A stretch of 64,000 bases of DNA. Source: an uncultured delta proteobacterium. Lineage in GTDB: Bacteria > Myxococcota_A > Polyangia > Polyangiales > Houyiibacteriaceae. The notes under the pieces are model-generated. The model worked only from the letters and a program-made list of their open reading frames with translations, ran no database searches and had not been told where the DNA came from. Below, one piece after another: positions 1 through 64,000 of the stretch. Where the stretch lies: NCBI GenBank assembly GCA_963699755.1, contig CAVOVB010000001.1, positions 1 through 64,000 on the forward strand. The letters are read 5' to 3'. A program made the translations under genes and the position numbers. Within the stretch, counting starts at the first letter, position 1. Each line of letters opens with the position of its first letter.

Positions 1-457
1 GTGGCGGGGACGCCGGCGCATGTCACCCTCCGCCGGTTGCGGCGTGAGCCGCGTGTTTTGCCGTAGAGGGGAGCGCCGGTTTCGCCGCTGGTGTTCGACG
101 GGCTTCGATCGGGTTGGCTACGGCGAGGAAGCGCGGATGACGCGCTTGCAGGCATCCTGTCGGGTCTGGCTTGGCCGGGGGGTGATGGGGTGTGGATTCC
201 GCGGGCGTTGGTGGAGATGGGGTTCAAACCATGACTTAGCTCGGTCGCACACAGTTTGAGGGGTCAGTACGCGCGCGTATCGCCTGTGCGATCGGCCTGG
301 TTTTCGAACATCGGCAGTCGGCGCATCAGGGCCAGGCAGTTACACGACGCAGTTCGGGTAATGTTCCCGAGTTCTGCTTTGCCGGCGAGGTCAATCCTCT
401 CTCTTCTTGCAGCGCTTGGCGTAGATGGGCGAATCAGGAACCAGCGCAAGTCCCTCC

Positions 458-859
458 TCACGAATCTGGAAACCCGCAGTACCCCCGCCCGGCATCGGTG
501 ACGTACAGCCTAGAGCCTCTAACCTCGGCCGGATAGCTTGGATTGCCCTGCAGTTGCTCAAGGCCCCCCATCGAGAACCGCGCGTACCCGTCACGGATAG
601 TTATGCCTGTCAACATACCTCCGGTGCATCGGTACTTGCCGCGAACGGACGACCAAGCTCGCTCCTTCGCTGCTTCAGCCGCGGATTGCGCGTCTTTTGT
701 CGCTTCCAGTTCGGCCCGCAGTGCCTCCATTTCTTCGGTGATCGCAGCTTCACGATGGTGCGCTTCTCGAAGTTGTTGTCTGAGCTGCTCTGTCTCGCTG
801 TTCGAGCACGAGCACATCAGCGTCGCCATACCGAATATCACCGCCACTCGTCCAAACAT
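458..859 (-). CDS. hypothetical lipoprotein with coiled coil
   Basis: ATG at 859 gives MFGRVAVIFGMATLMCSC (lipobox-like), then a Glu/Ala-rich coiled coil; start chosen inside ORF 458..985. Confidence 0.5.
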   Translation of the reverse strand: MFGRVAVIFGMATLMCSCSNSETEQLRQQLREAHHREAAITEEMEALRAELEATKDAQSAAEAAKERAWSSVRGKYRCTGGMLTGITIRDGYARFSMGGLEQLQGNPSYPAEVRGSRLYVTDAGRGYCGFPDS

Positions 860-1099
860 GCTCTCCCCCGATGGCCGCATCAGCTGCAAACCCATTCCGG
901 CGCTCACGGTCACACCGCCTTCCCAGAGTGGCAGCAGACGCGCCTTCTTGAAACTGAACGCGATGTCAGACGGCAGCTTCGACAAATCGAGGGCACGGCT
1001 GCGCGCTTCGAACGACTCGAATCATCGCTAGTTGCACTGCGAGTCTGCTCAGCGGCCTTACGCGTAGCGATGGGGTAGGTTGTACGTTCGGGGGCGCAC

Positions 1100-2446
1100 A
1101 TGGATTCAAGGGCGATTGGCTTCGGAATAGACAGACAATGGAAGCAACTCGCAGCGCTCGGCTCCACTGCGTGGAACGCATGGGTGGAATGGGACCAGAA
1201 GCAGCGGTTGGAAGAACCGGCAATGCCGGTCCACTACATAGACTTCCACAACACAAAGTTTGAGGAACCAGTTGATTTCTCCTCATTTAGGTTTCCGCAC
1301 AACGTGGATTTCGGCAGCGCAAAATTTGACGCAGAAGTGTCCTTCGAGAATGCGATCTTTTCCGGTCAAGTGAAGTTCGATCGAACGTCGTTCGCAGGTG
1401 GCGCGAGCTTCACGGGCGCACGCTTTCAGCAGGAGTGCAGCTTCGAGAGCGCATCCTTCAGCGGTGACGTCGAGTATCCGGGGGTCAGATTCGACAAACG
1501 GACCGTGTTTTGGGATGCTAGTTTCCTCGCGGCAGCGGTATTTGATGGCGCGAGATTCAGCGACAGCGTCGAATTTCTAAGGGCACAATTCACTGAGGCG
1601 TATTTCCGAGAAGCGGTCTTCCACGCCGCATCATTTGAGGAGTGCGCCTTCGAAAAGAAGGTCGAATTCGAACGCGCGAGGTTCCAAGAATTCGCGTTCT
1701 TCGCTGGCGCTCAGTTTCCGGACCACACTACGTACTTTGACTGCGAGTTCGAGGGAGACGCGACGTTCCAGGAAGCGCGATTCGCAGGTGTTGTCGATTT
1801 CACGACCGCGGTCTTCTCGGGCGCGGCGGTCTTCGACGGTGCGCACTTTGATGCGCCTCCTAACCTAGCGGTGCGGGGTTTCGCCATGGCACCGACATTC
1901 ACACGTGCATCGTTCGGGTTTTCTGACCGCGGAGAGGCAGAGGCTTCGTATCGAAGCTTGAAGCGCCTGGCCGCAACAGCGCAAGATCATCGAACTGAAC
2001 TCGACCTCTTCGCTCTCGAGACGCGAGCGCGGAGGAGCAACCGGTTGAGGTGGGGACGTCCTCAGGACTGGATCGAATTGCTGGCGAGCCACCTCTATCA
2101 ACTAACTTCGGACTATGGACGAAGCGTTCTGCGGCCGGTCTTCGGCCTTATTCTCTCACTCTTCGTCTTCGCTTTCCTGTTTGCCCAAATCGGGGGAGAA
2201 GGATGGCGGTTTTGGGATTGGCATAGGCCTGTGGGAGTGGCTGCACTGGCCGGCTTGCTTCCGTTCGGTCAGACGCGCACCGCCCGCCTGATTATTGAGG
2301 AGGGCCTCTGTGGCGGCTTGAGGGATAGTCCCAGATCCGACTGCCTCAGCATGATCTATGGACTCAGCGCGATCGAGGGCCTTATCGGAGCAGTGCTTTT
2401 GTTCCTGCTAGTTCTTGGCATCCGCAACATGTTTCGCATCAAGTGA
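1100..2446 (+). CDS. pentapeptide-repeat membrane protein
   Basis: Many A-x-F-xx-A-x-F repeats (e.g. ASFTGARF, AVFDGARF), then SDYGRSVLRP and C-terminal TM helices ending LLFLLVLGIRNMFRIK. Confidence 0.85.
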   Translation: MDSRAIGFGIDRQWKQLAALGSTAWNAWVEWDQKQRLEEPAMPVHYIDFHNTKFEEPVDFSSFRFPHNVDFGSAKFDAEVSFENAIFSGQVKFDRTSFAGGASFTGARFQQECSFESASFSGDVEYPGVRFDKRTVFWDASFLAAAVFDGARFSDSVEFLRAQFTEAYFREAVFHAASFEECAFEKKVEFERARFQEFAFFAGAQFPDHTTYFDCEFEGDATFQEARFAGVVDFTTAVFSGAAVFDGAHFDAPPNLAVRGFAMAPTFTRASFGFSDRGEAEASYRSLKRLAATAQDHRTELDLFALETRARRSNRLRWGRPQDWIELLASHLYQLTSDYGRSVLRPVFGLILSLFVFAFLFAQIGGEGWRFWDWHRPVGVAALAGLLPFGQTRTARLIIEEGLCGGLRDSPRSDCLSMIYGLSAIEGLIGAVLLFLLVLGIRNMFRIK

Positions 2447-2564
2447 CGCCCTGTAGCGACTTTGCGTTTGACGCGGGCATGCATCGGCGTCGAGACTCGA
2501 CCGCCAGAGCGGTAGGAGGCGGGGTCATCTTCTAATCGTCGAGCGCTTCAACAAGTCGGACGCT

Positions 2565-4490
2565 TCATCCGATCTTGGGCTCTGCCCAGGTTGTCGATCT
2601 GGCCAGATGCTCGAGGTGGCGTCTAACCTTAGTACTCCGGGTCCTGGGTCGGGTCGCAACGAACTCCCTCAGCGATCGAACAGTTTCCAGTTCGGGTGAA
2701 CAGCGCAACGCATAGATTCTCGGCAGGTTCCGAATCGCAACGGTGTCACTCCAGGTCCCCCGACGCAGCCGATCTAGTTCAGCCGCCGCGAACTCTTTGT
2801 TGAAAATCATTCGCCAGAATAGAGATGCGAGTCTCGCAAGACTTGGATCCGGATCACCCAGCAGGATCTCGATCTCCTCTCGAAAAGTATTTACGGATCC
2901 CCTAGTTAGAAGGATGCAACCTGCTCGTCTGACCTCGGTGCTTTCGTGCTCAAGTAGGCGGGCGGCAAGCGAATCAAGATGCCGTTCCTGATGAGGGAAC
3001 GTAGCGATAGCGCATGCGGCTTCCATCTGGACAAACCAGGGTTTCTGTGCCCTAAAGCCAATGTCTCTAATCCTCGAAACAACTCCGGACCAGATCGACG
3101 GATGCAGTTCTCTCGCCGCATTCAGTACTCTTCCCTTCTGGTAGGGAAAAGGGAGTACGTCGTTTTCGACCATCGACAGTAGCCTCTCCAGGATCGAGTC
3201 ATGACGGTCGTAGGGCATGTGGAGCAAGTAGCGGAGCGTCTTGTCCAGCACGCGAAGATCAGGCAGGGACTCAAGGGCGGCGAAACTCGCGTCGATGAAA
3301 TGCGTCCGCTGGCATCTTCCGTATAGTGTCAGTAGCCGCCGAAAGATGCGGCTCTGCTTCTGGTCGAGGTTGGAGACTGCTTTGGGAAGTCCCCGTGTGA
3401 ATCGCGATCGGATGGGACTCAGGGGTCCCAAGATTTCCGTGACTCGGGTGCCCGGTGACGCGGCCGAAAGCTTCTGGATCGACTCCAGAGCGCGATTCAT
3501 CTGGGTCATATCGGAGTCGTCCAACTCTTCGTCCAAGTCGGCGCCGGCTAGTATCTTGGTCTTGCTGGGCTGCAGATTGAGATGCAGTTGCCTTAGCGCA
3601 TCGTTAATCACAAATAGCGCCTCTCTGGCGTCCTGTTCATTGCGCGTGAAGACCTGGAAGTCGTCGGCGTAGCGAAGCCATTTCGCTGGCTTACGTGCGG
3701 CAAAGGCGCTCAAACGCTGGTCCACGGAGACGACGTACAGGTTGGCCAGAAATGAGCTGACATCGTTGCCCTGCGGGATCCCTCTGCCGATCGGGGTTCC
3801 GTGAGTAGTGGTTCTACACCAGGCGCGAAGAACTCTGAACAGTATCTCGATCGTGCGATCTTCGCTCTGCTTGAGTTGATTTCGCATGATCGCCTCGAGA
3901 AGTGAGAGATCTATGTTCTCGAAGTAGGCACTGATATCCGTCTTCGTAACATGTGTATACCCCTCCACCTTGGCGGCCTTTGCGGCCGCCTTCACGAACT
4001 CAGGCCACGCTTCGTACCAAGCCTCGAACGGATCTAGCGCTCTTATCGTCTGTCGCTTGAGAAAGGGCAGCGCAAGCTCGGTATCGTGAAAGAGGCTCCG
4101 TCCCTTCTTCACACGCTTCTTCCATTCGGGATGGAGTCGGTAGGAGTGAACGTGCTCGGACAGAGCGCCGTCTAGTTTCGGTGCGAGTAGGTAGATTATG
4201 GCGTGGAGGAGGGTTGACTCTTCGATCGGAAGGACATTGCCAGGGCGAACGCTGAGACTTGTCTTCGGAATGTCTATCTCGATCAAATGGCGGGGTCGGT
4301 AACGGCCGCCGCGGACCTGGTTCAGTAGATGCTGGAGCCTGCGATCCAAGTCGGCCGCGAAGTCAGCGTGGTCGATAGGGTCGCGAACGAAGTCGTCGCG
4401 CGAAGCACGCTGCGCCAAATGCCAACCGATTCTGAGTGTTTCAGGCTTGCATAGCTCTCTGAAGAGTCTGTCGCTCATTCTCGACACCAT
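2565..4490 (-). CDS. reverse transcriptase (UG/Abi-like, defence-associated type) with C-terminal alpha-helical region
   Basis: RT motifs IPK..RP, KTDISAYFENID, GIPQGNDVSSFLANLY, RYADD, LNLQPSKTKI. Likely start ATG 4490 (or 4478), just after the drmMI stop. The C-terminal ~270 aa look helical/HEAT-like. Confidence 0.9.
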   Translation of the reverse strand: MVSRMSDRLFRELCKPETLRIGWHLAQRASRDDFVRDPIDHADFAADLDRRLQHLLNQVRGGRYRPRHLIEIDIPKTSLSVRPGNVLPIEESTLLHAIIYLLAPKLDGALSEHVHSYRLHPEWKKRVKKGRSLFHDTELALPFLKRQTIRALDPFEAWYEAWPEFVKAAAKAAKVEGYTHVTKTDISAYFENIDLSLLEAIMRNQLKQSEDRTIEILFRVLRAWCRTTTHGTPIGRGIPQGNDVSSFLANLYVVSVDQRLSAFAARKPAKWLRYADDFQVFTRNEQDAREALFVINDALRQLHLNLQPSKTKILAGADLDEELDDSDMTQMNRALESIQKLSAASPGTRVTEILGPLSPIRSRFTRGLPKAVSNLDQKQSRIFRRLLTLYGRCQRTHFIDASFAALESLPDLRVLDKTLRYLLHMPYDRHDSILERLLSMVENDVLPFPYQKGRVLNAARELHPSIWSGVVSRIRDIGFRAQKPWFVQMEAACAIATFPHQERHLDSLAARLLEHESTEVRRAGCILLTRGSVNTFREEIEILLGDPDPSLARLASLFWRMIFNKEFAAAELDRLRRGTWSDTVAIRNLPRIYALRCSPELETVRSLREFVATRPRTRSTKVRRHLEHLARSTTWAEPKIG

Positions 4491-4506
4491 TCGGTGCTGG
4501 AAAAAC

Positions 4507-7500
4507 TCATCGGTTGGCGCGTTGTTCGTTGAGGGCGAAGAGGTGGTCGAGGATTTCGTCTTCGAAGGTTTGGTGGAGGGATTTTTCGGCGGGGGTTTGG
4601 GGGTCGGTGTAGGGGGGGACTTCGATGTCAAGCCAAGTCTTGTCGCCGGTGTGTTCTGCGTAAGCGGCCAGCACGGCGTGGTCCATTTCGATGTGGAGCT
4701 GGCGGAGCTCTTCGATACGTGGGTCGTGGATGGATGGGTCTTTGAGGGCGTTGTAGGTCTTGGTGAGGCCCTGGCTTGTGTCGATCATGAAAGTGGCGCG
4801 GGTGTCGTAGAGGCGTTTTCCGATGTTTTCGAGCGTCGGGATGGCAGCCTTAGGATCGGGGTTAGGGAACGGGAAGGTGTCGAAGCAATCGGACGCCGCA
4901 TAGCGCAGCCGGTCTTCGAGAGACGACGAGAGGAGGCGTGCCCAGCGCTCGTGGATGCGGGATTGAAGGACAGCAAAGGAGCTGTCCAGGTCGAGGGCGA
5001 AAACGTAGGTCGCCTCCGAGAAGATGCGGTCGGTGGGTTGAAAGGAGAAGCACAGGTGCTTGGTGACGCGCGCGGTGACGAGGCAGCGCTCGAGGGGGGC
5101 GATGGCGGCGTAGAGCCCGGGGCGGAGCTCACCGAATTGCCACCAGCGCTCTCGGTAGTTGATGCGATTGTTCTTGTCTCGCTCCGGTTTCACTCTCTCT
5201 CGCACAATAGAAATTAGATCGGGCCATTGTTCAGCTTCCTCGAGGGACATTTGGTCAAAAGAGATCACGTAACGACGAAAATCCTGCTCTGGTGAGGTGT
5301 TCACTTCTTCCCCGCCTAGATACGGGAAGATTCGCTCGGCATTCTTCTGGTCCTTTTCGATGAGGGCATCCCGCTCCTCGGGCGTTAGTGTGAAGCCCAT
5401 GCCGAGGACGGTTGACCCCTGGAAGCTGCACCCGTGATTCTCCTTAAGACGGACGGGATCGCGGCGTTCAGGCTTAGGTCGCAGCCGCGAGTTGATGTGG
5501 GCCACCGGCTCGTCATTGAGCCTTGCGGTGCCGACTAGCGTCGACGGTTCCCCCTTCGCAAGGTGGACTACTGAGATCGTGACCGCCGCTTCGCCTGGCC
5601 AAGGAGTAGATTCCGTTGCGTCGTAGATGAGGAGCCCTTGGCGTGCAAGCGTCTGCAGCCCTGTCGCCCGCGTGTCACCTTGGGCAATCGTATTGGTCGC
5701 GATGAGACCGATCGTGCCGTGTTCGCCGAGCAAGCTTTCCATTCTCCGAAAGAAGTGCGCGCAAAGATCGGCGTTCCCATGAGAACCTGGATGTATTGCC
5801 TTGAGCCAATCGAGAATGATCGAGCTTCCGTAAGATTCCGAAATCGAGTTCTTGCCGGCAAAAGGGGGATTGCCGACCGCGGCGTCCAAGTACGCGGGCG
5901 CTCTTGATTCTTGAGTCGCCAACGGGTCGGCACGGCCCGCATAGAAAACCTCCGGAAACTCAATCATCCAGTGAAAAGGCCGGAGGCTCGCCCTAGCTTC
6001 TCGAGCGAGAGTTTCGACTTCAGTGGCCGCGTCCGCATCCCCAGCGAGCCATTGCTGCACAAGGTCGAGGCGGCGTAGCCGTTCGCCTTCCCGAGCCTTT
6101 TCTTTGCTTGCTGAGAAGAAGGCACCGACAAGCAGGTCTCCGATGATCCTCAGGCGAGCCAGAGCGTCGTCGGCGTCTTCCATCGCTGTGCGCATGGCCC
6201 GATTGGCTTCCGGCGTGTCTTCCGGGCTTCGTTCCAGAATGAGGGCGCGCGCGCGAATGGCTTCTTCGAGAGATTCCTGAAGCTCTGCCTCGAACAGGCC
6301 CATCTGCTTGCCAGGCTTCCAATGAAACGCCGTGATCTGCTCGAACGAGCAGCCGACCAGCGAGTCGCCGCAGCGCAGGTTGTGGTCCAGAAACGTAAAA
6401 GGCTTCTCTCGTTGGAGGGTGACGAGCCAGAGAGAGAGCTTCGCCAGCTCCACGGCGAATGGGTTCTTGTCGACGCCGTAGAGGCAGCGCTCGCCTACGA
6501 GACGGCGCGCGTAGATGAGCGCGTCGTCTTCCTTGGCACGGAGTTCTGCCGTCCGGCCTTCGCGCACCCAGGCCTCGAGCAAGCGTTCGCCCAAGTAGCG
6601 ACAGGCCGCAACGAGAAAAGCACCCGAGCCCATGGCTGGATCGCAGACGGTGAGCGACAGAATCTGCGCCGACGCGGGTTCGGGGCCAAACGTTGCCAGC
6701 AGGGGTTCGAGAGTGCGCGCGACGATCGGGGCGGAGAGGGAGGGCGGTGTGTAATGGGAGCTCGTCCGCTTTCGCTCGGAGCCTGGCTGGATAATGATCC
6801 TCCCATCGCAAGCCACCTCGCTGCCTTTGACCCGCTCGTCTTCGAGTCGCTTCGCCGCTGCGTGGACGAGCTCCTCGGAGTTTTCCCGGTGATTCTTTTC
6901 CATCGACGACAGGTCGTGCAGGAGCGCTTGGGACCTTGCCCCGGCTAGCCCCGCGGTCTCCTTGAGCCATTTGCTTCGCTGCGCAGGCTTGACACGAAGA
7001 AGGTCTTCGGCGCTCAGCCAGGTCGGGGCGAACTTGCCGTCGCTTGGCTTGATGCGAACTGACGGCGATTCGACACGCATGGTGTAGTAGCCCATGAGCG
7101 CCTCGTAGACGCTGCCGATCTGCTCTTCATAGAGGTTGCGGTAGGAGAGGCGTTCGTTGCCGAGGTAGATGAGGTTTCGCAGCACCTGGTAGATCGTCTC
7201 ATCGTCGACGGTGGGCACCCGCGACTCCGCACGTTCTTCGGGGTCTCGAATGGGAACCACGTTGCCATCGAAGCCCTCAAGGAAGGGGAAGCGATGCGGA
7301 TCGAAGAGATGGCCTTCGCGGGGCGGGAGGTGAAGGTCATCATGGTCGACACCCAGATACACTGAACGAAACAACGCCAAGAGCTGCGGCCAGGCGCTGT
7401 AGCGGCGGTTCATGGCATCGGGATAGCGACCGTGCTCCTTTTCGAGTCGCTCGAAGAGCGCATAGAGAGAATAGTGCTCTGAGAAGAGCGGGTGCTCGCT

Positions 7501-8460
7501 TGGTAAGAGGCCGGTATCCTCAGCGTAAAGAAGGAACACCAGGCGCAGGAGCACCGTGAGCAGGCCCTGGTAGAGCGGGTCGCCCTCTTGCTCCATCAGT
7601 GGGCGCAGCAACGAACCGCCCGCGCGAAGGTCGGCGGCCTCGAAACCGGCGAGCAGAGTCTCGAGTGCGGTGAAGACCTGCTCGGAGAGCTCAGTCGTGA
7701 CCTCCGCCTGCATCTCGCGCGAGCGCTTGAGGATCGCTTCGAGTTGGCGATCGGGTGCGACGCCTTCGATGCGCTCGCCCGAAAGAAGCATCACAAGCGC
7801 ATCGAAGATCGGACGGCCGCCGACCTCGGCCATGTCCTGCACTCGGAAATCGATGTAGCCCGATGCCTCGCCAATCGGTGCGTAGAGGAGCCGAATCACC
7901 CGCCCGTTGGTGAGAACCCCAACGGGGACGCGGCACTCACGAAGAAGACGTTCAAACTTCTTCTCAGGTGGGTACTCCCAGGTGCCGGTCTCGGTTTCGG
8001 GGTCGTCAAAACCAAGTCCGTCAGGAAGCTGCCAAACGAGAACTCGAAACCCCTGCCCTTCAATGGCGGCGGGGGCGAGCGACTGGCCCGCGGCCACCTC
8101 TGGCTTTGCGTAGTCGGGATATCGAAGCGCTGCAGTCGGCGTGATGGTTTGGCCGCCCTCCGGAACATAGAGCGACAGGTCCTCGGGCAGATCGTACTCG
8201 AGCAGATCTTCGTTCCAGTCGAGGCCCTCGAGCAGGAAGTGCTTCAGGTCTCGGATTCGAAGCGCGGGCGGTCCCTCGGGGCCTCCCACGCGCTCGACGG
8301 GCACCTCTTCGAGAAACTCTAGGAACGCGCGATGGTCATCCACCAACTGCCGTTCGAAACAGTCGGCTTCAATCAATGCGGGGACGCTGACGACGAGGCC
8401 TTCGCTCGGCTGAACCATGCCAAGCCATGTTTCGTGGAAGCGGCGTGCTGCGTCGCTCAT
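4507..8460 (-). CDS. drmMI: DISARM class 1 adenine DNA methyltransferase (Eco57I/type IIG-like)
   Basis: SHYTP, DPAMGSGAFL (SAM binding), GNPPF catalytic motif, C-terminal TRD region. ATG 8460 (MSDAARRFHETWLG) lies just after the drmD stop. Confidence 0.85.
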   Translation of the reverse strand: MSDAARRFHETWLGMVQPSEGLVVSVPALIEADCFERQLVDDHRAFLEFLEEVPVERVGGPEGPPALRIRDLKHFLLEGLDWNEDLLEYDLPEDLSLYVPEGGQTITPTAALRYPDYAKPEVAAGQSLAPAAIEGQGFRVLVWQLPDGLGFDDPETETGTWEYPPEKKFERLLRECRVPVGVLTNGRVIRLLYAPIGEASGYIDFRVQDMAEVGGRPIFDALVMLLSGERIEGVAPDRQLEAILKRSREMQAEVTTELSEQVFTALETLLAGFEAADLRAGGSLLRPLMEQEGDPLYQGLLTVLLRLVFLLYAEDTGLLPSEHPLFSEHYSLYALFERLEKEHGRYPDAMNRRYSAWPQLLALFRSVYLGVDHDDLHLPPREGHLFDPHRFPFLEGFDGNVVPIRDPEERAESRVPTVDDETIYQVLRNLIYLGNERLSYRNLYEEQIGSVYEALMGYYTMRVESPSVRIKPSDGKFAPTWLSAEDLLRVKPAQRSKWLKETAGLAGARSQALLHDLSSMEKNHRENSEELVHAAAKRLEDERVKGSEVACDGRIIIQPGSERKRTSSHYTPPSLSAPIVARTLEPLLATFGPEPASAQILSLTVCDPAMGSGAFLVAACRYLGERLLEAWVREGRTAELRAKEDDALIYARRLVGERCLYGVDKNPFAVELAKLSLWLVTLQREKPFTFLDHNLRCGDSLVGCSFEQITAFHWKPGKQMGLFEAELQESLEEAIRARALILERSPEDTPEANRAMRTAMEDADDALARLRIIGDLLVGAFFSASKEKAREGERLRRLDLVQQWLAGDADAATEVETLAREARASLRPFHWMIEFPEVFYAGRADPLATQESRAPAYLDAAVGNPPFAGKNSISESYGSSIILDWLKAIHPGSHGNADLCAHFFRRMESLLGEHGTIGLIATNTIAQGDTRATGLQTLARQGLLIYDATESTPWPGEAAVTISVVHLAKGEPSTLVGTARLNDEPVAHINSRLRPKPERRDPVRLKENHGCSFQGSTVLGMGFTLTPEERDALIEKDQKNAERIFPYLGGEEVNTSPEQDFRRYVISFDQMSLEEAEQWPDLISIVRERVKPERDKNNRINYRERWWQFGELRPGLYAAIAPLERCLVTARVTKHLCFSFQPTDRIFSEATYVFALDLDSSFAVLQSRIHERWARLLSSSLEDRLRYAASDCFDTFPFPNPDPKAAIPTLENIGKRLYDTRATFMIDTSQGLTKTYNALKDPSIHDPRIEELRQLHIEMDHAVLAAYAEHTGDKTWLDIEVPPYTDPQTPAEKSLHQTFEDEILDHLFALNEQRANR

Positions 8461-8467
8461 GACGGCC

Positions 8468-11400
8468 TCACCCCATCTCCGGCCAGAGGTAGATGAGCCC
8501 AACTGGTTCAAACCTTCGGAGCTTCACTTCGTAAAGCAACTCGAGCTGCTCAGGCTCGCGTTCGAGCTCACGCTCGAGCTCCATGCGGCGACGCTCTAGG
8601 TGTTTGCGGTCTTGCTCCTGCTGGCGCGCTTGAAGTCGATCGCTTTCGCTCTCGCCGAACTCGAGATTGAGCTGAGTGCCACCAAGTGCCTTCTCAATCG
8701 CATCGCGCTGGCCTTGGATAATCTTCCGAAGGGCGTTGGCCTCCTCGGTGCCCCTCGCCTTGAGCTTTTGCTCCGCATCGACGGCCTGGGCGTCCGCCTC
8801 GGAGCGAAGCACCGGCCAGAGGGTTTCCATCACATGAGAGGCTTCGTTGCGGAGCTCGTCGAGAAGCGATTCGGAGAAAGCATCCAGCGCGGGTCGCTCC
8901 TTGAATGCGCGCTCCAGCATTCCGATGAGGTCCCGAGCTTCTTCACCGTCGAGCGCAACGACCTTCTGGGCGCCACCGCCACGATCATAGTGCGCGGCCG
9001 CGTAAAGCAGCGTGTCGTGGAGCCGGCCTGCACCCGAGCCAAAGAGGCAGAGACGACCCACGGCAAGGGCGGAGGCTTGGGCCGTTTCCGAGACGGGCAA
9101 GACGGTTACCCGCGACAAGTCGTGTTGGCCGTAACCCTGCGCCAAGAACCTCGAGAGCACGCGCTTCACAAAGGGATGCTCGAGGTGGAGGTGCACCTGG
9201 GTGGAAGTGAGGACCTTGGGAGGATGGAAGACGACAGGGCGCGGCGGCTTCTTGCGCCAATCGTAGAACTCTTCGTTCCGCTCGCGTGGAGGCCGGAGTT
9301 TGTCGATGGTGCGTTGCCAGTCGATCGGCAGCTCCGGAAGCCTATACGCAACGTTGTCGGTTCCTGAACCTTGGCCGATTCGTTCGAGCGGCCCGGCACC
9401 GCCGAGCTCCAGGCCCACGTCGATGGCATCGCGGAGGTGCTCAGGGTGGAAGTTCATGAGCTTTCGCGAAGCGTCGAAGATACGTCCGGCTCGATCGATC
9501 TCGCGCTTGAGGCGATCGCGTTCGCGGGTGGCTTCGAGCTCTCGCTTGGTCGTCTCGAGCTTCTCGTCGCCATCGCTTTCGATGACAAAGTCGAGCTGGG
9601 CGTCTGTTTCGGCTGTGATGCCTTTTTCGAGAGTCTTTTCGACCTTTTCGAGCACGACCGTGCCCAAGGAACCAAGCTCTTGCTGAATGATTTCTGTCTT
9701 CTCCACGACCTTGTCGAGCACGCGGTCCTCACCACGCTGCTGGTAGACGAAGTAGTGACAGCGGACGACGGGCTCGGGCTGAAGCGCGCGGTCGATGCGG
9801 CCGTTTCGCTGCTCCATTCGCGATGGGTTCCAGGGGATGTCGAAGTGGAACAGGTCTGCGCAGTGGCCTTGGAGGTTCAGGCCCTCGCGCGCGGCGTCGG
9901 TCGCGAGAAGGATGCGAACGGGATGCTCACCCGGCGGAGCATTGAAGGCGTATTGCACCTCTTCGCGAGCTTCGTCGTTCATGCCCCCGTAAATCTCGAG
10001 AATGCGTTCTTCGCCGCGATCGGTGTCGGCGACGGCTGAGCAAAGAAGGTCGCGCAAGTAGCGGCGCGTGTCGCCGTACTCTGTGAAGATGAGGACGCGG
10101 CGGTCGGTCCAGGCGCGGTCGGCCTTGGCGGGTGTGTCGGTGAGAGAAATGCCGGGACACTGGTGTTCTCGCATCCAGGCGATGAGAGCGTTGACTTTGG
10201 CATCCGGCTCGCGTCGGTGAAGGCGGCCGAGGGTCTGCATTTCATCGAGGATGGCTTTGGCACGCTCTTCAGGGGCTTCGAGGGCTTCGGAGTCTGCGAC
10301 GAGCTTGGCATCTTCGGCCTGCTCTGAAGATTCCTCATCGATACCTTGCTCAACTTCTGCGTCTGCCACCTCTTCGTCGACCGCCAGATACAAGGGATGC
10401 TTTCTCGCATGACCCATCGCCTTGGCATGCAGCTGAAGCGTTCGATGAAACGCCTCGACGCTGCTGAGAAGCCGCTTCTGCAGGTTGATGAAAGTCAGAC
10501 GGCGACGCTTCTTGGTGTGCCCGGTCATGAGAGCGGTGTATTCGGCGAGCAACTCGGAGAGCCGAAGCTCGAAGGGCTCGCTGTCGCCCAGCGATCTGCG
10601 CTGTGATTCACCGAACGCGGCGTCCCAGGCTTTGCCGTCGTGGTGCAAGGCGATACGGACGACCTCTCGATCGGGAAAGGGGACGCGCGTTGTGCTGATG
10701 TCCTTGAGGTCCTTCTTGAGCCGGCGAACCATGACTGGATGGAGGGCCTCGGGACCTGAAACGGGAACGCCGCGCGTGAATCGTTGCGGGTCGAGGATCT
10801 CGAGAAGCGCCGAAAAGCTATTCGAGTGACCATTGTGCGGGGTGGCGCTGAGGAAGAGGCGGTTTTCAAAACGTGGCGCGATGTCGCGCGCGACGCGCGT
10901 GATCTGGGAGTCGACGGCGTACTGGCTGGCGCTCGCGGGCGCGACCGTGTGCGCTTCGTCCATGATGAGGAGGCTCTTCTTCACGCGTTCGCCAAGGTGT
11001 TGGAGAAGCGGGTCGCGGTACTCCGGGCGGCGGATGAGCGGGTACGAGATGATGAAGCGGTTGTGGGTGGTCCATGGGTTCACGCCAAAGCCGCGCTCGC
11101 GCCTTCGGGCAAGAACGAAATCGCGCGAGTAGATCTCGAAGGGAAGACCGAAGCGCTGTTCCATTTCATCGCGCCACTGAAGCGTCAATGACGCGGGGCA
11201 AAGGATGAGGGCGAAATCGACCTGTTGGCGCAGGAGAAGCTCCTGGAGCACCAGGCCCGCTTCGATGGTCTTTCCGAGGCCCACGTCGTCGGCGATGAAG
11301 AGGTTGGCGCGAGGGAGAGAGAGGGCTTTTTGCAGCGGGGTGAGCTGATAGGTCTGGATCTGAATGCCGGCGCGAAACGGCGATTGAAAGCGGCCTTTCT

Positions 11401-12004
11401 CGGTGGCGGTGACGCCCTGCCACTGAAGCGCGTGATAATAGGCCGCGAAGTGCCGGGGATTGTCTATTTGGTCGGCTTTGCGAAGGAGGTCCGCCTCGGG
11501 GCGAATCACCTCGGCTCCGAGCTCTAACTCCCAGAGGAGCTCGGTGACCGCGCCACGGTTGTCGTCATCGAGGCAGGTGAGGCGAAGGCGCGTGGCGTGG
11601 CCCTCTTCGGGCGGCGGCCAGACTTCGTCGACCAGCCATTGGCGATGGCGCGCGCGGACGGTGTCGCCGACTTTTGGATTGAAGCGGTCGGGGACGTGGG
11701 TGGTGAAGAGCGGGGCTGGCGGAATCGTCCCAGCATCGCCGTGTGCGTCGAGGAGGCGCTGCATGAGCTCCTGGCGAGCGCGGCCTGAGTCGTCGAGCTC
11801 GTGGGCTCGGCAGGCGGTGCGGAGCTCGTCGCGTTTCATTTGAGCGAGGAGGTCGCGGAAGGGGAGGCGATGGGACTCGGTGAGGCGCGCGGCGTAGTCT
11901 TTCTTGGTGCCGCTTCGGAGGGCGACGCCGACGCGTCGCCCAAGGTCGCGCATGCGATCTTTGGTCAAGGCTAGGAGAACGGTGTCGAGGGTGGCTTGCG
12001 GCAT
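8468..12004 (-). CDS. drmD: DISARM SNF2-like helicase
   Basis: FQSPFRAGI, ADDVGLGKT, DEAH, SATPHNG, TDAAREGLNLQ, PWNPSRMEQRNGRIDR; C-terminal EPVGLIYLWP. Confidence 0.9.
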   Translation of the reverse strand: MPQATLDTVLLALTKDRMRDLGRRVGVALRSGTKKDYAARLTESHRLPFRDLLAQMKRDELRTACRAHELDDSGRARQELMQRLLDAHGDAGTIPPAPLFTTHVPDRFNPKVGDTVRARHRQWLVDEVWPPPEEGHATRLRLTCLDDDNRGAVTELLWELELGAEVIRPEADLLRKADQIDNPRHFAAYYHALQWQGVTATEKGRFQSPFRAGIQIQTYQLTPLQKALSLPRANLFIADDVGLGKTIEAGLVLQELLLRQQVDFALILCPASLTLQWRDEMEQRFGLPFEIYSRDFVLARRRERGFGVNPWTTHNRFIISYPLIRRPEYRDPLLQHLGERVKKSLLIMDEAHTVAPASASQYAVDSQITRVARDIAPRFENRLFLSATPHNGHSNSFSALLEILDPQRFTRGVPVSGPEALHPVMVRRLKKDLKDISTTRVPFPDREVVRIALHHDGKAWDAAFGESQRRSLGDSEPFELRLSELLAEYTALMTGHTKKRRRLTFINLQKRLLSSVEAFHRTLQLHAKAMGHARKHPLYLAVDEEVADAEVEQGIDEESSEQAEDAKLVADSEALEAPEERAKAILDEMQTLGRLHRREPDAKVNALIAWMREHQCPGISLTDTPAKADRAWTDRRVLIFTEYGDTRRYLRDLLCSAVADTDRGEERILEIYGGMNDEAREEVQYAFNAPPGEHPVRILLATDAAREGLNLQGHCADLFHFDIPWNPSRMEQRNGRIDRALQPEPVVRCHYFVYQQRGEDRVLDKVVEKTEIIQQELGSLGTVVLEKVEKTLEKGITAETDAQLDFVIESDGDEKLETTKRELEATRERDRLKREIDRAGRIFDASRKLMNFHPEHLRDAIDVGLELGGAGPLERIGQGSGTDNVAYRLPELPIDWQRTIDKLRPPRERNEEFYDWRKKPPRPVVFHPPKVLTSTQVHLHLEHPFVKRVLSRFLAQGYGQHDLSRVTVLPVSETAQASALAVGRLCLFGSGAGRLHDTLLYAAAHYDRGGGAQKVVALDGEEARDLIGMLERAFKERPALDAFSESLLDELRNEASHVMETLWPVLRSEADAQAVDAEQKLKARGTEEANALRKIIQGQRDAIEKALGGTQLNLEFGESESDRLQARQQEQDRKHLERRRMELERELEREPEQLELLYEVKLRRFEPVGLIYLWPEMG

Positions 12005-12019
12005 GCTGGCGTGCTGGAT

Positions 12020-12775
12020 TCAGGCTTGGTCGTCGTAGCTAACGATGTGGCCACCGTCGATCAGGGACTGGAACTGCGTCACTAAGGCTTTGGCAAAGCT
12101 GGGCTCGCGGAGCAGTGCCCCGGCTTCGATGTTTCGGGTTTGGCCGCGATTGGTGAAATTCGCGGAGCCGATCAGGACTCGAGCTTCGTCGACCACCAGG
12201 GCCTTGGCGTGCATGCTGGCGTAGACGTGCGGGTCGAGCGTGCGCGGGTCGTAGTAAAATTTGGGTATCGGTGCGCCGAATGGCCAGTTCTCGCGGACGA
12301 ACTCGTTGATTCGGTAGCGTGCCTCGGCGTGGATGTCGGCGGTGTGCTTTACGTTGCCTTCGAGGTTTAGGAGGAAGCGAGCTTTGACGCCGTGCTCCTG
12401 CATGACCTGGTGGAGGGGCGCGAAGAGGTCGGCGCCGTGGTCGACGGCGTAGCCGGCCATCCAAACCGACTTGCGCGCGGAGCGGAGGAGATCGCGGAAG
12501 ACGACTTCGGTGCTTCGGGCGCTTCCCTTGCTGCCTTCGGGGCCGGTCCAGACGAGCTCGGCGGCTGGGGTGCGGACTGCGCGTTCGGAGAGGATGGCTC
12601 GGCAGAGGAGGAGAAGGGTTTCGCGGTCGAATGCGCTTAGCTCGACTGCGTGCTGGGCGAGCCTTTGGAGGCCTCGGCTCAAGAGCGCGGGCGCTGTGAG
12701 GGGCACGCTGAGGTCGCCGCATTCCACTTCGGCGGCGAGAAGCTTGAGATCTTCTGTGTTGACGTCAGAAAACAC
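12020..12775 (-). CDS. drmC: DISARM phospholipase D-family nuclease
   Basis: ELVWTGP and MHAKALVVD...GSANFT..G..RNIEAG (HKD motif). GTG at 12775 with upstream GAGG overlaps the end of drmB; the longer ORF extension overlaps drmB. Confidence 0.85.
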   Translation of the reverse strand: MFSDVNTEDLKLLAAEVECGDLSVPLTAPALLSRGLQRLAQHAVELSAFDRETLLLLCRAILSERAVRTPAAELVWTGPEGSKGSARSTEVVFRDLLRSARKSVWMAGYAVDHGADLFAPLHQVMQEHGVKARFLLNLEGNVKHTADIHAEARYRINEFVRENWPFGAPIPKFYYDPRTLDPHVYASMHAKALVVDEARVLIGSANFTNRGQTRNIEAGALLREPSFAKALVTQFQSLIDGGHIVSYDDQA

Positions 12776-14648
12776 CGGAGGCCTCGAAGAATGCAAGGTC
12801 AGGATCTTCGCCGATGACCGGAACGACGAGGGCGCGGTCGAGATAGCGATTGAAGCGCTCGCAGGACGGCTCGGACACGAAGAGGCACCCGTGACACGCC
12901 GCACCCTCGAGCCAGCGCTCGCTTGGGTCGTTCTTTGGTGTGTGGGAGCCGCAGACGGGATCGTTGGAGCAGAGGCTCGCCATCTCGAGTGCGAACTTGA
13001 CGTGGTGCTCGAGGCGACGGCCTTGATCGACCAAGCCTCCGAGGGTGCCCTCGGAACCTGGCGTGCCGGTATAAAGGAGGATGCCCGACATTTCCGTGGT
13101 GTCGTCGCCATAGGGGCCGCAATAGATGCGTTCGCGGATGGAGCTCGCGGCATAGCCGCACTCGAGCGAGATGGCGCTCATCAGCAGGTGCGAGAGCGAA
13201 TGCAGCAGGTAGAAACGGGCCCCTAGGAATGGAGGCACCTTGAGCTTGCCGTCCCCGCGGGTGTGGGCGTTGCGCTCATACCATTGTTGAAAGCCTTGGC
13301 TGAGGGTCTTGGCGCGCTCGATGACCGCTTTGCGATTGCCCCATTCCGCGATGGCGTTCGGGTCGAGCTGCAAGAAGACGCCCTCGCCCTGAATCGTGGC
13401 CGCGGGGAGCCATCCTCGGCCCGAGCTGAGCGGAGCTCGGCGCACGTTGATGTCGTACTCGCCCTGGTTGTCCTGGCTGGCAGGCTCTAGGCGGGTGAAG
13501 CCGTATTGGACTCGGACCTCGCGCAGGCGATGCGCGAGGATCACTTTGCTCACCTTGCCTTGGAGGGAAGCCGGGACTTCGATGCGACGTGCGACGAACT
13601 GCTCGTCTTCGCCAAAGTCTTCGCCGGTGAGCTCGTCGGGGGCGTCGGTGAGCTGTTGGTATTCGGCGGTGCGGGTGGGGAGGCGCGCCGGCGCCTTGCC
13701 GTCCCAATGCTGTTGAAGGGCCTCTGCCACAGCGTCTGCGCCGTACTTCTCGACGACGGGTTGGTAGGCCTCCCCCTGCTCCAACACGATGCGAAGGGCA
13801 TCATTCGGAATCCCCTTGAGCGAAGCCTCGAAGCGTCGCGCTTCGTCAAACAACTCATTGCCAGGGTCAGGCACCGAGAGGGCGGAAATGACCATGGGGA
13901 AATAGCCGTTGCTGGCAGTTCGGACGAGAAGCCGGAGGTTCTCTTTGCATTCTTCCCATTCGCGGGCTCTTGGGAGCCACGGTCGGGCGCCGTCGCATGA
14001 AAGCTTGAAGTCCTTCGCGAGGGCCGAGGAGAGCGGCATTCTCTCGTTACAGGACGCGCAGATCACTTTGATCTCAAAGAAGTCGCCGGTACGGCCTTCG
14101 TCCAAGTAGAGCTCGGGTGCTAGGCATCGTTCGCCTCCGTAGTGCACGAAGTCGACCCAAGGGAAGTCTTGGAGGTGACCGTTGGCGCAGGCGCCCACGA
14201 AGCGCACGGGCACGGTCACCGACTTCTTGTCGCGCTCGCACTCGTGATAACGACGACCGTCGCGGCGAGTGGAATCGCTCAGGTCGCGGCGATGCACGAG
14301 GCGGCGGCAGCCTTGGCATACGAACCAGGCTGGGAACTCGAGCACGCGAATGCCTTGATGGAGGCTTGGGTCGCGATCGTCGCCGTCGGGCGGGCGGCGG
14401 AAGTAGTCCTGGCCGGCGAGGTCGAGCTTGTAGAGCTCGGCGAGGCGGTCGCGAAGACGAGGTTCATCAATGGAGCTGAATCCAATTGATGCATCCCATG
14501 AGTCGAGGCCGCAGACGACGACGGCATGCTGGACCAGGTCGATCATGGAACCTGCTCCGTAAGGACCGACCAACTGCGATTGGCGGACGTGGCCGTCGGG
14601 CCGTCGCTCGGACTTCCCGGTCTTTCTGGATCGACCGAACCGGGCCAT
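12765..14648 (-). CDS. drmB: DISARM DUF1998-domain protein
   Basis: VRQSQLVGPYGAG, CANGHLQDFPW, LLHSLSHLL...GY..SSIRERIY, GTLGGL, CSNDPVC...AACHGC..SE.SCERFN..LDR. Confidence 0.9.
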   Translation of the reverse strand: MARFGRSRKTGKSERRPDGHVRQSQLVGPYGAGSMIDLVQHAVVVCGLDSWDASIGFSSIDEPRLRDRLAELYKLDLAGQDYFRRPPDGDDRDPSLHQGIRVLEFPAWFVCQGCRRLVHRRDLSDSTRRDGRRYHECERDKKSVTVPVRFVGACANGHLQDFPWVDFVHYGGERCLAPELYLDEGRTGDFFEIKVICASCNERMPLSSALAKDFKLSCDGARPWLPRAREWEECKENLRLLVRTASNGYFPMVISALSVPDPGNELFDEARRFEASLKGIPNDALRIVLEQGEAYQPVVEKYGADAVAEALQQHWDGKAPARLPTRTAEYQQLTDAPDELTGEDFGEDEQFVARRIEVPASLQGKVSKVILAHRLREVRVQYGFTRLEPASQDNQGEYDINVRRAPLSSGRGWLPAATIQGEGVFLQLDPNAIAEWGNRKAVIERAKTLSQGFQQWYERNAHTRGDGKLKVPPFLGARFYLLHSLSHLLMSAISLECGYAASSIRERIYCGPYGDDTTEMSGILLYTGTPGSEGTLGGLVDQGRRLEHHVKFALEMASLCSNDPVCGSHTPKNDPSERWLEGAACHGCLFVSEPSCERFNRYLDRALVVPVIGEDPDLAFFEASGVF

Positions 14649-17600
14649 CAGTCCTGCCCCCTCTTCGACACTCCGGGTTGGGTCATCCAGAGGTGCACGC
14701 TTGGTTCAACGTCTCGCATCGAGGTGGGCGCGCAGAACTTCTCTTCTCCCGACTCGGGATCCTCAGGCGGCTTGAGCGCGGTGTGCAAGAGCGGCGTTCC
14801 GGGTTTGGAAATGTCGTAGGGCGAGTAGGAGCGCTCGGTGGCCCGGTCCCGCGCGGTACGGACCAGACGCTCCCAAATGTCGAGACGATTTTCTGCCCAA
14901 GAGCGGGCGCGGCGCGCGCTTTCTTCGCTCGTGGTCTTGGCGCCGGGCTGCCGCGAGGCGCGATCGACGAAGTGGGTGACGAGCTCATCAACCTGCGGGC
15001 GCAGTTCGGAGATACGGCCGGCGTCTTCAGGGCGTGTGAGTTCCATGAGGTTGAGGCGGGCCAGTGAAAGGAGCGCGCCGGTCAAACCGCGTTCGAGGGC
15101 GCGGCTTGCAAACGGCGTGACGCTTTGCGCCTCGACAAAGCGGTAGAAGCTCTCGTGGTACGCGACGAAATGCTCGTAGTGGGAGCGGTCGCGTGGGCGC
15201 ACCATGTTGAAGCAATTGATGACGAGGCCCGGCCGCTCGCGCTCTCGACCCACACGGCTGGTCGCCTGAATGTACTCGCTGGTGGTCTTCGGTTGGCCGG
15301 CAACGACCATGAGCCCGAGGCGACCGATGTCGACGCCGACCGAGATCATGTTCGATGCGAGAAGGACATCGGTGTTCTCGTCGCCTGTGTAGGGACGCGC
15401 GAGGCGGGCTTTGGTTTCGGTGATGCGGCCGGTGGGTTCGCGGCTCGTGAGCTCGAGAGGTTCGGACACGGTTCGATCGGTGAACCAGTTGGGAGGATTT
15501 GCGATCTCCGCCGGAAGGCGTTCGGCGCGGCGGCTGCATTGGTAGCGGACATCGTCTTCCACGAGGCGCCGCATTCCGCCTAGCTCCCGAAGCGAGTTGA
15601 AGTAGCCGACGAGCGTCATGTAGGCGTCGGTCAGGTGCTGGTCGACTTCCTTGTCACGATAGGCCTTTTCGGCGGCGGAAAGGACCGCGACGTAGGTTCG
15701 AAGGAGAATCCTCTTTAGCGGATGCCCAGGGGCCGCGACGCCGACATACAGGCGGCCTGGGTCTTTGTCGTTGACCACCGAGAAGTAGGTCTCGAGGGCG
15801 TCGATGCCGGGAGGAGGAAAGGTGGCGGTGTCTTTTCGGCCGTAGAGCGCGCGGATCTGATCGGCGGCGTGGTGGGCCGTGGCTGTTGAGGCGATGATCT
15901 TGGGTTTTATGAGCTCGCCGTCGATGGCTCGGGTGCAGAGGGCTTCGATGGCGACCTCGTAGAGGCCAACCATCGTCCCGAGGGGGCCCGTGATGAGGTG
16001 AAGCTCGTCCTGCACGATGAGCTCGGGCGGCAGCAGGCCGTCGGGAAGCTGCGTTGCGCCTCGTGGCTGTTTGTCGAGTGGGCCGAAGAAGCGGCCGTCC
16101 TGTTCCGCTGTGGCGCGACCGAAGAGCATGCCGGCCTCGCCACGCCACGGCATCATCGCGAACTTATCGACGGTCGCGATTAGGAAGCACGGGAGCTCGT
16201 GGTAGACCTGCTCATCGACGAAGGCGAGCGGAAGGCCTTCGGGGTGCGGGTTGGAGAAGTCACAGTTGCCCGCGTTCATGCAGCGGACAACGACGCGCTC
16301 CGCTTTCTTTTTGGAGGGACGAAGCTCGATGCCGCTTTTCTCGAGTTTGGTTTGGCACCAGGGGCATGTTTCGAGCGGAACAGGTGAAGTGTCGCGAATG
16401 CCGGCTTGGTAGTCGTCAAGCTCGACCGCGATCTGCTTCATGGTGTTGGCGGCCGCGCTCTTTCCGACCCAGAGGCCTATCGCGAAGCGATGCTCGCCAA
16501 GGAGTTCGGGGCTCTGACGTCTGAGCACTTCGAGGGCGCAGATGAGGGCCGTCGCGCGCTCGAGCTGGTCGAGTGTGAGGAGGCGCAGCGTGTATCGAAG
16601 AATGACCGCGACGCCGAGACCCTTGTGGGGCTCTGATTGGCCGCGCATGCGGCGGAGAGCGAGCGTGAATGCGATGAGGCCGAGGTACGCCTCGGTTTTG
16701 CCGCCGCCCGTGGGGAAAAAGATCAGCTCGGTCGTTTCGCGGTCCTTGTGCTTTGGGTCGGCCGTTGCGGGGAGGTTGAGCAGCAGGAAGGCCAGCTGGA
16801 AAAGGCGCCAGCGAGGCTCTCCACGCTCGGGGGTTCGCTTGCGCGAGGCCAGGGCCATTGCCTCGTTGGCGATGCGGAAGGCTTGCAGCGCCTCGGCGTC
16901 CTGCTCGAGCAGCGCGATGCCCGCTTCGATTCGACGGCAGGCGAGCTCGGCCTGGTTCATGAGGTGGTTTCTGGTTTCGGTGCGGTCTTTTGAACCGACC
17001 TCCTGGGAACGGATCTTCGCGATCCATTCGCGGTAAGCTTCGGGCAAGCGCCCGAGGGCTGCTCGGATGTTGGAGCCTCCGTCGAGGTGCGCGACTTGCT
17101 CCATGCCGACCTCGACGCCCTCGAGTGGACGGGCGTCGACGAGGCTCACTTCGGTTTCGGGAAGCCAACGAGTGCGGACGGCGTGGACCTGTTTGTCCTT
17201 GTCCAGAACGGGTTCGACGCCAACGTTGTGTCCGACTGCGTATTCAACGCGTTTGCGATACTGAAGCTCTGAGATTCGAGCGTCGAGGTCGGTGAGTGAC
17301 CGCTCTCCTCGGCGGTTGGGACGTGGGACGAGTGGCTTCGGAGAGCGCAGCTCCATCTGGACTTGGAAGAAGGTGTATTCGTCTCGGTGATCGTCGTCGG
17401 CGAGTGCTTGCTGGTTCACCAAGAAGAGCGAGAGAGCTCGTGTGCCCGAGTCGATGCCAACCCGGTCGCCGTCGGTGATCGTCTCGAGTCGGCCGATGAG
17501 CTTTGCGCCGATGGTGTTGGGGACTGCAATGCCCTTCGCAATCGTCTTGGAGTCGAGCGGGACTTGGACGACCTCGGGGCCATATGGAACGCGGCGCCAA

Positions 17601-18037
17601 TGAACGCGGCCGGGGCCTTTCTCGCCTTCGTCTTTGATTCGTTCGCGCTCGTAGCGCGCGAATGAGATCGTGACATCGACGGCGTCGATCTCGCCGGCCG
17701 GCGGGAGCAGCACCGAGAACCCCATGGACGCGGGGAATGTCTTTCGTTGCTTGGGCTCTTGCTCCTCGGTGCCGGCCTCATCGGCGGGCACGTCATCGCC
17801 GACCCCGAGCTCGTCGTCGTCATCGGCGCTTTCCTGATTGCCCTCGGGGACGAGAAAACCCGTTAGATACCAGGTGCTTGGGCGGCGTCGGAGGAGCTCG
17901 CGGGAGCCGAGGTGGGCCTTCGCGCCTTCGAACGGGCCGACGAGGTCCGCGTAGAGCGCTGAGACTATGTGATCCCTGACTTGGGTTCGTTCACCGCTCA
18001 CGGGGGCGGAGTGTACGGGATTTGGGATGGGAGCCAA
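14648..18037 (-). CDS. drmA: DISARM helicase
   Basis: WRLFQLAF, FPTGGGKTEAY, RYTLRLLTLDQ, QDELHLI.GPLG, ASNMISVGVDI.RLGLM, SEYIQATSRVGR, RDRSHYE; abuts drmB. Confidence 0.9.
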   Translation of the reverse strand: MAPIPNPVHSAPVSGERTQVRDHIVSALYADLVGPFEGAKAHLGSRELLRRRPSTWYLTGFLVPEGNQESADDDDELGVGDDVPADEAGTEEQEPKQRKTFPASMGFSVLLPPAGEIDAVDVTISFARYERERIKDEGEKGPGRVHWRRVPYGPEVVQVPLDSKTIAKGIAVPNTIGAKLIGRLETITDGDRVGIDSGTRALSLFLVNQQALADDDHRDEYTFFQVQMELRSPKPLVPRPNRRGERSLTDLDARISELQYRKRVEYAVGHNVGVEPVLDKDKQVHAVRTRWLPETEVSLVDARPLEGVEVGMEQVAHLDGGSNIRAALGRLPEAYREWIAKIRSQEVGSKDRTETRNHLMNQAELACRRIEAGIALLEQDAEALQAFRIANEAMALASRKRTPERGEPRWRLFQLAFLLLNLPATADPKHKDRETTELIFFPTGGGKTEAYLGLIAFTLALRRMRGQSEPHKGLGVAVILRYTLRLLTLDQLERATALICALEVLRRQSPELLGEHRFAIGLWVGKSAAANTMKQIAVELDDYQAGIRDTSPVPLETCPWCQTKLEKSGIELRPSKKKAERVVVRCMNAGNCDFSNPHPEGLPLAFVDEQVYHELPCFLIATVDKFAMMPWRGEAGMLFGRATAEQDGRFFGPLDKQPRGATQLPDGLLPPELIVQDELHLITGPLGTMVGLYEVAIEALCTRAIDGELIKPKIIASTATAHHAADQIRALYGRKDTATFPPPGIDALETYFSVVNDKDPGRLYVGVAAPGHPLKRILLRTYVAVLSAAEKAYRDKEVDQHLTDAYMTLVGYFNSLRELGGMRRLVEDDVRYQCSRRAERLPAEIANPPNWFTDRTVSEPLELTSREPTGRITETKARLARPYTGDENTDVLLASNMISVGVDIGRLGLMVVAGQPKTTSEYIQATSRVGRERERPGLVINCFNMVRPRDRSHYEHFVAYHESFYRFVEAQSVTPFASRALERGLTGALLSLARLNLMELTRPEDAGRISELRPQVDELVTHFVDRASRQPGAKTTSEESARRARSWAENRLDIWERLVRTARDRATERSYSPYDISKPGTPLLHTALKPPEDPESGEEKFCAPTSMRDVEPSVHLWMTQPGVSKRGQD

Positions 18038-18061
18038 AGGGTGATTCGGGCAGGTCTTTCG

Positions 18062-18982
18062 CTATCCGCGAAACACGGAGGTGCGATGCCAGTCAAGCGC
18101 GGATTTGCTCGGCAGCAGCGGAGTGTCATCGGGCGTGGTTAGTCGCTTGCCATTGAACCCATAGTATGAACGTCCATTTTCGAAGTCCTGGCGTAGGCGG
18201 CGGCCAACGACGAACCGCAGGTCCTTGTCGACGGTGACGTATCCGCGATCGAAGAGCCGATGAAGGTCCGCGCGAAGTAGCAGCCCATTTCGGACCTCGT
18301 GCTTGCCTCCGCGGGCGTACGGAACGATGTGGGCAGCGTCGAGGACGGGGATAGAGTGCTCCCCGGTTACTGCACACGCACGGTCGTAGGCGTCGAGAAC
18401 TCGGATCTTGAAAATGCCTTGCCCGAGACGCGGCACAATGGTCGTCGGCTTCCCGTATCGTGCTTCCTCTTCCCCTGCGAGCGTGGTGCCGGTCGTCTGT
18501 CCGGCAACTCGCGCGAGGCATTCCGTCCAAACCCTCAAGCCCTCCCCCGTCGACAGGTCATAGCTAGCGCCGGTCTGGATCGTGCGCTTCCAATCACTGG
18601 GAGCGGCCACCCAGTGCTCGGGATCGAAAAAGACCGCCTCGGCGATCAAGCAGCACCCAATGCGGCCGCCCGGATCGCCTGCAATCCGAGCATCTTTTCG
18701 AATCCGCGAGAGCCGGCGCTGGAGCTCTGCGAACGAAGCGACTCCGTTCGCTTGCTCAAAAGTCTCCCACGCGAGCCAGTCCGGGAGAACGGAAAACCCA
18801 GCAAAGTAGCCGAAGCCCGCGATAGCGTGATGGGGAGCTTTGAGCTTAAATAGGAATGGGGTCCCGATGTCGAGGCGAACCGGGCGCGCCGAAGGGCGCC
18901 AGAAATTCGCATCCTGCGGGCCTGGACGGGCGCGGAGGTGCTCGTACCATCCGCTGTCAGTGACAGCGATATATCCTTTCAT
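18062..18982 (-). CDS. HNH endonuclease with N-terminal PUA-like domain (putative modification-dependent restriction enzyme)
   Basis: PRLGQGIF..RVLDAY..CAVTG...LDAAHI.P...GG.H...NGLLLRADLH.LFD.G; N-terminus VTD..W....NFW.P. Confidence 0.85.
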   Translation of the reverse strand: MKGYIAVTDSGWYEHLRARPGPQDANFWRPSARPVRLDIGTPFLFKLKAPHHAIAGFGYFAGFSVLPDWLAWETFEQANGVASFAELQRRLSRIRKDARIAGDPGGRIGCCLIAEAVFFDPEHWVAAPSDWKRTIQTGASYDLSTGEGLRVWTECLARVAGQTTGTTLAGEEEARYGKPTTIVPRLGQGIFKIRVLDAYDRACAVTGEHSIPVLDAAHIVPYARGGKHEVRNGLLLRADLHRLFDRGYVTVDKDLRFVVGRRLRQDFENGRSYYGFNGKRLTTPDDTPLLPSKSALDWHRTSVFRG

Positions 18983-19063
18983 GCAGCGGCGAGACTAACA
19001 CCAAAACACTCTGTAGAAGGCCCGCCAATGCGGCGCGCACTTCCATGCCACTCTAAAGACCTC

Positions 19064-20323
19064 CTAGCCGTGTAGGGCCAGCCGCAACTCCCGGAGCAGC
19101 CCAATGCGGTCACAGTGGATGTCCCGACTGATGTCCAAGAACTCGACTCGAACGCGCGTACCGAGCTCGCCACCCTCCAAGGTTAGAACCTCTCTCTGCG
19201 CGCCGGCTGTCTTTGGAAACAGCAGCACGTTCTCCGGGCAATCGTAGCGACGTGCATACGCATGGAGCTGGTAGACGTCCGCTTCGGATGGCTTGGTCGC
19301 CCGATCGCCGTCGAGTGCCTTCCACTTGGTGTCTAGGATGCGAGCGGTCCGGTTGCTGGAGTCGGAGATCAACACGTCCGGCTTCAGTTTGTACCGCCCC
19401 CGCCCTTGTTCATCCCGAAGCAGATCTCTCCGCATCCGCTTTGCCTGGATGTGTACGCGGGAGCGCTCGAAGCCCAGCTCGTGCGCGTGTCGACGAATGA
19501 GGCGCGCAACGAACTCCTCGAAGAGATCGTTCATGGGCACCAACAGGGAGAACGTGGGTGTTTCGCCTCCGCGTGGAGCCGGGGTGCCATCGAAAAGAAC
19601 CAGGCGGCAGAAGTCCAGAAGGTCTCGAAAGCGTTCGTTCTGTCGGTTCAGTCGAAGACGCAAGAAATTTTCGCGCGTGATCTCTCGATCGGTGACGTTC
19701 GCCATGACGAGAATCGCCTCGCGAAGTTCGCGCTGCGTGGTCCTGTTGCCGGTCTGCTTGAGGAGGACCCGGCACGTGCGCTTCAAGATGTGGTTGACTG
19801 GGGTGTCTGCTAGAAACTCGTCGTAAGCGACGTAGACCCGCTCGGAATGGGCGAGGTTCCTTCGGAGGTGGACCGGCAGCACGATCTTGCCGCGGACGAA
19901 GCCCGTGTTCTCTTCACGTCGCACGTACTCTTGATCCAGGCCACGGCGTAGTTCGTTGAGAAGTCGGCCCGAAAACACCGCAATGAGGGCCTCCAGGATG
20001 GGCCGCTTCTCGAGCAAGAGGGTGGCGATGTCGCGCTCCCGAATAGGGAGGCGACGGCAAACGGACATCATTAGAAGGAGGTTCCTTCTGGCTTGGCCCT
20101 GCTCCGCGTCCGTCTTGGGCAAAATCTCGATCTGCAGACCGGGGATCTGGACAACGCCCACCCAGTTTCGGGCTCGGACGTAGCCGATCCGGCTCCAGTC
20201 AAATGCCGTCGTGCCGCTGGACCTCGCGAAGCGCTCGTCGAAGTGCTGAAGGCGGGTGCACAGACCTGAACCGAGGCGCTTTCGCGGTATTCGTTCGAAC
20301 TCGGTGACGCTGAGGTGCTTCAT
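19064..20323 (-). CDS. mcrC: McrC family restriction nuclease subunit
   Basis: NWVGVVQ...IEILPK, MNDLFEEFV, KPD....ILDTKWK, DVYQLHAY; ATGA overlap with mcrB. Confidence 0.9.
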   Translation of the reverse strand: MKHLSVTEFERIPRKRLGSGLCTRLQHFDERFARSSGTTAFDWSRIGYVRARNWVGVVQIPGLQIEILPKTDAEQGQARRNLLLMMSVCRRLPIRERDIATLLLEKRPILEALIAVFSGRLLNELRRGLDQEYVRREENTGFVRGKIVLPVHLRRNLAHSERVYVAYDEFLADTPVNHILKRTCRVLLKQTGNRTTQRELREAILVMANVTDREITRENFLRLRLNRQNERFRDLLDFCRLVLFDGTPAPRGGETPTFSLLVPMNDLFEEFVARLIRRHAHELGFERSRVHIQAKRMRRDLLRDEQGRGRYKLKPDVLISDSSNRTARILDTKWKALDGDRATKPSEADVYQLHAYARRYDCPENVLLFPKTAGAQREVLTLEGGELGTRVRVEFLDISRDIHCDRIGLLRELRLALHG

Positions 20324-23193
20324 GAACTCTGCGTACCGGCGAGCGCGTTGAAGAACTGCGAGAGATTGGTCGCATCGGCCGCTTCAAAATCGGGGTTGAC
20401 CTGAAAGCGTAGTTTGGTCTCGTAGTCGTCGACGTCACCAAGGATGCCTTCTGCGTCAAGCTCGTGCACTGTGAGGATCGGTCTAGTGTTCCGGGTGCGA
20501 CCCTCGTCAAACGGGCACCCCAGGACAAGACCTATCTTGGACCAATCGTCATAGAAATACTCTTGGAGCAACGGAATCAGGCGGTCGAGAAAGACCCGAC
20601 GCAGGTCGTCTAGGGTCTTCACGTTCAAGAGGTAGGCATGCCCGAGGGTGTGGTCGCGGTCGTAGAGCAGCTCGATGCGCTCGTTGATCGTTTCGAGCAG
20701 CTGCGCGACATCTACTCCGTCGATGACCCCGCCCTTCCCAACGAGACTGCGTACGACGGCGGAGTTGGGCATCATCTCAAGAAAGCGAAAACGGCGACGG
20801 AGTGCCGTGTCGAGAAACGCGATGGACCGGTCGGCGGTGTTCATCGTGCCAATCACGTAGAGGTTCGAGGGGACGCCGAACTCTGTACCGGAATAGGGCA
20901 GGATCGCTCGCAGCTCATTGGCTGCGCCGAGGCGCTTGTCAGGCTCGAGGAGCGTGATGAGCTCGCCGAGGACCTTGGCGATGTTGCCCCGGTTGATCTC
21001 GTCGATGATGAGGACATATCGACGAGGCTTCGAAGGCTGCTCGGGGGAGAGGACGCTTCTGAGCCCCTCTAGCTTCAAGACCTTGGGCTTGAGCTCATAG
21101 ATGGTGGCCTGGGAGAAGACCTTTTTCATGATGATGTCGCTGCTACGGCTCTCGTCGAGAACCAAGAGCCACTCGACAGGTCGCGCCTGAGAGTAGTCTT
21201 CGCGATCAATGTGGAAGTAGTCGCCCGTTACACGGCCGATGGCGCGGAACTTGAGGTTTCCGTCGCTGACGACGAGCAGATCGCCGACGGATATTCTGTT
21301 CTTGAAGCGATCGACCGCTCGGATGGCAAACTCCTTTGCCGGATCGCCCTCCTGCCGTGATCGAAAGCGCTCGGCAACGGCGTCCTGTGTGTCGCAGCCG
21401 GAGAAATCGATGGCGCCGCCCCAACCAAGGAGAACCCAATTCTCCTCTATCGCCTCGTCATAAACCCACTCCTCTTGGGCGTCCCAGGTTGCACCCAGTG
21501 ACATCTTCCAGACCTTCGTTTTCTCCAAGTCCAGCTCGAACGTCGGGGCCGGCTTTGGGCCTACGAGCTCGGCGCGCTCGCAGATGCGCCGGAAGACGCC
21601 CGACTTGCACTCATAACGAACGGCCGAGGTCTCCGACGTCTCACTGTCCGATTCCTTTTCTTCGTCGGTCAGAACTGGTCGGATTCCCTCGACAAACTCC
21701 TCGTAGCTATAGGATTGGTGAAACGTGACGAAGGCCACCTGCTCGCTTTCACGAAGTTCGCGAAAGCGCTTCATGACCGCGTTTCGGCCCGCCGGCGCGG
21801 AGCCATCGATGATTTCGAGGGCACGTTGCGCGGTTATGTAGGTCTTTCCGGTCCCGGGAGGGCCGTAGTAGATGACGTTGAGGTCATCTCTGCGTTCCAT
21901 AGTCTTCCCTGACGGCTTGATCCCAAGGGCTTGCGCCATTTCGTCCGGCAACTCGGACGGGTTCAGGTGATCTGCCAAGATAGCAACTGCTTCGGCGGGG
22001 ATACCGTAGAGGTAACCTTGGTTGACCCGTCCGGTGTCATTGACTGGACCTCTGTCGAGCTCCATTTCCGCCAAGCGAGACTGAACCTCGACCAGCGGAA
22101 TCGGCTCCGCAAGCTCCACGTAGTCACAGTCGGCTCTCCATCCAGACACATCCCATTCGACGGGCGGCAGCTCTGGCGGGCGCTCCGCATCGCGTCCCGG
22201 CTCGGTAGCGATTGAGACTGCGCGTATGGCGCCATCCTCGTAGTGGAAGATGATGTCACCAGGGGAGACCCGATTCACGTTCTCCCAGAAGTAGTAGGGA
22301 CTCGCTCCCGATTTCGTACGTTGCGGAGCCCAGATGTAGCCTCCGTCGCGCTCCGCCGCGTAGGTCTTGCCTTGATTGACCCACCAGAATCTGCGGTCGT
22401 TGGTGGGCGATGGGTCGATCCACCACTGCCCATGGAATTCCTCACCATAGAAATCGATTCTTTCATCTCTACCCTTCTGCAGCGCTTGGCGAATTGCGTA
22501 GATCGCTTGATCAACATCGTCGTAACGCTTGGTTAGAAGGTGTTTGAACCCCTCCACGATCAGCTTCTTGTGCTTGCGAGATACGATGATTTCGAAATGC
22601 TCGGGATGCGCGTAGTGGCACAGGGCGTGTCGCTGGGCGTTCGCGCCGGTCACAGCATCTTTGTAAACGAGTGCTTTGAAACTCCATGGATCTCGCAATA
22701 GGGACTCTTGCTCTGCACTGGAAAGTGCCTTCCAGGCCCGCATGAACGAGATTTGCTGAAAAAGGTAGATGGGCCGTCGTGAATTGAATGCGGGGCCCGG
22801 ACTGCAGAGGCCGCCGTCGAGCGCCGACACGAGGTTCTCAGGCACGTCCACCGGTTCACTCATCAAGTTGAGAACTTGCTGGACGGCTTCCAGCTTCGAC
22901 GTAGCCTTGACCCTAACGGTGATTAGCAGGTTAAGAAACAGCATTTCCGCGCATAGCTGCACGGCGCCATCACTCGAGTCCTTCAGTTGCTTCTCAAGTT
23001 TGTGGATGAATGAGTCTTTGGTCACATCGGGCTTTTCGACGAAGTCCCGATTGAGTTCGTCGAGATTCGCCGCAGACCAGATTTGCCTTCCGGGTGTGAA
23101 AATCGAACCATCTGACTTCAGCGCTTGTTCGATCCAGAGTCGGAACACGCCGTAGACCGCCTTCTGCGCAGGCGTGATATCTCGCAATGCCAC
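20320..23193 (-). CDS. mcrB: McrB family AAA+ GTPase with EVE/PUA-like domains
   Basis: YGPPGTGKT, FHQSYSYEEFVEG, IDEINRGN, GTMNTADRS, PLLQEYFYDDW; WWVNQ..TY..E..GGYIWAP domain upstream of the GTPase. Confidence 0.9.
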   Translation of the reverse strand: MALRDITPAQKAVYGVFRLWIEQALKSDGSIFTPGRQIWSAANLDELNRDFVEKPDVTKDSFIHKLEKQLKDSSDGAVQLCAEMLFLNLLITVRVKATSKLEAVQQVLNLMSEPVDVPENLVSALDGGLCSPGPAFNSRRPIYLFQQISFMRAWKALSSAEQESLLRDPWSFKALVYKDAVTGANAQRHALCHYAHPEHFEIIVSRKHKKLIVEGFKHLLTKRYDDVDQAIYAIRQALQKGRDERIDFYGEEFHGQWWIDPSPTNDRRFWWVNQGKTYAAERDGGYIWAPQRTKSGASPYYFWENVNRVSPGDIIFHYEDGAIRAVSIATEPGRDAERPPELPPVEWDVSGWRADCDYVELAEPIPLVEVQSRLAEMELDRGPVNDTGRVNQGYLYGIPAEAVAILADHLNPSELPDEMAQALGIKPSGKTMERRDDLNVIYYGPPGTGKTYITAQRALEIIDGSAPAGRNAVMKRFRELRESEQVAFVTFHQSYSYEEFVEGIRPVLTDEEKESDSETSETSAVRYECKSGVFRRICERAELVGPKPAPTFELDLEKTKVWKMSLGATWDAQEEWVYDEAIEENWVLLGWGGAIDFSGCDTQDAVAERFRSRQEGDPAKEFAIRAVDRFKNRISVGDLLVVSDGNLKFRAIGRVTGDYFHIDREDYSQARPVEWLLVLDESRSSDIIMKKVFSQATIYELKPKVLKLEGLRSVLSPEQPSKPRRYVLIIDEINRGNIAKVLGELITLLEPDKRLGAANELRAILPYSGTEFGVPSNLYVIGTMNTADRSIAFLDTALRRRFRFLEMMPNSAVVRSLVGKGGVIDGVDVAQLLETINERIELLYDRDHTLGHAYLLNVKTLDDLRRVFLDRLIPLLQEYFYDDWSKIGLVLGCPFDEGRTRNTRPILTVHELDAEGILGDVDDYETKLRFQVNPDFEAADATNLSQFFNALAGTQSS

Positions 23194-23284
23194 TTTCGTT
23201 TCTCCGAGGCTGGGCGACAGTGTTCGTCTTGGTTGGGCGGGACTGTATCATCACGCGAGACATATTTGTCTGCTTTCCCAGCCT

Positions 23285-23557
23285 CTACAACAACATCTCC
23301 ACATCACCCTCCCCCGCGCCTCGCACTCCACCCCGGGCTTCCTCCGCTTCCCGTCACAATGCTCGTGAATGATCACGTGCAGCCGCGTGCGCGCGCGCGA
23401 CATGCCCACGTACGCCACCCCCCGATACCCGTCGTCGTCGATGTCGGTGAGTCCGGCGAGGATAACGACTCCGTTTTCTAGGCCCTTGAAGCCGGAGACG
23501 ATGGACCAGGTGATGGTTTGGAGGGACGCGCTGCCGAGGTGGGGGGCGTCGTCTTCG
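23285..23557 (-). pseudogene. helicase 3' fragment copy R1 (UvrD-C-like)
   Basis: Translates EDDAPHLGSASLQTITWSIVSGFKGLENGVVILAGLTDIDDDGYRGVAYVGMSRARTRLHVI, then a frameshift to EGDVEMLL*; highly similar to the copies at 29024 and 29924. Confidence 0.85.
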
Positions 23558-26500
23558 CTATTCTGGTCGAGGGCCTAAGAGCTCGGAGTCAAGTGTGCCG
23601 TCGTTCCAGAAGAGGATCACATAGATACTCCATGCGCGGTCAAGGATGGACTGAGCCTTCTCTGTCAACCGCTTGAGCTCGAAGTGGTCCAGCACGGGTC
23701 GGTAGAGCTCTTCCTTTGCGATCGGAGCAGTCGCAGCCAGCTGCTTTCCGATCTCAAACATTGCCGCTGCGATCTCCGATGGGGGGATCTCGTTTAGGTT
23801 GCGACCGTTGCGTGGTCGCAGATTGACCTGGGGTAAACCCGCACTGCGGACGATCTGATCATCCGGATCGGCGCTGTTGTATTCGTTGGCTTCGACGAGA
23901 ACTTCCTCGCGGACTAGCGCATCGAGAGCACGACTGAGGCTTTCGCGCACAGGCTTCGATGCGCGACCGAGGCCACAGCGACGACGGTAGATCTCAATTG
24001 CGTAGTGACGCGGCATGGGGCCGAGCTCCTCGACTGCATGGGTGAGGCTCTTCTTCAGCTCATCCATGGAGGCGCCACGGGGATCGGGATAGAGGTGCTC
24101 GGGAGCAAATTTGTCAGTAGGCACGGCTTTTAAGGTGTCATCCTCTAGATTCGCCGGAGTTGGGGGGACGAAGGCTCGTGCTCGCGGAGATAGGGGCGGC
24201 GGCGCTTCGGGGTCACCCTGAGGGAAGATGTCCGCCTCCGGGACAGGCACTGGCTCTCTTCCGGTTGGATAGATGCCCAAGTTCTCTAGCTCATCCCAGA
24301 GCCCCTCAAGAGCGCCGTCCGGATCGCGGTAGTAGTTGCCTCCTCTCACACGCCAGAACGTCCAGCCGCAACGCTCCAGCTGACGCTGCCTGCCCATATC
24401 CGCGTCGTACTGCTCGGGGCCGTGCCATTGGTCGCCGTCGCATTCGACCGCCAGGCGACCTTTCATACCTTCTACGACGAGGTCGATGCGGTACTCTGCC
24501 ACTTCGTACTGCGGCCGGACCCGATAACCGCGGTCAACGAGCTTCAGAAACACATCGACCTCAAACCAACTGTCGAATGGCGACGGCTGCATCCCGTGCT
24601 GTCGGCTCTGCGACGTTGCGCGTCGACGCAGTTCTTCAACCTCGAGCCCCTCGACGGCGTCTTGCTCGACTTTCGGGTTGCGGCAGTACTCGAGCAAATC
24701 TCGCCTAAGGCCCTTGGGCGAGAGATCCTCGAGTCCGACAGAGTGAAACAGCCACATCTGGTCTTGAGCACGGCTTGCCGCAACGTTAAAGCGGCGTTTG
24801 TGATTCTCTCCGGACAGCGTCCCCATGCGCTTGTTCGGCGCAGAGACCATGCTTAGGAAGATGACGTTTCTCTCGTCTCCTTGGAACTCATACGCATCGC
24901 CGCAGGACAAGCGCCGCCGCTCGATCTCCTCCGGTCCCAGCCTCTCAATCAGCAGTTGATCTATGTGATGAGCCTGGTGGTCCCCGAGAAGGGAGATCAC
25001 GCCCATCGTTTTGTCCTCGTATTCTGGCAGCTCGCAGAGCTCGACGATCTTGTCGACGATTGCTTCCGCTTCGGGCGGGTTGACGCGGTTTCGCTCGCCC
25101 TCAACGTATCCGTCGTGAACGCGCACGGCAGTGACAACTGGCTCTAGGCGGTCGGCCCCATACTGGCGAAGAGGAATCAACGGCTCATGGCCGTAACAGA
25201 GATTGTTCGAGTATTGGATAATCTCCGGCATGCAGCGGAAGTGTTCACGAAGCCGGACGCTGTTGTGAAACCTGACATTCGCCTGACTGAAGAAGCTGTT
25301 GTCGAGGTCGTAGAGCTGGCTCATGGGGATATCGCCGAGGTGCCGCCTGGCAAGCGCTTCGACCGCCTCTTTGTTCTGCCCGACATACTCGGGAGCGATC
25401 TGCTGCTCGTCTCCCACAACGATCACCTGCTTGCCAATGTAGTGCAGGAATAGAGCCTCCAAACCGGACTGGCTCGCCTCATCGACGATCACGACGTCGA
25501 ACGTATCCGTTGCGGGATCGATCGTCTCGACGACGCGATACAGAGGCATGATCCATGCTGGGATGGAAGGTCGGCATTTTGCCAGGTAGTCTCGGGCGAC
25601 TTTCACATACTTGGAGGCGCGCTTGCTTCGACCCGTACCGATCTTCTTGACCGCCTGCATCCAAGCCTTTAGGTAAGCCTGCGCCCCGGGGTTGTCTTGG
25701 AGACGAGAAACGCAATGGCCCCATGCTTTCTCCGCCGCCAGCTCAGCTATGAAGCCTTGGAGCTCTCCGGTCAGGCGCCGGCGATCCGCCTCGAGGTTCG
25801 CCCCGTATTCGGGGTCGTGACGTTTGGTGAGCCAGCGGTCAGCAACGTGCCACGCCCACGCCTTGTCGATTGATCGCAACCTTTCGTACCAAGACTCGTC
25901 GTCTCGAGTGTGGGCAATCGTTTCGTCGAGCCCCGGCAACTTAGACTCGGTGAGCTTCGAAATCTGTTTACGTTGAACGAGGCGCACTCGATCTTGCCAG
26001 ATGTCTTGGATGGCAGTGTACGCACGCGAATAGGATTTCGGATCGCGCTGATGGATTGCCTCAACAAGCTCCAGGACGCGTGAATGCTCCTGGTATTCGA
26101 CCGAAGGCTCAGTAAAAGGGTAGGAGAGCTGGGTCAGCTTGTGTCCGACCGCTTCCCTCACTCGAAGCGCGGCCAGGTGCGTGAGGGTGGCGTCCAAGCG
26201 TCGGACGCTCTCGATGTCGTGCCACCGAGGTGCGCTGATGCCGCGTATGCCTCTTGAAAGTTCTTTTGCTTGGATGACCGCGGCGTGCAGTGCGAGACCT
26301 CCGTCGATCGGCTCGCAGCGGTCTTCGTATCGCGCGAGAATCTGGAAGGCACGGCCGGTTGGGGGGGAGTCAACTTGCTCCCAGGACTGGGATAGGGCGC
26401 GGAGATGACATTGGATGTCGGCCCAGGCCCATATGTGTCGGATAGCGCGAGGGTCATTGCAATCTCGACCTCCTACTTTCAGCTCGTCAACAATGTACTG

Positions 26501-28858
26501 ACGCTCTTTGACGACTCGCGGTCGCCCGAACAAGCCTGTGAGCTTGCCGCCCCCTTCTACATGCTCGAGGAGTACTTTGGCGTCGTCACGGATTGTTGCG
26601 AAATCGTACGAATCGTGGCCGGTCACCTGAATGTCGAAGGATTCCGACTCGTGTTCCTTCACCGCGTTCACGTGCTCGTGCGTGGCCAGACGCAACTCGC
26701 TCCAGAATCTGTCTTGGTCAGCGAGGACCTCATTGGCCATTCGCCCAACCCATGGATACGAGTAGGCGCAGATATCGCTGTACTCCGATATCACGGCGTG
26801 CACAGCCTTCCCGTAGGCTTCGAGGTCGGCGTCTCGGTTGCCGCGGAGCTGCGCCTGGTCGTACTGCAACGCTGCTGTGGTCTCCTGGAGGCGGGCATTC
26901 GCGGAGGCTTCCTCGCGGACCAACTTGGCAAACTCATCGGGCGTAGCGACCGTTTCGAGCTCGGGGACGGAAGCAGCTACCTCGCGGGCCCGTGCGGGGG
27001 TGATCTCCCGATGGAAACGGAAAAGGGCAATCGCTTGTTCGGGAGAAACACCACAGTCGCCGGCAGGATCAGGGTCCTTCGCAGCTACGAGGGATATCCA
27101 TCCGAACTTGGCCTCCTCTGCCTTGAGCCGGGCTGCGATTTGCTGAGTGGTGCCCGAATAGGCTCGCCCCGCTAGGTCGTGCTCCACCACATCCGACTCC
27201 CGCAACGACCGAATCCTTGCCTCGGTTCGCGCGAGCTCGGCGCGGTGCCCTTGAACTCGCGCCTCCCAATCCGCCAGCCTTCGTTCATGCTGTTGGGCAT
27301 TCCAGTGGTTGAGCTTGTGGGTGATCCCATGGACCGAGTCTTCGAGCTCTCCGAGCGAAGCCCTGTCGTTCCCAAGCAGAATAACGGAGAGGTCGGTCAC
27401 CTCGGGCGGGACCTTGTCCTTCAAAACCCTGAGGGCGCGCGCGGTTTGGCTGGTCACGAGCACTCGCTTTCCTGATGCGAGGAGGTGACAGACCAGGTTC
27501 GCAATCGTGTGGGACTTGCCCGTACCGGGCGGCCCCTGAACGAGCACACCGGGGTTGTCTGCCAGCTGGCGAATGATTTCTCGCTGCTCCTGGTTTGACG
27601 GCAGCGGGAAGTAGAGCTTGTCGACATCGGCTGCGTCGCGCGAGGCGCCAGATGTCTCGGCATTGTTGGAAGCTGCCGCGCCCCCGGCGGGCGCCCCCTC
27701 GATATCTACGAGCGGGATGACTCCCTCTGGGATCGCCTTCCCGCTTTCAACGCGCGCCACCAACTTCTTGTAGAGCTCTAGGAACCCCCGATCGGAACGC
27801 TTTCGCAAGATGAGTGCCGGTGCGAACTGCACTGTTGGAATCGGGGCAGCCATTCCACTCCGCTCCAGGGTGTCTTCGTATTCACCGTCGCCCTCCCCGA
27901 GGGAGTGAATCCATGACTTGAGGGATGATTCGACGGCTTCATTGCCCCAAATATCGTCGCCGACCTTCGCGATTGACTCCTCGAATTTGTCCTCGATCTC
28001 CCCTCCGGGGCGCTCCGCGGGCTCCAGCATGTCGTGCTCGAGACTTGGCTTGGCCCCTTCGCCGGCTGCGGTGACCGAAATCACGCCGCGTGCGGCATCG
28101 AACTCAACGCTTGTCTGCGCGGTGATCAGGTGGCGAAAGACCTCCTGTCCAGAGCCGGGTCGCCACTTGAGTAACCCCAGCCCGATGACTACTTCGTATG
28201 ACTCACCGAGCTCGGCCTGCTGTTGGTGCAGGTGGAAAAGTCTGCCGTAGATTTTCTTGACCCGTTGCTTGCGGCGATCGATCTCGGCCCACGGCAACCA
28301 CTGGTCGCGAAGATACGCCTGCCAAGCCGAGGTTACGTCCGGGCGGTCTTCGAGCTCGATGAAGCGAGGGGGTGCGTCCTCATCTGCGCTCTCGCCGTCG
28401 AAACCTGGGGGCGATGGCAGCGCAATCTGGTGATATATCTCCGGCTCCTCGCGATCTGATTTGCTGACTGTTGCCGTGTTGACCCACTCTTCAAGGGTCG
28501 TCGGAATGCGAGGAGGCGCGGTCAGCTTGGGCTTCTTGACTTCGATCCAAGGGCGTTCTTCTTCCGTGTCGCGGTGCGGGTCCCATGCGAGACAGAAACA
28601 TTCGGCTTCCTCCGGGATGTCGGACAGCCAGAGGACCTCTTCGTAGGAACTCAGACTGCGAACGATCTTTGTCCGGAGTTGCACAAACTCCCGAAGGAAG
28701 GTGAACAAGCGATGCGCTCTGTCGTGCACCATTGCCTGACGCGGATCGAACTGCTCGACGGGGTCGACTGAGGCCGCTGGGGGCTGCGATTTGGGCACTA
28801 CGAGCCTCAGAGGCTCTTCCTCGCCCAACCCAGCGATATCCTCGTCCTCAGTTGCCAT
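23558..28858 (-). CDS. large SF1 (UPF1/DNA2-like AAA_11/AAA_12) helicase fused to a Vsr/DUF559-like endonuclease; probable defence protein
   Basis: VQGPPGTGKSHTIAN, FDVVIVDEASQ, VGDEQQI, LREHFRC, FQGDER, FNVAASRA, then FDSWFE.DV...V.PQ..V..YRIDLVV....LAVECDG..WH...D..RQ..LER.GW.F.R. Confidence 0.85.
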   Translation of the reverse strand: MATEDEDIAGLGEEEPLRLVVPKSQPPAASVDPVEQFDPRQAMVHDRAHRLFTFLREFVQLRTKIVRSLSSYEEVLWLSDIPEEAECFCLAWDPHRDTEEERPWIEVKKPKLTAPPRIPTTLEEWVNTATVSKSDREEPEIYHQIALPSPPGFDGESADEDAPPRFIELEDRPDVTSAWQAYLRDQWLPWAEIDRRKQRVKKIYGRLFHLHQQQAELGESYEVVIGLGLLKWRPGSGQEVFRHLITAQTSVEFDAARGVISVTAAGEGAKPSLEHDMLEPAERPGGEIEDKFEESIAKVGDDIWGNEAVESSLKSWIHSLGEGDGEYEDTLERSGMAAPIPTVQFAPALILRKRSDRGFLELYKKLVARVESGKAIPEGVIPLVDIEGAPAGGAAASNNAETSGASRDAADVDKLYFPLPSNQEQREIIRQLADNPGVLVQGPPGTGKSHTIANLVCHLLASGKRVLVTSQTARALRVLKDKVPPEVTDLSVILLGNDRASLGELEDSVHGITHKLNHWNAQQHERRLADWEARVQGHRAELARTEARIRSLRESDVVEHDLAGRAYSGTTQQIAARLKAEEAKFGWISLVAAKDPDPAGDCGVSPEQAIALFRFHREITPARAREVAASVPELETVATPDEFAKLVREEASANARLQETTAALQYDQAQLRGNRDADLEAYGKAVHAVISEYSDICAYSYPWVGRMANEVLADQDRFWSELRLATHEHVNAVKEHESESFDIQVTGHDSYDFATIRDDAKVLLEHVEGGGKLTGLFGRPRVVKERQYIVDELKVGGRDCNDPRAIRHIWAWADIQCHLRALSQSWEQVDSPPTGRAFQILARYEDRCEPIDGGLALHAAVIQAKELSRGIRGISAPRWHDIESVRRLDATLTHLAALRVREAVGHKLTQLSYPFTEPSVEYQEHSRVLELVEAIHQRDPKSYSRAYTAIQDIWQDRVRLVQRKQISKLTESKLPGLDETIAHTRDDESWYERLRSIDKAWAWHVADRWLTKRHDPEYGANLEADRRRLTGELQGFIAELAAEKAWGHCVSRLQDNPGAQAYLKAWMQAVKKIGTGRSKRASKYVKVARDYLAKCRPSIPAWIMPLYRVVETIDPATDTFDVVIVDEASQSGLEALFLHYIGKQVIVVGDEQQIAPEYVGQNKEAVEALARRHLGDIPMSQLYDLDNSFFSQANVRFHNSVRLREHFRCMPEIIQYSNNLCYGHEPLIPLRQYGADRLEPVVTAVRVHDGYVEGERNRVNPPEAEAIVDKIVELCELPEYEDKTMGVISLLGDHQAHHIDQLLIERLGPEEIERRRLSCGDAYEFQGDERNVIFLSMVSAPNKRMGTLSGENHKRRFNVAASRAQDQMWLFHSVGLEDLSPKGLRRDLLEYCRNPKVEQDAVEGLEVEELRRRATSQSRQHGMQPSPFDSWFEVDVFLKLVDRGYRVRPQYEVAEYRIDLVVEGMKGRLAVECDGDQWHGPEQYDADMGRQRQLERCGWTFWRVRGGNYYRDPDGALEGLWDELENLGIYPTGREPVPVPEADIFPQGDPEAPPPLSPRARAFVPPTPANLEDDTLKAVPTDKFAPEHLYPDPRGASMDELKKSLTHAVEELGPMPRHYAIEIYRRRCGLGRASKPVRESLSRALDALVREEVLVEANEYNSADPDDQIVRSAGLPQVNLRPRNGRNLNEIPPSEIAAAMFEIGKQLAATAPIAKEELYRPVLDHFELKRLTEKAQSILDRAWSIYVILFWNDGTLDSELLGPRPE

Positions 28859-29023
28859 GTGTTCGCCGGAGGAACCCTACCAGATTGCGAACCGCTGGGG
28901 TGGGTGTAGTGGTGGGGCGCAAATAATTCGTTCGCCGCTCGATAGGCCGGGACGAGTCTTCTACACAAGTCTAGAGCTCCCCGCCGTGCGGCACTAGCCG
29001 GCGGTCAAAACCAAGACTGAAGA

Positions 29024-29395
29024 TCAGAACACCATCTCCACATCACTCTCCCCGCGCTGCCGCCACTGACTCTCGCGCTCCCGGCGCCTCTCATCGCACT
29101 CCTCATAAGTAATCACGTGCAGCCGCGTGCGTGCGCGCGACATGCCCACGTACGCCACCCCCCGATACGAATCGTCGTCGATATCGGTAAGTCCGGCGGG
29201 GATGACGACGTCGTTTTCTAGGCCCTTGAAGCCGGAGACGATGGACCAGGTGATGGTTTGGAGGGACGCGCTGCCGAGGTGGGGGACGTCGTCTTCCGAG
29301 AGGCGGCGGAGGCCCATGCGCTCGAGGTGTTTCTCTTCGTCGCCGCGCGGGGTCTTGAGGAGCAGGACGGGGATGCGGCCGGGTGGGACGTGTGG
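29024..29395 (-). pseudogene. helicase 3' fragment copy R2 (longest contiguous copy)
   Basis: HVPPGRIPVLLLKTPRGDEEKHLERMGLRRLSEDDVPHLGSASLQTITWSIVSGFKGLENDVV...YVGMSRARTRLHVI...DVEMVF*; lacks the N-terminal helicase motifs. Confidence 0.85.
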
Positions 29396-29779
29396 CTATG
29401 GGTTGAGCCAGCCGCCCTTCTGGTTGTCTTCCCAGTCGATGACGATGGCGTTGAGGGCCGCGACCGTGGTTGGCGCCAACAAGACGTAGGCGAAAGCGGT
29501 GAAATAGGGGAGACCGGCTTGCCAGCTCAGCAGCCAGCCGATGAACGCGAACGCGGCAATGAAAAGCCCAAACATCTTCCAGTTGGTCCCCTCGATCTGG
29601 CTAGCTGCAGGGTCGTAGTGTGGATTCCGCGTGTCGAACCAGTGGCCGATCAGGGGGGCGGCAATCCAGTTGAAGCTCAGCACGCCAAGGGGCAACCAGA
29701 ATGGGAGCTCCGTCGTCATCGCGAAAAGGACGGTGAAGAAGACGACGAGCACAGCAAACGGGACTAGGTGGCGAAGCAC
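29396..29779 (-). CDS. small multi-pass membrane protein (about 4 TM)
   Basis: Hydrophobic helices; GTG start ~29779 chosen because the upstream in-frame sequence is repeat-derived. Confidence 0.6.
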   Translation of the reverse strand: MLRHLVPFAVLVVFFTVLFAMTTELPFWLPLGVLSFNWIAAPLIGHWFDTRNPHYDPAASQIEGTNWKMFGLFIAAFAFIGWLLSWQAGLPYFTAFAYVLLAPTTVAALNAIVIDWEDNQKGGWLNP

Positions 29780-29789
29780 GGGCTCATTG

Positions 29790-29893
29790 TACTTCAGGTG
29801 TTGGCGGGGGAACTGCAAACGCACCGCGCGGCCTGTCGTTTTTGTGGTGTTTTTGAGCAACTCCGGGCGGCGGTGGTCGATGAAGGGGTATGC
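29790..29893 (-). repeat. motif-A repeat segment (PFIDHRRPELL-coding) plus a probable helicase-derived stretch
   Basis: CCCTTCATCGACCACCGCCGCCCGGAGTTGC recurs in diverged form at ~31350-31377, ~32136-32168 and ~34010-34046. Confidence 0.75.
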
Positions 29894-29923
29894 GATTTGT
29901 TTGCCCTGCTGTTTCGTCGACCC

Positions 29924-30186
29924 CTACAACAACATCTCCACATCCCCCTCCCCCCTCGCCTCCCACTCCACCTCGCGCTCCCGTCGCTTCGCGTCGCACT
30001 CCTCGCGAATGATCACGTGCAACCGCGTACGCGCGCGCGACATGCCCACGTACGCCACCCCCCGATACCCATCGTCGTCGATATCGGTAAGTCCGGCGAG
30101 GATGATGACGTCGTTCTCTAGGCCCTTGAAGCCGGAGACGATGGACCAGGTGAAGGTTTGGAAGAGCAGGACGGAGATTCGGCCGG
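29924..30186 (-). pseudogene. helicase 3' fragment copy R3, internally deleted
   Basis: GRISVLL joined directly to FQTFTWSIVSGFKGLENDVIILAGLTDIDDDGYRGVAYVGMSRARTRLHVII...DVEMLL*; lacks the ~30 codons present between these blocks in R2. Confidence 0.85.
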
Positions 30187-30189
30187 CAC

Positions 30190-30507
30190 CGTCACGAGAT
30201 CCACTCGTTCGCGCGGTCGCTGCGGAGGGCGCGGGAGAACATCCGCGATGCGTTGTCGCTTTGGTACGACGATGCGGCGACCGCCACGATTGTCGACCGG
30301 GTCGAGCTCGAGCCGGCGCTGACAGAAGAACTGGCGGAAACAGAAGAGCTGGCGAGGCTGCACTCGGACGTATCGCGGAAGCTGACGGCGAAGCGGCGGC
30401 GGGCGGTGAAGGCGCTTCAGCGGAGTGGCATGGGGACGAGGGACATCGCGGACTTGCTCGAGCTTTCGCAGCAGCGAGTGAGTCAGATCGCGCGGGGGAC
30501 GCGCTAG
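30190..30507 (+). pseudogene. N-terminally truncated HicB-like antitoxin with C-terminal HTH
   Basis: In frame HEIHSFARSLRRARENIRDALSLW...GMGTRDIADLLELSQQRVSQI; no proper start, abuts R3; no HicA partner seen. Confidence 0.55.
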
Positions 30508-30544
30508 ACTTGGCCCGAACGATGCGCAGCGGGTGAGTTGACGC

Positions 30545-30850
30545 TCAGGCCGCACGCGGGCCGCCCTCGGGGGATTCGATGCTCAAGCGCAGGCCCAAGG
30601 CTTCGATGATGAGGCCGAGGCTCGAGAGGCGGGGGTTTCCGTTTTCGGAGAGGGTTCGGTAGAGGGTTTCGCGGTTGAGGCCGGTGGCTTCGGCGAGGTG
30701 CGCCATGCCGCCTTGGGCGTCGACGACGTCGCGAAGGCCGATGAGGAAGACCTCGTCGCCTTCTTCGAGGCAGGCGGTGAGGTAGCCGGCAGCGCGAGCT
30801 GGGTCTTTGAGCCGTTTGAGCAGCTGATCACGATAGGGGATGGTTGGCAT
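30545..30850 (-). CDS. addiction module antidote (HI1420-like HTH antitoxin)
   Basis: AAGYLTACLEEG...LRDVVDAQGGMAHLAEATGLNRETLYRTLSENGNPRLSSL; ATG 30850 overlaps the toxin end. Confidence 0.85.
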   Translation of the reverse strand: MPTIPYRDQLLKRLKDPARAAGYLTACLEEGDEVFLIGLRDVVDAQGGMAHLAEATGLNRETLYRTLSENGNPRLSSLGLIIEALGLRLSIESPEGGPRAA

Positions 30851-31097
30851 TTCTATGATCCCTCCAGTAGCGCTGGGCACGAGCGATGTCGCGCGGCTGG
30901 GTCGCTTTGTCGCCGGCACAGAGCAGAAGGACTATCGCCCTTCCCTGCCTGCCGAAGTGCCCCGAGCGAAGGCGCGCGATACGGGCGTCGATTTTCTCGA
31001 TTGCGCGGAAGTCTCTCAGACGAGCGAGCCAATCGTTGAACGGTGAGCGGCCGTCGGGCGCCTGGTAGACGCGGACTTCGATTTCGCGCGGTATCAT
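30828..31097 (-). pseudogene. RelE/HI1419-like toxin with apparent in-frame internal deletion
   Basis: DGRSPFNDWL..LRD....I.ARI.RL..GHFG jumps to RQG..IVLLLCAGDK.TQ..DI; the ELRI..GPGYR.Y core typical of the family is absent. Confidence 0.7.
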
Positions 31098-31108
31098 GCG
31101 GATTGGGC

Positions 31109-31128
31109 ATGTAGCCTATAGGCTACAT
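31109..31128. promoter_or_regulatory. perfect 20-bp palindrome, putative TA autorepression operator
   Basis: ATGTAGCCTATAGGCTACAT just upstream of the toxin start at 31097. Confidence 0.7.
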
Positions 31129-31198
31129 TTGGAAGCCGGCCGAGTCAAGGGCTCGCAGCCGGAGTCCGAGGGGATATCGGCCGCTGTCGGCTGGAGTT

Positions 31199-31377
31199 GC
31201 GTGCGCGCGCGCGACATGCCCACGTACGCCACCCCCCGATACCCGTCGTCGTCGATGTCGGTGAGTCCGGCGAGGATAACGACGTCGTTTTCTAGGCCCT
31301 TGAAGCCGGAGACGATGGACCAGGGGATGTCGCCGCGCGGCGTCTTGGGGCAACTTCGGGCGGCGGTGGTCGATGAC
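31199..31377 (-). pseudogene. helicase 3' fragment copy R4 fused to motif A
   Basis: IDHRRPKL / KTPRGD / IPWSIVSGFKGLENDVVILAGLTDIDDDGYRGVAYVGMSRART; multiple deletions relative to R2. Confidence 0.85.
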
Positions 31378-31382
31378 CACAC

Positions 31383-31619
31383 GTGCCAACCGTGCTGCGG
31401 CGTGCGGGCTTCCGCGTGTTCTTCTTTAGCGACGAAGGATGGGAACCGCCCCATGTGCACGTAGAACGAGGTGGGGGTGTCGTGAAGTATTGGTTGAAGC
31501 CGGTGGCAATGGCATACTACCGAAACCTGACGTTCATGGAGCTGCGGCGCTCCATGCGGCTCGTGGAAGAGCATCGGGACTACCTGCTGGAGCAGTGGCA
31601 TGATTACTTTGGCACCTGA
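31383..31619 (+). CDS. DUF4160 family protein (putative TA component)
   Basis: MPTVLR..GFRVFFFSDEGWEPPHVHVE.G....KYWL.P...LLEQWHDYFG. Confidence 0.85.
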   Translation: MPTVLRRAGFRVFFFSDEGWEPPHVHVERGGGVVKYWLKPVAMAYYRNLTFMELRRSMRLVEEHRDYLLEQWHDYFGT

Positions 31620-31863
31620 AAATCCATTGGCGAAATGGGTCGAATTTGCGAACGGCGTGATGCGCGTGGCGCTCGAGGACGGCCGGAGGGTCGAAGTGCC
31701 CATCGAATGGTTTCCGCGACTTAGGGACGCGACACCAGAGCAGCGGAGGGACCTGCGACTCATCGGCGGCGGGATTGGGATTCATTGGCCGCAGCTCGAT
31801 GAGGACTTGTCGGTGCGCGGGCTGCTGTTTCCGCATCCGGAAGATGCGGAGCGGGTGGGTTGA
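31600..31863 (+). CDS. DUF2442 family protein (partner of DUF4160)
   Basis: V.LEDGR.V.VP.EWFPRL..AT.EQR....IGGGIGIHWPQLDEDLSVRGLL; overlaps DUF4160. Confidence 0.85.
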   Translation: MITLAPENPLAKWVEFANGVMRVALEDGRRVEVPIEWFPRLRDATPEQRRDLRLIGGGIGIHWPQLDEDLSVRGLLFPHPEDAERVG

Positions 31864-31883
31864 CTGAGTAGGTGCCGCACGGA

Positions 31884-32170
31884 CCGCGTGCGCGCGCGTG
31901 ACATGCCTACGTAGGCTACGTCTCGGTGCCAGTCGGTTTCGATGTTGGTGAGGGCGGCGAGGATGACGACGTCGTTTTCTAGGCCCTTGAAGGCGGAGCG
32001 GCCTTGGTAGGGGTGGAAGTCCACGGGGCGGCCGTCGACGCGGGCTTTGACGCGGTGGGTGGCGCCCGAGACGACGGCGGTTTGTAGCTTGTGGGCTACT
32101 GGCCGCGCGGCCTGCCGTTTGTGTCGTGTCTTTGTGCAACTTCGAGCGACGGTGGCGGATGAAGGGGTGT
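31884..32170 (-). pseudogene. helicase 3' fragment copy R5 (diverged allele) with motif A
   Basis: QTAVVSG..RVKARVDGRPVDFHPYQ / SAFKGLENDVVILAALTNIETDWHRDVAYVGMSRARTR; motif A at the right end. Confidence 0.8.
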
Positions 32171-32211
32171 GCCGAATACGATCCGGAGCTTGCGGTAAGC
32201 CCGTACGCTGC

Positions 32212-32241
32212 TTGACGTCGTTCACCAAGCAGGTGTACACT
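32212..32241 (+). promoter_or_regulatory. putative sigma70 promoter for a near-leaderless TA transcript
   Basis: TTGACG-N18-TACACT ending 4 nt before ATG 32246; imperfect inverted repeat GTTCACC-N5-GGTGTAC in the spacer. Confidence 0.5.
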
Positions 32242-32245
32242 TCAG

Positions 32246-32392
32246 ATGATCCGCCGCGTGGAGCTCACTAGGCGGGCCGAGAAGCCGGTGCGGAGGCTTG
32301 CAAGGCGTGTAGTCAGGAAGCTCAAGACTTGGACGTACCTCGTCGAAGAGATCGGTTTGGAAGAAGTTCGCGTGAGCAAGCATGGCTACTAA
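32246..32392 (+). pseudogene. RelE/HigB-type toxin remnant (48 aa, apparent internal deletion)
   Basis: Hand translation MIRRVELTRRAEKPVRRLARRVVRKLKTWTYLVEEIGLEEVR-VSKHGY*; lacks the HDEPL.G...RSIRL...YR core expected for such toxins; not in the ORF track. Confidence 0.6.
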
Positions 32393-32730
32393 GCGACGAA
32401 AGAGGCTTCGGCGCCCTGCTGCATCGGAAGGGTCAGATTGATGCGCTGGAGCTCCTCGAGAGCATCGACGGCCCGATGACCCTTGGCGATATGATTTGGA
32501 GCCTCCGGGACTGCGACGAGGTCAGCCAGGCTGAGTTTGCGCGACAGCTGGGCGTCAGCCGCTCGCATCTTTGCGATGTCGAGAAGGGGCGGAAGGTGGT
32601 GAGCCCCGAGCGGGCCGCCGCGTGGGCGAAGGTTCTTGGCTTCCCGCCAACGGTGTTCGTGAAGTTGGCGCTTCAGGAGCAGCTGGACCGGGCGGGGGTG
32701 AAGATGAACGTGGAGGTGGAGGCAGCGTAG
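32382..32730 (+). CDS. HigA-like XRE HTH antitoxin (start uncertain, possible 5' frameshift)
   Basis: GPMTLG..I.SLR.CDEVSQAEFARQLGVSRSHLCDVEKGRK.VSPERAA.WAK.LG; the ATG overlapping the toxin stop (32382) is out of frame with the body. Confidence 0.7.
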
Positions 32731-32812
32731 GGGACATATGCTGTGGGTGGCGCCGCAATTCTGGCGTTTCTAGACTTGTGATAAGACAGAATTGCCGTTC
32801 TTGGAGCTAGAA

Positions 32813-33571
32813 CTAGACAGGCTTGGCGTGGCCTTTGTCGATGAGCTCCTGATTCAGGTACCGCCCTTTCAAGAACGTGCTCTCGATGCCTTGGTTGTTG
32901 AAGGCGTAGAAGACGTGGCCGACGTAGCGGCGGCCGGCGGCGCCTTGCGCGGTGTCGCGTGGGGGGGCGTCGATGCGGGCGAGACGGATGGATTGGCGGC
33001 GGATGACTTCGAAGCCTAGGTCGATGTCGAGGAGGAGGGTGTCGGCGTCGATGACGTCGCGGACTTCGGCTTTGTAGAGGTAGCTCGGGTCGGTGGGGCG
33101 CTTGAGGACGATGGGCTTGCCCTTTTGTTGCCGTTGGGCGGAGTCGTAGCGGGCACCTTGGATGGCGGTGCGGAGGCGGGTGGCCGAGAGGGAGTCTTCG
33201 GCGGCGAGCTGTTCGTAGAAGGTGCGTTCGTTGGCGTCCTGGAGCTGCATGAGGATGCGGAAGTGGGCCCAGCTCAGGCCTTCGACGCGTGGGGGGCGTT
33301 TGTAGGTTTGGTAGAAGGTGACGGTGCGTTGGAGGGTGCGGAGGTCGATGGCTAGGTCGGCGGAGAGGTCGGCGAGGATGGCGTTGTGGAAGTTGGCGCG
33401 GGTGGTGAGCTTTTCCTTCGCGATGCGTTTGCCGATGGACCAGTAGCTTTCGAGGAGGGCTTGGGCGGCGGCGCGTTCGGCTTCTTGTTTGCCTTCCCCG
33501 ATGATTTGGCGGAGGTCGGCGAGGAGCTTGGTGTATTGGCGGGTGGTGAGGAGGTCGGTGGTGGGTGGCAT
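32813..33571 (-). CDS. DUF1016(YhcG)-N-like domain fused to a thermonuclease (SNase)-like domain, possibly internally deleted
   Basis: Y..LL..L..II...K......ESYW.IG.RI, LSWAHFR.L...D..ER.FY; then Y.A.V..VID.DTL...IDLGF......IRL..IDAP, RYVG, LNQEL...GHA. Confidence 0.7.
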   Translation of the reverse strand: MPPTTDLLTTRQYTKLLADLRQIIGEGKQEAERAAAQALLESYWSIGKRIAKEKLTTRANFHNAILADLSADLAIDLRTLQRTVTFYQTYKRPPRVEGLSWAHFRILMQLQDANERTFYEQLAAEDSLSATRLRTAIQGARYDSAQRQQKGKPIVLKRPTDPSYLYKAEVRDVIDADTLLLDIDLGFEVIRRQSIRLARIDAPPRDTAQGAAGRRYVGHVFYAFNNQGIESTFLKGRYLNQELIDKGHAKPV

Positions 33572-33625
33572 TTCGGCCCTGCGGGCCGATATTAGCATAG
33601 TGCCGGGCGTGCGCGCGCCCAGGGC

Positions 33626-33773
33626 CATGCGTTCGAGGTGCGTGTCTTCTTCGGGGCGTGGGGTCTTCACCAAGAGGACCGAGATGCGGCCCGGGGGGAC
33701 GGTGTCGCGGCGTAGGGTGGGTGTTTCGGCAGTTGAAGGTGAGGCGCAACACGCGCCGGAGGCATCCGATGAC
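33626..33773 (-). pseudogene. helicase internal fragment copy R6
   Basis: RLTFNCRNTHP (UvrD-like motif) then, after a frame change, LRRDTVPPGRISVLLVKTPRPEEDTHLERM, matching R2. Confidence 0.7.
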
Positions 33774-33778
33774 AGCGC

Positions 33779-33926
33779 GTGCCAACGGTGCTGCGGCGAG
33801 GCGGGTTCCGGGTGTTCTTCTTCAGCGACGAAGGATGGGAACCGCTCCATGTGCACGTAGAACGAGGTGGGGGCGTGATGCGGGTTGCTGTTTCCACATC
33901 CGGAAGATGCGCAGCGGGTGAGTTAG
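33779..33926 (+). pseudogene. doubly deleted duplicate of the DUF4160-DUF2442 pair
   Basis: First ~100 nt match 31383-31480, then GGCGTGATGCG matches ~31654-31664, then the tail matches ~31819-31863. Confidence 0.85.
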
Positions 33927-33936
33927 CCTCGAAAGA

Positions 33937-34046
33937 TGCGCGCGCGCGACATGCCCAGGTAGGTCACGCTTCGGTGCCCGTCGGTTTCGATCTCGGTGAG
34001 TGCTCTCGAGGAGCTTCGGGCGGGGGTGACCGATGAAGGGATATGC
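33937..34046 (-). pseudogene. helicase 3' fragment copy R7 with motif A
   Basis: AYPFIGHPRPKLL then LTEIETDGHRSVTYLGMSRAR; closest to R5. Confidence 0.75.
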
Positions 34047-34093
34047 GGGTGGCGTGGCTTCAACGGCTGTTCTGCGAGGCGCGATCGGCAGGA

Positions 34094-34129
34094 TTGACAA
34101 TCGATTGGATTAGGACAAATTGTCCTAAT
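34094..34129 (+). promoter_or_regulatory. TTGACA box plus perfect inverted repeat (putative operator)
   Basis: TTGACA at 34094; ATTAGGACAA-A-TTGTCCTAAT at 34109-34129, 9 nt before ATG 34139. Confidence 0.65.
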
Positions 34130-34138
34130 GATGCCTAG

Positions 34139-34405
34139 ATGGATTCGGCGGAGGCGCTTCGGGTCGTCCGGGGATTGGCGAGGGCCAACCGGATTTGGCT
34201 TACCGCTCATGCTGCTCGAGAGGCGGTCGAGTGCGGGGCGACGCGCGATGGCATCCGGTGTGCCCTCAGCAACGCGGAGCGCGTTCGAGCGAGTGGTAGG
34301 GGTCGTGCGTCGGACTGGACGGCCGTCGGTCCCGACGAGAACGGCGACGATTTGGAAGTCGCGCTCATCTTGGAGGACGGCATTCTAGTCATCACGGTCT
34401 ACTGA
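34139..34405 (+). CDS. DUF4258-like putative toxin
   Basis: RIWLTAHA.......G.T...I..AL...W...GPD..GD.L.V......ILVITVY; precedes an HTH gene. Confidence 0.6.
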   Translation: MDSAEALRVVRGLARANRIWLTAHAAREAVECGATRDGIRCALSNAERVRASGRGRASDWTAVGPDENGDDLEVALILEDGILVITVY

Positions 34406-34420
34406 TGGAGCAGCACGGCG

Positions 34421-34843
34421 ATGAAAACGACAGAGCACAAGATCAAGCTGGATGGGCGGACCTTTCGTGGTCGGGTGCCCTGCTCAGTGAGCAGAAAGCG
34501 GCCCGAGCTTGGGCCGCTGATCCATATCGACGACCTGGGGGTGTTCGAGGGGAAGGTTGCGCAACGGATCTTTGCCGAGAAGCTTCGGGGGCCACAGTCG
34601 TTTCGCCTGTGTCGGAGCGTCTGTGCAATGAGCATGCAGGCGGTGGCTGACTTGCTTCAGGTCGACCGACGCACGGTGCAGCGCTGGGAGAGTGCGGAGA
34701 GCCCGGTGCCGCCTTGGGCGATGTTGCTCATGGCGAAGATGGCGGATGAGCGCTCGAAGGGGCGGGCTGTGATGCGAACTTGGCTGACCGAGCTGGCGGA
34801 TGAAGAGGGGCGGCCGACGGAGATTGATTTGGACGTGGCTTAG
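34421..34843 (+). CDS. HTH antitoxin (MqsA-like C-terminal XRE HTH)
   Basis: FRLCR...AMSMQAVADLLQVDRRTVQRWES..SPVP. Confidence 0.65.
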   Translation: MKTTEHKIKLDGRTFRGRVPCSVSRKRPELGPLIHIDDLGVFEGKVAQRIFAEKLRGPQSFRLCRSVCAMSMQAVADLLQVDRRTVQRWESAESPVPPWAMLLMAKMADERSKGRAVMRTWLTELADEEGRPTEIDLDVA

Positions 34844-37056
34844 CAGGAGGTGCGGGCAGCGCGTGCGCGACGCCGGAACCCGAGCGCCAGCAATGCGAGC
34901 AGAATCCAGCCTGCCGTGACAGGAGGGGCTCCGCCGACGCTGCAACCACCGCCTCCGCCTCCGTTCGTGGCGCCCTTGGCGCATGCGGCGGCTGAGTCCT
35001 CGCTTGGGATCGTGGGGTCGACGCACTTGCAGGCGAGCTCGAGCTCGTCGGCTGCGTCGGTGAGGAGGGAGCTCGCCGATGCGGCGCCGTCTTGGGCGCG
35101 CCAATCGTCGTGATGCGTTTGGGCTTGGTCGAGCTTTGCGCTCACCGAGCTCCAGGTTTGCTCGCTGAGGTCGCCCGCGGCAACGGCCTCTGCTCCTGCG
35201 TTGCGAGCCTGCGCGATTAGGTCACCAACCGAGTTGACGTCCTCTGTTGCACCGACGAGGTCGGTTTGGTCGATCGTGGCAGCGCGCCGGTCTCTGGCTG
35301 CTCCCGCGCAGGCAGCATCGCGCACGATGAGGTCACTTCGCGTCGTGCGCCAGACGGCGATGCCGCCTTCGACGGGGCGGTCGACGATGCTGAGGTCTTG
35401 CCGGTTCGCGAAGGTGCGGGAAACGAGCGTGCGTGTCGGCGACTGGGGAATGACCAAGGTGCCGTCGTTGAGGATGTTGACCAACGCTGTCGAATCCTCG
35501 AGTGACTCCGAGAACCATAGGAGCTCCCCCGTCTCTCGATCGGCGATTCCCATCGCGGTTTGGATGGGAAAGAGCGCGCTGCTCGCCCCGATGGGAAGAA
35601 TCGTGCCCACCCCCACTTGAAAGGCGAGATGGTTCGCTCCGACCGGCGAGCTCAGCAGAGTTCCCTCGACCAGGCGTGCGTCGGTCTCGTCGCCTTCCCA
35701 CAAATCGAAACCCACCGAGTACTTGATCTCGCCGCGGTCACCGCGGTCGATGACGGCGACCGTATCGAAAAGCGTGTTGACGTAAATCTCGTTGTTGTCG
35801 GACGCGACGGTTGGTGATGCGACGATCTGCCCTCCAACATCGAGCGTCCAAAGCGTCTCGCAGCTCTGGGGATCGTAGGCCAAGAGATTGCCCACTGCGT
35901 CGGCCACATAGAACCGTGTTTCGTCCGCCTTCCCCGCCGTCGTGGTTGCGGAGCCGCCTTCGAACGAAAGATGGCAGACTTCCTCGATGCCGTAGAATTC
36001 CGCGCCAGGCTGCTTGACGACGTCGAAGGTGTAGACCGCCCCGTTTTCAGAGAGCCCGTCCTCGCTTCCGTCCTCGGCATCGGGCGCGGTGGTCGAGATG
36101 TAGATGCGACCTCCGCCATCGGGCAGCGGGCCGCGCGAGAAGGTGTTCGCGTTGACGACGGCGTGACCGAGAATGAAGGCGACGAACAGATTGAAGTTGC
36201 CGCCCTCGGGGGCGCCCGCAATGAGCGGCGCAAAAAGCTCATCGGCTTGCTCGATGTATTGATCGAGCAAGGGGTTTTGGATGCCCATGCCGGGCGCAGG
36301 TGAGCCCGGCATTTTGTAGGGCTCTTCGATGAGGGGGTCCCCCGTCTTGCGGTCGAGAATCTCGATGAATCCGTCCCCCGTGATCATGACGATGCCATCG
36401 ACGCCCGGCAGATAGCTCGGCCCCCAGGCCACGTGCTCACCGAGGTTGGTGAAATTGACCGTCGCTGGCGGCAATCCAAGCCGGGTCGGCTTGCTCCATA
36501 CGACGGTGCCATCGGTGCGCAGCATCCAAACGCGGTGGCGCTTGCCCGCGACGACGAGCTCTTCGCCGGTCTCGGGATCCTTCAGCGTCATCGGCGCATC
36601 GGCGACCGTCAGGAACTCGTTCGGCTCGCCCGGGATGGACCACTCGGTGCCGCAGTCGTGCATGTCGTACTTGTTGATGACGCTCTTGTCTCCGGCCCAG
36701 GCGGGGCTTGCGTAGTAGAAGCCTTCGCTGTCTTGCGCGCCCGCCACCGGGAAGTGGTGCGTCGGGTCGGTGACACAGGTGAGCTCGAAGGTCGGCGCGA
36801 TCACGGTGGTGAGCTCGTCGGCGTTGAGGGCGTTGCCGTGCCGCTCGTTCCACAGAGCGCGGTCGCGGCCGATGACCGGATCGACGAACTGGGTGTCCCG
36901 AGGCCCTTCGGGCTTCCAGGTCGTGACGGGCGGAATCGACGGCGTGCGGAGGGTCGGCTCGTCGATCGGGGCGCCAAGTTGGGCCGAGGCGGGAGCGGCG
37001 ACGGCGCTCGCGACCAGCACCGCCGCGATTGAGAGAACGATTGTGCTTCGTGTCAT
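34840..37056 (-). CDS. secreted beta-propeller (PQQ-like repeat) protein with MYXO-CTERM-type sorting signal
   Basis: Own RBS GGAGG + ATG 37056, signal peptide ending APASAQ, propeller-like W repeats, C-terminal GGGGGCSVGG..WILLALLALGFRRRAR; in frame with the upstream desaturase. Confidence 0.75.
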   Translation of the reverse strand: MTRSTIVLSIAAVLVASAVAAPASAQLGAPIDEPTLRTPSIPPVTTWKPEGPRDTQFVDPVIGRDRALWNERHGNALNADELTTVIAPTFELTCVTDPTHHFPVAGAQDSEGFYYASPAWAGDKSVINKYDMHDCGTEWSIPGEPNEFLTVADAPMTLKDPETGEELVVAGKRHRVWMLRTDGTVVWSKPTRLGLPPATVNFTNLGEHVAWGPSYLPGVDGIVMITGDGFIEILDRKTGDPLIEEPYKMPGSPAPGMGIQNPLLDQYIEQADELFAPLIAGAPEGGNFNLFVAFILGHAVVNANTFSRGPLPDGGGRIYISTTAPDAEDGSEDGLSENGAVYTFDVVKQPGAEFYGIEEVCHLSFEGGSATTTAGKADETRFYVADAVGNLLAYDPQSCETLWTLDVGGQIVASPTVASDNNEIYVNTLFDTVAVIDRGDRGEIKYSVGFDLWEGDETDARLVEGTLLSSPVGANHLAFQVGVGTILPIGASSALFPIQTAMGIADRETGELLWFSESLEDSTALVNILNDGTLVIPQSPTRTLVSRTFANRQDLSIVDRPVEGGIAVWRTTRSDLIVRDAACAGAARDRRAATIDQTDLVGATEDVNSVGDLIAQARNAGAEAVAAGDLSEQTWSSVSAKLDQAQTHHDDWRAQDGAASASSLLTDAADELELACKCVDPTIPSEDSAAACAKGATNGGGGGGCSVGGAPPVTAGWILLALLALGFRRRARAARTSC

Positions 37057-37878
37057 GTTGCTTTCCTCCACGCGCTGAAGCGGCACGGGTTCTTTCACCA
37101 AGGGCCAAAGGAGCTGCTCCGACCAGCTCGATTCGGGAAGGTCTTCCACGCCGTACTCGGCGGGGAATCTGCGGGTGATTTTCGCGGTGCCGAAGAGAAC
37201 ATCCCAGAAGAAAAACAGGTTGCCGAAGTTCCCCTTGTAGTGCGTGATGCCATCGTTTTGGTGCTTGCCATGATGCGCCGAGTGCGTTGCCGGGGTGGAG
37301 ATGGTTCGTTCGGCGAGCCACATGAGGGGCGACAGCCACTTCACTTTGTAGAGCGGCTCATCCCAATGCACCTCGGAGTGCGCACCGATGATGACCAAGT
37401 GCTTGACGATGATGTAGGGGGCGTAGACCCAGCCGAGGCCGAGGTAGATGAGGATGCCGGAGAGCCAAATCGACGGCATCAAAAGATAGAAGAAGAGGTT
37501 GTTCCGCCAGACCACACGAACGCTGAGGTACTCCGCGTTGTGATGGGCGCGGTGCAGGCTGTAGAGCCAGGGCACGCTGTGTGACGCGCGGTGCCACCAG
37601 TACTGAGCCATGTCGTCGAACACGATCAGCAATGCGACCTGGGCGAAGATGGGAAGGGCGATGAGCGCGTCGCGGGCGCCCGGTGCCGCCACGGACATGA
37701 GGCCGTCTGCCATGAGCAGGATCGCCGGCTGCGTCAGGAGCAGCAGGGTCGCGCTGCTGACCGTTTCGACGATGGCGTCGTCGCGGGTGGCTTTCGCTTT
37801 CCTGAAGAATCCGTGGCGGACAGCCTCTGCGATGGCGAAAAGGACAAAGATTCCGAGAATGAATGGCTGTGGCTTCAT
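37057..37878 (-). CDS. sterol desaturase / fatty acid hydroxylase family protein (no stop before the next gene)
   Basis: YWWHRASH, HRAHH, HSAHH, NFGNL...WD.LFGT His boxes; reads in frame into the downstream secreted protein. Confidence 0.85.
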
Positions 37879-37929
37879 GGCTACCTCCGTGGGGTGCCGT
37901 CGTTATTAGCGGAAGCGCTATCGGTAGAA

Positions 37930-37945
37930 TGTAAAATATTTTACA
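37930..37945. promoter_or_regulatory. Crp/Fnr-type palindrome TGTAA-N6-TTACA
   Basis: TGTAAAATATTTTACA perfect palindrome between the divergent desaturase and Crp/Fnr genes. Confidence 0.65.
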
Positions 37946-37953
37946 ATCAGGTC

Positions 37954-38646
37954 ATGCCTACCCGGACGCTGGAGTTTGGCCTACGTGGGTTGCTCAACGC
38001 GCTGCCCGACCCGATTCGGAAGGCGCTCGAAGCCGCGGCAGTCCCGATCCCTTATCGCGACGGCGCCTTGATTCAGGCCCGCGGCGACGCCACCCCGGGG
38101 CTATCGATCGTCCGATCGGGGGCCGTGCGCATCGGCAACATCGGCGCGGACGGGCACCACCTGACGACCGCGGTCTTCGGCGCAGGGCAGACCTTTGGCG
38201 AGATGACGCTCTTTGGCGACCTCCCTCGAACCTTCGATGCGCGCGCGTTCGGACCCACGACCATTGCCCACGTCAGCAAGGAGCGATTCGAACGCCTGCT
38301 CGACGAGCATCCCGAGCTGGGCCGGTTCATTCTACGGTCGCTGAGCTTGCAGCTTCATGCGGCGCTCGAGTTCATCGATGACGCGCGGCGACTTCCGCTT
38401 CTGGTCCGAACCGCGAAGCTGCTCGCGGACATGACTCGCGCCGGCTCCGACAAAGCGACTCTCGAGACCACGCAATCCGCGGTCGCCAACACGCTCGGCG
38501 TGACGCGCGTGTCGGTGGCCCATGCGCTTGCCGAGCTGGAGCGCGAGGGCTTGCTTCGCAGAGGCTACGCGCGGATCGAGATTCCGAATCTGCGCGCCCT
38601 CCGACAGTGGGTCGATGAGCGCTCGGAGCTTGCGCCAGTCCGATAG
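37954..38646 (+). CDS. Crp/Fnr family transcriptional regulator
   Basis: cNMP-binding GQTFGE..LF...PRT.DARA; HTH TQSAVANTLGVTRVSV..AL..LEREG. Confidence 0.9.
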   Translation: MPTRTLEFGLRGLLNALPDPIRKALEAAAVPIPYRDGALIQARGDATPGLSIVRSGAVRIGNIGADGHHLTTAVFGAGQTFGEMTLFGDLPRTFDARAFGPTTIAHVSKERFERLLDEHPELGRFILRSLSLQLHAALEFIDDARRLPLLVRTAKLLADMTRAGSDKATLETTQSAVANTLGVTRVSVAHALAELEREGLLRRGYARIEIPNLRALRQWVDERSELAPVR

Positions 38647-38664
38647 GGAGCGCGCGCGCGGCCA

Positions 38665-38931
38665 CTACATGAGGCGAAAGAGTAGCCAGGCGGCGGCAGC
38701 GACGAGAGCGACAAGGATCGGGATGACGAGCTTGAAGACCCGGCCGGATCGGTCCATGAGCGCGGCACTTTTCGCTTGAATCCGCTCGGCCCGATCGTTG
38801 ATGGCGTTCGCACGGTCGTACTGCGTCTTGGCGAGCTCGAAATGCTCGCGCTGAATCGAGAGCTGCTCGCGCTGCCCCTCGCGAATCTCTTGCAGCAGCT
38901 TGGCAAGCTGCTCAACGTCCTCTTTGTCCAT
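38665..38931 (-). CDS. hypothetical protein, coiled coil with C-terminal TM
   Basis: Plausible RBS and ATG 38931; C-terminal hydrophobic helix. Confidence 0.6.
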   Translation of the reverse strand: MDKEDVEQLAKLLQEIREGQREQLSIQREHFELAKTQYDRANAINDRAERIQAKSAALMDRSGRVFKLVIPILVALVAAAAWLLFRLM

Positions 38932-39161
38932 CACTCCCCCCAAGCACAAGATATCAGTGCTGGGGCGGTCCGCCCCAAATCTTCTCAGACCCTACCGAGG
39001 TTCGCCCGGAGGGGCGCCGAGGAGTTTGCGCGCGAGGCGGGGCGGTGGGGCGCGAGCTTTGCACCTCCTTTTACGAGAAAGAATTACGTATGGACGGGCG
39101 TAGCCGGGCAAGGCAGCTTGGCTGTGACCTGTGGCTGTGGGTCTAACCGGGGAGGTTGCGT

Positions 39162-39902
39162 ATGCGTTGTTCGAGGATCGGCTTGGCGGTGGTGCTCGTC
39201 GGCCTCGTGACCGGAACATTGCACCGAGCTGCGGCGCAGGATGTCGAGCGCGCAAGCGATCCTGAGGGACGCGGCTCGCTTTCGGCCGAGCTGAGGTTCC
39301 GCCTGTTTACGACGGCATATCGCTGGTCGAGCTACCGCCCGGAGGCCACGAACCTGCCGGACTCGGGAAAGCGGAGCCTCTATCTGGTGCCTTCCGTGGG
39401 CGCGCGCTTCTATCCGAAGCACGGCCATGGCGTGCTGGTCGACGTCGATTACCGGCTCGACATGGACCTCGACAGCGATGCTAGTTTCCTCTGCATCTTC
39501 GACTGCCCGCCTCAGTTGTGGACGAACCTCGTCGTTGCGCATGCGGGCTACGCCTATCGGTACGTCATCCCGTCGCACAAGCAGGGGCGTCTCACCTGGA
39601 CGATTACCCCGCACGCGAGCGTGGCTGCCGGCGCTGCGTTCACCGACGAAATTGACTCCCCTGGCCAGTCCTTCCGCTCGCCTGTCGTCGGAGCGCGCTT
39701 CGGTCTCGACATCGACCTTCACATCAAGCGTTTCTTCATGGGCTGGACGCTCCGGTACGAGATCTTGAGCCACACGAAAGGGGCTCTTCGATTGTCCCAC
39801 TTCCTTTCCTGGAACGTCGTTCCCGTATTCGCCATCGGCGCGGTCCTAGGTCGAAAAGTCCAGACTCGCGGCGCGGCTGGCCTGCCGGGGGCAACCCGCT
39901 AA
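39162..39902 (+). CDS. hypothetical exported / outer-membrane beta-strand protein
   Basis: Signal peptide ending AAAQ; alternating aromatic beta-strand pattern. Confidence 0.55.
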   Translation: MRCSRIGLAVVLVGLVTGTLHRAAAQDVERASDPEGRGSLSAELRFRLFTTAYRWSSYRPEATNLPDSGKRSLYLVPSVGARFYPKHGHGVLVDVDYRLDMDLDSDASFLCIFDCPPQLWTNLVVAHAGYAYRYVIPSHKQGRLTWTITPHASVAAGAAFTDEIDSPGQSFRSPVVGARFGLDIDLHIKRFFMGWTLRYEILSHTKGALRLSHFLSWNVVPVFAIGAVLGRKVQTRGAAGLPGATR

Positions 39903-39955
39903 GTCGTCAGCCTCGCCTGCAAACCCGCCGGGGTGGCGCATGCTAGAGAACCATC

Positions 39956-40396
39956 ATGTCACGCGCGGAGAACTTCGAAAAGATACCGAAGGCAAGGGAG
40001 CAGTTCATCCTCGAGGGGATGATGTCGCATGCGCCTTTTCCGAATTTCCTCGGGATGCGATTCGAGGAGGTGCGGCTCGATTACGGCCGGATCTCGCTTC
40101 CGTTTCGGCCGGAATTCAATCAGCCGGCGGGGATGATTCACGGAGGCGTCATCGCATCGCTCATCGACACGGTGGTGGTCGGGCCGTTGCTCTCGGGGCT
40201 GGACGCGCCGCCGAGGAAGCTCCTGACGATTGACCTGCACGTGCACTACTTCGATGCCGGCATCGAGGAGGACCTCGTCGCCGAGGGCTGGGTGAAGCGG
40301 CGTGGGCGAAGCACCGCGTTCGTGGGCGCCGAGGTCAGGACCGCTTCAGGGAAGCTCCTTGCCGAGGGCAACATGGCGTATCGCATCGTCCCCTAG
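39956..40396 (+). CDS. PaaI family thioesterase
   Basis: NQPAGMIHGGVIASLID, T.DL.V.Y, RRGRS hotdog-fold motifs. Confidence 0.9.
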   Translation: MSRAENFEKIPKAREQFILEGMMSHAPFPNFLGMRFEEVRLDYGRISLPFRPEFNQPAGMIHGGVIASLIDTVVVGPLLSGLDAPPRKLLTIDLHVHYFDAGIEEDLVAEGWVKRRGRSTAFVGAEVRTASGKLLAEGNMAYRIVP

Positions 40397-40510
40397 GCGC
40401 GCGCAGGCCCAACGCCTTGAAAGCCAGGCCAAGGCTCGAAAGGCAGGGTGCATGTGCTTTCGGAGAGCGTTCGGCGGAGAGTTTCTCTGTTGAGGCCTTG
40501 CCGATGAGCC

Positions 40511-41233
40511 TCAGCCCGCTGCTGCGTGCATTTCGTCGTAGACCGTTGCCAAGTCTTCGAGCGCCGCTGCGCAGTCGCCTTCGAAGGACGAGCCGTGCAC
40601 CACTCCGAGGACGCTCGGCTGCAACTCCGCCAAAGAGCGGATGGTCTTACCGGTGGTCGGAGTCAGGCAGGTTGCTTTGAATGCGGCCTCGGCTTCCTTT
40701 GCCGGGCCGACGATGTCTTTCGATGTCAGCGCCGATTCGTTGCCGAGCTGTGTGAAGAGGCCTCTGCAGAACAGCGTGCGCGTCGCTTCCTCGAAGAGGA
40801 CTCGTGCTTCCCAGCAATGGGGCACGTGGGGTGTATCGAAATGGTGGACGACTTTGCCGCCGAGGTCGAGCACCTCGCCGTGGTGCAAGGCGCGTGGAGG
40901 GCGGTCGGCCAGATCGTTGAGAGAGACCATGCAATCCACTTCGCCGTGAGCCACGGTGGCATTTGGAGCGCGCTCGAGCCATTGGTTCATGGAGCCGCAC
41001 TCGTCCGATTCGATGTGTCCAAACGTGATCCAGCGGAGTGAGTCGACGGGGATCAGCTCGGCGACCGCCGCCCGCACGGCAGGAAACATGGCGCGCGGCC
41101 CGGTGTGAAACAGCAAAGGCTCGACCGCCCGGATCAGAAACTGGTTGAATGTGAAGCCGGTTGGACCGATGTCGGGCACAAAGGTGCTGATCCGGAAGAC
41201 GTCGGCGGCGATTTCGTCGGTCGTGGTGTTCAT
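40511..41233 (-). CDS. metallo-beta-lactamase fold protein (FprA-like N domain)
   Basis: FNQFLI...EPLLFHTG, GHIESDECG, TPHVPHCWE. Confidence 0.85.
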   Translation of the reverse strand: MNTTTDEIAADVFRISTFVPDIGPTGFTFNQFLIRAVEPLLFHTGPRAMFPAVRAAVAELIPVDSLRWITFGHIESDECGSMNQWLERAPNATVAHGEVDCMVSLNDLADRPPRALHHGEVLDLGGKVVHHFDTPHVPHCWEARVLFEEATRTLFCRGLFTQLGNESALTSKDIVGPAKEAEAAFKATCLTPTTGKTIRSLAELQPSVLGVVHGSSFEGDCAAALEDLATVYDEMHAAAG

Positions 41234-41363
41234 CGGTTTGTCCTGGTGCCCCCCGGGGAGAGCACGCGAACCACAGTACGCGGCGCCTCAAAAAGACGCA
41301 TTCGCAAACGCTGCGGGAGGAGAGAATTCGGTGTGGTGAGGCGCGGTTCAGCGACCGGCTCAC

Positions 41364-41396
41364 AAGAACGGGGGCACCGGCAAACCGGCACCCCCC
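41364..41396 (-). terminator. possible intrinsic terminator
   Basis: GGGGGTGCCGG-TTTG-CCGGTGCCCCC hairpin (two G-U pairs) followed by GTTCTT, downstream of the Cys-rich gene. Confidence 0.4.
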
Positions 41397-41422
41397 TTCC
41401 CGTTGAAGCCTCGGGCTTTGGG

Positions 41423-43567
41423 TTATTCGCAGTTCACCGAGAGGGTGGCCGCGAAATCGTAGAGCCGGCTGTCGATGAAGTCGCCGACGCCGCGTAGCTC
41501 CGCGCCGGACGTGCTCAGGACGACACCGCTCGTACACATGAAGGGCGCGCCTGTGTTCGATGCTGGGACAGGTGTGACCAGGCCGCCACCGACGTTGTTG
41601 GCGTTCTCGATGGCGGTGGTGGCCGTGGTCGTGGTGAATGGGAAACAGGTCGGCGGAAGAGTGCCCTGCGGGGTGTCATCCGCGGTGCAGGGCAGTCCGT
41701 CTGGCCCCCTTCCCTCCACCAAGCCGGTGCTCGGATTGATGAAGTTGATGTTGACGCCGTAGCCGATTTCCAAACGCGCTTGGCCGGCTGCCACCGGGCT
41801 GCCGTTTCCAAGTCTCTGACACTGACAGGCGCAGGCGCCTGCGTGGTTCAGCTCATCGCAGGTGTCGCCATCGAGGCAGCTGTTGGCGTCCACTGGGAGC
41901 TCGTCAGTGGTGCACATGGGCGTATCCGCCAGCCTGCAGAACCCTTCGCAGGCCGGTGAGTTGTCGAAGCGCGTTGCACCGAGAGTCGCGCAGTGGGCGT
42001 CACATTCGTCCCTGCAAGCTTGATTGTCGTTGCAGGTGCCGGCGGGCACGGGGATCGTGTGATTCATGATCAGCTCGATGTCTTGGTCGTTGCCGGCCTG
42101 GCAGTCGATGAGGCCGGCGGCGCAGTCCTCGGCCGCCATCGGGACGAGGCAGATGTCGCCGATGATGGGGATGAACATCGGGCCGACCGAGATGAACTCG
42201 GCGCCGCAGACGCGCTGTGCAGTGCCGTCTGGCGTGTAGGTGTCACAGATGATTTTCGCGGAACCGGTGAAGGGGAGCACGAGAGGATTGACGCCCAAGA
42301 GATTGAAGTTGTCATTGAAGAACAGTTGGGCATTGCTGCTCGGCGCGGAGAAGTTGCAGACGAGCTCGACCTCGCAGGCGCCGGTGTCCGGGTTGCAGAT
42401 CTCGTCGGCACCAGTGCACTTCGGAAGCGACACGCACCCGCCGGCGTCGCTGTCGCATCTCTCCACGGTACACGGGTCGCCGTCATCCTGGCACGTCGTG
42501 GGGGAAGACCCGCAACCGTGGATGGGGTCGCAGAGCTCGCCAGTCGTGCAAGGGTCGTCATCGCTGCAATCGGTGGGGGGATTCACACAGCCGCCGGCGA
42601 CTGGGTCAGGGTCACACTCGTCATCGGTGCAGATGTCACCGTCGCTACAATCGGTTGGGCCGGTGAGGATCGGGACGCAGCTTTCGTCGCAGGTCTCGAA
42701 CTGGTCGCAGGGGCTGACTGGATCGTGGCAGACTTCGTGCTCACAGGCGTAGTTGAAGCAGGTGTCCGACGTGCAGGGGTCGGCGTCATCGCAGGCTTCA
42801 TCGTTCAAGCAGCATCCCGGAATGGGCGCGTAGGTGCAGCCGCCTAGCGGATCGCAGAAGCCGCCGGTTTCGCATGGACCTGGTGGGTCGCAGACGACAG
42901 GAAGGTCGACGCACGCGCCGCTTGCCGGATCACAGCCCGTCTCTTCGCAGGCGTCATCGGGCGTGCAAACGGCAGCTCCGGTGGAAACGCACTCGTTGTT
43001 GGTGCATGCCTCGAAGGTGCAGAGGTCTGCGTCTGCACATTCTTCATCGCTCTCGCAGCAGTCTGGAATGGCGCTTAGCTCGCAGTCGCCGGCCCCGCTA
43101 CAGAAGCCCGAATCTAGCGTACATGCAGAGCCGTCCTGCGCGGTGCAGGGATCTCCAGGCAACGGAGCGCTCTCGCAACCGCCTGTTTCTGGGTTGCACG
43201 AATCGGCCGTGCACTGGTTGCCATCGTTGCAGTTGACGGCCGAATGCACGCAGTCGCCGCCGACGCACTCGTCGATGGTGCACGCGTTGCCGTCGTCGCA
43301 GGTCTCTTCGCACAAGGGCGCACAGGGACCGATGTAGTCGCCGTGTTTGAGGTGCGCCTTGATCGCGTTTCCGCTCACCTTGATGGTGTGGGCGTTGCCC
43401 GGATTGCCCGGCGGAATGTGGCAGATTTCGACTTTGCCCGCTGGCGCTGCGAGGGCTGGAGACACTGGCAGAGCGGTGACGGCGAGCAGCGCGAACGCGG
43501 ACAATCCCGCACAAGGTCGGATCCGCATCCGAAATGCGTACCCATCGGAGCTTTGGAAACTAGTCAT
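41423..43567 (-). CDS. secreted cysteine-rich repeat protein
   Basis: Signal peptide, KV.ICH.PPGNP.N.HTI.V...A..AHL.HGD..G.C module, many CDDG..CT.D.C repeats. Confidence 0.8.
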   Translation of the reverse strand: MTSFQSSDGYAFRMRIRPCAGLSAFALLAVTALPVSPALAAPAGKVEICHIPPGNPGNAHTIKVSGNAIKAHLKHGDYIGPCAPLCEETCDDGNACTIDECVGGDCVHSAVNCNDGNQCTADSCNPETGGCESAPLPGDPCTAQDGSACTLDSGFCSGAGDCELSAIPDCCESDEECADADLCTFEACTNNECVSTGAAVCTPDDACEETGCDPASGACVDLPVVCDPPGPCETGGFCDPLGGCTYAPIPGCCLNDEACDDADPCTSDTCFNYACEHEVCHDPVSPCDQFETCDESCVPILTGPTDCSDGDICTDDECDPDPVAGGCVNPPTDCSDDDPCTTGELCDPIHGCGSSPTTCQDDGDPCTVERCDSDAGGCVSLPKCTGADEICNPDTGACEVELVCNFSAPSSNAQLFFNDNFNLLGVNPLVLPFTGSAKIICDTYTPDGTAQRVCGAEFISVGPMFIPIIGDICLVPMAAEDCAAGLIDCQAGNDQDIELIMNHTIPVPAGTCNDNQACRDECDAHCATLGATRFDNSPACEGFCRLADTPMCTTDELPVDANSCLDGDTCDELNHAGACACQCQRLGNGSPVAAGQARLEIGYGVNINFINPSTGLVEGRGPDGLPCTADDTPQGTLPPTCFPFTTTTATTAIENANNVGGGLVTPVPASNTGAPFMCTSGVVLSTSGAELRGVGDFIDSRLYDFAATLSVNCE

Positions 43568-43777
43568 CGGTCACCCTCCATTGTTGGTCGCGCCGCATGG
43601 CGAGACGAATGTCCTCTGGTACCGACCGGGAGTATTTTTCTCTATACGTAATTTTTCGTAGCGTTGAGGTCCGAGAGGTGTGCGAAGTGACGAACACCAG
43701 TGTTTCGTCGTCGCATCGCGGTCTTGGTCGTGCGCGCAGCCGTAGCGGACGTGAACAATTACTTACGCACTTGAGGA

Positions 43778-43927
43778 CTAGCTGCGTAAGGGCCGTGCGC
43801 CTGGAGCAAGCACGCCTGGCTCGAGCTCGTCGAGGTGGAGCGCGCGGAGATAGGACTCGTCCAGGAAGGCAGCCCAGAAGATGTCGGTTGTGCAGGGGAG
43901 GACGGCCGATGCGGTGGAGCTTTTCAC
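43778..43927 (-). pseudogene. short remnant of a DUF2505-like gene
   Basis: GTGA-coupled to the SRPBCC stop; VKSSTASAVLPCTTDIFWAAFLDESYLRALHLDEL then an abrupt end. Confidence 0.35.
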
Positions 43928-44358
43928 GTGGGCGTTTCGCCAGCCTGCAAGAATGCCCGCCAAGGGTCCCAGTAGTACTTCCGCCAGCCTTGGTTCACGC
44001 CTTCGTAGTCGTCCTCTGGAACGCCGACATGCACAAGATCGATACGTCCGCCCGACGGTGCCTCCGAAAACGCGAGTATGAGGATTGCGTCGGGGTCGTC
44101 TGCCGCAAAGTTCGTCGAGCGCCAGGTCTGCACGACGAGGCGCCCCGGCACCGTCGCGACCATCCGCCCGGTTAGCGCGCCCGCAAACGCGGAAAACGCG
44201 GACCCGGGCTCGCGCGATACCGTCACTTCGCTCCCGGTGAACGCCGAGTGCTGCGCCGCATCGACGTACATCTCGAAGAGCGTTTCGGGAGAAGCCGGAA
44301 GCTCGACGCTCTGTTGAATATCCTTGCCCATCAGATGGCCCTCGGGGGAATCGCTCAC
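43924..44358 (-). CDS. SRPBCC/AHSA1-like protein
   Basis: ASPETLF..Y.D...HSAFTG.....PG..FSAF.G...G....VPG..VVQTWR...GW..YYW. Confidence 0.85.
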   Translation of the reverse strand: MSDSPEGHLMGKDIQQSVELPASPETLFEMYVDAAQHSAFTGSEVTVSREPGSAFSAFAGALTGRMVATVPGRLVVQTWRSTNFAADDPDAILILAFSEAPSGGRIDLVHVGVPEDDYEGVNQGWRKYYWDPWRAFLQAGETPT

Positions 44359-44930
44359 ATCATGTTGCTACGACAGGTGCAGGACTGGTCGAGCTCGAAG
44401 TCGCAATTGCCGGCTGCGTCTGGGACCAGGCAGCAGAACAACCCCGAGCCGCATTCGCTATTGTCTTCGCAGTCCGCCCCCTCAAACTCGCCGACCTGGC
44501 CGCCCGACGAGTAGGTCGAGCAATCTTCAACACATTGATTCAAGCTCGGCCCACAGTTGGCCGCGTCGAGGCAACAGAACGCGCCCAAGCTCGACGCCTG
44601 TGGATCGCAGCCGTTGTTGCTCGTGCATGTCGCGCCGAGGTCACCGCCCTTGCAAGCATAGTACTCGACCTCCCCCTCGGTGCGATCCAGCTGGCATGTC
44701 TGCTCGGCAGGGCACCCGGATTCCGCATCGCAACTACCGCCGCAGTCGATGCCCGAACGCCTGCAGATCCCGATCGTTGCAAAATCGTTGTCGCATGAGC
44801 AAGCCGGAGGGCAGTCGCCGTCGTTGATGCACTCAAACGAGCCCGGTTCGCCTGATTTGCATGAAGGACCGGCAGCCAAAAGAACGGCGAATGCGAGCAT
44901 CGCCGCGCCCGCTGAAATTTGGAACTTCAT
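44355..44930 (-). CDS. Cys-rich lipoprotein
   Basis: Lipobox-like AGPSC; C..D.DC / C..N.EC repeats. Confidence 0.7.
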   Translation of the reverse strand: MKFQISAGAAMLAFAVLLAAGPSCKSGEPGSFECINDGDCPPACSCDNDFATIGICRRSGIDCGGSCDAESGCPAEQTCQLDRTEGEVEYYACKGGDLGATCTSNNGCDPQASSLGAFCCLDAANCGPSLNQCVEDCSTYSSGGQVGEFEGADCEDNSECGSGLFCCLVPDAAGNCDFELDQSCTCRSNMM

Positions 44931-44970
44931 GATCCCTCCCTATCAAACGCCAGTCGAAAATGCCAGGGCG

Positions 44971-45327
44971 TTAGAAAATGTACCCCAGGTTGAGCTGGAT
45001 CTGATGGTAACCCGTTCGGAACGAGGCTGTCGTCGCGCTGTTGAGGCTGATGGAATAGTTCATGTCGAAATTGAACATCGCCAGATCGACGTTGATGCCG
45101 AATCGGGCGATGGCCTGATAGATGGTTAGGTTGTCGGCCTTGGGTTTGAGCCGGAGGGAGGGCTGCCCATCTCTTCGAACAATGATTTTCGTGTTGAAGT
45201 GATTCACGTAGCCGGCGTAGAGGAGAACTTGATGTCGAGCTTGGGCCGCTGCGCTGCGCTATACGGCGGCGCGCAGGTGCAGCGCTGAGAGCAGAATGAA
45301 GAGCGATAGGAAGAAGAGCTTCCTCAT
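44971..45327 (-). pseudogene. degraded outer-membrane protein gene
   Basis: Signal-like start MRKLFFLSLFILL, in-frame TAG, C-terminal QLNLGYIF beta-signal; far too short for a barrel. Confidence 0.4.
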
Positions 45328-45411
45328 GGTCGAGCTGCGAGGAGGTGTATCGGGAGGCCGTTGCAACCCGTAGCACGCACTTCGCTGCGGCCCCTAACGG
45401 AAAGACCGGGT

Positions 45412-46482
45412 CTAGCTCTCGTTCGCCGTTGCCAAGGCTTCCAGCTCACGGCGCGCGGCCTGGTGGCCTCGGCGTATGAAGTCGAGCCAGGAACTGCGGT
45501 CGATGAACTGCTCGTAGAGGCGGATGCCTTTGACTTCCTCGTAGGGGAGCGGATGGATCATCAGGCAGCGGTCTTGGATTCGGCGGAGCTGCATGCGAGC
45601 GGCTTCGAGGTGTTGGCACTGTTGGGTTTGCGGGCTGACGCGAAGGATGCTGAAGGTGGCCTGGTGCCAACCGCTGTGATCTTCGCCGCTGAAGTTCTCG
45701 GGATAGAAGGCGTTGACGCCGATGTAGAAGTCGATTTCGGGGTGGTTGTCGACGAGTGGGTCGACTGGAAAGACGTTGACCACGCCACCGTCGCCGCACT
45801 GGGCGCCGTCGACCTCGAAGGGGCGCATGAACAGCGGAAGGGTGACCGCTGCGCGAACGACTTGGTGCAAGGGCATCTCGGGGCGGGTGCGGGTGCCGAG
45901 GTAGAGCAGGCGGTTGTGGTCCATGTCCCAAATGTTGGCATAGAAGGGGATCGGCAAGGTGCCGACGGGGACTTGGCCGAGGCGCTCTTCGTAGAGTCGG
46001 CCGATTGGTTCCGTATTGAGCAAGCCCGTGAAGCCTCGACCGAGGGCGAAGGGCAACTTGAGTAACTGGCTCCAATCGGGATCGATGTAATCGCGCTGCC
46101 GAAAGCTCAGGAGGAAGGCGGCCGTCTGCTCGGCGTCGAGCCCGGCGGAGAGGGGAGCGAGGGTCATCGCCGAGCCCGAGCAGGTGGAGATGCCGCCCAG
46201 CTCGAGCCCAGCTTCCTCGAGCGCGCGCGCGACACCGACGGCGCAGACCATGGCGCCTCCGCCGCCTGTGGCGACGAGCCCTATTCGCTTACCTGCCAAG
46301 GCCGGAACGTGGAGTGGTGTGAAGGGGGGGAAAATGTCGCCGTCTACCGCGGGGGGGTCCTCGGGGAAGACGAGCAGACGGGCGGCGCGCAAAAATGAGC
46401 GATCGGCATCGAGGTCCATGACGTTGGCGACGCGATGGAAAAGGTGCTTCACGGGGAGTGGCGCGAGCAGACGGGCGAACAT
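45412..46482 (-). CDS. patatin-like phospholipase
   Basis: TGGGGA Gly-rich loop, CSG.A nucleophile variant, DGGV..VFP. Confidence 0.8.
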   Translation of the reverse strand: MFARLLAPLPVKHLFHRVANVMDLDADRSFLRAARLLVFPEDPPAVDGDIFPPFTPLHVPALAGKRIGLVATGGGGAMVCAVGVARALEEAGLELGGISTCSGSAMTLAPLSAGLDAEQTAAFLLSFRQRDYIDPDWSQLLKLPFALGRGFTGLLNTEPIGRLYEERLGQVPVGTLPIPFYANIWDMDHNRLLYLGTRTRPEMPLHQVVRAAVTLPLFMRPFEVDGAQCGDGGVVNVFPVDPLVDNHPEIDFYIGVNAFYPENFSGEDHSGWHQATFSILRVSPQTQQCQHLEAARMQLRRIQDRCLMIHPLPYEEVKGIRLYEQFIDRSSWLDFIRRGHQAARRELEALATANES

Positions 46483-46934
46483 GAAGGAAGCGTGGGTCAG
46501 GCTTCGGTCGGAGTCGATTGGTAATTCTTTCGCTGGAGGTGTTTATGGGACCGTTGCCAGGGGACCCTCGCACTCGGTAGGCTCTTCTCTCAGCGCCTTG
46601 GCGCGCGTTCATCAACGGGAGACGAACCATGTCGAGTATCCAGATCGTCGCGCTGGGGTGATTATCGGGCTCTGGATTGCCAACGTATTTCTGATCGTGG
46701 TCTTGGATCGATGGTGCAGCGAGATTACGGACACCATCGTCAGCGGCTGGATCATGCTGGGCAGGAGCGCGGCCTACGAGGAAGCGAGGTGGGTCGCATA
46801 TTTGTTTGCGTTCCCAAACGCGGTGGGGGGCGCAAGCTGGTTGCTCGCGTTTCCTCTCTACTACCGACATCTCTCCGAGGTGCTCCGGGAAAGCGAATCG
46901 GAGTGAGCCGACGGCGCTAACCCAGTGGGCTCGA

Positions 46935-47348
46935 TCACGGCGTTGCGCCTTTGACTCGAAGGACTGGCATCAGGCCAAAGATGACCTGGCCCGCGAGGCC
47001 AACCATGCCGTGAGGGGTCGTGAGCGACTGGGTGAAGTCGTTCATCGTGCGACCGAAGAAGGCGAGCGAGAGGGCGAGCTCGGCGAGCATCAAGAGGGCG
47101 AAGGCGACGGCACCCATCGTTACGCGGGGCGGAATGCGAGGTGAGACCTCGAAACGGGCGATGAGCGTTGCGCAGACGAACCATGAGATGCCAAGCATGA
47201 TGGGGAGCTCGAGGAGCACTGCGGGAAGCTCGCCTACTTGAGGGACGAGAAGCAGAACGCGCACGGTGCCAAGTGCGAACCCCGCGGCGAACATGATGGC
47301 GAAGTAGGCGACGCCGGCTGCAACGGCTCGGGTGCGATGCTTGGTCAA
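46935..47348 (-). CDS. membrane protein
   Basis: YFA..F..GF.LG..RV...VP..GE..AVLLELP.ML; TTGA overlap with the upstream gene. Confidence 0.7.
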   Translation of the reverse strand: MTKHRTRAVAAGVAYFAIMFAAGFALGTVRVLLLVPQVGELPAVLLELPIMLGISWFVCATLIARFEVSPRIPPRVTMGAVAFALLMLAELALSLAFFGRTMNDFTQSLTTPHGMVGLAGQVIFGLMPVLRVKGATP

Positions 47349-48118
47349 CAGCCGAATCGTACTCGGGACGGGACCCAGATCCAGCCTTCGCGTTTGGCCA
47401 AATCCAAATCGTCGGGCTGAAGCACGTCGCCTGCGAGGAAGTCCAGACCTGCAACGGTGCACAGGACGGCGTCGAGCGCGTGGTCGCTTTGCGCCATGAG
47501 CTTGGCTGCGTCCTGGTCGAAGGAAAGCTCTTGGCAAACGGCCTCGACGAGCTGCTGCCGAAGCTCTGCGGACTCCGTGGTGCGCGCCTTGTAACCGGAG
47601 TGCGGTAGCTTGCGGGCTGCGAGGGTGCCGGCCGGGTAGACTTCGATGGCCGCAAAGCCTTCGATGGAGCCGGGCTGCCATGCGAGCGGAATGGGCTTGC
47701 CCAGGGTCTCGCGCAGCCGAGCAAGGAGCGAAAGAGCGGTGTGCGCAGTGCGGGCAATGCGGTCGGCGCCGACGTCGAGGGGCCGCTTGCCGAGGTGCTC
47801 CGCGACGACGTCGTCGGTTTTGCGGCGAAACAAGGTGTTGGTGCCGTCTGGGAGCGCGGCGCCTGCGCGATGGCGGTGCAAGGAGTCGGCCATGGGCGCA
47901 GGCCAGCCGAGGGGGGCGTCGAGCGCGAAGAGCGTTGGCTCGGTTGCCCATTGCGCGAGTCGCTCATCGATCGCCGGCCAGCTCTCGCCGACGAGGAGCT
48001 GGTCGATTCGGGGGCGACCTTCATGGACGACGCAGAGCGCGAGACCGACCTTTGTCGCCACGGTTGCGCAGTCGATGCCGATGACGCGCAACTCAGCGGC
48101 TTTGGCGCGGGCGTTCAT
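47345..48118 (-). CDS. DUF429 family protein (RNase H-like fold)
   Basis: IGID.A, ALDAPLGWP, R.TD, VGADRIA, EVYPA, DHALDAVLC, EGWIW. Confidence 0.85.
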   Translation of the reverse strand: MNARAKAAELRVIGIDCATVATKVGLALCVVHEGRPRIDQLLVGESWPAIDERLAQWATEPTLFALDAPLGWPAPMADSLHRHRAGAALPDGTNTLFRRKTDDVVAEHLGKRPLDVGADRIARTAHTALSLLARLRETLGKPIPLAWQPGSIEGFAAIEVYPAGTLAARKLPHSGYKARTTESAELRQQLVEAVCQELSFDQDAAKLMAQSDHALDAVLCTVAGLDFLAGDVLQPDDLDLAKREGWIWVPSRVRFGC

Positions 48119-48275
48119 GGGCGGAACCTAGCCGAGTGATGCGGCGATGTCAGGCGTGCCGGCGCGCGCGGCGCGATGGGCACGAGTGAACAAATACGTA
48201 TAGACGAGCTTTGCTTCGCGTGTTCTCGTTGGCGCAGACCCGCGGAGGAGATCCGCAACCAAGGAGGGTATAGCG

Positions 48276-48704
48276 ATGCCGACGATTGCGAATAGCGTTC
48301 ACATCGAGGCCCCTGTCGACAAGGTCTTTGCGTACGTCACCGACCCCATGAACGCGACCGAATGGTTCGTGGGCATGATGGGGGTGAACGACGTCACGGG
48401 GAAGGGCGTCGGAAAGCACTACCACTGGAAGTACAAGATGATTGGTGTTCCGCTTCACGGGGAAGGCACGATTACCGAGTATGTCCCCAACGAGCGGATG
48501 GTCGTCGAGAGCAAAGGCGGGGTGACGAGCAAAATCACCTACACCTTCGCATCGGATGCGGGCGGGACAACGCTGAATGCCGAAACCCAATACACCATTC
48601 CCGTTCCGGTGCTTGGGAAGCTAGCAGAGAAGCTCGTGCTCCAACGGAACCGACGAGAGTCCGAGATGTCGATGCAGAACATCAAGGAGCGGATGGAAGG
48701 CTAG
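48276..48704 (+). CDS. SRPBCC family (polyketide cyclase-like) protein
   Basis: I.APV.KVFAYV.DP.N..EW; RBS AGGAGG. Confidence 0.85.
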   Translation: MPTIANSVHIEAPVDKVFAYVTDPMNATEWFVGMMGVNDVTGKGVGKHYHWKYKMIGVPLHGEGTITEYVPNERMVVESKGGVTSKITYTFASDAGGTTLNAETQYTIPVPVLGKLAEKLVLQRNRRESEMSMQNIKERMEG

Positions 48705-48761
48705 GGGAGAAGGCCCGGACCGAGCGTCGGTTTGTGCTAGAGCAGGCCTCTGGTGCGTTCC

Positions 48762-49688
48762 ATGCAAGCGGTCATCTCCGTCGCCAAGCTCAACAAGACC
48801 TACGAGTCGGGGTTCAAAGCCCTGATCGACGTGGACCTCGACATTGAGCGTGGGGAGATCTTTGCGCTCTTGGGGCCGAACGGGGCGGGGAAGACGACGC
48901 TCATTAGTATCGTTTGCGGGATTGTGAATCCGAGCTCGGGAACGGTGCTGGTCGATGGGCACGATGTAGTGACCGAGTATCGGGCGACTCGGTCGATGAT
49001 TGGGTTGGTGCCGCAGGAGATTTCGACCGACTCCTTCGAGACGGTCTGGGCGACGGTGAGCTTTAGCCGGGGGCTTTTTGGAAAGGCACCAAGCCCCGAG
49101 CACATCGAGAAGCTTCTGAGGGAGCTTTCGCTTTGGGACAAGAAGGACTCGAAGATCATGGACCTGTCGGGGGGGATGAAGCGGCGGGTGATGATTGCGA
49201 AGGCGCTCTCGCACGAGCCGCTGATTTTGTTTCTCGACGAGCCAACGGCTGGGGTGGATGTCGAGCTGCGGCGGGACATGTGGGAGATGGTCCGGGGGCT
49301 TCGGGAGAGCGGGGTGACGATAATCTTGACGACGCATTACATCGAGGAAGCGGAGGAGATGGCCGATCGGATTGGGGTGATGAGCAAGGGCCGGGTCATC
49401 TTGGTCGAGGACAAGGAGACGCTCATGCACAAGCTCGGGGAGAAGCGGCTTACAGTGCACTTGCAGAGCCCGCTCGCGGGGATTCCGGAGGAGCTCCGTG
49501 GGCATCCGATCGAGCTTTCAGAGGATGGGACGGAGCTGATTTACACCTTTGATGCGCAGCACGAGGACACGGGAATTGCTGGGCTCTTGCGAACGCTGAA
49601 CCAGCACGGGATCGACTTCAAGGACCTTCAATCGAGCGAGCGCTCACTCGAGGAAATTTTCGTCAGCCTCGTGAACGAGGAGCGATGA
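48762..49688 (+). CDS. ABC-2 transporter ATP-binding protein (YadG-like)
   Basis: [30 protein letters not shown]. Confidence 0.95.
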
Positions 49689-50446
49689 GCTTCTATTCGA
49701 TTCGGGCGATTTATCTGTTCGAGATGTCGCGCACGAGGCGAACACTGATGCAGAGCGTCGTCTCGCCGGTCTTGTCGACATCGCTCTATTTCGTGGTGTT
49801 CGGATCGGCGATTGGGTCGCGGATGGTGGAGATCGACGGGGTCAGCTACGGCGCATTCATCGTTCCGGGGCTGACGATGCTGTCGCTCCTGAACCAGAGC
49901 ATCTCGAACGCGTCCTTTGGCATCTACATGCCAAAGTTCTCCGGGACGATTTACGAGCTCCTGTCGGCGCCGGTGTCGTATGTGGAGATCCTCATGGGCT
50001 ACGTCGGGGCGGCCGCTACGAAGTCGGTGGTGCTCGGCTCTTTGATTCTGGTGACGGCGCGGCTTTTCGTGGAGTACGAGATCGCGCATCCGCTTTGGAT
50101 GGTGGGGTTCTTGCTGTTGACTGCGGTGACGTTCAGCCTGTTCGGATTCATTTTGGGCATTTGGGCGGACGGCTTCGAGAAGCTGCAGGTGGTTCCGATG
50201 ATGATCGTGACGCCGCTGACGTTCCTCGGGGGGAGCTTTTACTCGATCGACATGCTTCCGCCGTTTTGGCAGAAGGTGACACTGCTCAACCCGGTGGTGT
50301 ATTTGATCAGCGCTTTCCGGTGGAGCTTTTACGGGGTGGCCGACGTGAGCGTGGGCTTGAGCGCTGGGATGATTTTGCTGTTTTTGGCCGCGTGCCTGCT
50401 GCTCGTGCGCTGGATCTTCAAGACCGGGTATCGGCTTCGGGCTTGA
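49685..50446 (+). CDS. ABC-2 transporter permease (YadH-like)
   Basis: ATGA-coupled; Y..FIVPGL, PLTFLGG.FYS..MLP..W, NP..Y.I..FR. Confidence 0.95.
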
Positions 50447-50484
50447 GTGGCGGACACGCCGAGCACGCACGAGCCGGACGGTCG

Positions 50485-50745
50485 CTAGCGAGAGAGGATC
50501 TCGTAGACCATGACGAAGGCGGCGCCGACGGCGACGGCGAGAAACCCGAAGCCGATGAACGATTTCGCGGAGCGGGGCTTGGGTTTGCCCGAGAGGTCGA
50601 GGAGGAGGAGCGCGCTGGCCAAGCTCAGCGCCATGATGCTGGTGGCGGTGAGCGAGCCGGACGAGAGCGAGCCAAAGCCGCCGACCAGAAGCATGAGGAC
50701 GCCGAGCCACATCACGGCTTTGCGGAATCGGTTGGCGTTCGACAC
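50485..50745 (-). CDS. small membrane protein
   Basis: Three hydrophobic segments. Confidence 0.5.
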   Translation of the reverse strand: MSNANRFRKAVMWLGVLMLLVGGFGSLSSGSLTATSIMALSLASALLLLDLSGKPKPRSAKSFIGFGFLAVAVGAAFVMVYEILSR

Positions 50746-50872
50746 GGTGGGCCGAGACTAACGAACCTGGCAATAATTGACGATTTGTTGGCAGGTCCTT
50801 CGGTGTTGGAACAGGCGAAACTCGGCCATGTTCAGAGCAGATTTTGAGGCTCTTCGCCCTGGAGGTTGTTTG

Positions 50873-52090
50873 ATGTCGCTACTGAACCCCGTGTTTTCGA
50901 CCGAGAACGTTCGCTACCGTGATGGGAAGCGCTATGCCTGGTTTGTGTCGCTTCTCGTGCCGGCCGTGCTCGGCTGTGGGCCGCTTTTCTATGCGCTCAC
51001 CGGCTCGGTGGCGTCGCTCTGGATCCCAGCGGCGGCGCTCTACGGCACCATCCCCCTCCTCGATCTGCTTCTCGGCGAAGACCGGAACAATCCCCCCGAA
51101 GAAGTGGTGCCTCTTCTCGAGGCGGATGCGTACTACCGCTGGGCGACCTATGCGCTGGTTCCCGTCCTCTGGCTCACGTTCTTTGCAAACGCGTACTTCG
51201 TCGGCACGCAGTCGCTTCCCTGGTACGGCGTCCTCGCGATGGCGCTCAATACGGGGGTCCTTGGCGGGTTCGCCATCAACCTCGGTCACGAGCTCGGCCA
51301 CAAAAAGTCCAAGCTCGAGCGGAACCTGGCGACCGCGGCGCTCTCGATGAGCGCATACGGGCACTTCGCCATCGAGCACAACCGGGGCCACCACCGGCAC
51401 GTCGCGACGCCCGAGGACTGCACCTCGTCCCGCATGGGCGAGACGCTCTACCGCTTTGCGGCACGCGAGCTTCCGGGTGCGTTTCGCCGAGCCTGGACCC
51501 TCGAAGCGGGGCGGCTCGAACGGCATGAGAGGCGCGTCTGGTCGCTCGAGAACGAGATCGTTCGGGCGGGGCTCATTACGCTTGGGGTTTCCGTGGCGCT
51601 CGTTGCGGCGCTCGGGGCCATCATGATTCCCTACCTGCTTGCCGCGTACTTCATTGGGGCGTTTCACCTGACGATGGCGAACTACATCGAGCACTACGGA
51701 ATCCTCCGGCAGAAGCGTGCGAACGGCTTGTATGAGCGCTGCCAGCCGCACCACTCCTGGAACAGCAACCACATCTGTTCGAACTGGGCGCTCTATCATC
51801 TGCAGCGTCATTCGGACCACCACGCCAACCCCGGGCGACGGTATCAATCGCTTCGCCACTTCGACGGAGTGCCGACCTTGCCGAACGGATACTTTGGGAT
51901 GTTCTTGCTTTCGCTGGTGCCCTCGCTTTGGTTCCGGGTGATGGATCCACTCCTGCTGGCGCATGCCGATCGGGACCCGGCGCGGATCAACTTCGACCCG
52001 AAGCGACGTGAAGCGCTCTGCGTGCGATACGGGCTCGAGGACCTGCGGCCCATGGAAGACGCTGCGGTGAGCAATCGCGTGGCCGCCTAA
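50873..52090 (+). CDS. alkB: alkane 1-monooxygenase
   Basis: HELGH, EHNRGHH, NYIEHYG, LQRHSDHHA diagnostic boxes; RBS GGAGG before ATG 50873. Confidence 0.95.
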   Translation: MSLLNPVFSTENVRYRDGKRYAWFVSLLVPAVLGCGPLFYALTGSVASLWIPAAALYGTIPLLDLLLGEDRNNPPEEVVPLLEADAYYRWATYALVPVLWLTFFANAYFVGTQSLPWYGVLAMALNTGVLGGFAINLGHELGHKKSKLERNLATAALSMSAYGHFAIEHNRGHHRHVATPEDCTSSRMGETLYRFAARELPGAFRRAWTLEAGRLERHERRVWSLENEIVRAGLITLGVSVALVAALGAIMIPYLLAAYFIGAFHLTMANYIEHYGILRQKRANGLYERCQPHHSWNSNHICSNWALYHLQRHSDHHANPGRRYQSLRHFDGVPTLPNGYFGMFLLSLVPSLWFRVMDPLLLAHADRDPARINFDPKRREALCVRYGLEDLRPMEDAAVSNRVAA

Positions 52091-52176
52091 ATCGACGGGG
52101 CCCGAGTGGCTCGGACGGCACGCTCGCACGGGCGTTGATTCGCTGAAGCGACCGCCCTATCTTCGTGGGCTCGAGG

Positions 52177-53238
52177 ATGGGTGGTCCGGCAAAACGAAGG
52201 CGTGACGCGGGCGGCGAGGCGGCGCTCGATGCGTCGCATCTTCGGCCGAGCATCCACCCGACGTACGCGAGGCTTCTCGCTGCGGAGCTCAAGCGGCGGG
52301 GGTTTGCCGAGGCGGAGATCGTCGAAGGGACGGGACTTGCCTGGGCGCAGCTTCTGGAGGAAGACCGGTTTTTGAGCTTCGAGCAGTTTCGGCGACTGGC
52401 CCTCAGAGGCTTGGAGCTGACCCGGGAGCCTTGGCTTGGGCTCGATGTCGGCCGATCCACGCAGATTTCGTCTCACGGCCCGCTCGGGTACGCGATGGTG
52501 GCGAGCGCGAATGTGGGGCAGGCGCTCGACGTGGTGCAGCGATACTCGGCGCTTCGACTGCAGATCACCGAGTTCGCAGTCGAGCGCCGAAATGGCCGGG
52601 TGCAGCTACGCATCGAAGACACGCTCGGCTGGGCCGATATCGACGAATACATTTCCTCGCACATCGTGGGCGCACTCTGCCTGCTGCTCGAGACGATGAC
52701 TGGAATGACGCTGCCCGACACGCGCGTCGCGTTCACCTACCCGACGCCGGCCTGGGTGAACGAGTATGGGACGCGTCTTCGGGGGGTGACGCTCGAGTTC
52801 GACGCGCCGGCCGCCGCGATCGACATTCCTGAGTCGTTTGCTTCGACCCCGTGCATGACGGCGGACGCGAGCGCGTTCCGGCAGGCGGTGCGGCTCTGCG
52901 AGCGGGCGGAGGCGCAACACCAAAGCGATGGCAACGTGGCGCAGAGGGTGCTCGACCGACTGCTCGACCGTGAAGGAGATTTTCCGAGCCTAGGCGAAGT
53001 GGCGAAGGCGCTCGCCATGTCGGACCGGACGCTCAACCGAAAGCTCAAGGCGCAGGGGACCGCGTATCAAGTCTTGCTCGACGACGTGCGCCAGGAGCTC
53101 GCCGTGTGGTACCTTCGGCAAACCGACATGCCGGTCGAGGCGATTGCGGAACGGCTCGGGTACCTGGATACCTCGAACTTCAGCAGGACTTGCAAGCGAT
53201 GGTTCGGGGTGACGCCGCGGGAGATTCGCAAGGGGTGA
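52177..53238 (+). CDS. AraC family transcriptional regulator
   Basis: HGPLGYAM ligand-binding domain; C-terminal S.RTL.R.L...G...LGY.D.SNFSR..KRWFG.TP. Confidence 0.9.
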   Translation: MGGPAKRRRDAGGEAALDASHLRPSIHPTYARLLAAELKRRGFAEAEIVEGTGLAWAQLLEEDRFLSFEQFRRLALRGLELTREPWLGLDVGRSTQISSHGPLGYAMVASANVGQALDVVQRYSALRLQITEFAVERRNGRVQLRIEDTLGWADIDEYISSHIVGALCLLLETMTGMTLPDTRVAFTYPTPAWVNEYGTRLRGVTLEFDAPAAAIDIPESFASTPCMTADASAFRQAVRLCERAEAQHQSDGNVAQRVLDRLLDREGDFPSLGEVAKALAMSDRTLNRKLKAQGTAYQVLLDDVRQELAVWYLRQTDMPVEAIAERLGYLDTSNFSRTCKRWFGVTPREIRKG

Positions 53239-53325
53239 GGGTAACCGTGCGGGGCGGAGCTCTATCCGCGCCGCAGTGGGCAGGTCATTGCGGACGATTC
53301 GCTCTAAGGCTTTCGCGCTTGAACC

Positions 53326-55149
53326 CTATCGGTCCGTAAGCGATCCGGTATAGATGCGCGTCCCTGGTCCTGGGGATCCGGCGAGGCCGTTGCCGACCAC
53401 CAAGTCCAGGTCGCCGTCTCGATCCAGGTCGCCGAGTGCGGTCGACTGGCTATTCGCGCTCGGGATCTGGCTGCCTGAATAGGCAAAGCTGCCGCCACCA
53501 TCGTTGATCCAGACAATCGTCTCCGAGACGTTTCCGAACACGAGGTCGAGATCGCCATCGTCGTCTACATCGCGCAAGTGCAAAGACGATGTCAGGAGAG
53601 ACCCCTGGACGAAGTCATGGCCCGAGTCGGTGAATGTTCCCGTCCCGTCGTTTGTGTAGAGCCGACTGCCCAGGGCCGAGCCGCTGTTGCCTGCGACCAG
53701 GTCGAGGTCGCCATCCCCATCGACGTCACCCAGGGCGAGGTCGAGTGTGGTCGCGACGCCCAAGGACTGGCCGCTATCGGCGAACGCCCCCGTCCCATCG
53801 TTGAAATAGACGCGGTTCGGATGTTCGCCCACCGCGCCGCCGTTGCCTTCGATCAGGTCGAGGTCATCATCCCCGTCGAGATCCCCGAGGGCAAGCGTCC
53901 AGGTCATGTTGGAGCCCCCGAGCGCTTGGCTGGAGTCGGTGAAGACTCCCTCACCGTCGTTGACGAAGACCCGGTTTGGCGCCGTGAGATTGCCGATCAG
54001 CAAATCCAGATCCCCATCATCGTCAATATCGCCCAAGACCACCGCGTCCGTCGTATCGCCATCGACCCCCAGCTCCTGATCGCTATCGCTGAAGACCCCG
54101 GCGCCGTTGTTGAGATACACCCGGGTGGGGCCTCCATTGTTGCCGATCACGATGTCGAGGTCGTCGTCATCATCCAGATCACCGAGCGCAACGGCGTGAC
54201 TGAGGTCGAGAACAGCGCCCAAGGTCTGACCGGAATCGGCAAAACGACCATCCCCATCATTCCTGTACACCCGGCTCGTACCGAAGGTATTGACCTTCAC
54301 CAGATCGAGATCGTCATCGCCGTCGACATCGCCCAGCGCGAGCTCGGTCGTTTGGTCGTCGGGATCGAGCGACTGTTCGGTGTCGACGAACTCAGGAATC
54401 AGGTTGATCGGAATGCTCGGTATGGCGTCGGTGCCGTCGGTGCCTTCGATGGCGTCGGCCGCGAGGCTGTCGCTCACGTCAATCCCGGACGGGCTGCCCG
54501 CAACGACCTTGGCCGGGTCGAACGTGCCGCGCGTTCTCAGTGTTGCTCCCGTACCCAAGGTGATGGTGACGTCAAAGGACGTCGGGCCAGCGCTGACCGT
54601 GGCCCCTGACCCCAAGCTGTCGCCGCTCACCGGCAGGCGGAAGTCGGTCGCGCCTGCGTCGTTTACGCTCACGTCGATGTCAAAGGGCACGATGAGGACG
54701 TCGGCAGCACTGGCAGTCCCATCACCGTCCTCATCGCGAAACCGAGCGAACCCCGAAACGATCGGGCCACTGTCACAACTGACCGCCACATTGCTGACGT
54801 CGGCACCGGCAAGCGTGCCGCTCCCGTTGGCGATGCTACAGAACTGCTTTGGCGAAGTGGGTTGGCTGAAGACCGTGACGAGGTAATTGCTACCATCACT
54901 CAGTGGCGTGGCGAAGGTGAAGGCGCCGTCGCTCACGATCGGAAGGTCATCGGCGCCGTTGTTCTGCAAGACCAATCTGCCACCGGTGAGTCCTGTGACG
55001 GTGCCGCCCACGCTGAGGCGCGCGCCCGTTCCCCCACTGCCAGCCATGCCTCCGCCAGAGCCGCCGGTTCCACCGTCGCCCGTGCTGCCGCTGCATCCAA
55101 CGACGACACCCAAGGTGCATGCGCACAAAAGTCCAGAGAGATACCGCAT
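53326..55149 (-). CDS. FG-GAP/VCBS repeat lipoprotein
   Basis: Lipobox VVGC; about 7 LGD.DGD.DLD repeats each followed by NDG.G.F.DS. Confidence 0.9.
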   Translation of the reverse strand: MRYLSGLLCACTLGVVVGCSGSTGDGGTGGSGGGMAGSGGTGARLSVGGTVTGLTGGRLVLQNNGADDLPIVSDGAFTFATPLSDGSNYLVTVFSQPTSPKQFCSIANGSGTLAGADVSNVAVSCDSGPIVSGFARFRDEDGDGTASAADVLIVPFDIDVSVNDAGATDFRLPVSGDSLGSGATVSAGPTSFDVTITLGTGATLRTRGTFDPAKVVAGSPSGIDVSDSLAADAIEGTDGTDAIPSIPINLIPEFVDTEQSLDPDDQTTELALGDVDGDDDLDLVKVNTFGTSRVYRNDGDGRFADSGQTLGAVLDLSHAVALGDLDDDDDLDIVIGNNGGPTRVYLNNGAGVFSDSDQELGVDGDTTDAVVLGDIDDDGDLDLLIGNLTAPNRVFVNDGEGVFTDSSQALGGSNMTWTLALGDLDGDDDLDLIEGNGGAVGEHPNRVYFNDGTGAFADSGQSLGVATTLDLALGDVDGDGDLDLVAGNSGSALGSRLYTNDGTGTFTDSGHDFVQGSLLTSSLHLRDVDDDGDLDLVFGNVSETIVWINDGGGSFAYSGSQIPSANSQSTALGDLDRDGDLDLVVGNGLAGSPGPGTRIYTGSLTDR

Positions 55150-55388
55150 GAGACGCTCCTCCGTTCGACCAGGCCGAGCTCGGCCAGCCCTAGAATGCAG
55201 ACTGTGTCGTCACGAAACGCTTGTCCATGCGCAATTCTTTGGTTTCGTCACGCGCGCAAAGGTTGCGCCGCCGTCACCCGCATCCTTCCTCCGTTCTCCT
55301 GCGGAATTCCGCTCTCTCATTCGAACGCGCCCAAGTCACGCCTGCCGCGCCCTGGTACGCTCACGACGAGAAGCCATAGGATGACGGC

Positions 55389-56624
55389 TTGAAGATTGGA
55401 ATCATCGGTGGCGGCAGCGCCGGGCTCGTGACCGCTCATCTGTTGGACGGGTCGCACGACGTCACCATCTTCGAGAAGGCGCCGATCCTCGGCGGCCATG
55501 TCCGCACCCTCAATCGCAACGTACGATCTGATGTCGGGCCGGGCTTGATCCTGGACGCAGGCGTCATCGAGTTCGAACGGCGCAACTTTCCGACGCTGAT
55601 GCGTTTGTTCGACTCTCTTGGCTGCGTGACGCGACCGGTCCCCGGCACCACGACCTTCTGGACCCATGATGGGGTGCATCACCTATCGCCTGGCTCGATG
55701 AAACGGTCTCCGGGCTCGCTTCGGGAGCGGCTGCGGCATTTCATCGACCTGCTCGAGCTTCGCATGCAAGAGGTCCTGTTCAACCGAAGAACCGACTTGC
55801 CCGAGGCCTCGCTCGACAGACTCACGCTCGGGGATCTGCTGACCGACGCGGACGCGGATCGCTGGGCCGCACTGCTCGCCACCTATGCCTACTCGATTCC
55901 CTACGAACGGGTACGGCAGATGCCCGCCGGCCTCACGATCCCGATGCTGCGCGCGTTCGAGCACGCCGAAGCGTGGGTGAGCCTGCGCGGCGGGTCTTGG
56001 GACTACCTGGGTCGAATCGTCGAGAGGCTCTCGGGTAGAGTGCACACCGATGCCAACCTGGCCCGGGTTACCCGCAACCAGAGGGGGGTGAGGGTAGAGA
56101 TGGCCTCCGGAGAGGCACGCCAGTTCGACAAGATTGTCTTCGCCGCGCCTCCAGACCAGACTCTGGCCTTGCTCGATGATCCCAGCGAAGCCGAGCGCCG
56201 CCGCTTCGCTGCATGGCGCGCGAACCATATCCACACCCTCGTACACCACGATCGAGGCGTGTACGGTCGGCGCGGCCTCGAGCTGATGACCGAGTTCGAC
56301 GTGATCGAGACCGGGCCAGGAAAAGGCGGCTACAACTGCTACCTGAACGCTCTGTGCGGTGTGCCCGCGGATGAGGAGCGCGCCTTCGGACTCGCCTTTG
56401 GAATCGACGCCTGGATCGACCCAGCGAAGGTGGTCCTGCGACAGCCACACCACACGCCCGACTACACGGTGGACTCGCAGCGCTGGCACCATGAAGTGTC
56501 GGCCACCAACGGCGAGAACCACACCTTCCACGTCGGTGCATGGCTTGGGGACGGGCTCCAGGAGGGCGCGGTCACCTCGGCCCTCGCCGTCTCTGCGCTC
56601 TTGGGCGGTGCCTCGATACCGTGA
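55389..56624 (+). CDS. FAD-dependent oxidoreductase (amine oxidase-like)
   Basis: IIGGGSAGL, FEK...LGGH, GAWLGDG.QEG.V.SA. Confidence 0.85.
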   Translation: MKIGIIGGGSAGLVTAHLLDGSHDVTIFEKAPILGGHVRTLNRNVRSDVGPGLILDAGVIEFERRNFPTLMRLFDSLGCVTRPVPGTTTFWTHDGVHHLSPGSMKRSPGSLRERLRHFIDLLELRMQEVLFNRRTDLPEASLDRLTLGDLLTDADADRWAALLATYAYSIPYERVRQMPAGLTIPMLRAFEHAEAWVSLRGGSWDYLGRIVERLSGRVHTDANLARVTRNQRGVRVEMASGEARQFDKIVFAAPPDQTLALLDDPSEAERRRFAAWRANHIHTLVHHDRGVYGRRGLELMTEFDVIETGPGKGGYNCYLNALCGVPADEERAFGLAFGIDAWIDPAKVVLRQPHHTPDYTVDSQRWHHEVSATNGENHTFHVGAWLGDGLQEGAVTSALAVSALLGGASIP

Positions 56625-56627
56625 GCG

Positions 56628-58181
56628 CTACACGAAGCGGTCTCCGCTGAGCTGCCCGTAGAGGTTTGATCCAGTCCAGATCGTCCCTGCGAAGCCTGCA
56701 TAGCCCGAGCTCGCGTTGCAAAAGTAGAGCCCCGGCACCGAGCTCTTCCAACTCAGCCGCGACGCGCCCATGTTCGCGGGCGTCATGTTCGAGCCATAGG
56801 CGTGGCCCCGAGGGCTGTTGACGTATCGCTCGTTGGTCGTGGGGCTCCCGAGCATCTTGAACACGATGTGCTCGCGAAGCTTCGGCACGTAGTCGCGCTC
56901 GACCACGTTTAGGATCGCGTCGAAGATGTTTCGTTTCGCGCGGTTGTACTGCTTCCGATTCGAGAAATGGAGGTTCTTGAAGCGTTCGTAGCTCGCCACG
57001 GTGAGAAACTCGATGATCTGCTTCCCGGCCGGACAGTCGGAGCGATCCTCGGTGAGCAGGGTCGGCACCGTGACCGCGAAGCTCGGTTTGGAGTAGTCCC
57101 CGCGCTCGAGCATCGCGTCGAAGGCGACGTTCAGATCGGGCTCGTCGGTATGGAACAGGTTCGAGCGGCCGAAGCCATGGTCTCGCAGGTCGAGGCCCTC
57201 GACCACGCAGTAGGCCATGAAGCTCGAAGCCGAGTACTCGTACTGGAGCTGATGACGGACGCGCATCGAGAATCGCCCGAGGCCCATCATCTCGGCGACC
57301 CGTCGTGGATCCATGTTTGTGACGACCTCGGCCCCGTGGAGCTCGTGGACCGGCCCGGTTGCGACGCCGTCGTCGTCGACCTCCTCGGCAATCACCCCGC
57401 TGACCCGATCCCCATCGAACAAGAAGCCGGTCACCCGTTGCCTGAGCCGCACCTCCCCACCCTGCTCTCGGATCGTCCGGACCAGGGTCTCGATCACGTG
57501 CTCGAAGTGGTGGGTTGGGTAGTAGGCGCCGCTCATGTAGCCGGTGAACAGTGCCACCCAGGCGAAGAAAGAGAGCTTGTTCGGTGGGAGCAAGAAGTCG
57601 GGCCACTGCAGCGCAAGCAGAGTCTGCGCCTCGAGCGGGAGTTTGAAGCTGTCGAACACATCCTGGACTGTGGCGTTGCGGTGCCGGATGACCCGACGAA
57701 AGCGATGAAGCCGTGGGATCATCCGAAGCGCACGGGGCGTGGGGGGGAGCGCATCGAGCTCGCGCTCGAGCTGCCTCACCTCTTGCAGGAAGGCGTGGCA
57801 GCGATCGGCGTGCCCCGGAAACAAGGCGGCGAGGCGGGAGCTCAAGATGTCCCAGTCGTTCGGGATGTCCAGCGCAAGCCCGGGCATGCGCATGCGATCG
57901 AAGCCCGTGCTGTCGAGGCGTTCGAAGGTGACCTCATCCTCGAGCTCGAGCTTGCGCAGAAAGCGGCCGACCGTCTCGTCTGGACCGCAGTTCCAGACGT
58001 AATGGAGCTGCGCGTTGAAGCGGTACTCGTCGGGGGCGTCACCGAAGCTGAAGGTGTGACCGTAGCCGCCGGGCGCGTAATGGGCCTCGAGCACGGTCAC
58101 TCGCTTGCCCGCTCGGGCCATGAGCGCCGCAAAGGCCAGCGCAGACAGCCCAGTTCCGACGATCAGGTAGTCCGGCTTCAT
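56628..58181 (-). CDS. phytoene desaturase-like FAD oxidoreductase
   Basis: DYLIVGTG..AL, LEAH..PGGY, SP.T.ERY...P.G..YG, PGLYF; ATG 58181. Confidence 0.85.
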   Translation of the reverse strand: MKPDYLIVGTGLSALAFAALMARAGKRVTVLEAHYAPGGYGHTFSFGDAPDEYRFNAQLHYVWNCGPDETVGRFLRKLELEDEVTFERLDSTGFDRMRMPGLALDIPNDWDILSSRLAALFPGHADRCHAFLQEVRQLERELDALPPTPRALRMIPRLHRFRRVIRHRNATVQDVFDSFKLPLEAQTLLALQWPDFLLPPNKLSFFAWVALFTGYMSGAYYPTHHFEHVIETLVRTIREQGGEVRLRQRVTGFLFDGDRVSGVIAEEVDDDGVATGPVHELHGAEVVTNMDPRRVAEMMGLGRFSMRVRHQLQYEYSASSFMAYCVVEGLDLRDHGFGRSNLFHTDEPDLNVAFDAMLERGDYSKPSFAVTVPTLLTEDRSDCPAGKQIIEFLTVASYERFKNLHFSNRKQYNRAKRNIFDAILNVVERDYVPKLREHIVFKMLGSPTTNERYVNSPRGHAYGSNMTPANMGASRLSWKSSVPGLYFCNASSGYAGFAGTIWTGSNLYGQLSGDRFV

Positions 58182-58692
58182 CCCATCGCCCAACCTGACC
58201 GGCCTCCGGATGCATGTCGAACGCGCGCAGGGTGCGGATCGTGCCGCACGCGCGGCCATGACCCCGAGGCGCTCGGGCGAGTCGCGCCCGGGGAGGAAGG
58301 GCTTGCCAGCTCCTCGACGGTGAACGAGCTGAGCGGATTTGGCACTAAAGGCTGAATTTGTTAGCCTGACGGAGGGTTCTTTTTTGATGGGAGGGGCTAT
58401 GTGGGACGATAAGACTTCGTCGTCGGTTTACGTCGAGCTCACGGGGTATTCGGTGCGTGCATCCGTGGAGGACAGCCGTCGAGAAACGCGGGAGATGTTC
58501 GAGGGGCTGAGCGTTGCCGAACGCGACGCGCTCGCCTTCGACGCCTGGACGACCGGGCTTCGCGCGGTCTCGAGCGCCCGCCGGCCGTCCCGTGAGCCGG
58601 GGTTTCAACGGGTCAGCAATGCCGTGAAGCCGCCGCGCGAGTCGGCTCGCTTGAGCACCATTCCGCCATCGTCCTGGTAGGGGGCGCGGGGC

Positions 58693-59409
58693 TCAGCGCT
58701 GCGAGAGCTCGCCGGAAACCGCACGCGCGCGTAGCAGCGTCAGGAATAGCGCGGCCGATATGCCGGATGCGCCGAAGACCATGCACATGACCATGACCTG
58801 GTAGCGGACCGCGACCAGCGGCGAGACGCCCGAGAGGATCTGGCCGGTCATGAGGCCGGGGAGTGAAACGAGGCCGACGGCGAACAAGGTATTCACGATG
58901 GGAATGAGGCCGGCCTGCATGCCGATCCGTCTTGCATCGACATAGGGGACGCCGCGGCGGAGCTCGGCGGTGATGCGTTCGGCGGCGAGGCTGACGGCAT
59001 TCATGGAGGCGGCGAAAATCATGCCGGCGAGCGGGACCATGAAGCTTGGCTGGTACCAAGGCTCCAGGGTGAGAACCGCTTGGGTGATGAGCGCGACGGT
59101 GAGGCCGCCGCCGATGAGGATGGACAACAGAGCGTAACCGTAGAGCCTAGGCCGGAGCTGGGGCACGGTGCGGAGCGCAATCCAACTTGCGGCAACGACC
59201 ATGACCGACATGACGGCGAGGACGATCCAGGGAACGTCGGCTTCGAAGATGTAGACCAGCACGTAACCGACGAGGAGGAGCTGGATGAGCATGCGCGCGA
59301 GGGCGGCCAAGCTGTGTCGGGCCCCGACGGACCAGCGCCAGAGGATGAACACCACGAAGAGCGCGGGGATGGCGGCCAAGGCGAGGTTGAAGACAGGAAT
59401 GGTTTGCAT
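58693..59409 (-). CDS. UPF0014 (FetB/YbbM-like) ABC permease
   Basis: RM.IQL..VGY.L, P...PLAGMI..SMN, VG.VSLPG.MTGQIL.G..P..AVRYQ. Confidence 0.9.
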   Translation of the reverse strand: MQTIPVFNLALAAIPALFVVFILWRWSVGARHSLAALARMLIQLLLVGYVLVYIFEADVPWIVLAVMSVMVVAASWIALRTVPQLRPRLYGYALLSILIGGGLTVALITQAVLTLEPWYQPSFMVPLAGMIFAASMNAVSLAAERITAELRRGVPYVDARRIGMQAGLIPIVNTLFAVGLVSLPGLMTGQILSGVSPLVAVRYQVMVMCMVFGASGISAALFLTLLRARAVSGELSQR

Positions 59410-59662
59410 GGCTAGCCTCCGCTTTGCTCGACGAGGTGGCCGATGTAGGCGCGCACGCAGAGCTGGCACCGAACAAAGATGGTTTCGGTTCTGGTGCCGG
59501 CTTTGCTTTGGGCGGGGCTTCGGAAACGCCAGCGTTGCTCGTGGCGGAAGTTGGTGTCGACGACCCGAACGAAGGCTTCCATGGCGACGAGGCGGTCTAT
59601 TGTTCGCGTAACATAGACACTGATTGCATGATCTAGCTAGTTGTTTGTGAAACGGACGCGCG

Positions 59663-61144
59663 CTAGCGGCTTCTGGAGGCAAGGCCCTGCAGGAGCGCGA
59701 AGAGGTGCAGCATTACGGCGGTGTCGTGCTCGCAATAGGCTTCGAGCTGGCTTCGTAGCGCGTCGCGCTCGCCTGCCTTGAGCTCTTCTGGGCGACAGAG
59801 CAGCGCCTCCAGCAGCGCTGATGCTCTCTGTCCGCCGCTTACGTCGAGCTTGTCGTAGGCCATCTCGGGGAGGAGGGCCGCGACGACGTTCTTGATGCTG
59901 AAGCTTCCGCGGAAGGCGGGGTGGTAGAGGTGGTTTTTGACGACGAGGAGGAGATCTTGGGTTTTGTCGCGTGCTTCGAGTAAGGCCGGGGCGTGTTCGG
60001 GGGAAGCTTCTGCAAGGGCAGCCAGGCAGCGCTTCTCGACGCTGGCGTGCCAGGCGAGAACCGTTTCGGCGCCGTCCAAGGCCGTGACGAGTGCTTGGGC
60101 CAACTGGGGGCGCGGGTCGCCCTGCCCTCGAGCAAGAGATGCGCTGTGGGAAACGTCGCCGCTCGCCTCGATGGTGTGCACGCTGAACTGAACAGGGACC
60201 GCGCCGAAAGGGCTACAGCCGTTCCAGACGGGCAACGCTGGGGCGACCGTTTCAAAGTCGAGCATGGCGATGGGGTAGCGGTAGGCGAGTGCGTCCTCGA
60301 GGCCCGGTGCGACGATGAGCTCGTTTGCGAGGAGCGCCGCCCGATGGCGCGCCCAGAGCGGCTTGAGCGGGAAATCACTTGGGATTTGGTCGACGGTTTC
60401 CGCACCGGCGTCACGGAGCGCGTCGAGCGCATCGGCCTGGATGCCGTTGAGGTCTTCGATGCCATGGTCGAGCGCGGGCGCTGCGCATCGGGCCAAGAAG
60501 GGGCACTCGTAGGGCGAGATGCACTGGGGGCCGGTGGAGACGTCGGGGAGCGGGCCTGCGAGCATTCGGAGCTGCGCGCTCGCTTCGGCGGGGATGCTCT
60601 TTCTGAGCTCAGTGACTTCGGCGCTGATGTCTGCCCTGATGAAGAGGGGGCCCTGGTCGGGGTGGCGGTGCGCGCGGTTGAGGTGCATGAGCTCGACGCG
60701 CGCGACTCGGAGGCCGGCTCGTTCGACGACGTGCGCTTGCACGGCTGCGTCCGGGACGTGCTGCGGCTTGACCCGGCTGGTGGCTTTGACCTCGGTGAGC
60801 ACCCAGCCGTCGCCCTCTCTGCTGAGCGCGTCGACGGCGACGAAGATCTCGTCTTCGAAGAAGCTTGCTTCGAGGATGGCACGGGCGCCGGCGTCGATGG
60901 CCTCGCGGGTGGGCTTGACGGAGGCGAGCGGGTGGCGGTAGTCGAAGTCGATGAGGACGGCGTTTGGGAACTCTTGGCGTGCGCGCGCGCCGACGCGCTT
61001 GCCCATGTCGAAGACGGCTTGAAGGGCGGCGTCGGGCTGGAGCTCGGGGGCGTGCGGCTCGTGCACGCGCCACCAGAGTTGGCGCTGACATTGAAGGCCG
61101 GCGATGAAGCGCGATTTGGAGAGGCGGTGGGGGCTCGGCGCCAT
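59663..61144 (-). CDS. DUF2779 domain protein (Cas4/PD-(D/E)xK-like N-terminus, RNase H-like C-terminus)
   Basis: LSKSRF..GLQC...W, EVKAT, C..PY.CPF...C, LDFET, P.QFS.H, GS.SIK.V, YC..DT. Confidence 0.85.
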   Translation of the reverse strand: MAPSPHRLSKSRFIAGLQCQRQLWWRVHEPHAPELQPDAALQAVFDMGKRVGARARQEFPNAVLIDFDYRHPLASVKPTREAIDAGARAILEASFFEDEIFVAVDALSREGDGWVLTEVKATSRVKPQHVPDAAVQAHVVERAGLRVARVELMHLNRAHRHPDQGPLFIRADISAEVTELRKSIPAEASAQLRMLAGPLPDVSTGPQCISPYECPFLARCAAPALDHGIEDLNGIQADALDALRDAGAETVDQIPSDFPLKPLWARHRAALLANELIVAPGLEDALAYRYPIAMLDFETVAPALPVWNGCSPFGAVPVQFSVHTIEASGDVSHSASLARGQGDPRPQLAQALVTALDGAETVLAWHASVEKRCLAALAEASPEHAPALLEARDKTQDLLLVVKNHLYHPAFRGSFSIKNVVAALLPEMAYDKLDVSGGQRASALLEALLCRPEELKAGERDALRSQLEAYCEHDTAVMLHLFALLQGLASRSR

Positions 61145-61936
61145 TTACTTGCTCGCGGTCGCGATGAGCGCCGGGTGAGCGAATCGCACGGAGCCATCCG
61201 CGGTCACGAATCGCCTCAGCTCGTGCTCTGCTTCTGCGACCAGCGATTCATACTGCTGGTCGTCGAGCTTGTCGGCCAAGGTCCACCCGCGAACATCGGC
61301 GTGAATCCACGAGCGAATCGAGGGGAAGCTGGCTTCGCCTTGCACGCGTCGAACCTTGGGGTCGGCGACGCCGGCGCCCGCAAGGAGAGAGCCCAACGCG
61401 CCCGGATCGCCCAGTGAGTAAGGCGCTCGCAACAAGACCGCGAAGTCTTCGCCGAAGAGCCGAGCCAGGAGAGAGGTGATCGCTAGGTATCCGGGCGTGT
61501 TCTCGAGGGAATCCCAGACCGCAATGGCGAGACGGCCTCCGGGGCGAGTGACGCGCCACATCTCCGCAATCGCCCCCTGCTTGTCTTGGAAGAACATCAA
61601 ACCGAATTGACTGATGGCCGCATCGAAGCACTCCGCGTCGAACGGCAGTGCCTCCGCCGAGGCTCGTTGCCAATCGATTTGGGGTGCCTTGCGTCGAGCC
61701 ACCGCCAGCATACCCGGGTTGAGGTCGACGCCGGCAACCATCCCGCCGGGAGACGTCGCCCTGGCCGCTTCGAGCGTCAACACACCCGTCCCGCACGCTA
61801 CATCGACGACGCGCTGTCCCGCTTGGAGCCGAGCGGCCGAGACCACCCGTGGCGCCCATGCGCCAAAAAGCGCGGGCAGAAAGAACTGGTCATAGACCTC
61901 CGCGGCGCTCGAAATGACTTGCCCTGCGTCATTCAT
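61145..61936 (-). CDS. class I SAM-dependent methyltransferase
   Basis: VDVACGTG, VDLNPGML, AEALPF....FD....QFGLMFF. Confidence 0.9.
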   Translation of the reverse strand: MNDAGQVISSAAEVYDQFFLPALFGAWAPRVVSAARLQAGQRVVDVACGTGVLTLEAARATSPGGMVAGVDLNPGMLAVARRKAPQIDWQRASAEALPFDAECFDAAISQFGLMFFQDKQGAIAEMWRVTRPGGRLAIAVWDSLENTPGYLAITSLLARLFGEDFAVLLRAPYSLGDPGALGSLLAGAGVADPKVRRVQGEASFPSIRSWIHADVRGWTLADKLDDQQYESLVAEAEHELRRFVTADGSVRFAHPALIATASK

Positions 61937-62025
61937 GTGTCCGGCTCCGTTGAGACGAGACTAAGGTGTGCAGCAAGAAAATGCACGGACGCGAGTCGTC
62001 GTCGCGGACTCACGGCGAATCAAGC

Positions 62026-62640
62026 TCAGAGCCAGTCGATTTCGGCGGCGGTGAAGCCGTCCGATTTGAGGAGCATGTAGCGGTAGCGGTAAATCTCGTC
62101 GCCGCGTTTCCAATCCGCATTGGCCTCATTGATGCGCCGGATGGTTCGGTTTTTCCGCTCTTTGAGCGGTTTGCCCCGGCATTGGTCGTTGTGCGCATGG
62201 GTGACGTTTGCGCCTTGGAGCCAGGTCTTCACGAGCTTGAAAGATTTGGTGCCGCGCTGGACCGGTGTCACGTCCGAGACTCGGTGCGAGATTTTCTCGA
62301 TGGAGAAGAGGCGTATGAAGTACGTGCGGCCGGCCACGAGGTCGGCGTCGACCCGGTGGTTGTTATAGCCCGAGATGTAGAGCGTTTGCTTCCCGGGTCT
62401 CATGGGGATGACTTCGGCCTGACGGCCGCCCACCTCGGCGATGCATTGCCTGTCCTCGTCGAAAACCAGGTAGCTCATCGTCCGGTCCTCGCGAAGGTTC
62501 TGGATGAAGACGAGGAGCGCTTCGGATTGGGGCGCAACGAAGGCAGACCTGTCGTACGCGGCGGCCGGACGCGGGCTCAGTCCGGAGCTGAGCGCGGCCA
62601 GCAGGAGCGCAAGCCACGAGACCTTGTGCTTATGTTTCAC
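62026..62640 (-). CDS. hypothetical exported protein
   Basis: Signal peptide ending PAAA; PG...Y and L.AGRTYF motifs. Confidence 0.65.
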   Translation of the reverse strand: MKHKHKVSWLALLLAALSSGLSPRPAAAYDRSAFVAPQSEALLVFIQNLREDRTMSYLVFDEDRQCIAEVGGRQAEVIPMRPGKQTLYISGYNNHRVDADLVAGRTYFIRLFSIEKISHRVSDVTPVQRGTKSFKLVKTWLQGANVTHAHNDQCRGKPLKERKNRTIRRINEANADWKRGDEIYRYRYMLLKSDGFTAAEIDWL

Positions 62641-62859
62641 TTCGTGCTCTTGTTAGGGCGCAATATCGGAGTGGCAGGTGACGTTGGTGCAACGCGTTTT
62701 GGTGCATGCGCCATCGGTGGCATCGACGCAAATTTCGACTGGGTTGGGCCGGTCACAGATCTAGGTCGCGTTTTGGCCGACGACGCTCCCGCCCCATCCA
62801 CACGAAGCAAGCGCAATCAAGCCGAGAAGTCTCATCGCCTCCCCTTGTAACCGCATTCG

Positions 62860-63627
62860 CTATCCGTAGTCGACGATAACCGGCGCATGGTCTGAGAAAC
62901 GCGGTTCGCGGGCAATCGATGCGCCGCGGACGCACTCGCCGATGCCGGGCGTGACGACCTGGTAGTCGAGTCGCCAGCCGATGTTGCGTTCGCGGGTCGT
63001 CGGGTGGCGAAGGGACCACCAGCTGTACTGACCGGCCTCGGCGTTGACTTGCCGAAACGCGTCGACGAAACCAATGGGCCCGAACACCTGGTCGAGCCAG
63101 GCGCGCTCTTCGGGCAGGAAGCCGGAGCTCTTCTGGTTGGCTTTGTGGTTCGCGAGGTCGATTTCCCTGTGCGCGACGTTCCAGTCGCCGCACAGGATGC
63201 AATGGCGGCCGCTCGCCGAGAGGTCGGCAAGGTGTGCGGAGAAGGCCTCGATGAATCGGAACTTGGCCGCCAGCCGCACTTCGCCGCTGGTGCCCGCCGG
63301 CACGTACACCGACGCCACGCTCACATCGCCGAAGCGGGCCTCGATGTAGCGCCCCTCCGGATCGAACTCGGCGGAGCCAAAGCCATAAATCACCTCGTCG
63401 GGCTCAACGCGCGTGAAGAGCGCCACGCCGCTGTGCCCTTTTCGCTGGCCCGGTTCGTAAAAGCCTCGGTACCCGACAGGCGCCAGCTCGGCCTCGGACA
63501 GTTGCTCAGGCCGCGCCTTGATTTCCTGGATGCAGACGAAGTCCGCGTCCTGCTCGACCAGCCAGTCGTAAAGACCTTTGCGCACTGCCGCGCGAAGGCC
63601 GTTGACGTTGAGGGTGAGGACCCGCAT
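62860..63627 (-). CDS. xth: exodeoxyribonuclease III
   Basis: NVNGLRA, QEIKA, EGR, GDWNVAH, SGFLPEER, YSWWS, GWRLDY, SDHAP. Confidence 0.95.
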   Translation of the reverse strand: MRVLTLNVNGLRAAVRKGLYDWLVEQDADFVCIQEIKARPEQLSEAELAPVGYRGFYEPGQRKGHSGVALFTRVEPDEVIYGFGSAEFDPEGRYIEARFGDVSVASVYVPAGTSGEVRLAAKFRFIEAFSAHLADLSASGRHCILCGDWNVAHREIDLANHKANQKSSGFLPEERAWLDQVFGPIGFVDAFRQVNAEAGQYSWWSLRHPTTRERNIGWRLDYQVVTPGIGECVRGASIAREPRFSDHAPVIVDYG

Positions 63628-64000
63628 CGAAGCGGCGCAACGCTAGCACAGATCCGAGGCCGCAGACCCGCGCCTACTTGCAGTCCTTGCCCTTGGGCGT
63701 CGGACCTTCCTGGCAGTGCCCGTCTTTGTCTTTGTCCTTATCTTTGTCCTTGCCGGAGTCGGAGTCTCCATGATCATCGTCACAGTCGCAGCGGCTGCCA
63801 GTGCGCACAGCGAGCGTACCCAATTGGAACTACGATGACCCTGCCGAATCGCCTCGGGGCAGCGAGCCGGCTCGTCCAATGTAAGCCGCCTCATATGCTG
63901 CGCGTGCAATCCTACGGGGGTACTGCTCTACCGAGCTTCAGCACCTCCGCGATCAGCTCCGCGGTGAGCGCGTTGCGTTCCGCAATCGTCCAGAAATTCT

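Follow-up and report, generated by a model that had tools for sequence, protein, structure and literature searches.

The question raised by this locus is how an array of defence and toxin-antitoxin genes comes to be assembled and reshuffled with no recombinase gene among them. The window, the whole stretch that was analysed, comprises the opening 64 kb of contig C1 in an 11-contig genome of 5.35 Mb (the second contig concerned is C2), and its host is a sediment bacterium. In its array, seven tail pieces of one nuclease-helicase gene lie between defence and toxin-antitoxin genes (Table 1). A sequence-only reading had taken these pieces for the handle of a homology- or site-directed accretion of cassettes that feeds a McrBC/DISARM island downstream.

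Table 1. Remnants (R, U), cargo and neighbouring genes in the window.
Feature	Position	Strand	Remarks
Right part of ~165-kb variable zone	1..64000		continues into contig C2 ~803-903 kb; + strand G/T-rich
DISARM class 1 drmA, B, C, D, MI, then UG21 reverse transcriptase	2565..18037	-	within skewed zone
HNH + McrC + McrB	18062..23193	-	behind R1 stop; unskewed (0.013)
R1	23285..23556	-	helicase 3' remnant, parent nt ~1477-1761, ends at stop codon, 1-nt deletion; mcrB next
SF1B helicase + MTES_1575 nuclease, 1766 aa	23558..28858	-	Hhe/ProA-like below cut-offs; stop 2 nt from R1
R2	29024..29391	-	longest remnant, parent nt 1394-1759, open frame, ends at stop codon
Small hydrophobic (membrane-like) protein	29396..29860	-	stop about 5 nt from R2
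U1	29806..29908	-	antisense remnant of HNH-type gene, GC palindrome (CAGGCCGCGCGG core)
R3	29924..30165	-	parent nt 1520-1761, ends at stop codon
HicB-like antitoxin, 5'-truncated	30185..30507	+	HicA partner in G016, absent here
HI1419 toxin (internal deletion) + HI1420 antitoxin (intact)	30545..31097	-	
R4	31199..31330	-	parent nt 1529-~1662; recombinant copy, body R1-like
U2 (partial)	31337..31394	-	
DUF4160 + DUF2442 pair	31383..31863	+	
R5	31883..32086	-	parent nt 1253-1340 deletion-joined to nt 1548-1663
R5 parts	31883-31998, 32003-32086	-	main piece; mid-gene piece
U3	32090..32175	-	
RelE/HigB-like toxin (deletion) + HigA-like HTH antitoxin (intact)	32240..32730	+	
DUF1016_N protein, 252 aa	32813..33571	-	G023 copy 276 aa; third positions extremely C-biased
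R6	33608..33744	-	three joined pieces: parent nt ~1215-1256, 1381-1475, GCGCGCAC core
DUF4160 start deletion-fused to DUF2442 end	33766..33921	+	older duplicate of 31383-31863 pair
R7	33937..34000	-	shortest remnant, parent nt ~1594-1657
U4 (partial)	33998..34065	-	

All seven minus-strand repeats of that reading were recovered by self-BLAST and profile searches. No further helicase copy was found in the 5.35-Mb genome, and the full-length parent, already reported as missing from the window, is missing from the entire genome as well. The pieces are co-oriented and diverged, pairwise identity being 73-96% among the six overlapping copies (the overlap of R6 was too small for scoring). Private substitutions fall almost evenly on the codon positions (1:2:3 = 72:60:57; identical rows left out of trees and spectra), which marks the short pieces as pseudogene DNA: they are neutrally decaying 3' pieces of a NERD-nuclease/SF1-helicase gene, and the same pattern rules out that they are small proteins.

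The parent is present in relatives, and it is of the NERD-UvrD type that had been expected: a NERD-nuclease/SF1-helicase of 582-590 aa (~585 aa) matching the PADLOC RTasNERD-Hel model over nearly its full length (E=1.5e-43). As far as the source describes them, NERD-helicases of this kind partner UG34 reverse transcriptases (PADLOC RTasNERD-Hel; PMC9226505); unlike these, the reverse transcriptase of the window is UG21-type and 19 kb off, and nothing was found that connects it with the remnants. Within the genus, 16 of 55 genomes match the R2 peptide; in other families of the order, 0 of 16 genomes do. Duplicated pieces are present on 23 of 68 contigs (47 metagenome loci included; some loci share junctions and hence are not independent), on a single strand per contig; a spurious match inside drmMI of G014 was left out. 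A database search found no viral relatives, and relatives on plasmids reach only 27-30% in the 10 listed rows out of 28. Most intact helicase genes represent an allele other than that of the remnants. Relative to the remnants, the intact gene is downstream in G011, G016/L129 and G043 and upstream in L131, L150, L140 and G046, so no single growth direction fits. In G046 the piece sits between N gaps with a decayed remnant downstream, and its interpretation as a solitary insertion in core DNA was therefore dropped.

The ends of the pieces are highly variable. In contiguous genome stretches, 0 of 40 non-parent pieces come from before parent nt 1076 (of 1761), long pieces reaching back to nt 508-1076 exist, and coverage of the parent is highest at nt 1550-1650. 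Leaving out pieces at contig ends, the 5' (left) ends form 78 junction classes among 105 pieces, spread over nt 508-1660, which speaks against the site-directed mechanism allowed for earlier. The right ends form 70 classes among 117 pieces, with 25 at the stop codon. Ends precise at the stop codon are not a helicase-specific signal, as shown by a control with other genes of the zone (downstream classes/copies: HI1420 10/14, HicB 13/18, VapC 7/7, helicase 25/34); the last gene of nearly every zone operon changes its neighbour right at the stop, and the feature is thus general for such genes.

Recombination through the remnants has left several traces. Units of joint plus cargo reappear across genomes in changed orders, and the upstream and downstream partners of the repeats are incongruent, as in lpl-type shuffling. 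A HigB-start or HTH-TA-start upstream is combined with a DUF2442-end or an MTEPN-class module downstream in all four possible ways, a four-gamete pattern made up of window R5, window R7 and two G023 joints. R4 is chimeric: its body is 97.7% identical to R1, its HI1419 junction is common to G011, G022 and G023, and its identity to five same-junction copies elsewhere is 80-90%. The R1-like body next to a junction shared with other genomes means that R4 exchanged sequence inside this lineage. In addition, R1-R4 form one clade (100/90; bootstrap not fully settled), and identity within contigs is 89.9 vs 86.8% (permutation p=0.037). Judged by these sequence patterns the remnants evidently act as recombination joints, and the recombination proposed to run through them is borne out by the four-gamete pattern and the chimeric R4. 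Joints seen in other sequencing runs (31860 to 30545, 33601 to 31429, 29277 to 32025) are consistent with reshuffling in relatives; those runs represent mixed communities, and the joints were therefore not counted as excision.

The cargo was in part correctly labelled before. The 1766-aa SF1B helicase-MTES nuclease, HI1420, DUF4160, DUF2442 and DUF1016_N hold, and the cargo stops at 23558 and 29396 do lie next to fragments. The toxins HI1419 and RelE/HigB-like turned out not to be intact, and neither is HicB complete; HicB and HigB are neighbourhood labels, scoring below the family cut-offs. Of the DUF1016-SNase only DUF1016_N stands, the SNase match being weak and found in a relative only, and the small hydrophobic protein matches no Pfam or NCBIfam family. 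As a comparison of relatives shows, cargo changes between genomes. Behind stop-ended copies McrBC, RES-Xre, AbiE, Mrr and DUF6361-PLD-helicase are found, and cargo is enclosed by two direct remnants in the window (R2-1766aa-R1), L128, L130 and L134. Cargo behind stop-ended copies has a median skew of 0.08 (n=27) vs 0.14 (n=35) behind truncated copies (p=0.047; kin are not independent). The 1766-aa gene has a GC skew of 0.00 and is likely a recent arrival, and the McrBC genes are likely cargo of the same slot behind the R1 stop. The idea that the array feeds the McrBC/DISARM island is not borne out: McrBC resembles one more cargo, and in G014 the helicase downstream of DISARM is intact and no remnants accompany it.

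The array belongs to a larger zone. In 50-kb windows the genome is nearly skew-free; the exceptions are C1 1-60 kb and C2 805-903 kb, whose + strand is rich in G and T regardless of gene direction; 3-kb windows of the zone reach a GC skew of up to +0.25 vs an SD of 0.035, and its repeats are exclusively direct (59, with 0 inverted). On the right side, variable defence cargo adjoins a conserved flank, a kinase gene (C1:65374) in G000, G011, G023, G020 and G063; beside the kinase gene of G046 and G062 the zone is weak or absent. No tRNA was found at either zone boundary, and an atypical 89-nt tRNA-Trp call is located inside the zone (44866-44954). The distance to dnaA (C1:985,686) is 0.92-1.1 Mb, and proximity to terminus or origin was set aside as an explanation; a search with a dif-like pattern gave no match. 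If oriC is near dnaA, the leading strand would be the C/A-rich one in this one genome, the opposite of the usual rule. Error-prone synthesis by DnaE2 was considered as a zone-specific mutator and rejected, since its signature does not discriminate. The genome has imuA/imuB-like genes and dnaE2, and the commonest private change is G:C to C:G (53/161), which is also the top class in repeats outside the zone (9/33); strand asymmetry of the changes does not reach significance (p=0.27 for all rows together and 0.05 for genome-only rows). A DnaE2-type mutation signature has been described (PMC3901139, as far as that account goes).

Within this zone the helicase is not the sole handle, as had been assumed, and two other gene remnants also act as joints. 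The U repeat, absent from the earlier reading, is a second co-oriented repeat of about 100 bp with four copies in the window and representatives in 21 of 55 genomes. It is antisense to part of an HNH-type gene and contains a GC palindrome; the HNH family of its parent was assigned by resemblance, with zero Pfam or NCBIfam matches. The same skewed zone in G020 and G063 contains U joints, with helicase remnants essentially absent. HNH-A, a long HNH gene, is represented in C2 by five remnants of an internal segment, which has a hairpin and short tandem repeats resembling protein-binding sites. The helicase is thus one of three handles, all from nuclease-type genes with a GC hairpin in their remnants. 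Persisting pieces centre on a short GC palindrome, a link based on three genes and one allele contrast.

We consider it somewhat better than even (about 0.55) that the array grows by homology-anchored capture behind the stop codon, is worn by deletion and is reordered by recombination between remnants. In the first step, which is suggested by the end patterns, new defence DNA would be captured just behind the helicase stop codon, with one end anchored by homology in the 3' part of the helicase and the other rejoining the gene at a variable point, illegitimately or by template switch, so that 0.1-0.7 kb ending at the stop would be duplicated. Deletions then wear away DNA that is not under selection, toxins and the 5' part of the helicase among it, as the eroded copies and cargo show, and halt at the ends of genes that selection still maintains. 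Finally, crossovers between remnants, probably mediated by RecA, would remove modules, insert new ones and change their order, both inside one genome and across genomes, with copies inside a genome being homogenised; the reordered modules themselves are seen. The remnants would likely be self-renewing homology handles for general recombination, with no dedicated recombinase. Because remnants of two other nuclease-type genes do likewise, the process belongs to the strand-polarised chromosomal zone. Against this model, the generality of stop-codon turnover removed one supporting feature, the strand skew is not explained, and homology-facilitated illegitimate recombination is very rare in E. coli conjugation as reported (PMC3240628).

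The skew would be accounted for by a nuclease-driven or one-ended mobile system, which we regard as unlikely. Here the NERD-helicase or HNH proteins would nick near their own hairpin segments and the nick would prime unidirectional copying, either strand-displacing or break-induced, capturing upstream DNA and leaving 5'-truncated copies with a fixed right end as well as strand skew. The origin of all three handles from nuclease-type genes, the retained GC hairpin and the binding-site-like repeats of HNH-A fit this, as do the exclusively direct repeats, the 65 of 67 helicase/U joints that follow the skew polarity, and several copies that turn from C-rich to G-rich near the palindrome. However, a domain search of the helicase protein found neither an HUH nor a recombinase domain, and stop-precise ends are general in the zone. 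Of 23 HNH-A loci examined, four, all of them within the genus, lack skew and none of the five from other families is C-skewed, an inconsistency by which HNH-A was rejected as a cis driver of skew. No 3' arrays were seen at 25 distant NERD-helicase loci, 22 of which have no local copy of the gene end; three short matches in two scored loci are not 3' arrays. An IS91/ISCR origin was rejected for the window too, since IS91-type end repeats are absent from the window (they are present in parts of the G023 and G011 zones), Y2_Tnp (IS91-type) occurs only at other loci, and the genome's own IS91-type islands are unskewed. In its boldest form, in which the NERD-helicase and two HNH-type genes nick their own hairpins and strand-biased copying captures defence genes, a recombinase-free cassette system is an equally doubtful proposition; if true, hairpin remnants would be the joints of a 100-kb-scale immune array, an integron analogue with neither integrase nor attC.

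Rather improbable is a passive graveyard, in which whole helicase genes are repeatedly gained and eroded and the 3' piece is kept as an insulator, e.g., a two-way Rho-dependent terminator with each strand C-rich on entering. Remnants often start 3-90 nt past a co-oriented stop, of 27 stop-ended copies 19 are followed by a convergent gene call (two or three of these calls are shadow frames), and some long pieces do reach far back into the parent. Such a history leaves the chimerism of R4 and the four-way reassortment unexplained, though, many remnants face divergent promoters with no transcript entering, and terminator-like sites are no more numerous than chance predicts (4 vs 4.5).

Distinctly improbable are tandem att-site islands or an integron-like array with a recombinase acting in trans or since lost. 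The cargo is typical of cassettes, 13 of the 70 right-end classes cluster in nt 1650-1699 around the GCGCGCAC core, and elsewhere in the genome there are about 20 tyrosine recombinase matches and one serine recombinase. Yet the many 5' classes leave no common boundary, several pieces are devoid of the core, and the nearest tyrosine recombinase matches are at C1:436 kb and C2:359 kb. The absence of integrase and transposase from the array was confirmed, no recombinase being found in the zone and no PF00589 or PF07508 match in the window or at C2 803-903 kb. The integron integrase (TIGR02249) exceeded the cut-off in 0 of 41 genomes and no Y1 transposase exceeded it; one DDE transposase is located in a weakly skewed part of C2, about 60 kb from the array. 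In folding, the R and U copies do not differ from shuffled sequences (z -1.9 to +1.9, six stretches), giving no attC-like fold. Putative attC half-sites were discarded, as the motif is the 3' end/stop region of DUF2442 and does not fold, and the repeats have no Rfam match. Unlike tandem att-site islands, the zone has no integrase at its edge, the displaced fragments do not share one crossover point, and the intact gene is downstream-most in G011, G016, G043 and L129. As far as their sequence goes, the remnants are not an att site. Nor are they the ends of an IS or MITE, an alternative raised by the sequence-only reading, the ends being variable, the repeats direct and terminal inverted repeats with fixed ends absent. 

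Finally, mis-assembly of several strains into one contig is very improbable: although the bin is in 11 contigs with 9% contamination and contigs of many relatives end within this variable zone, the copies are 4-27% different and each has distinct flanks, the R2, R4, R5 and R6 junctions are crossed with zero differences by short-read contigs of run X1 (possibly the source sample itself, each contig covering part of the array), the same architecture recurs on 23/68 contigs, and G061 is uninterrupted across the C2-end/C1-start join.

By analogy, the array under the preferred model of capture, erosion and recombination appears to work like a core defence hotspot combined with lpl-type shuffling and homology-facilitated joining. 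As in the Pseudomonas aeruginosa hotspots cDHS1/2, a locus fixed by conserved genes carries variable defence cargo; there, according to the parts consulted, a mobility gene is often absent (29% and 47% of sites) and homologous recombination is suggested as the transfer route (PMC10250203). Unlike cDHS1/2 as described, which are flanked by tRNA/tmRNA landing sites, the boundaries here are without tRNA, and the joints are multi-copy gene remnants inside an array with strand skew (PMC10250203). In the Staphylococcus aureus lpl cluster, as presented in its description, a conserved stretch in tandem copies recombines and units straddle gene boundaries in a similar manner, but intact paralogs shuffle their own halves, whereas here a dead gene tail is joined to unrelated genes and the repeats are neutral pseudogene pieces outside intact paralogous ORFs (PMC2568036). 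One homologous and one illegitimate end are known from homology-facilitated illegitimate recombination (PMC3240628), and short repeats seed unequal crossing-over in transformation-triggered tandem duplication at partial IS repeats (PMC3784515); as reported, these are single laboratory events, not builders of a long-lived array.

Integron arrays consist of tandem small modules, many of them opposite-oriented toxin-antitoxin pairs, whose order varies between strains. Tandem modules, toxin-antitoxin pairs and reshuffled order are found here as well; unlike in integrons, there is no IntI, attC fold or fixed crossover, and the joints are coding remnants of variable length. In the literature searched, mostly non-subscription articles, nothing was found that describes joints made of pseudogene tails within a skewed zone.

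How defence hotspots are built without mobility genes is, in the part of the work cited, an open question (PMC10250203). Here the joints are visible and countable genus-wide, so that crossover positions and handle-forming sequences can be mapped. The zone is marked by strong GC skew of a single sign and by direct repeats only, in a nearly skewless genome, and this marker is usable to find others. For candidate anti-phage genes, several of which belong to no family, the slot that follows the helicase stop codon offers a practical source.

GC skew of one sign extends over a zone of approximately 165 kb comprising the window (1-64000) and the end of contig C2 of the same genome (G000:C2:803000-902955), while the rest of the genome is without skew. 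All repeats within this zone are direct, and in many relatives it is the site of contig breaks. A weakly skewed part (L045, G000:C2:838396-841199) carries genes for DUF3768, RES/Xre and RadC, which are typical of conjugative-element regions.

Besides the 3' remnants of the helicase gene, the zone holds two further types of repeat, the U repeat and the remnants of a long HNH gene (Table). In full U copies, a palindrome of 20 bp leads into a run of T on the + strand, a terminator-like arrangement. Each of the five HNH-segment remnants has a GC hairpin, whole or partial, together with short TGTCCAGATATCCG repeats that lie in HNH coding sequence and resemble sites for protein binding.

Table. Coordinates of repeats and other features in the window and on contig C2.
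Feature	Coordinates	Remark
UG21-type reverse transcriptase	window 2565-4478	immediately after drmMI, class 1 DISARM operon
U repeat, antisense remnant of HNH-type gene	window 29806-29908, 31337-31394, 32090-32175, 33998-34065	
tRNA-Trp, atypical, 89 nt	window 44866-44954	ARAGORN call; overlaps ORF
FG-GAP repeat protein gene	window 53326-55149	DNA repeats internally
Long HNH gene, one internal segment	G000:C2:893850-902455 (L048)	5 remnants

Three toxin-antitoxin pairs with the toxin gene truncated or deleted are found at window 30185-32730, where HI1420 and the HigA-like antitoxin, unlike their paired toxin genes, are intact. The tRNA-Trp call is probably false.

The end repeat of an IS91-type transposase is present in approximately 34 copies on contigs C1, C2, C3, C5, C6, C7 and C11 of G000, and in the related genome G023 six such repeats are interspersed with helicase remnants where the zone is less skewed. 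Three helicase remnants also lie behind low-GC genes in a contig whose label assigns it to an archaeal bin (L102 9974-12758); this contig is likely chimeric, the alternative being transfer.

Error-prone dnaE2 is preceded by two genes resembling imuA and imuB (G000:C1:1031742-1036951), and the zone of the related genome G011 includes two putatively sbcC- and sbcD-like genes (L022 4375-8579; G011:C9:24375-28579). The commonest change in the repeats is G:C to C:G, both inside the zone and outside it.
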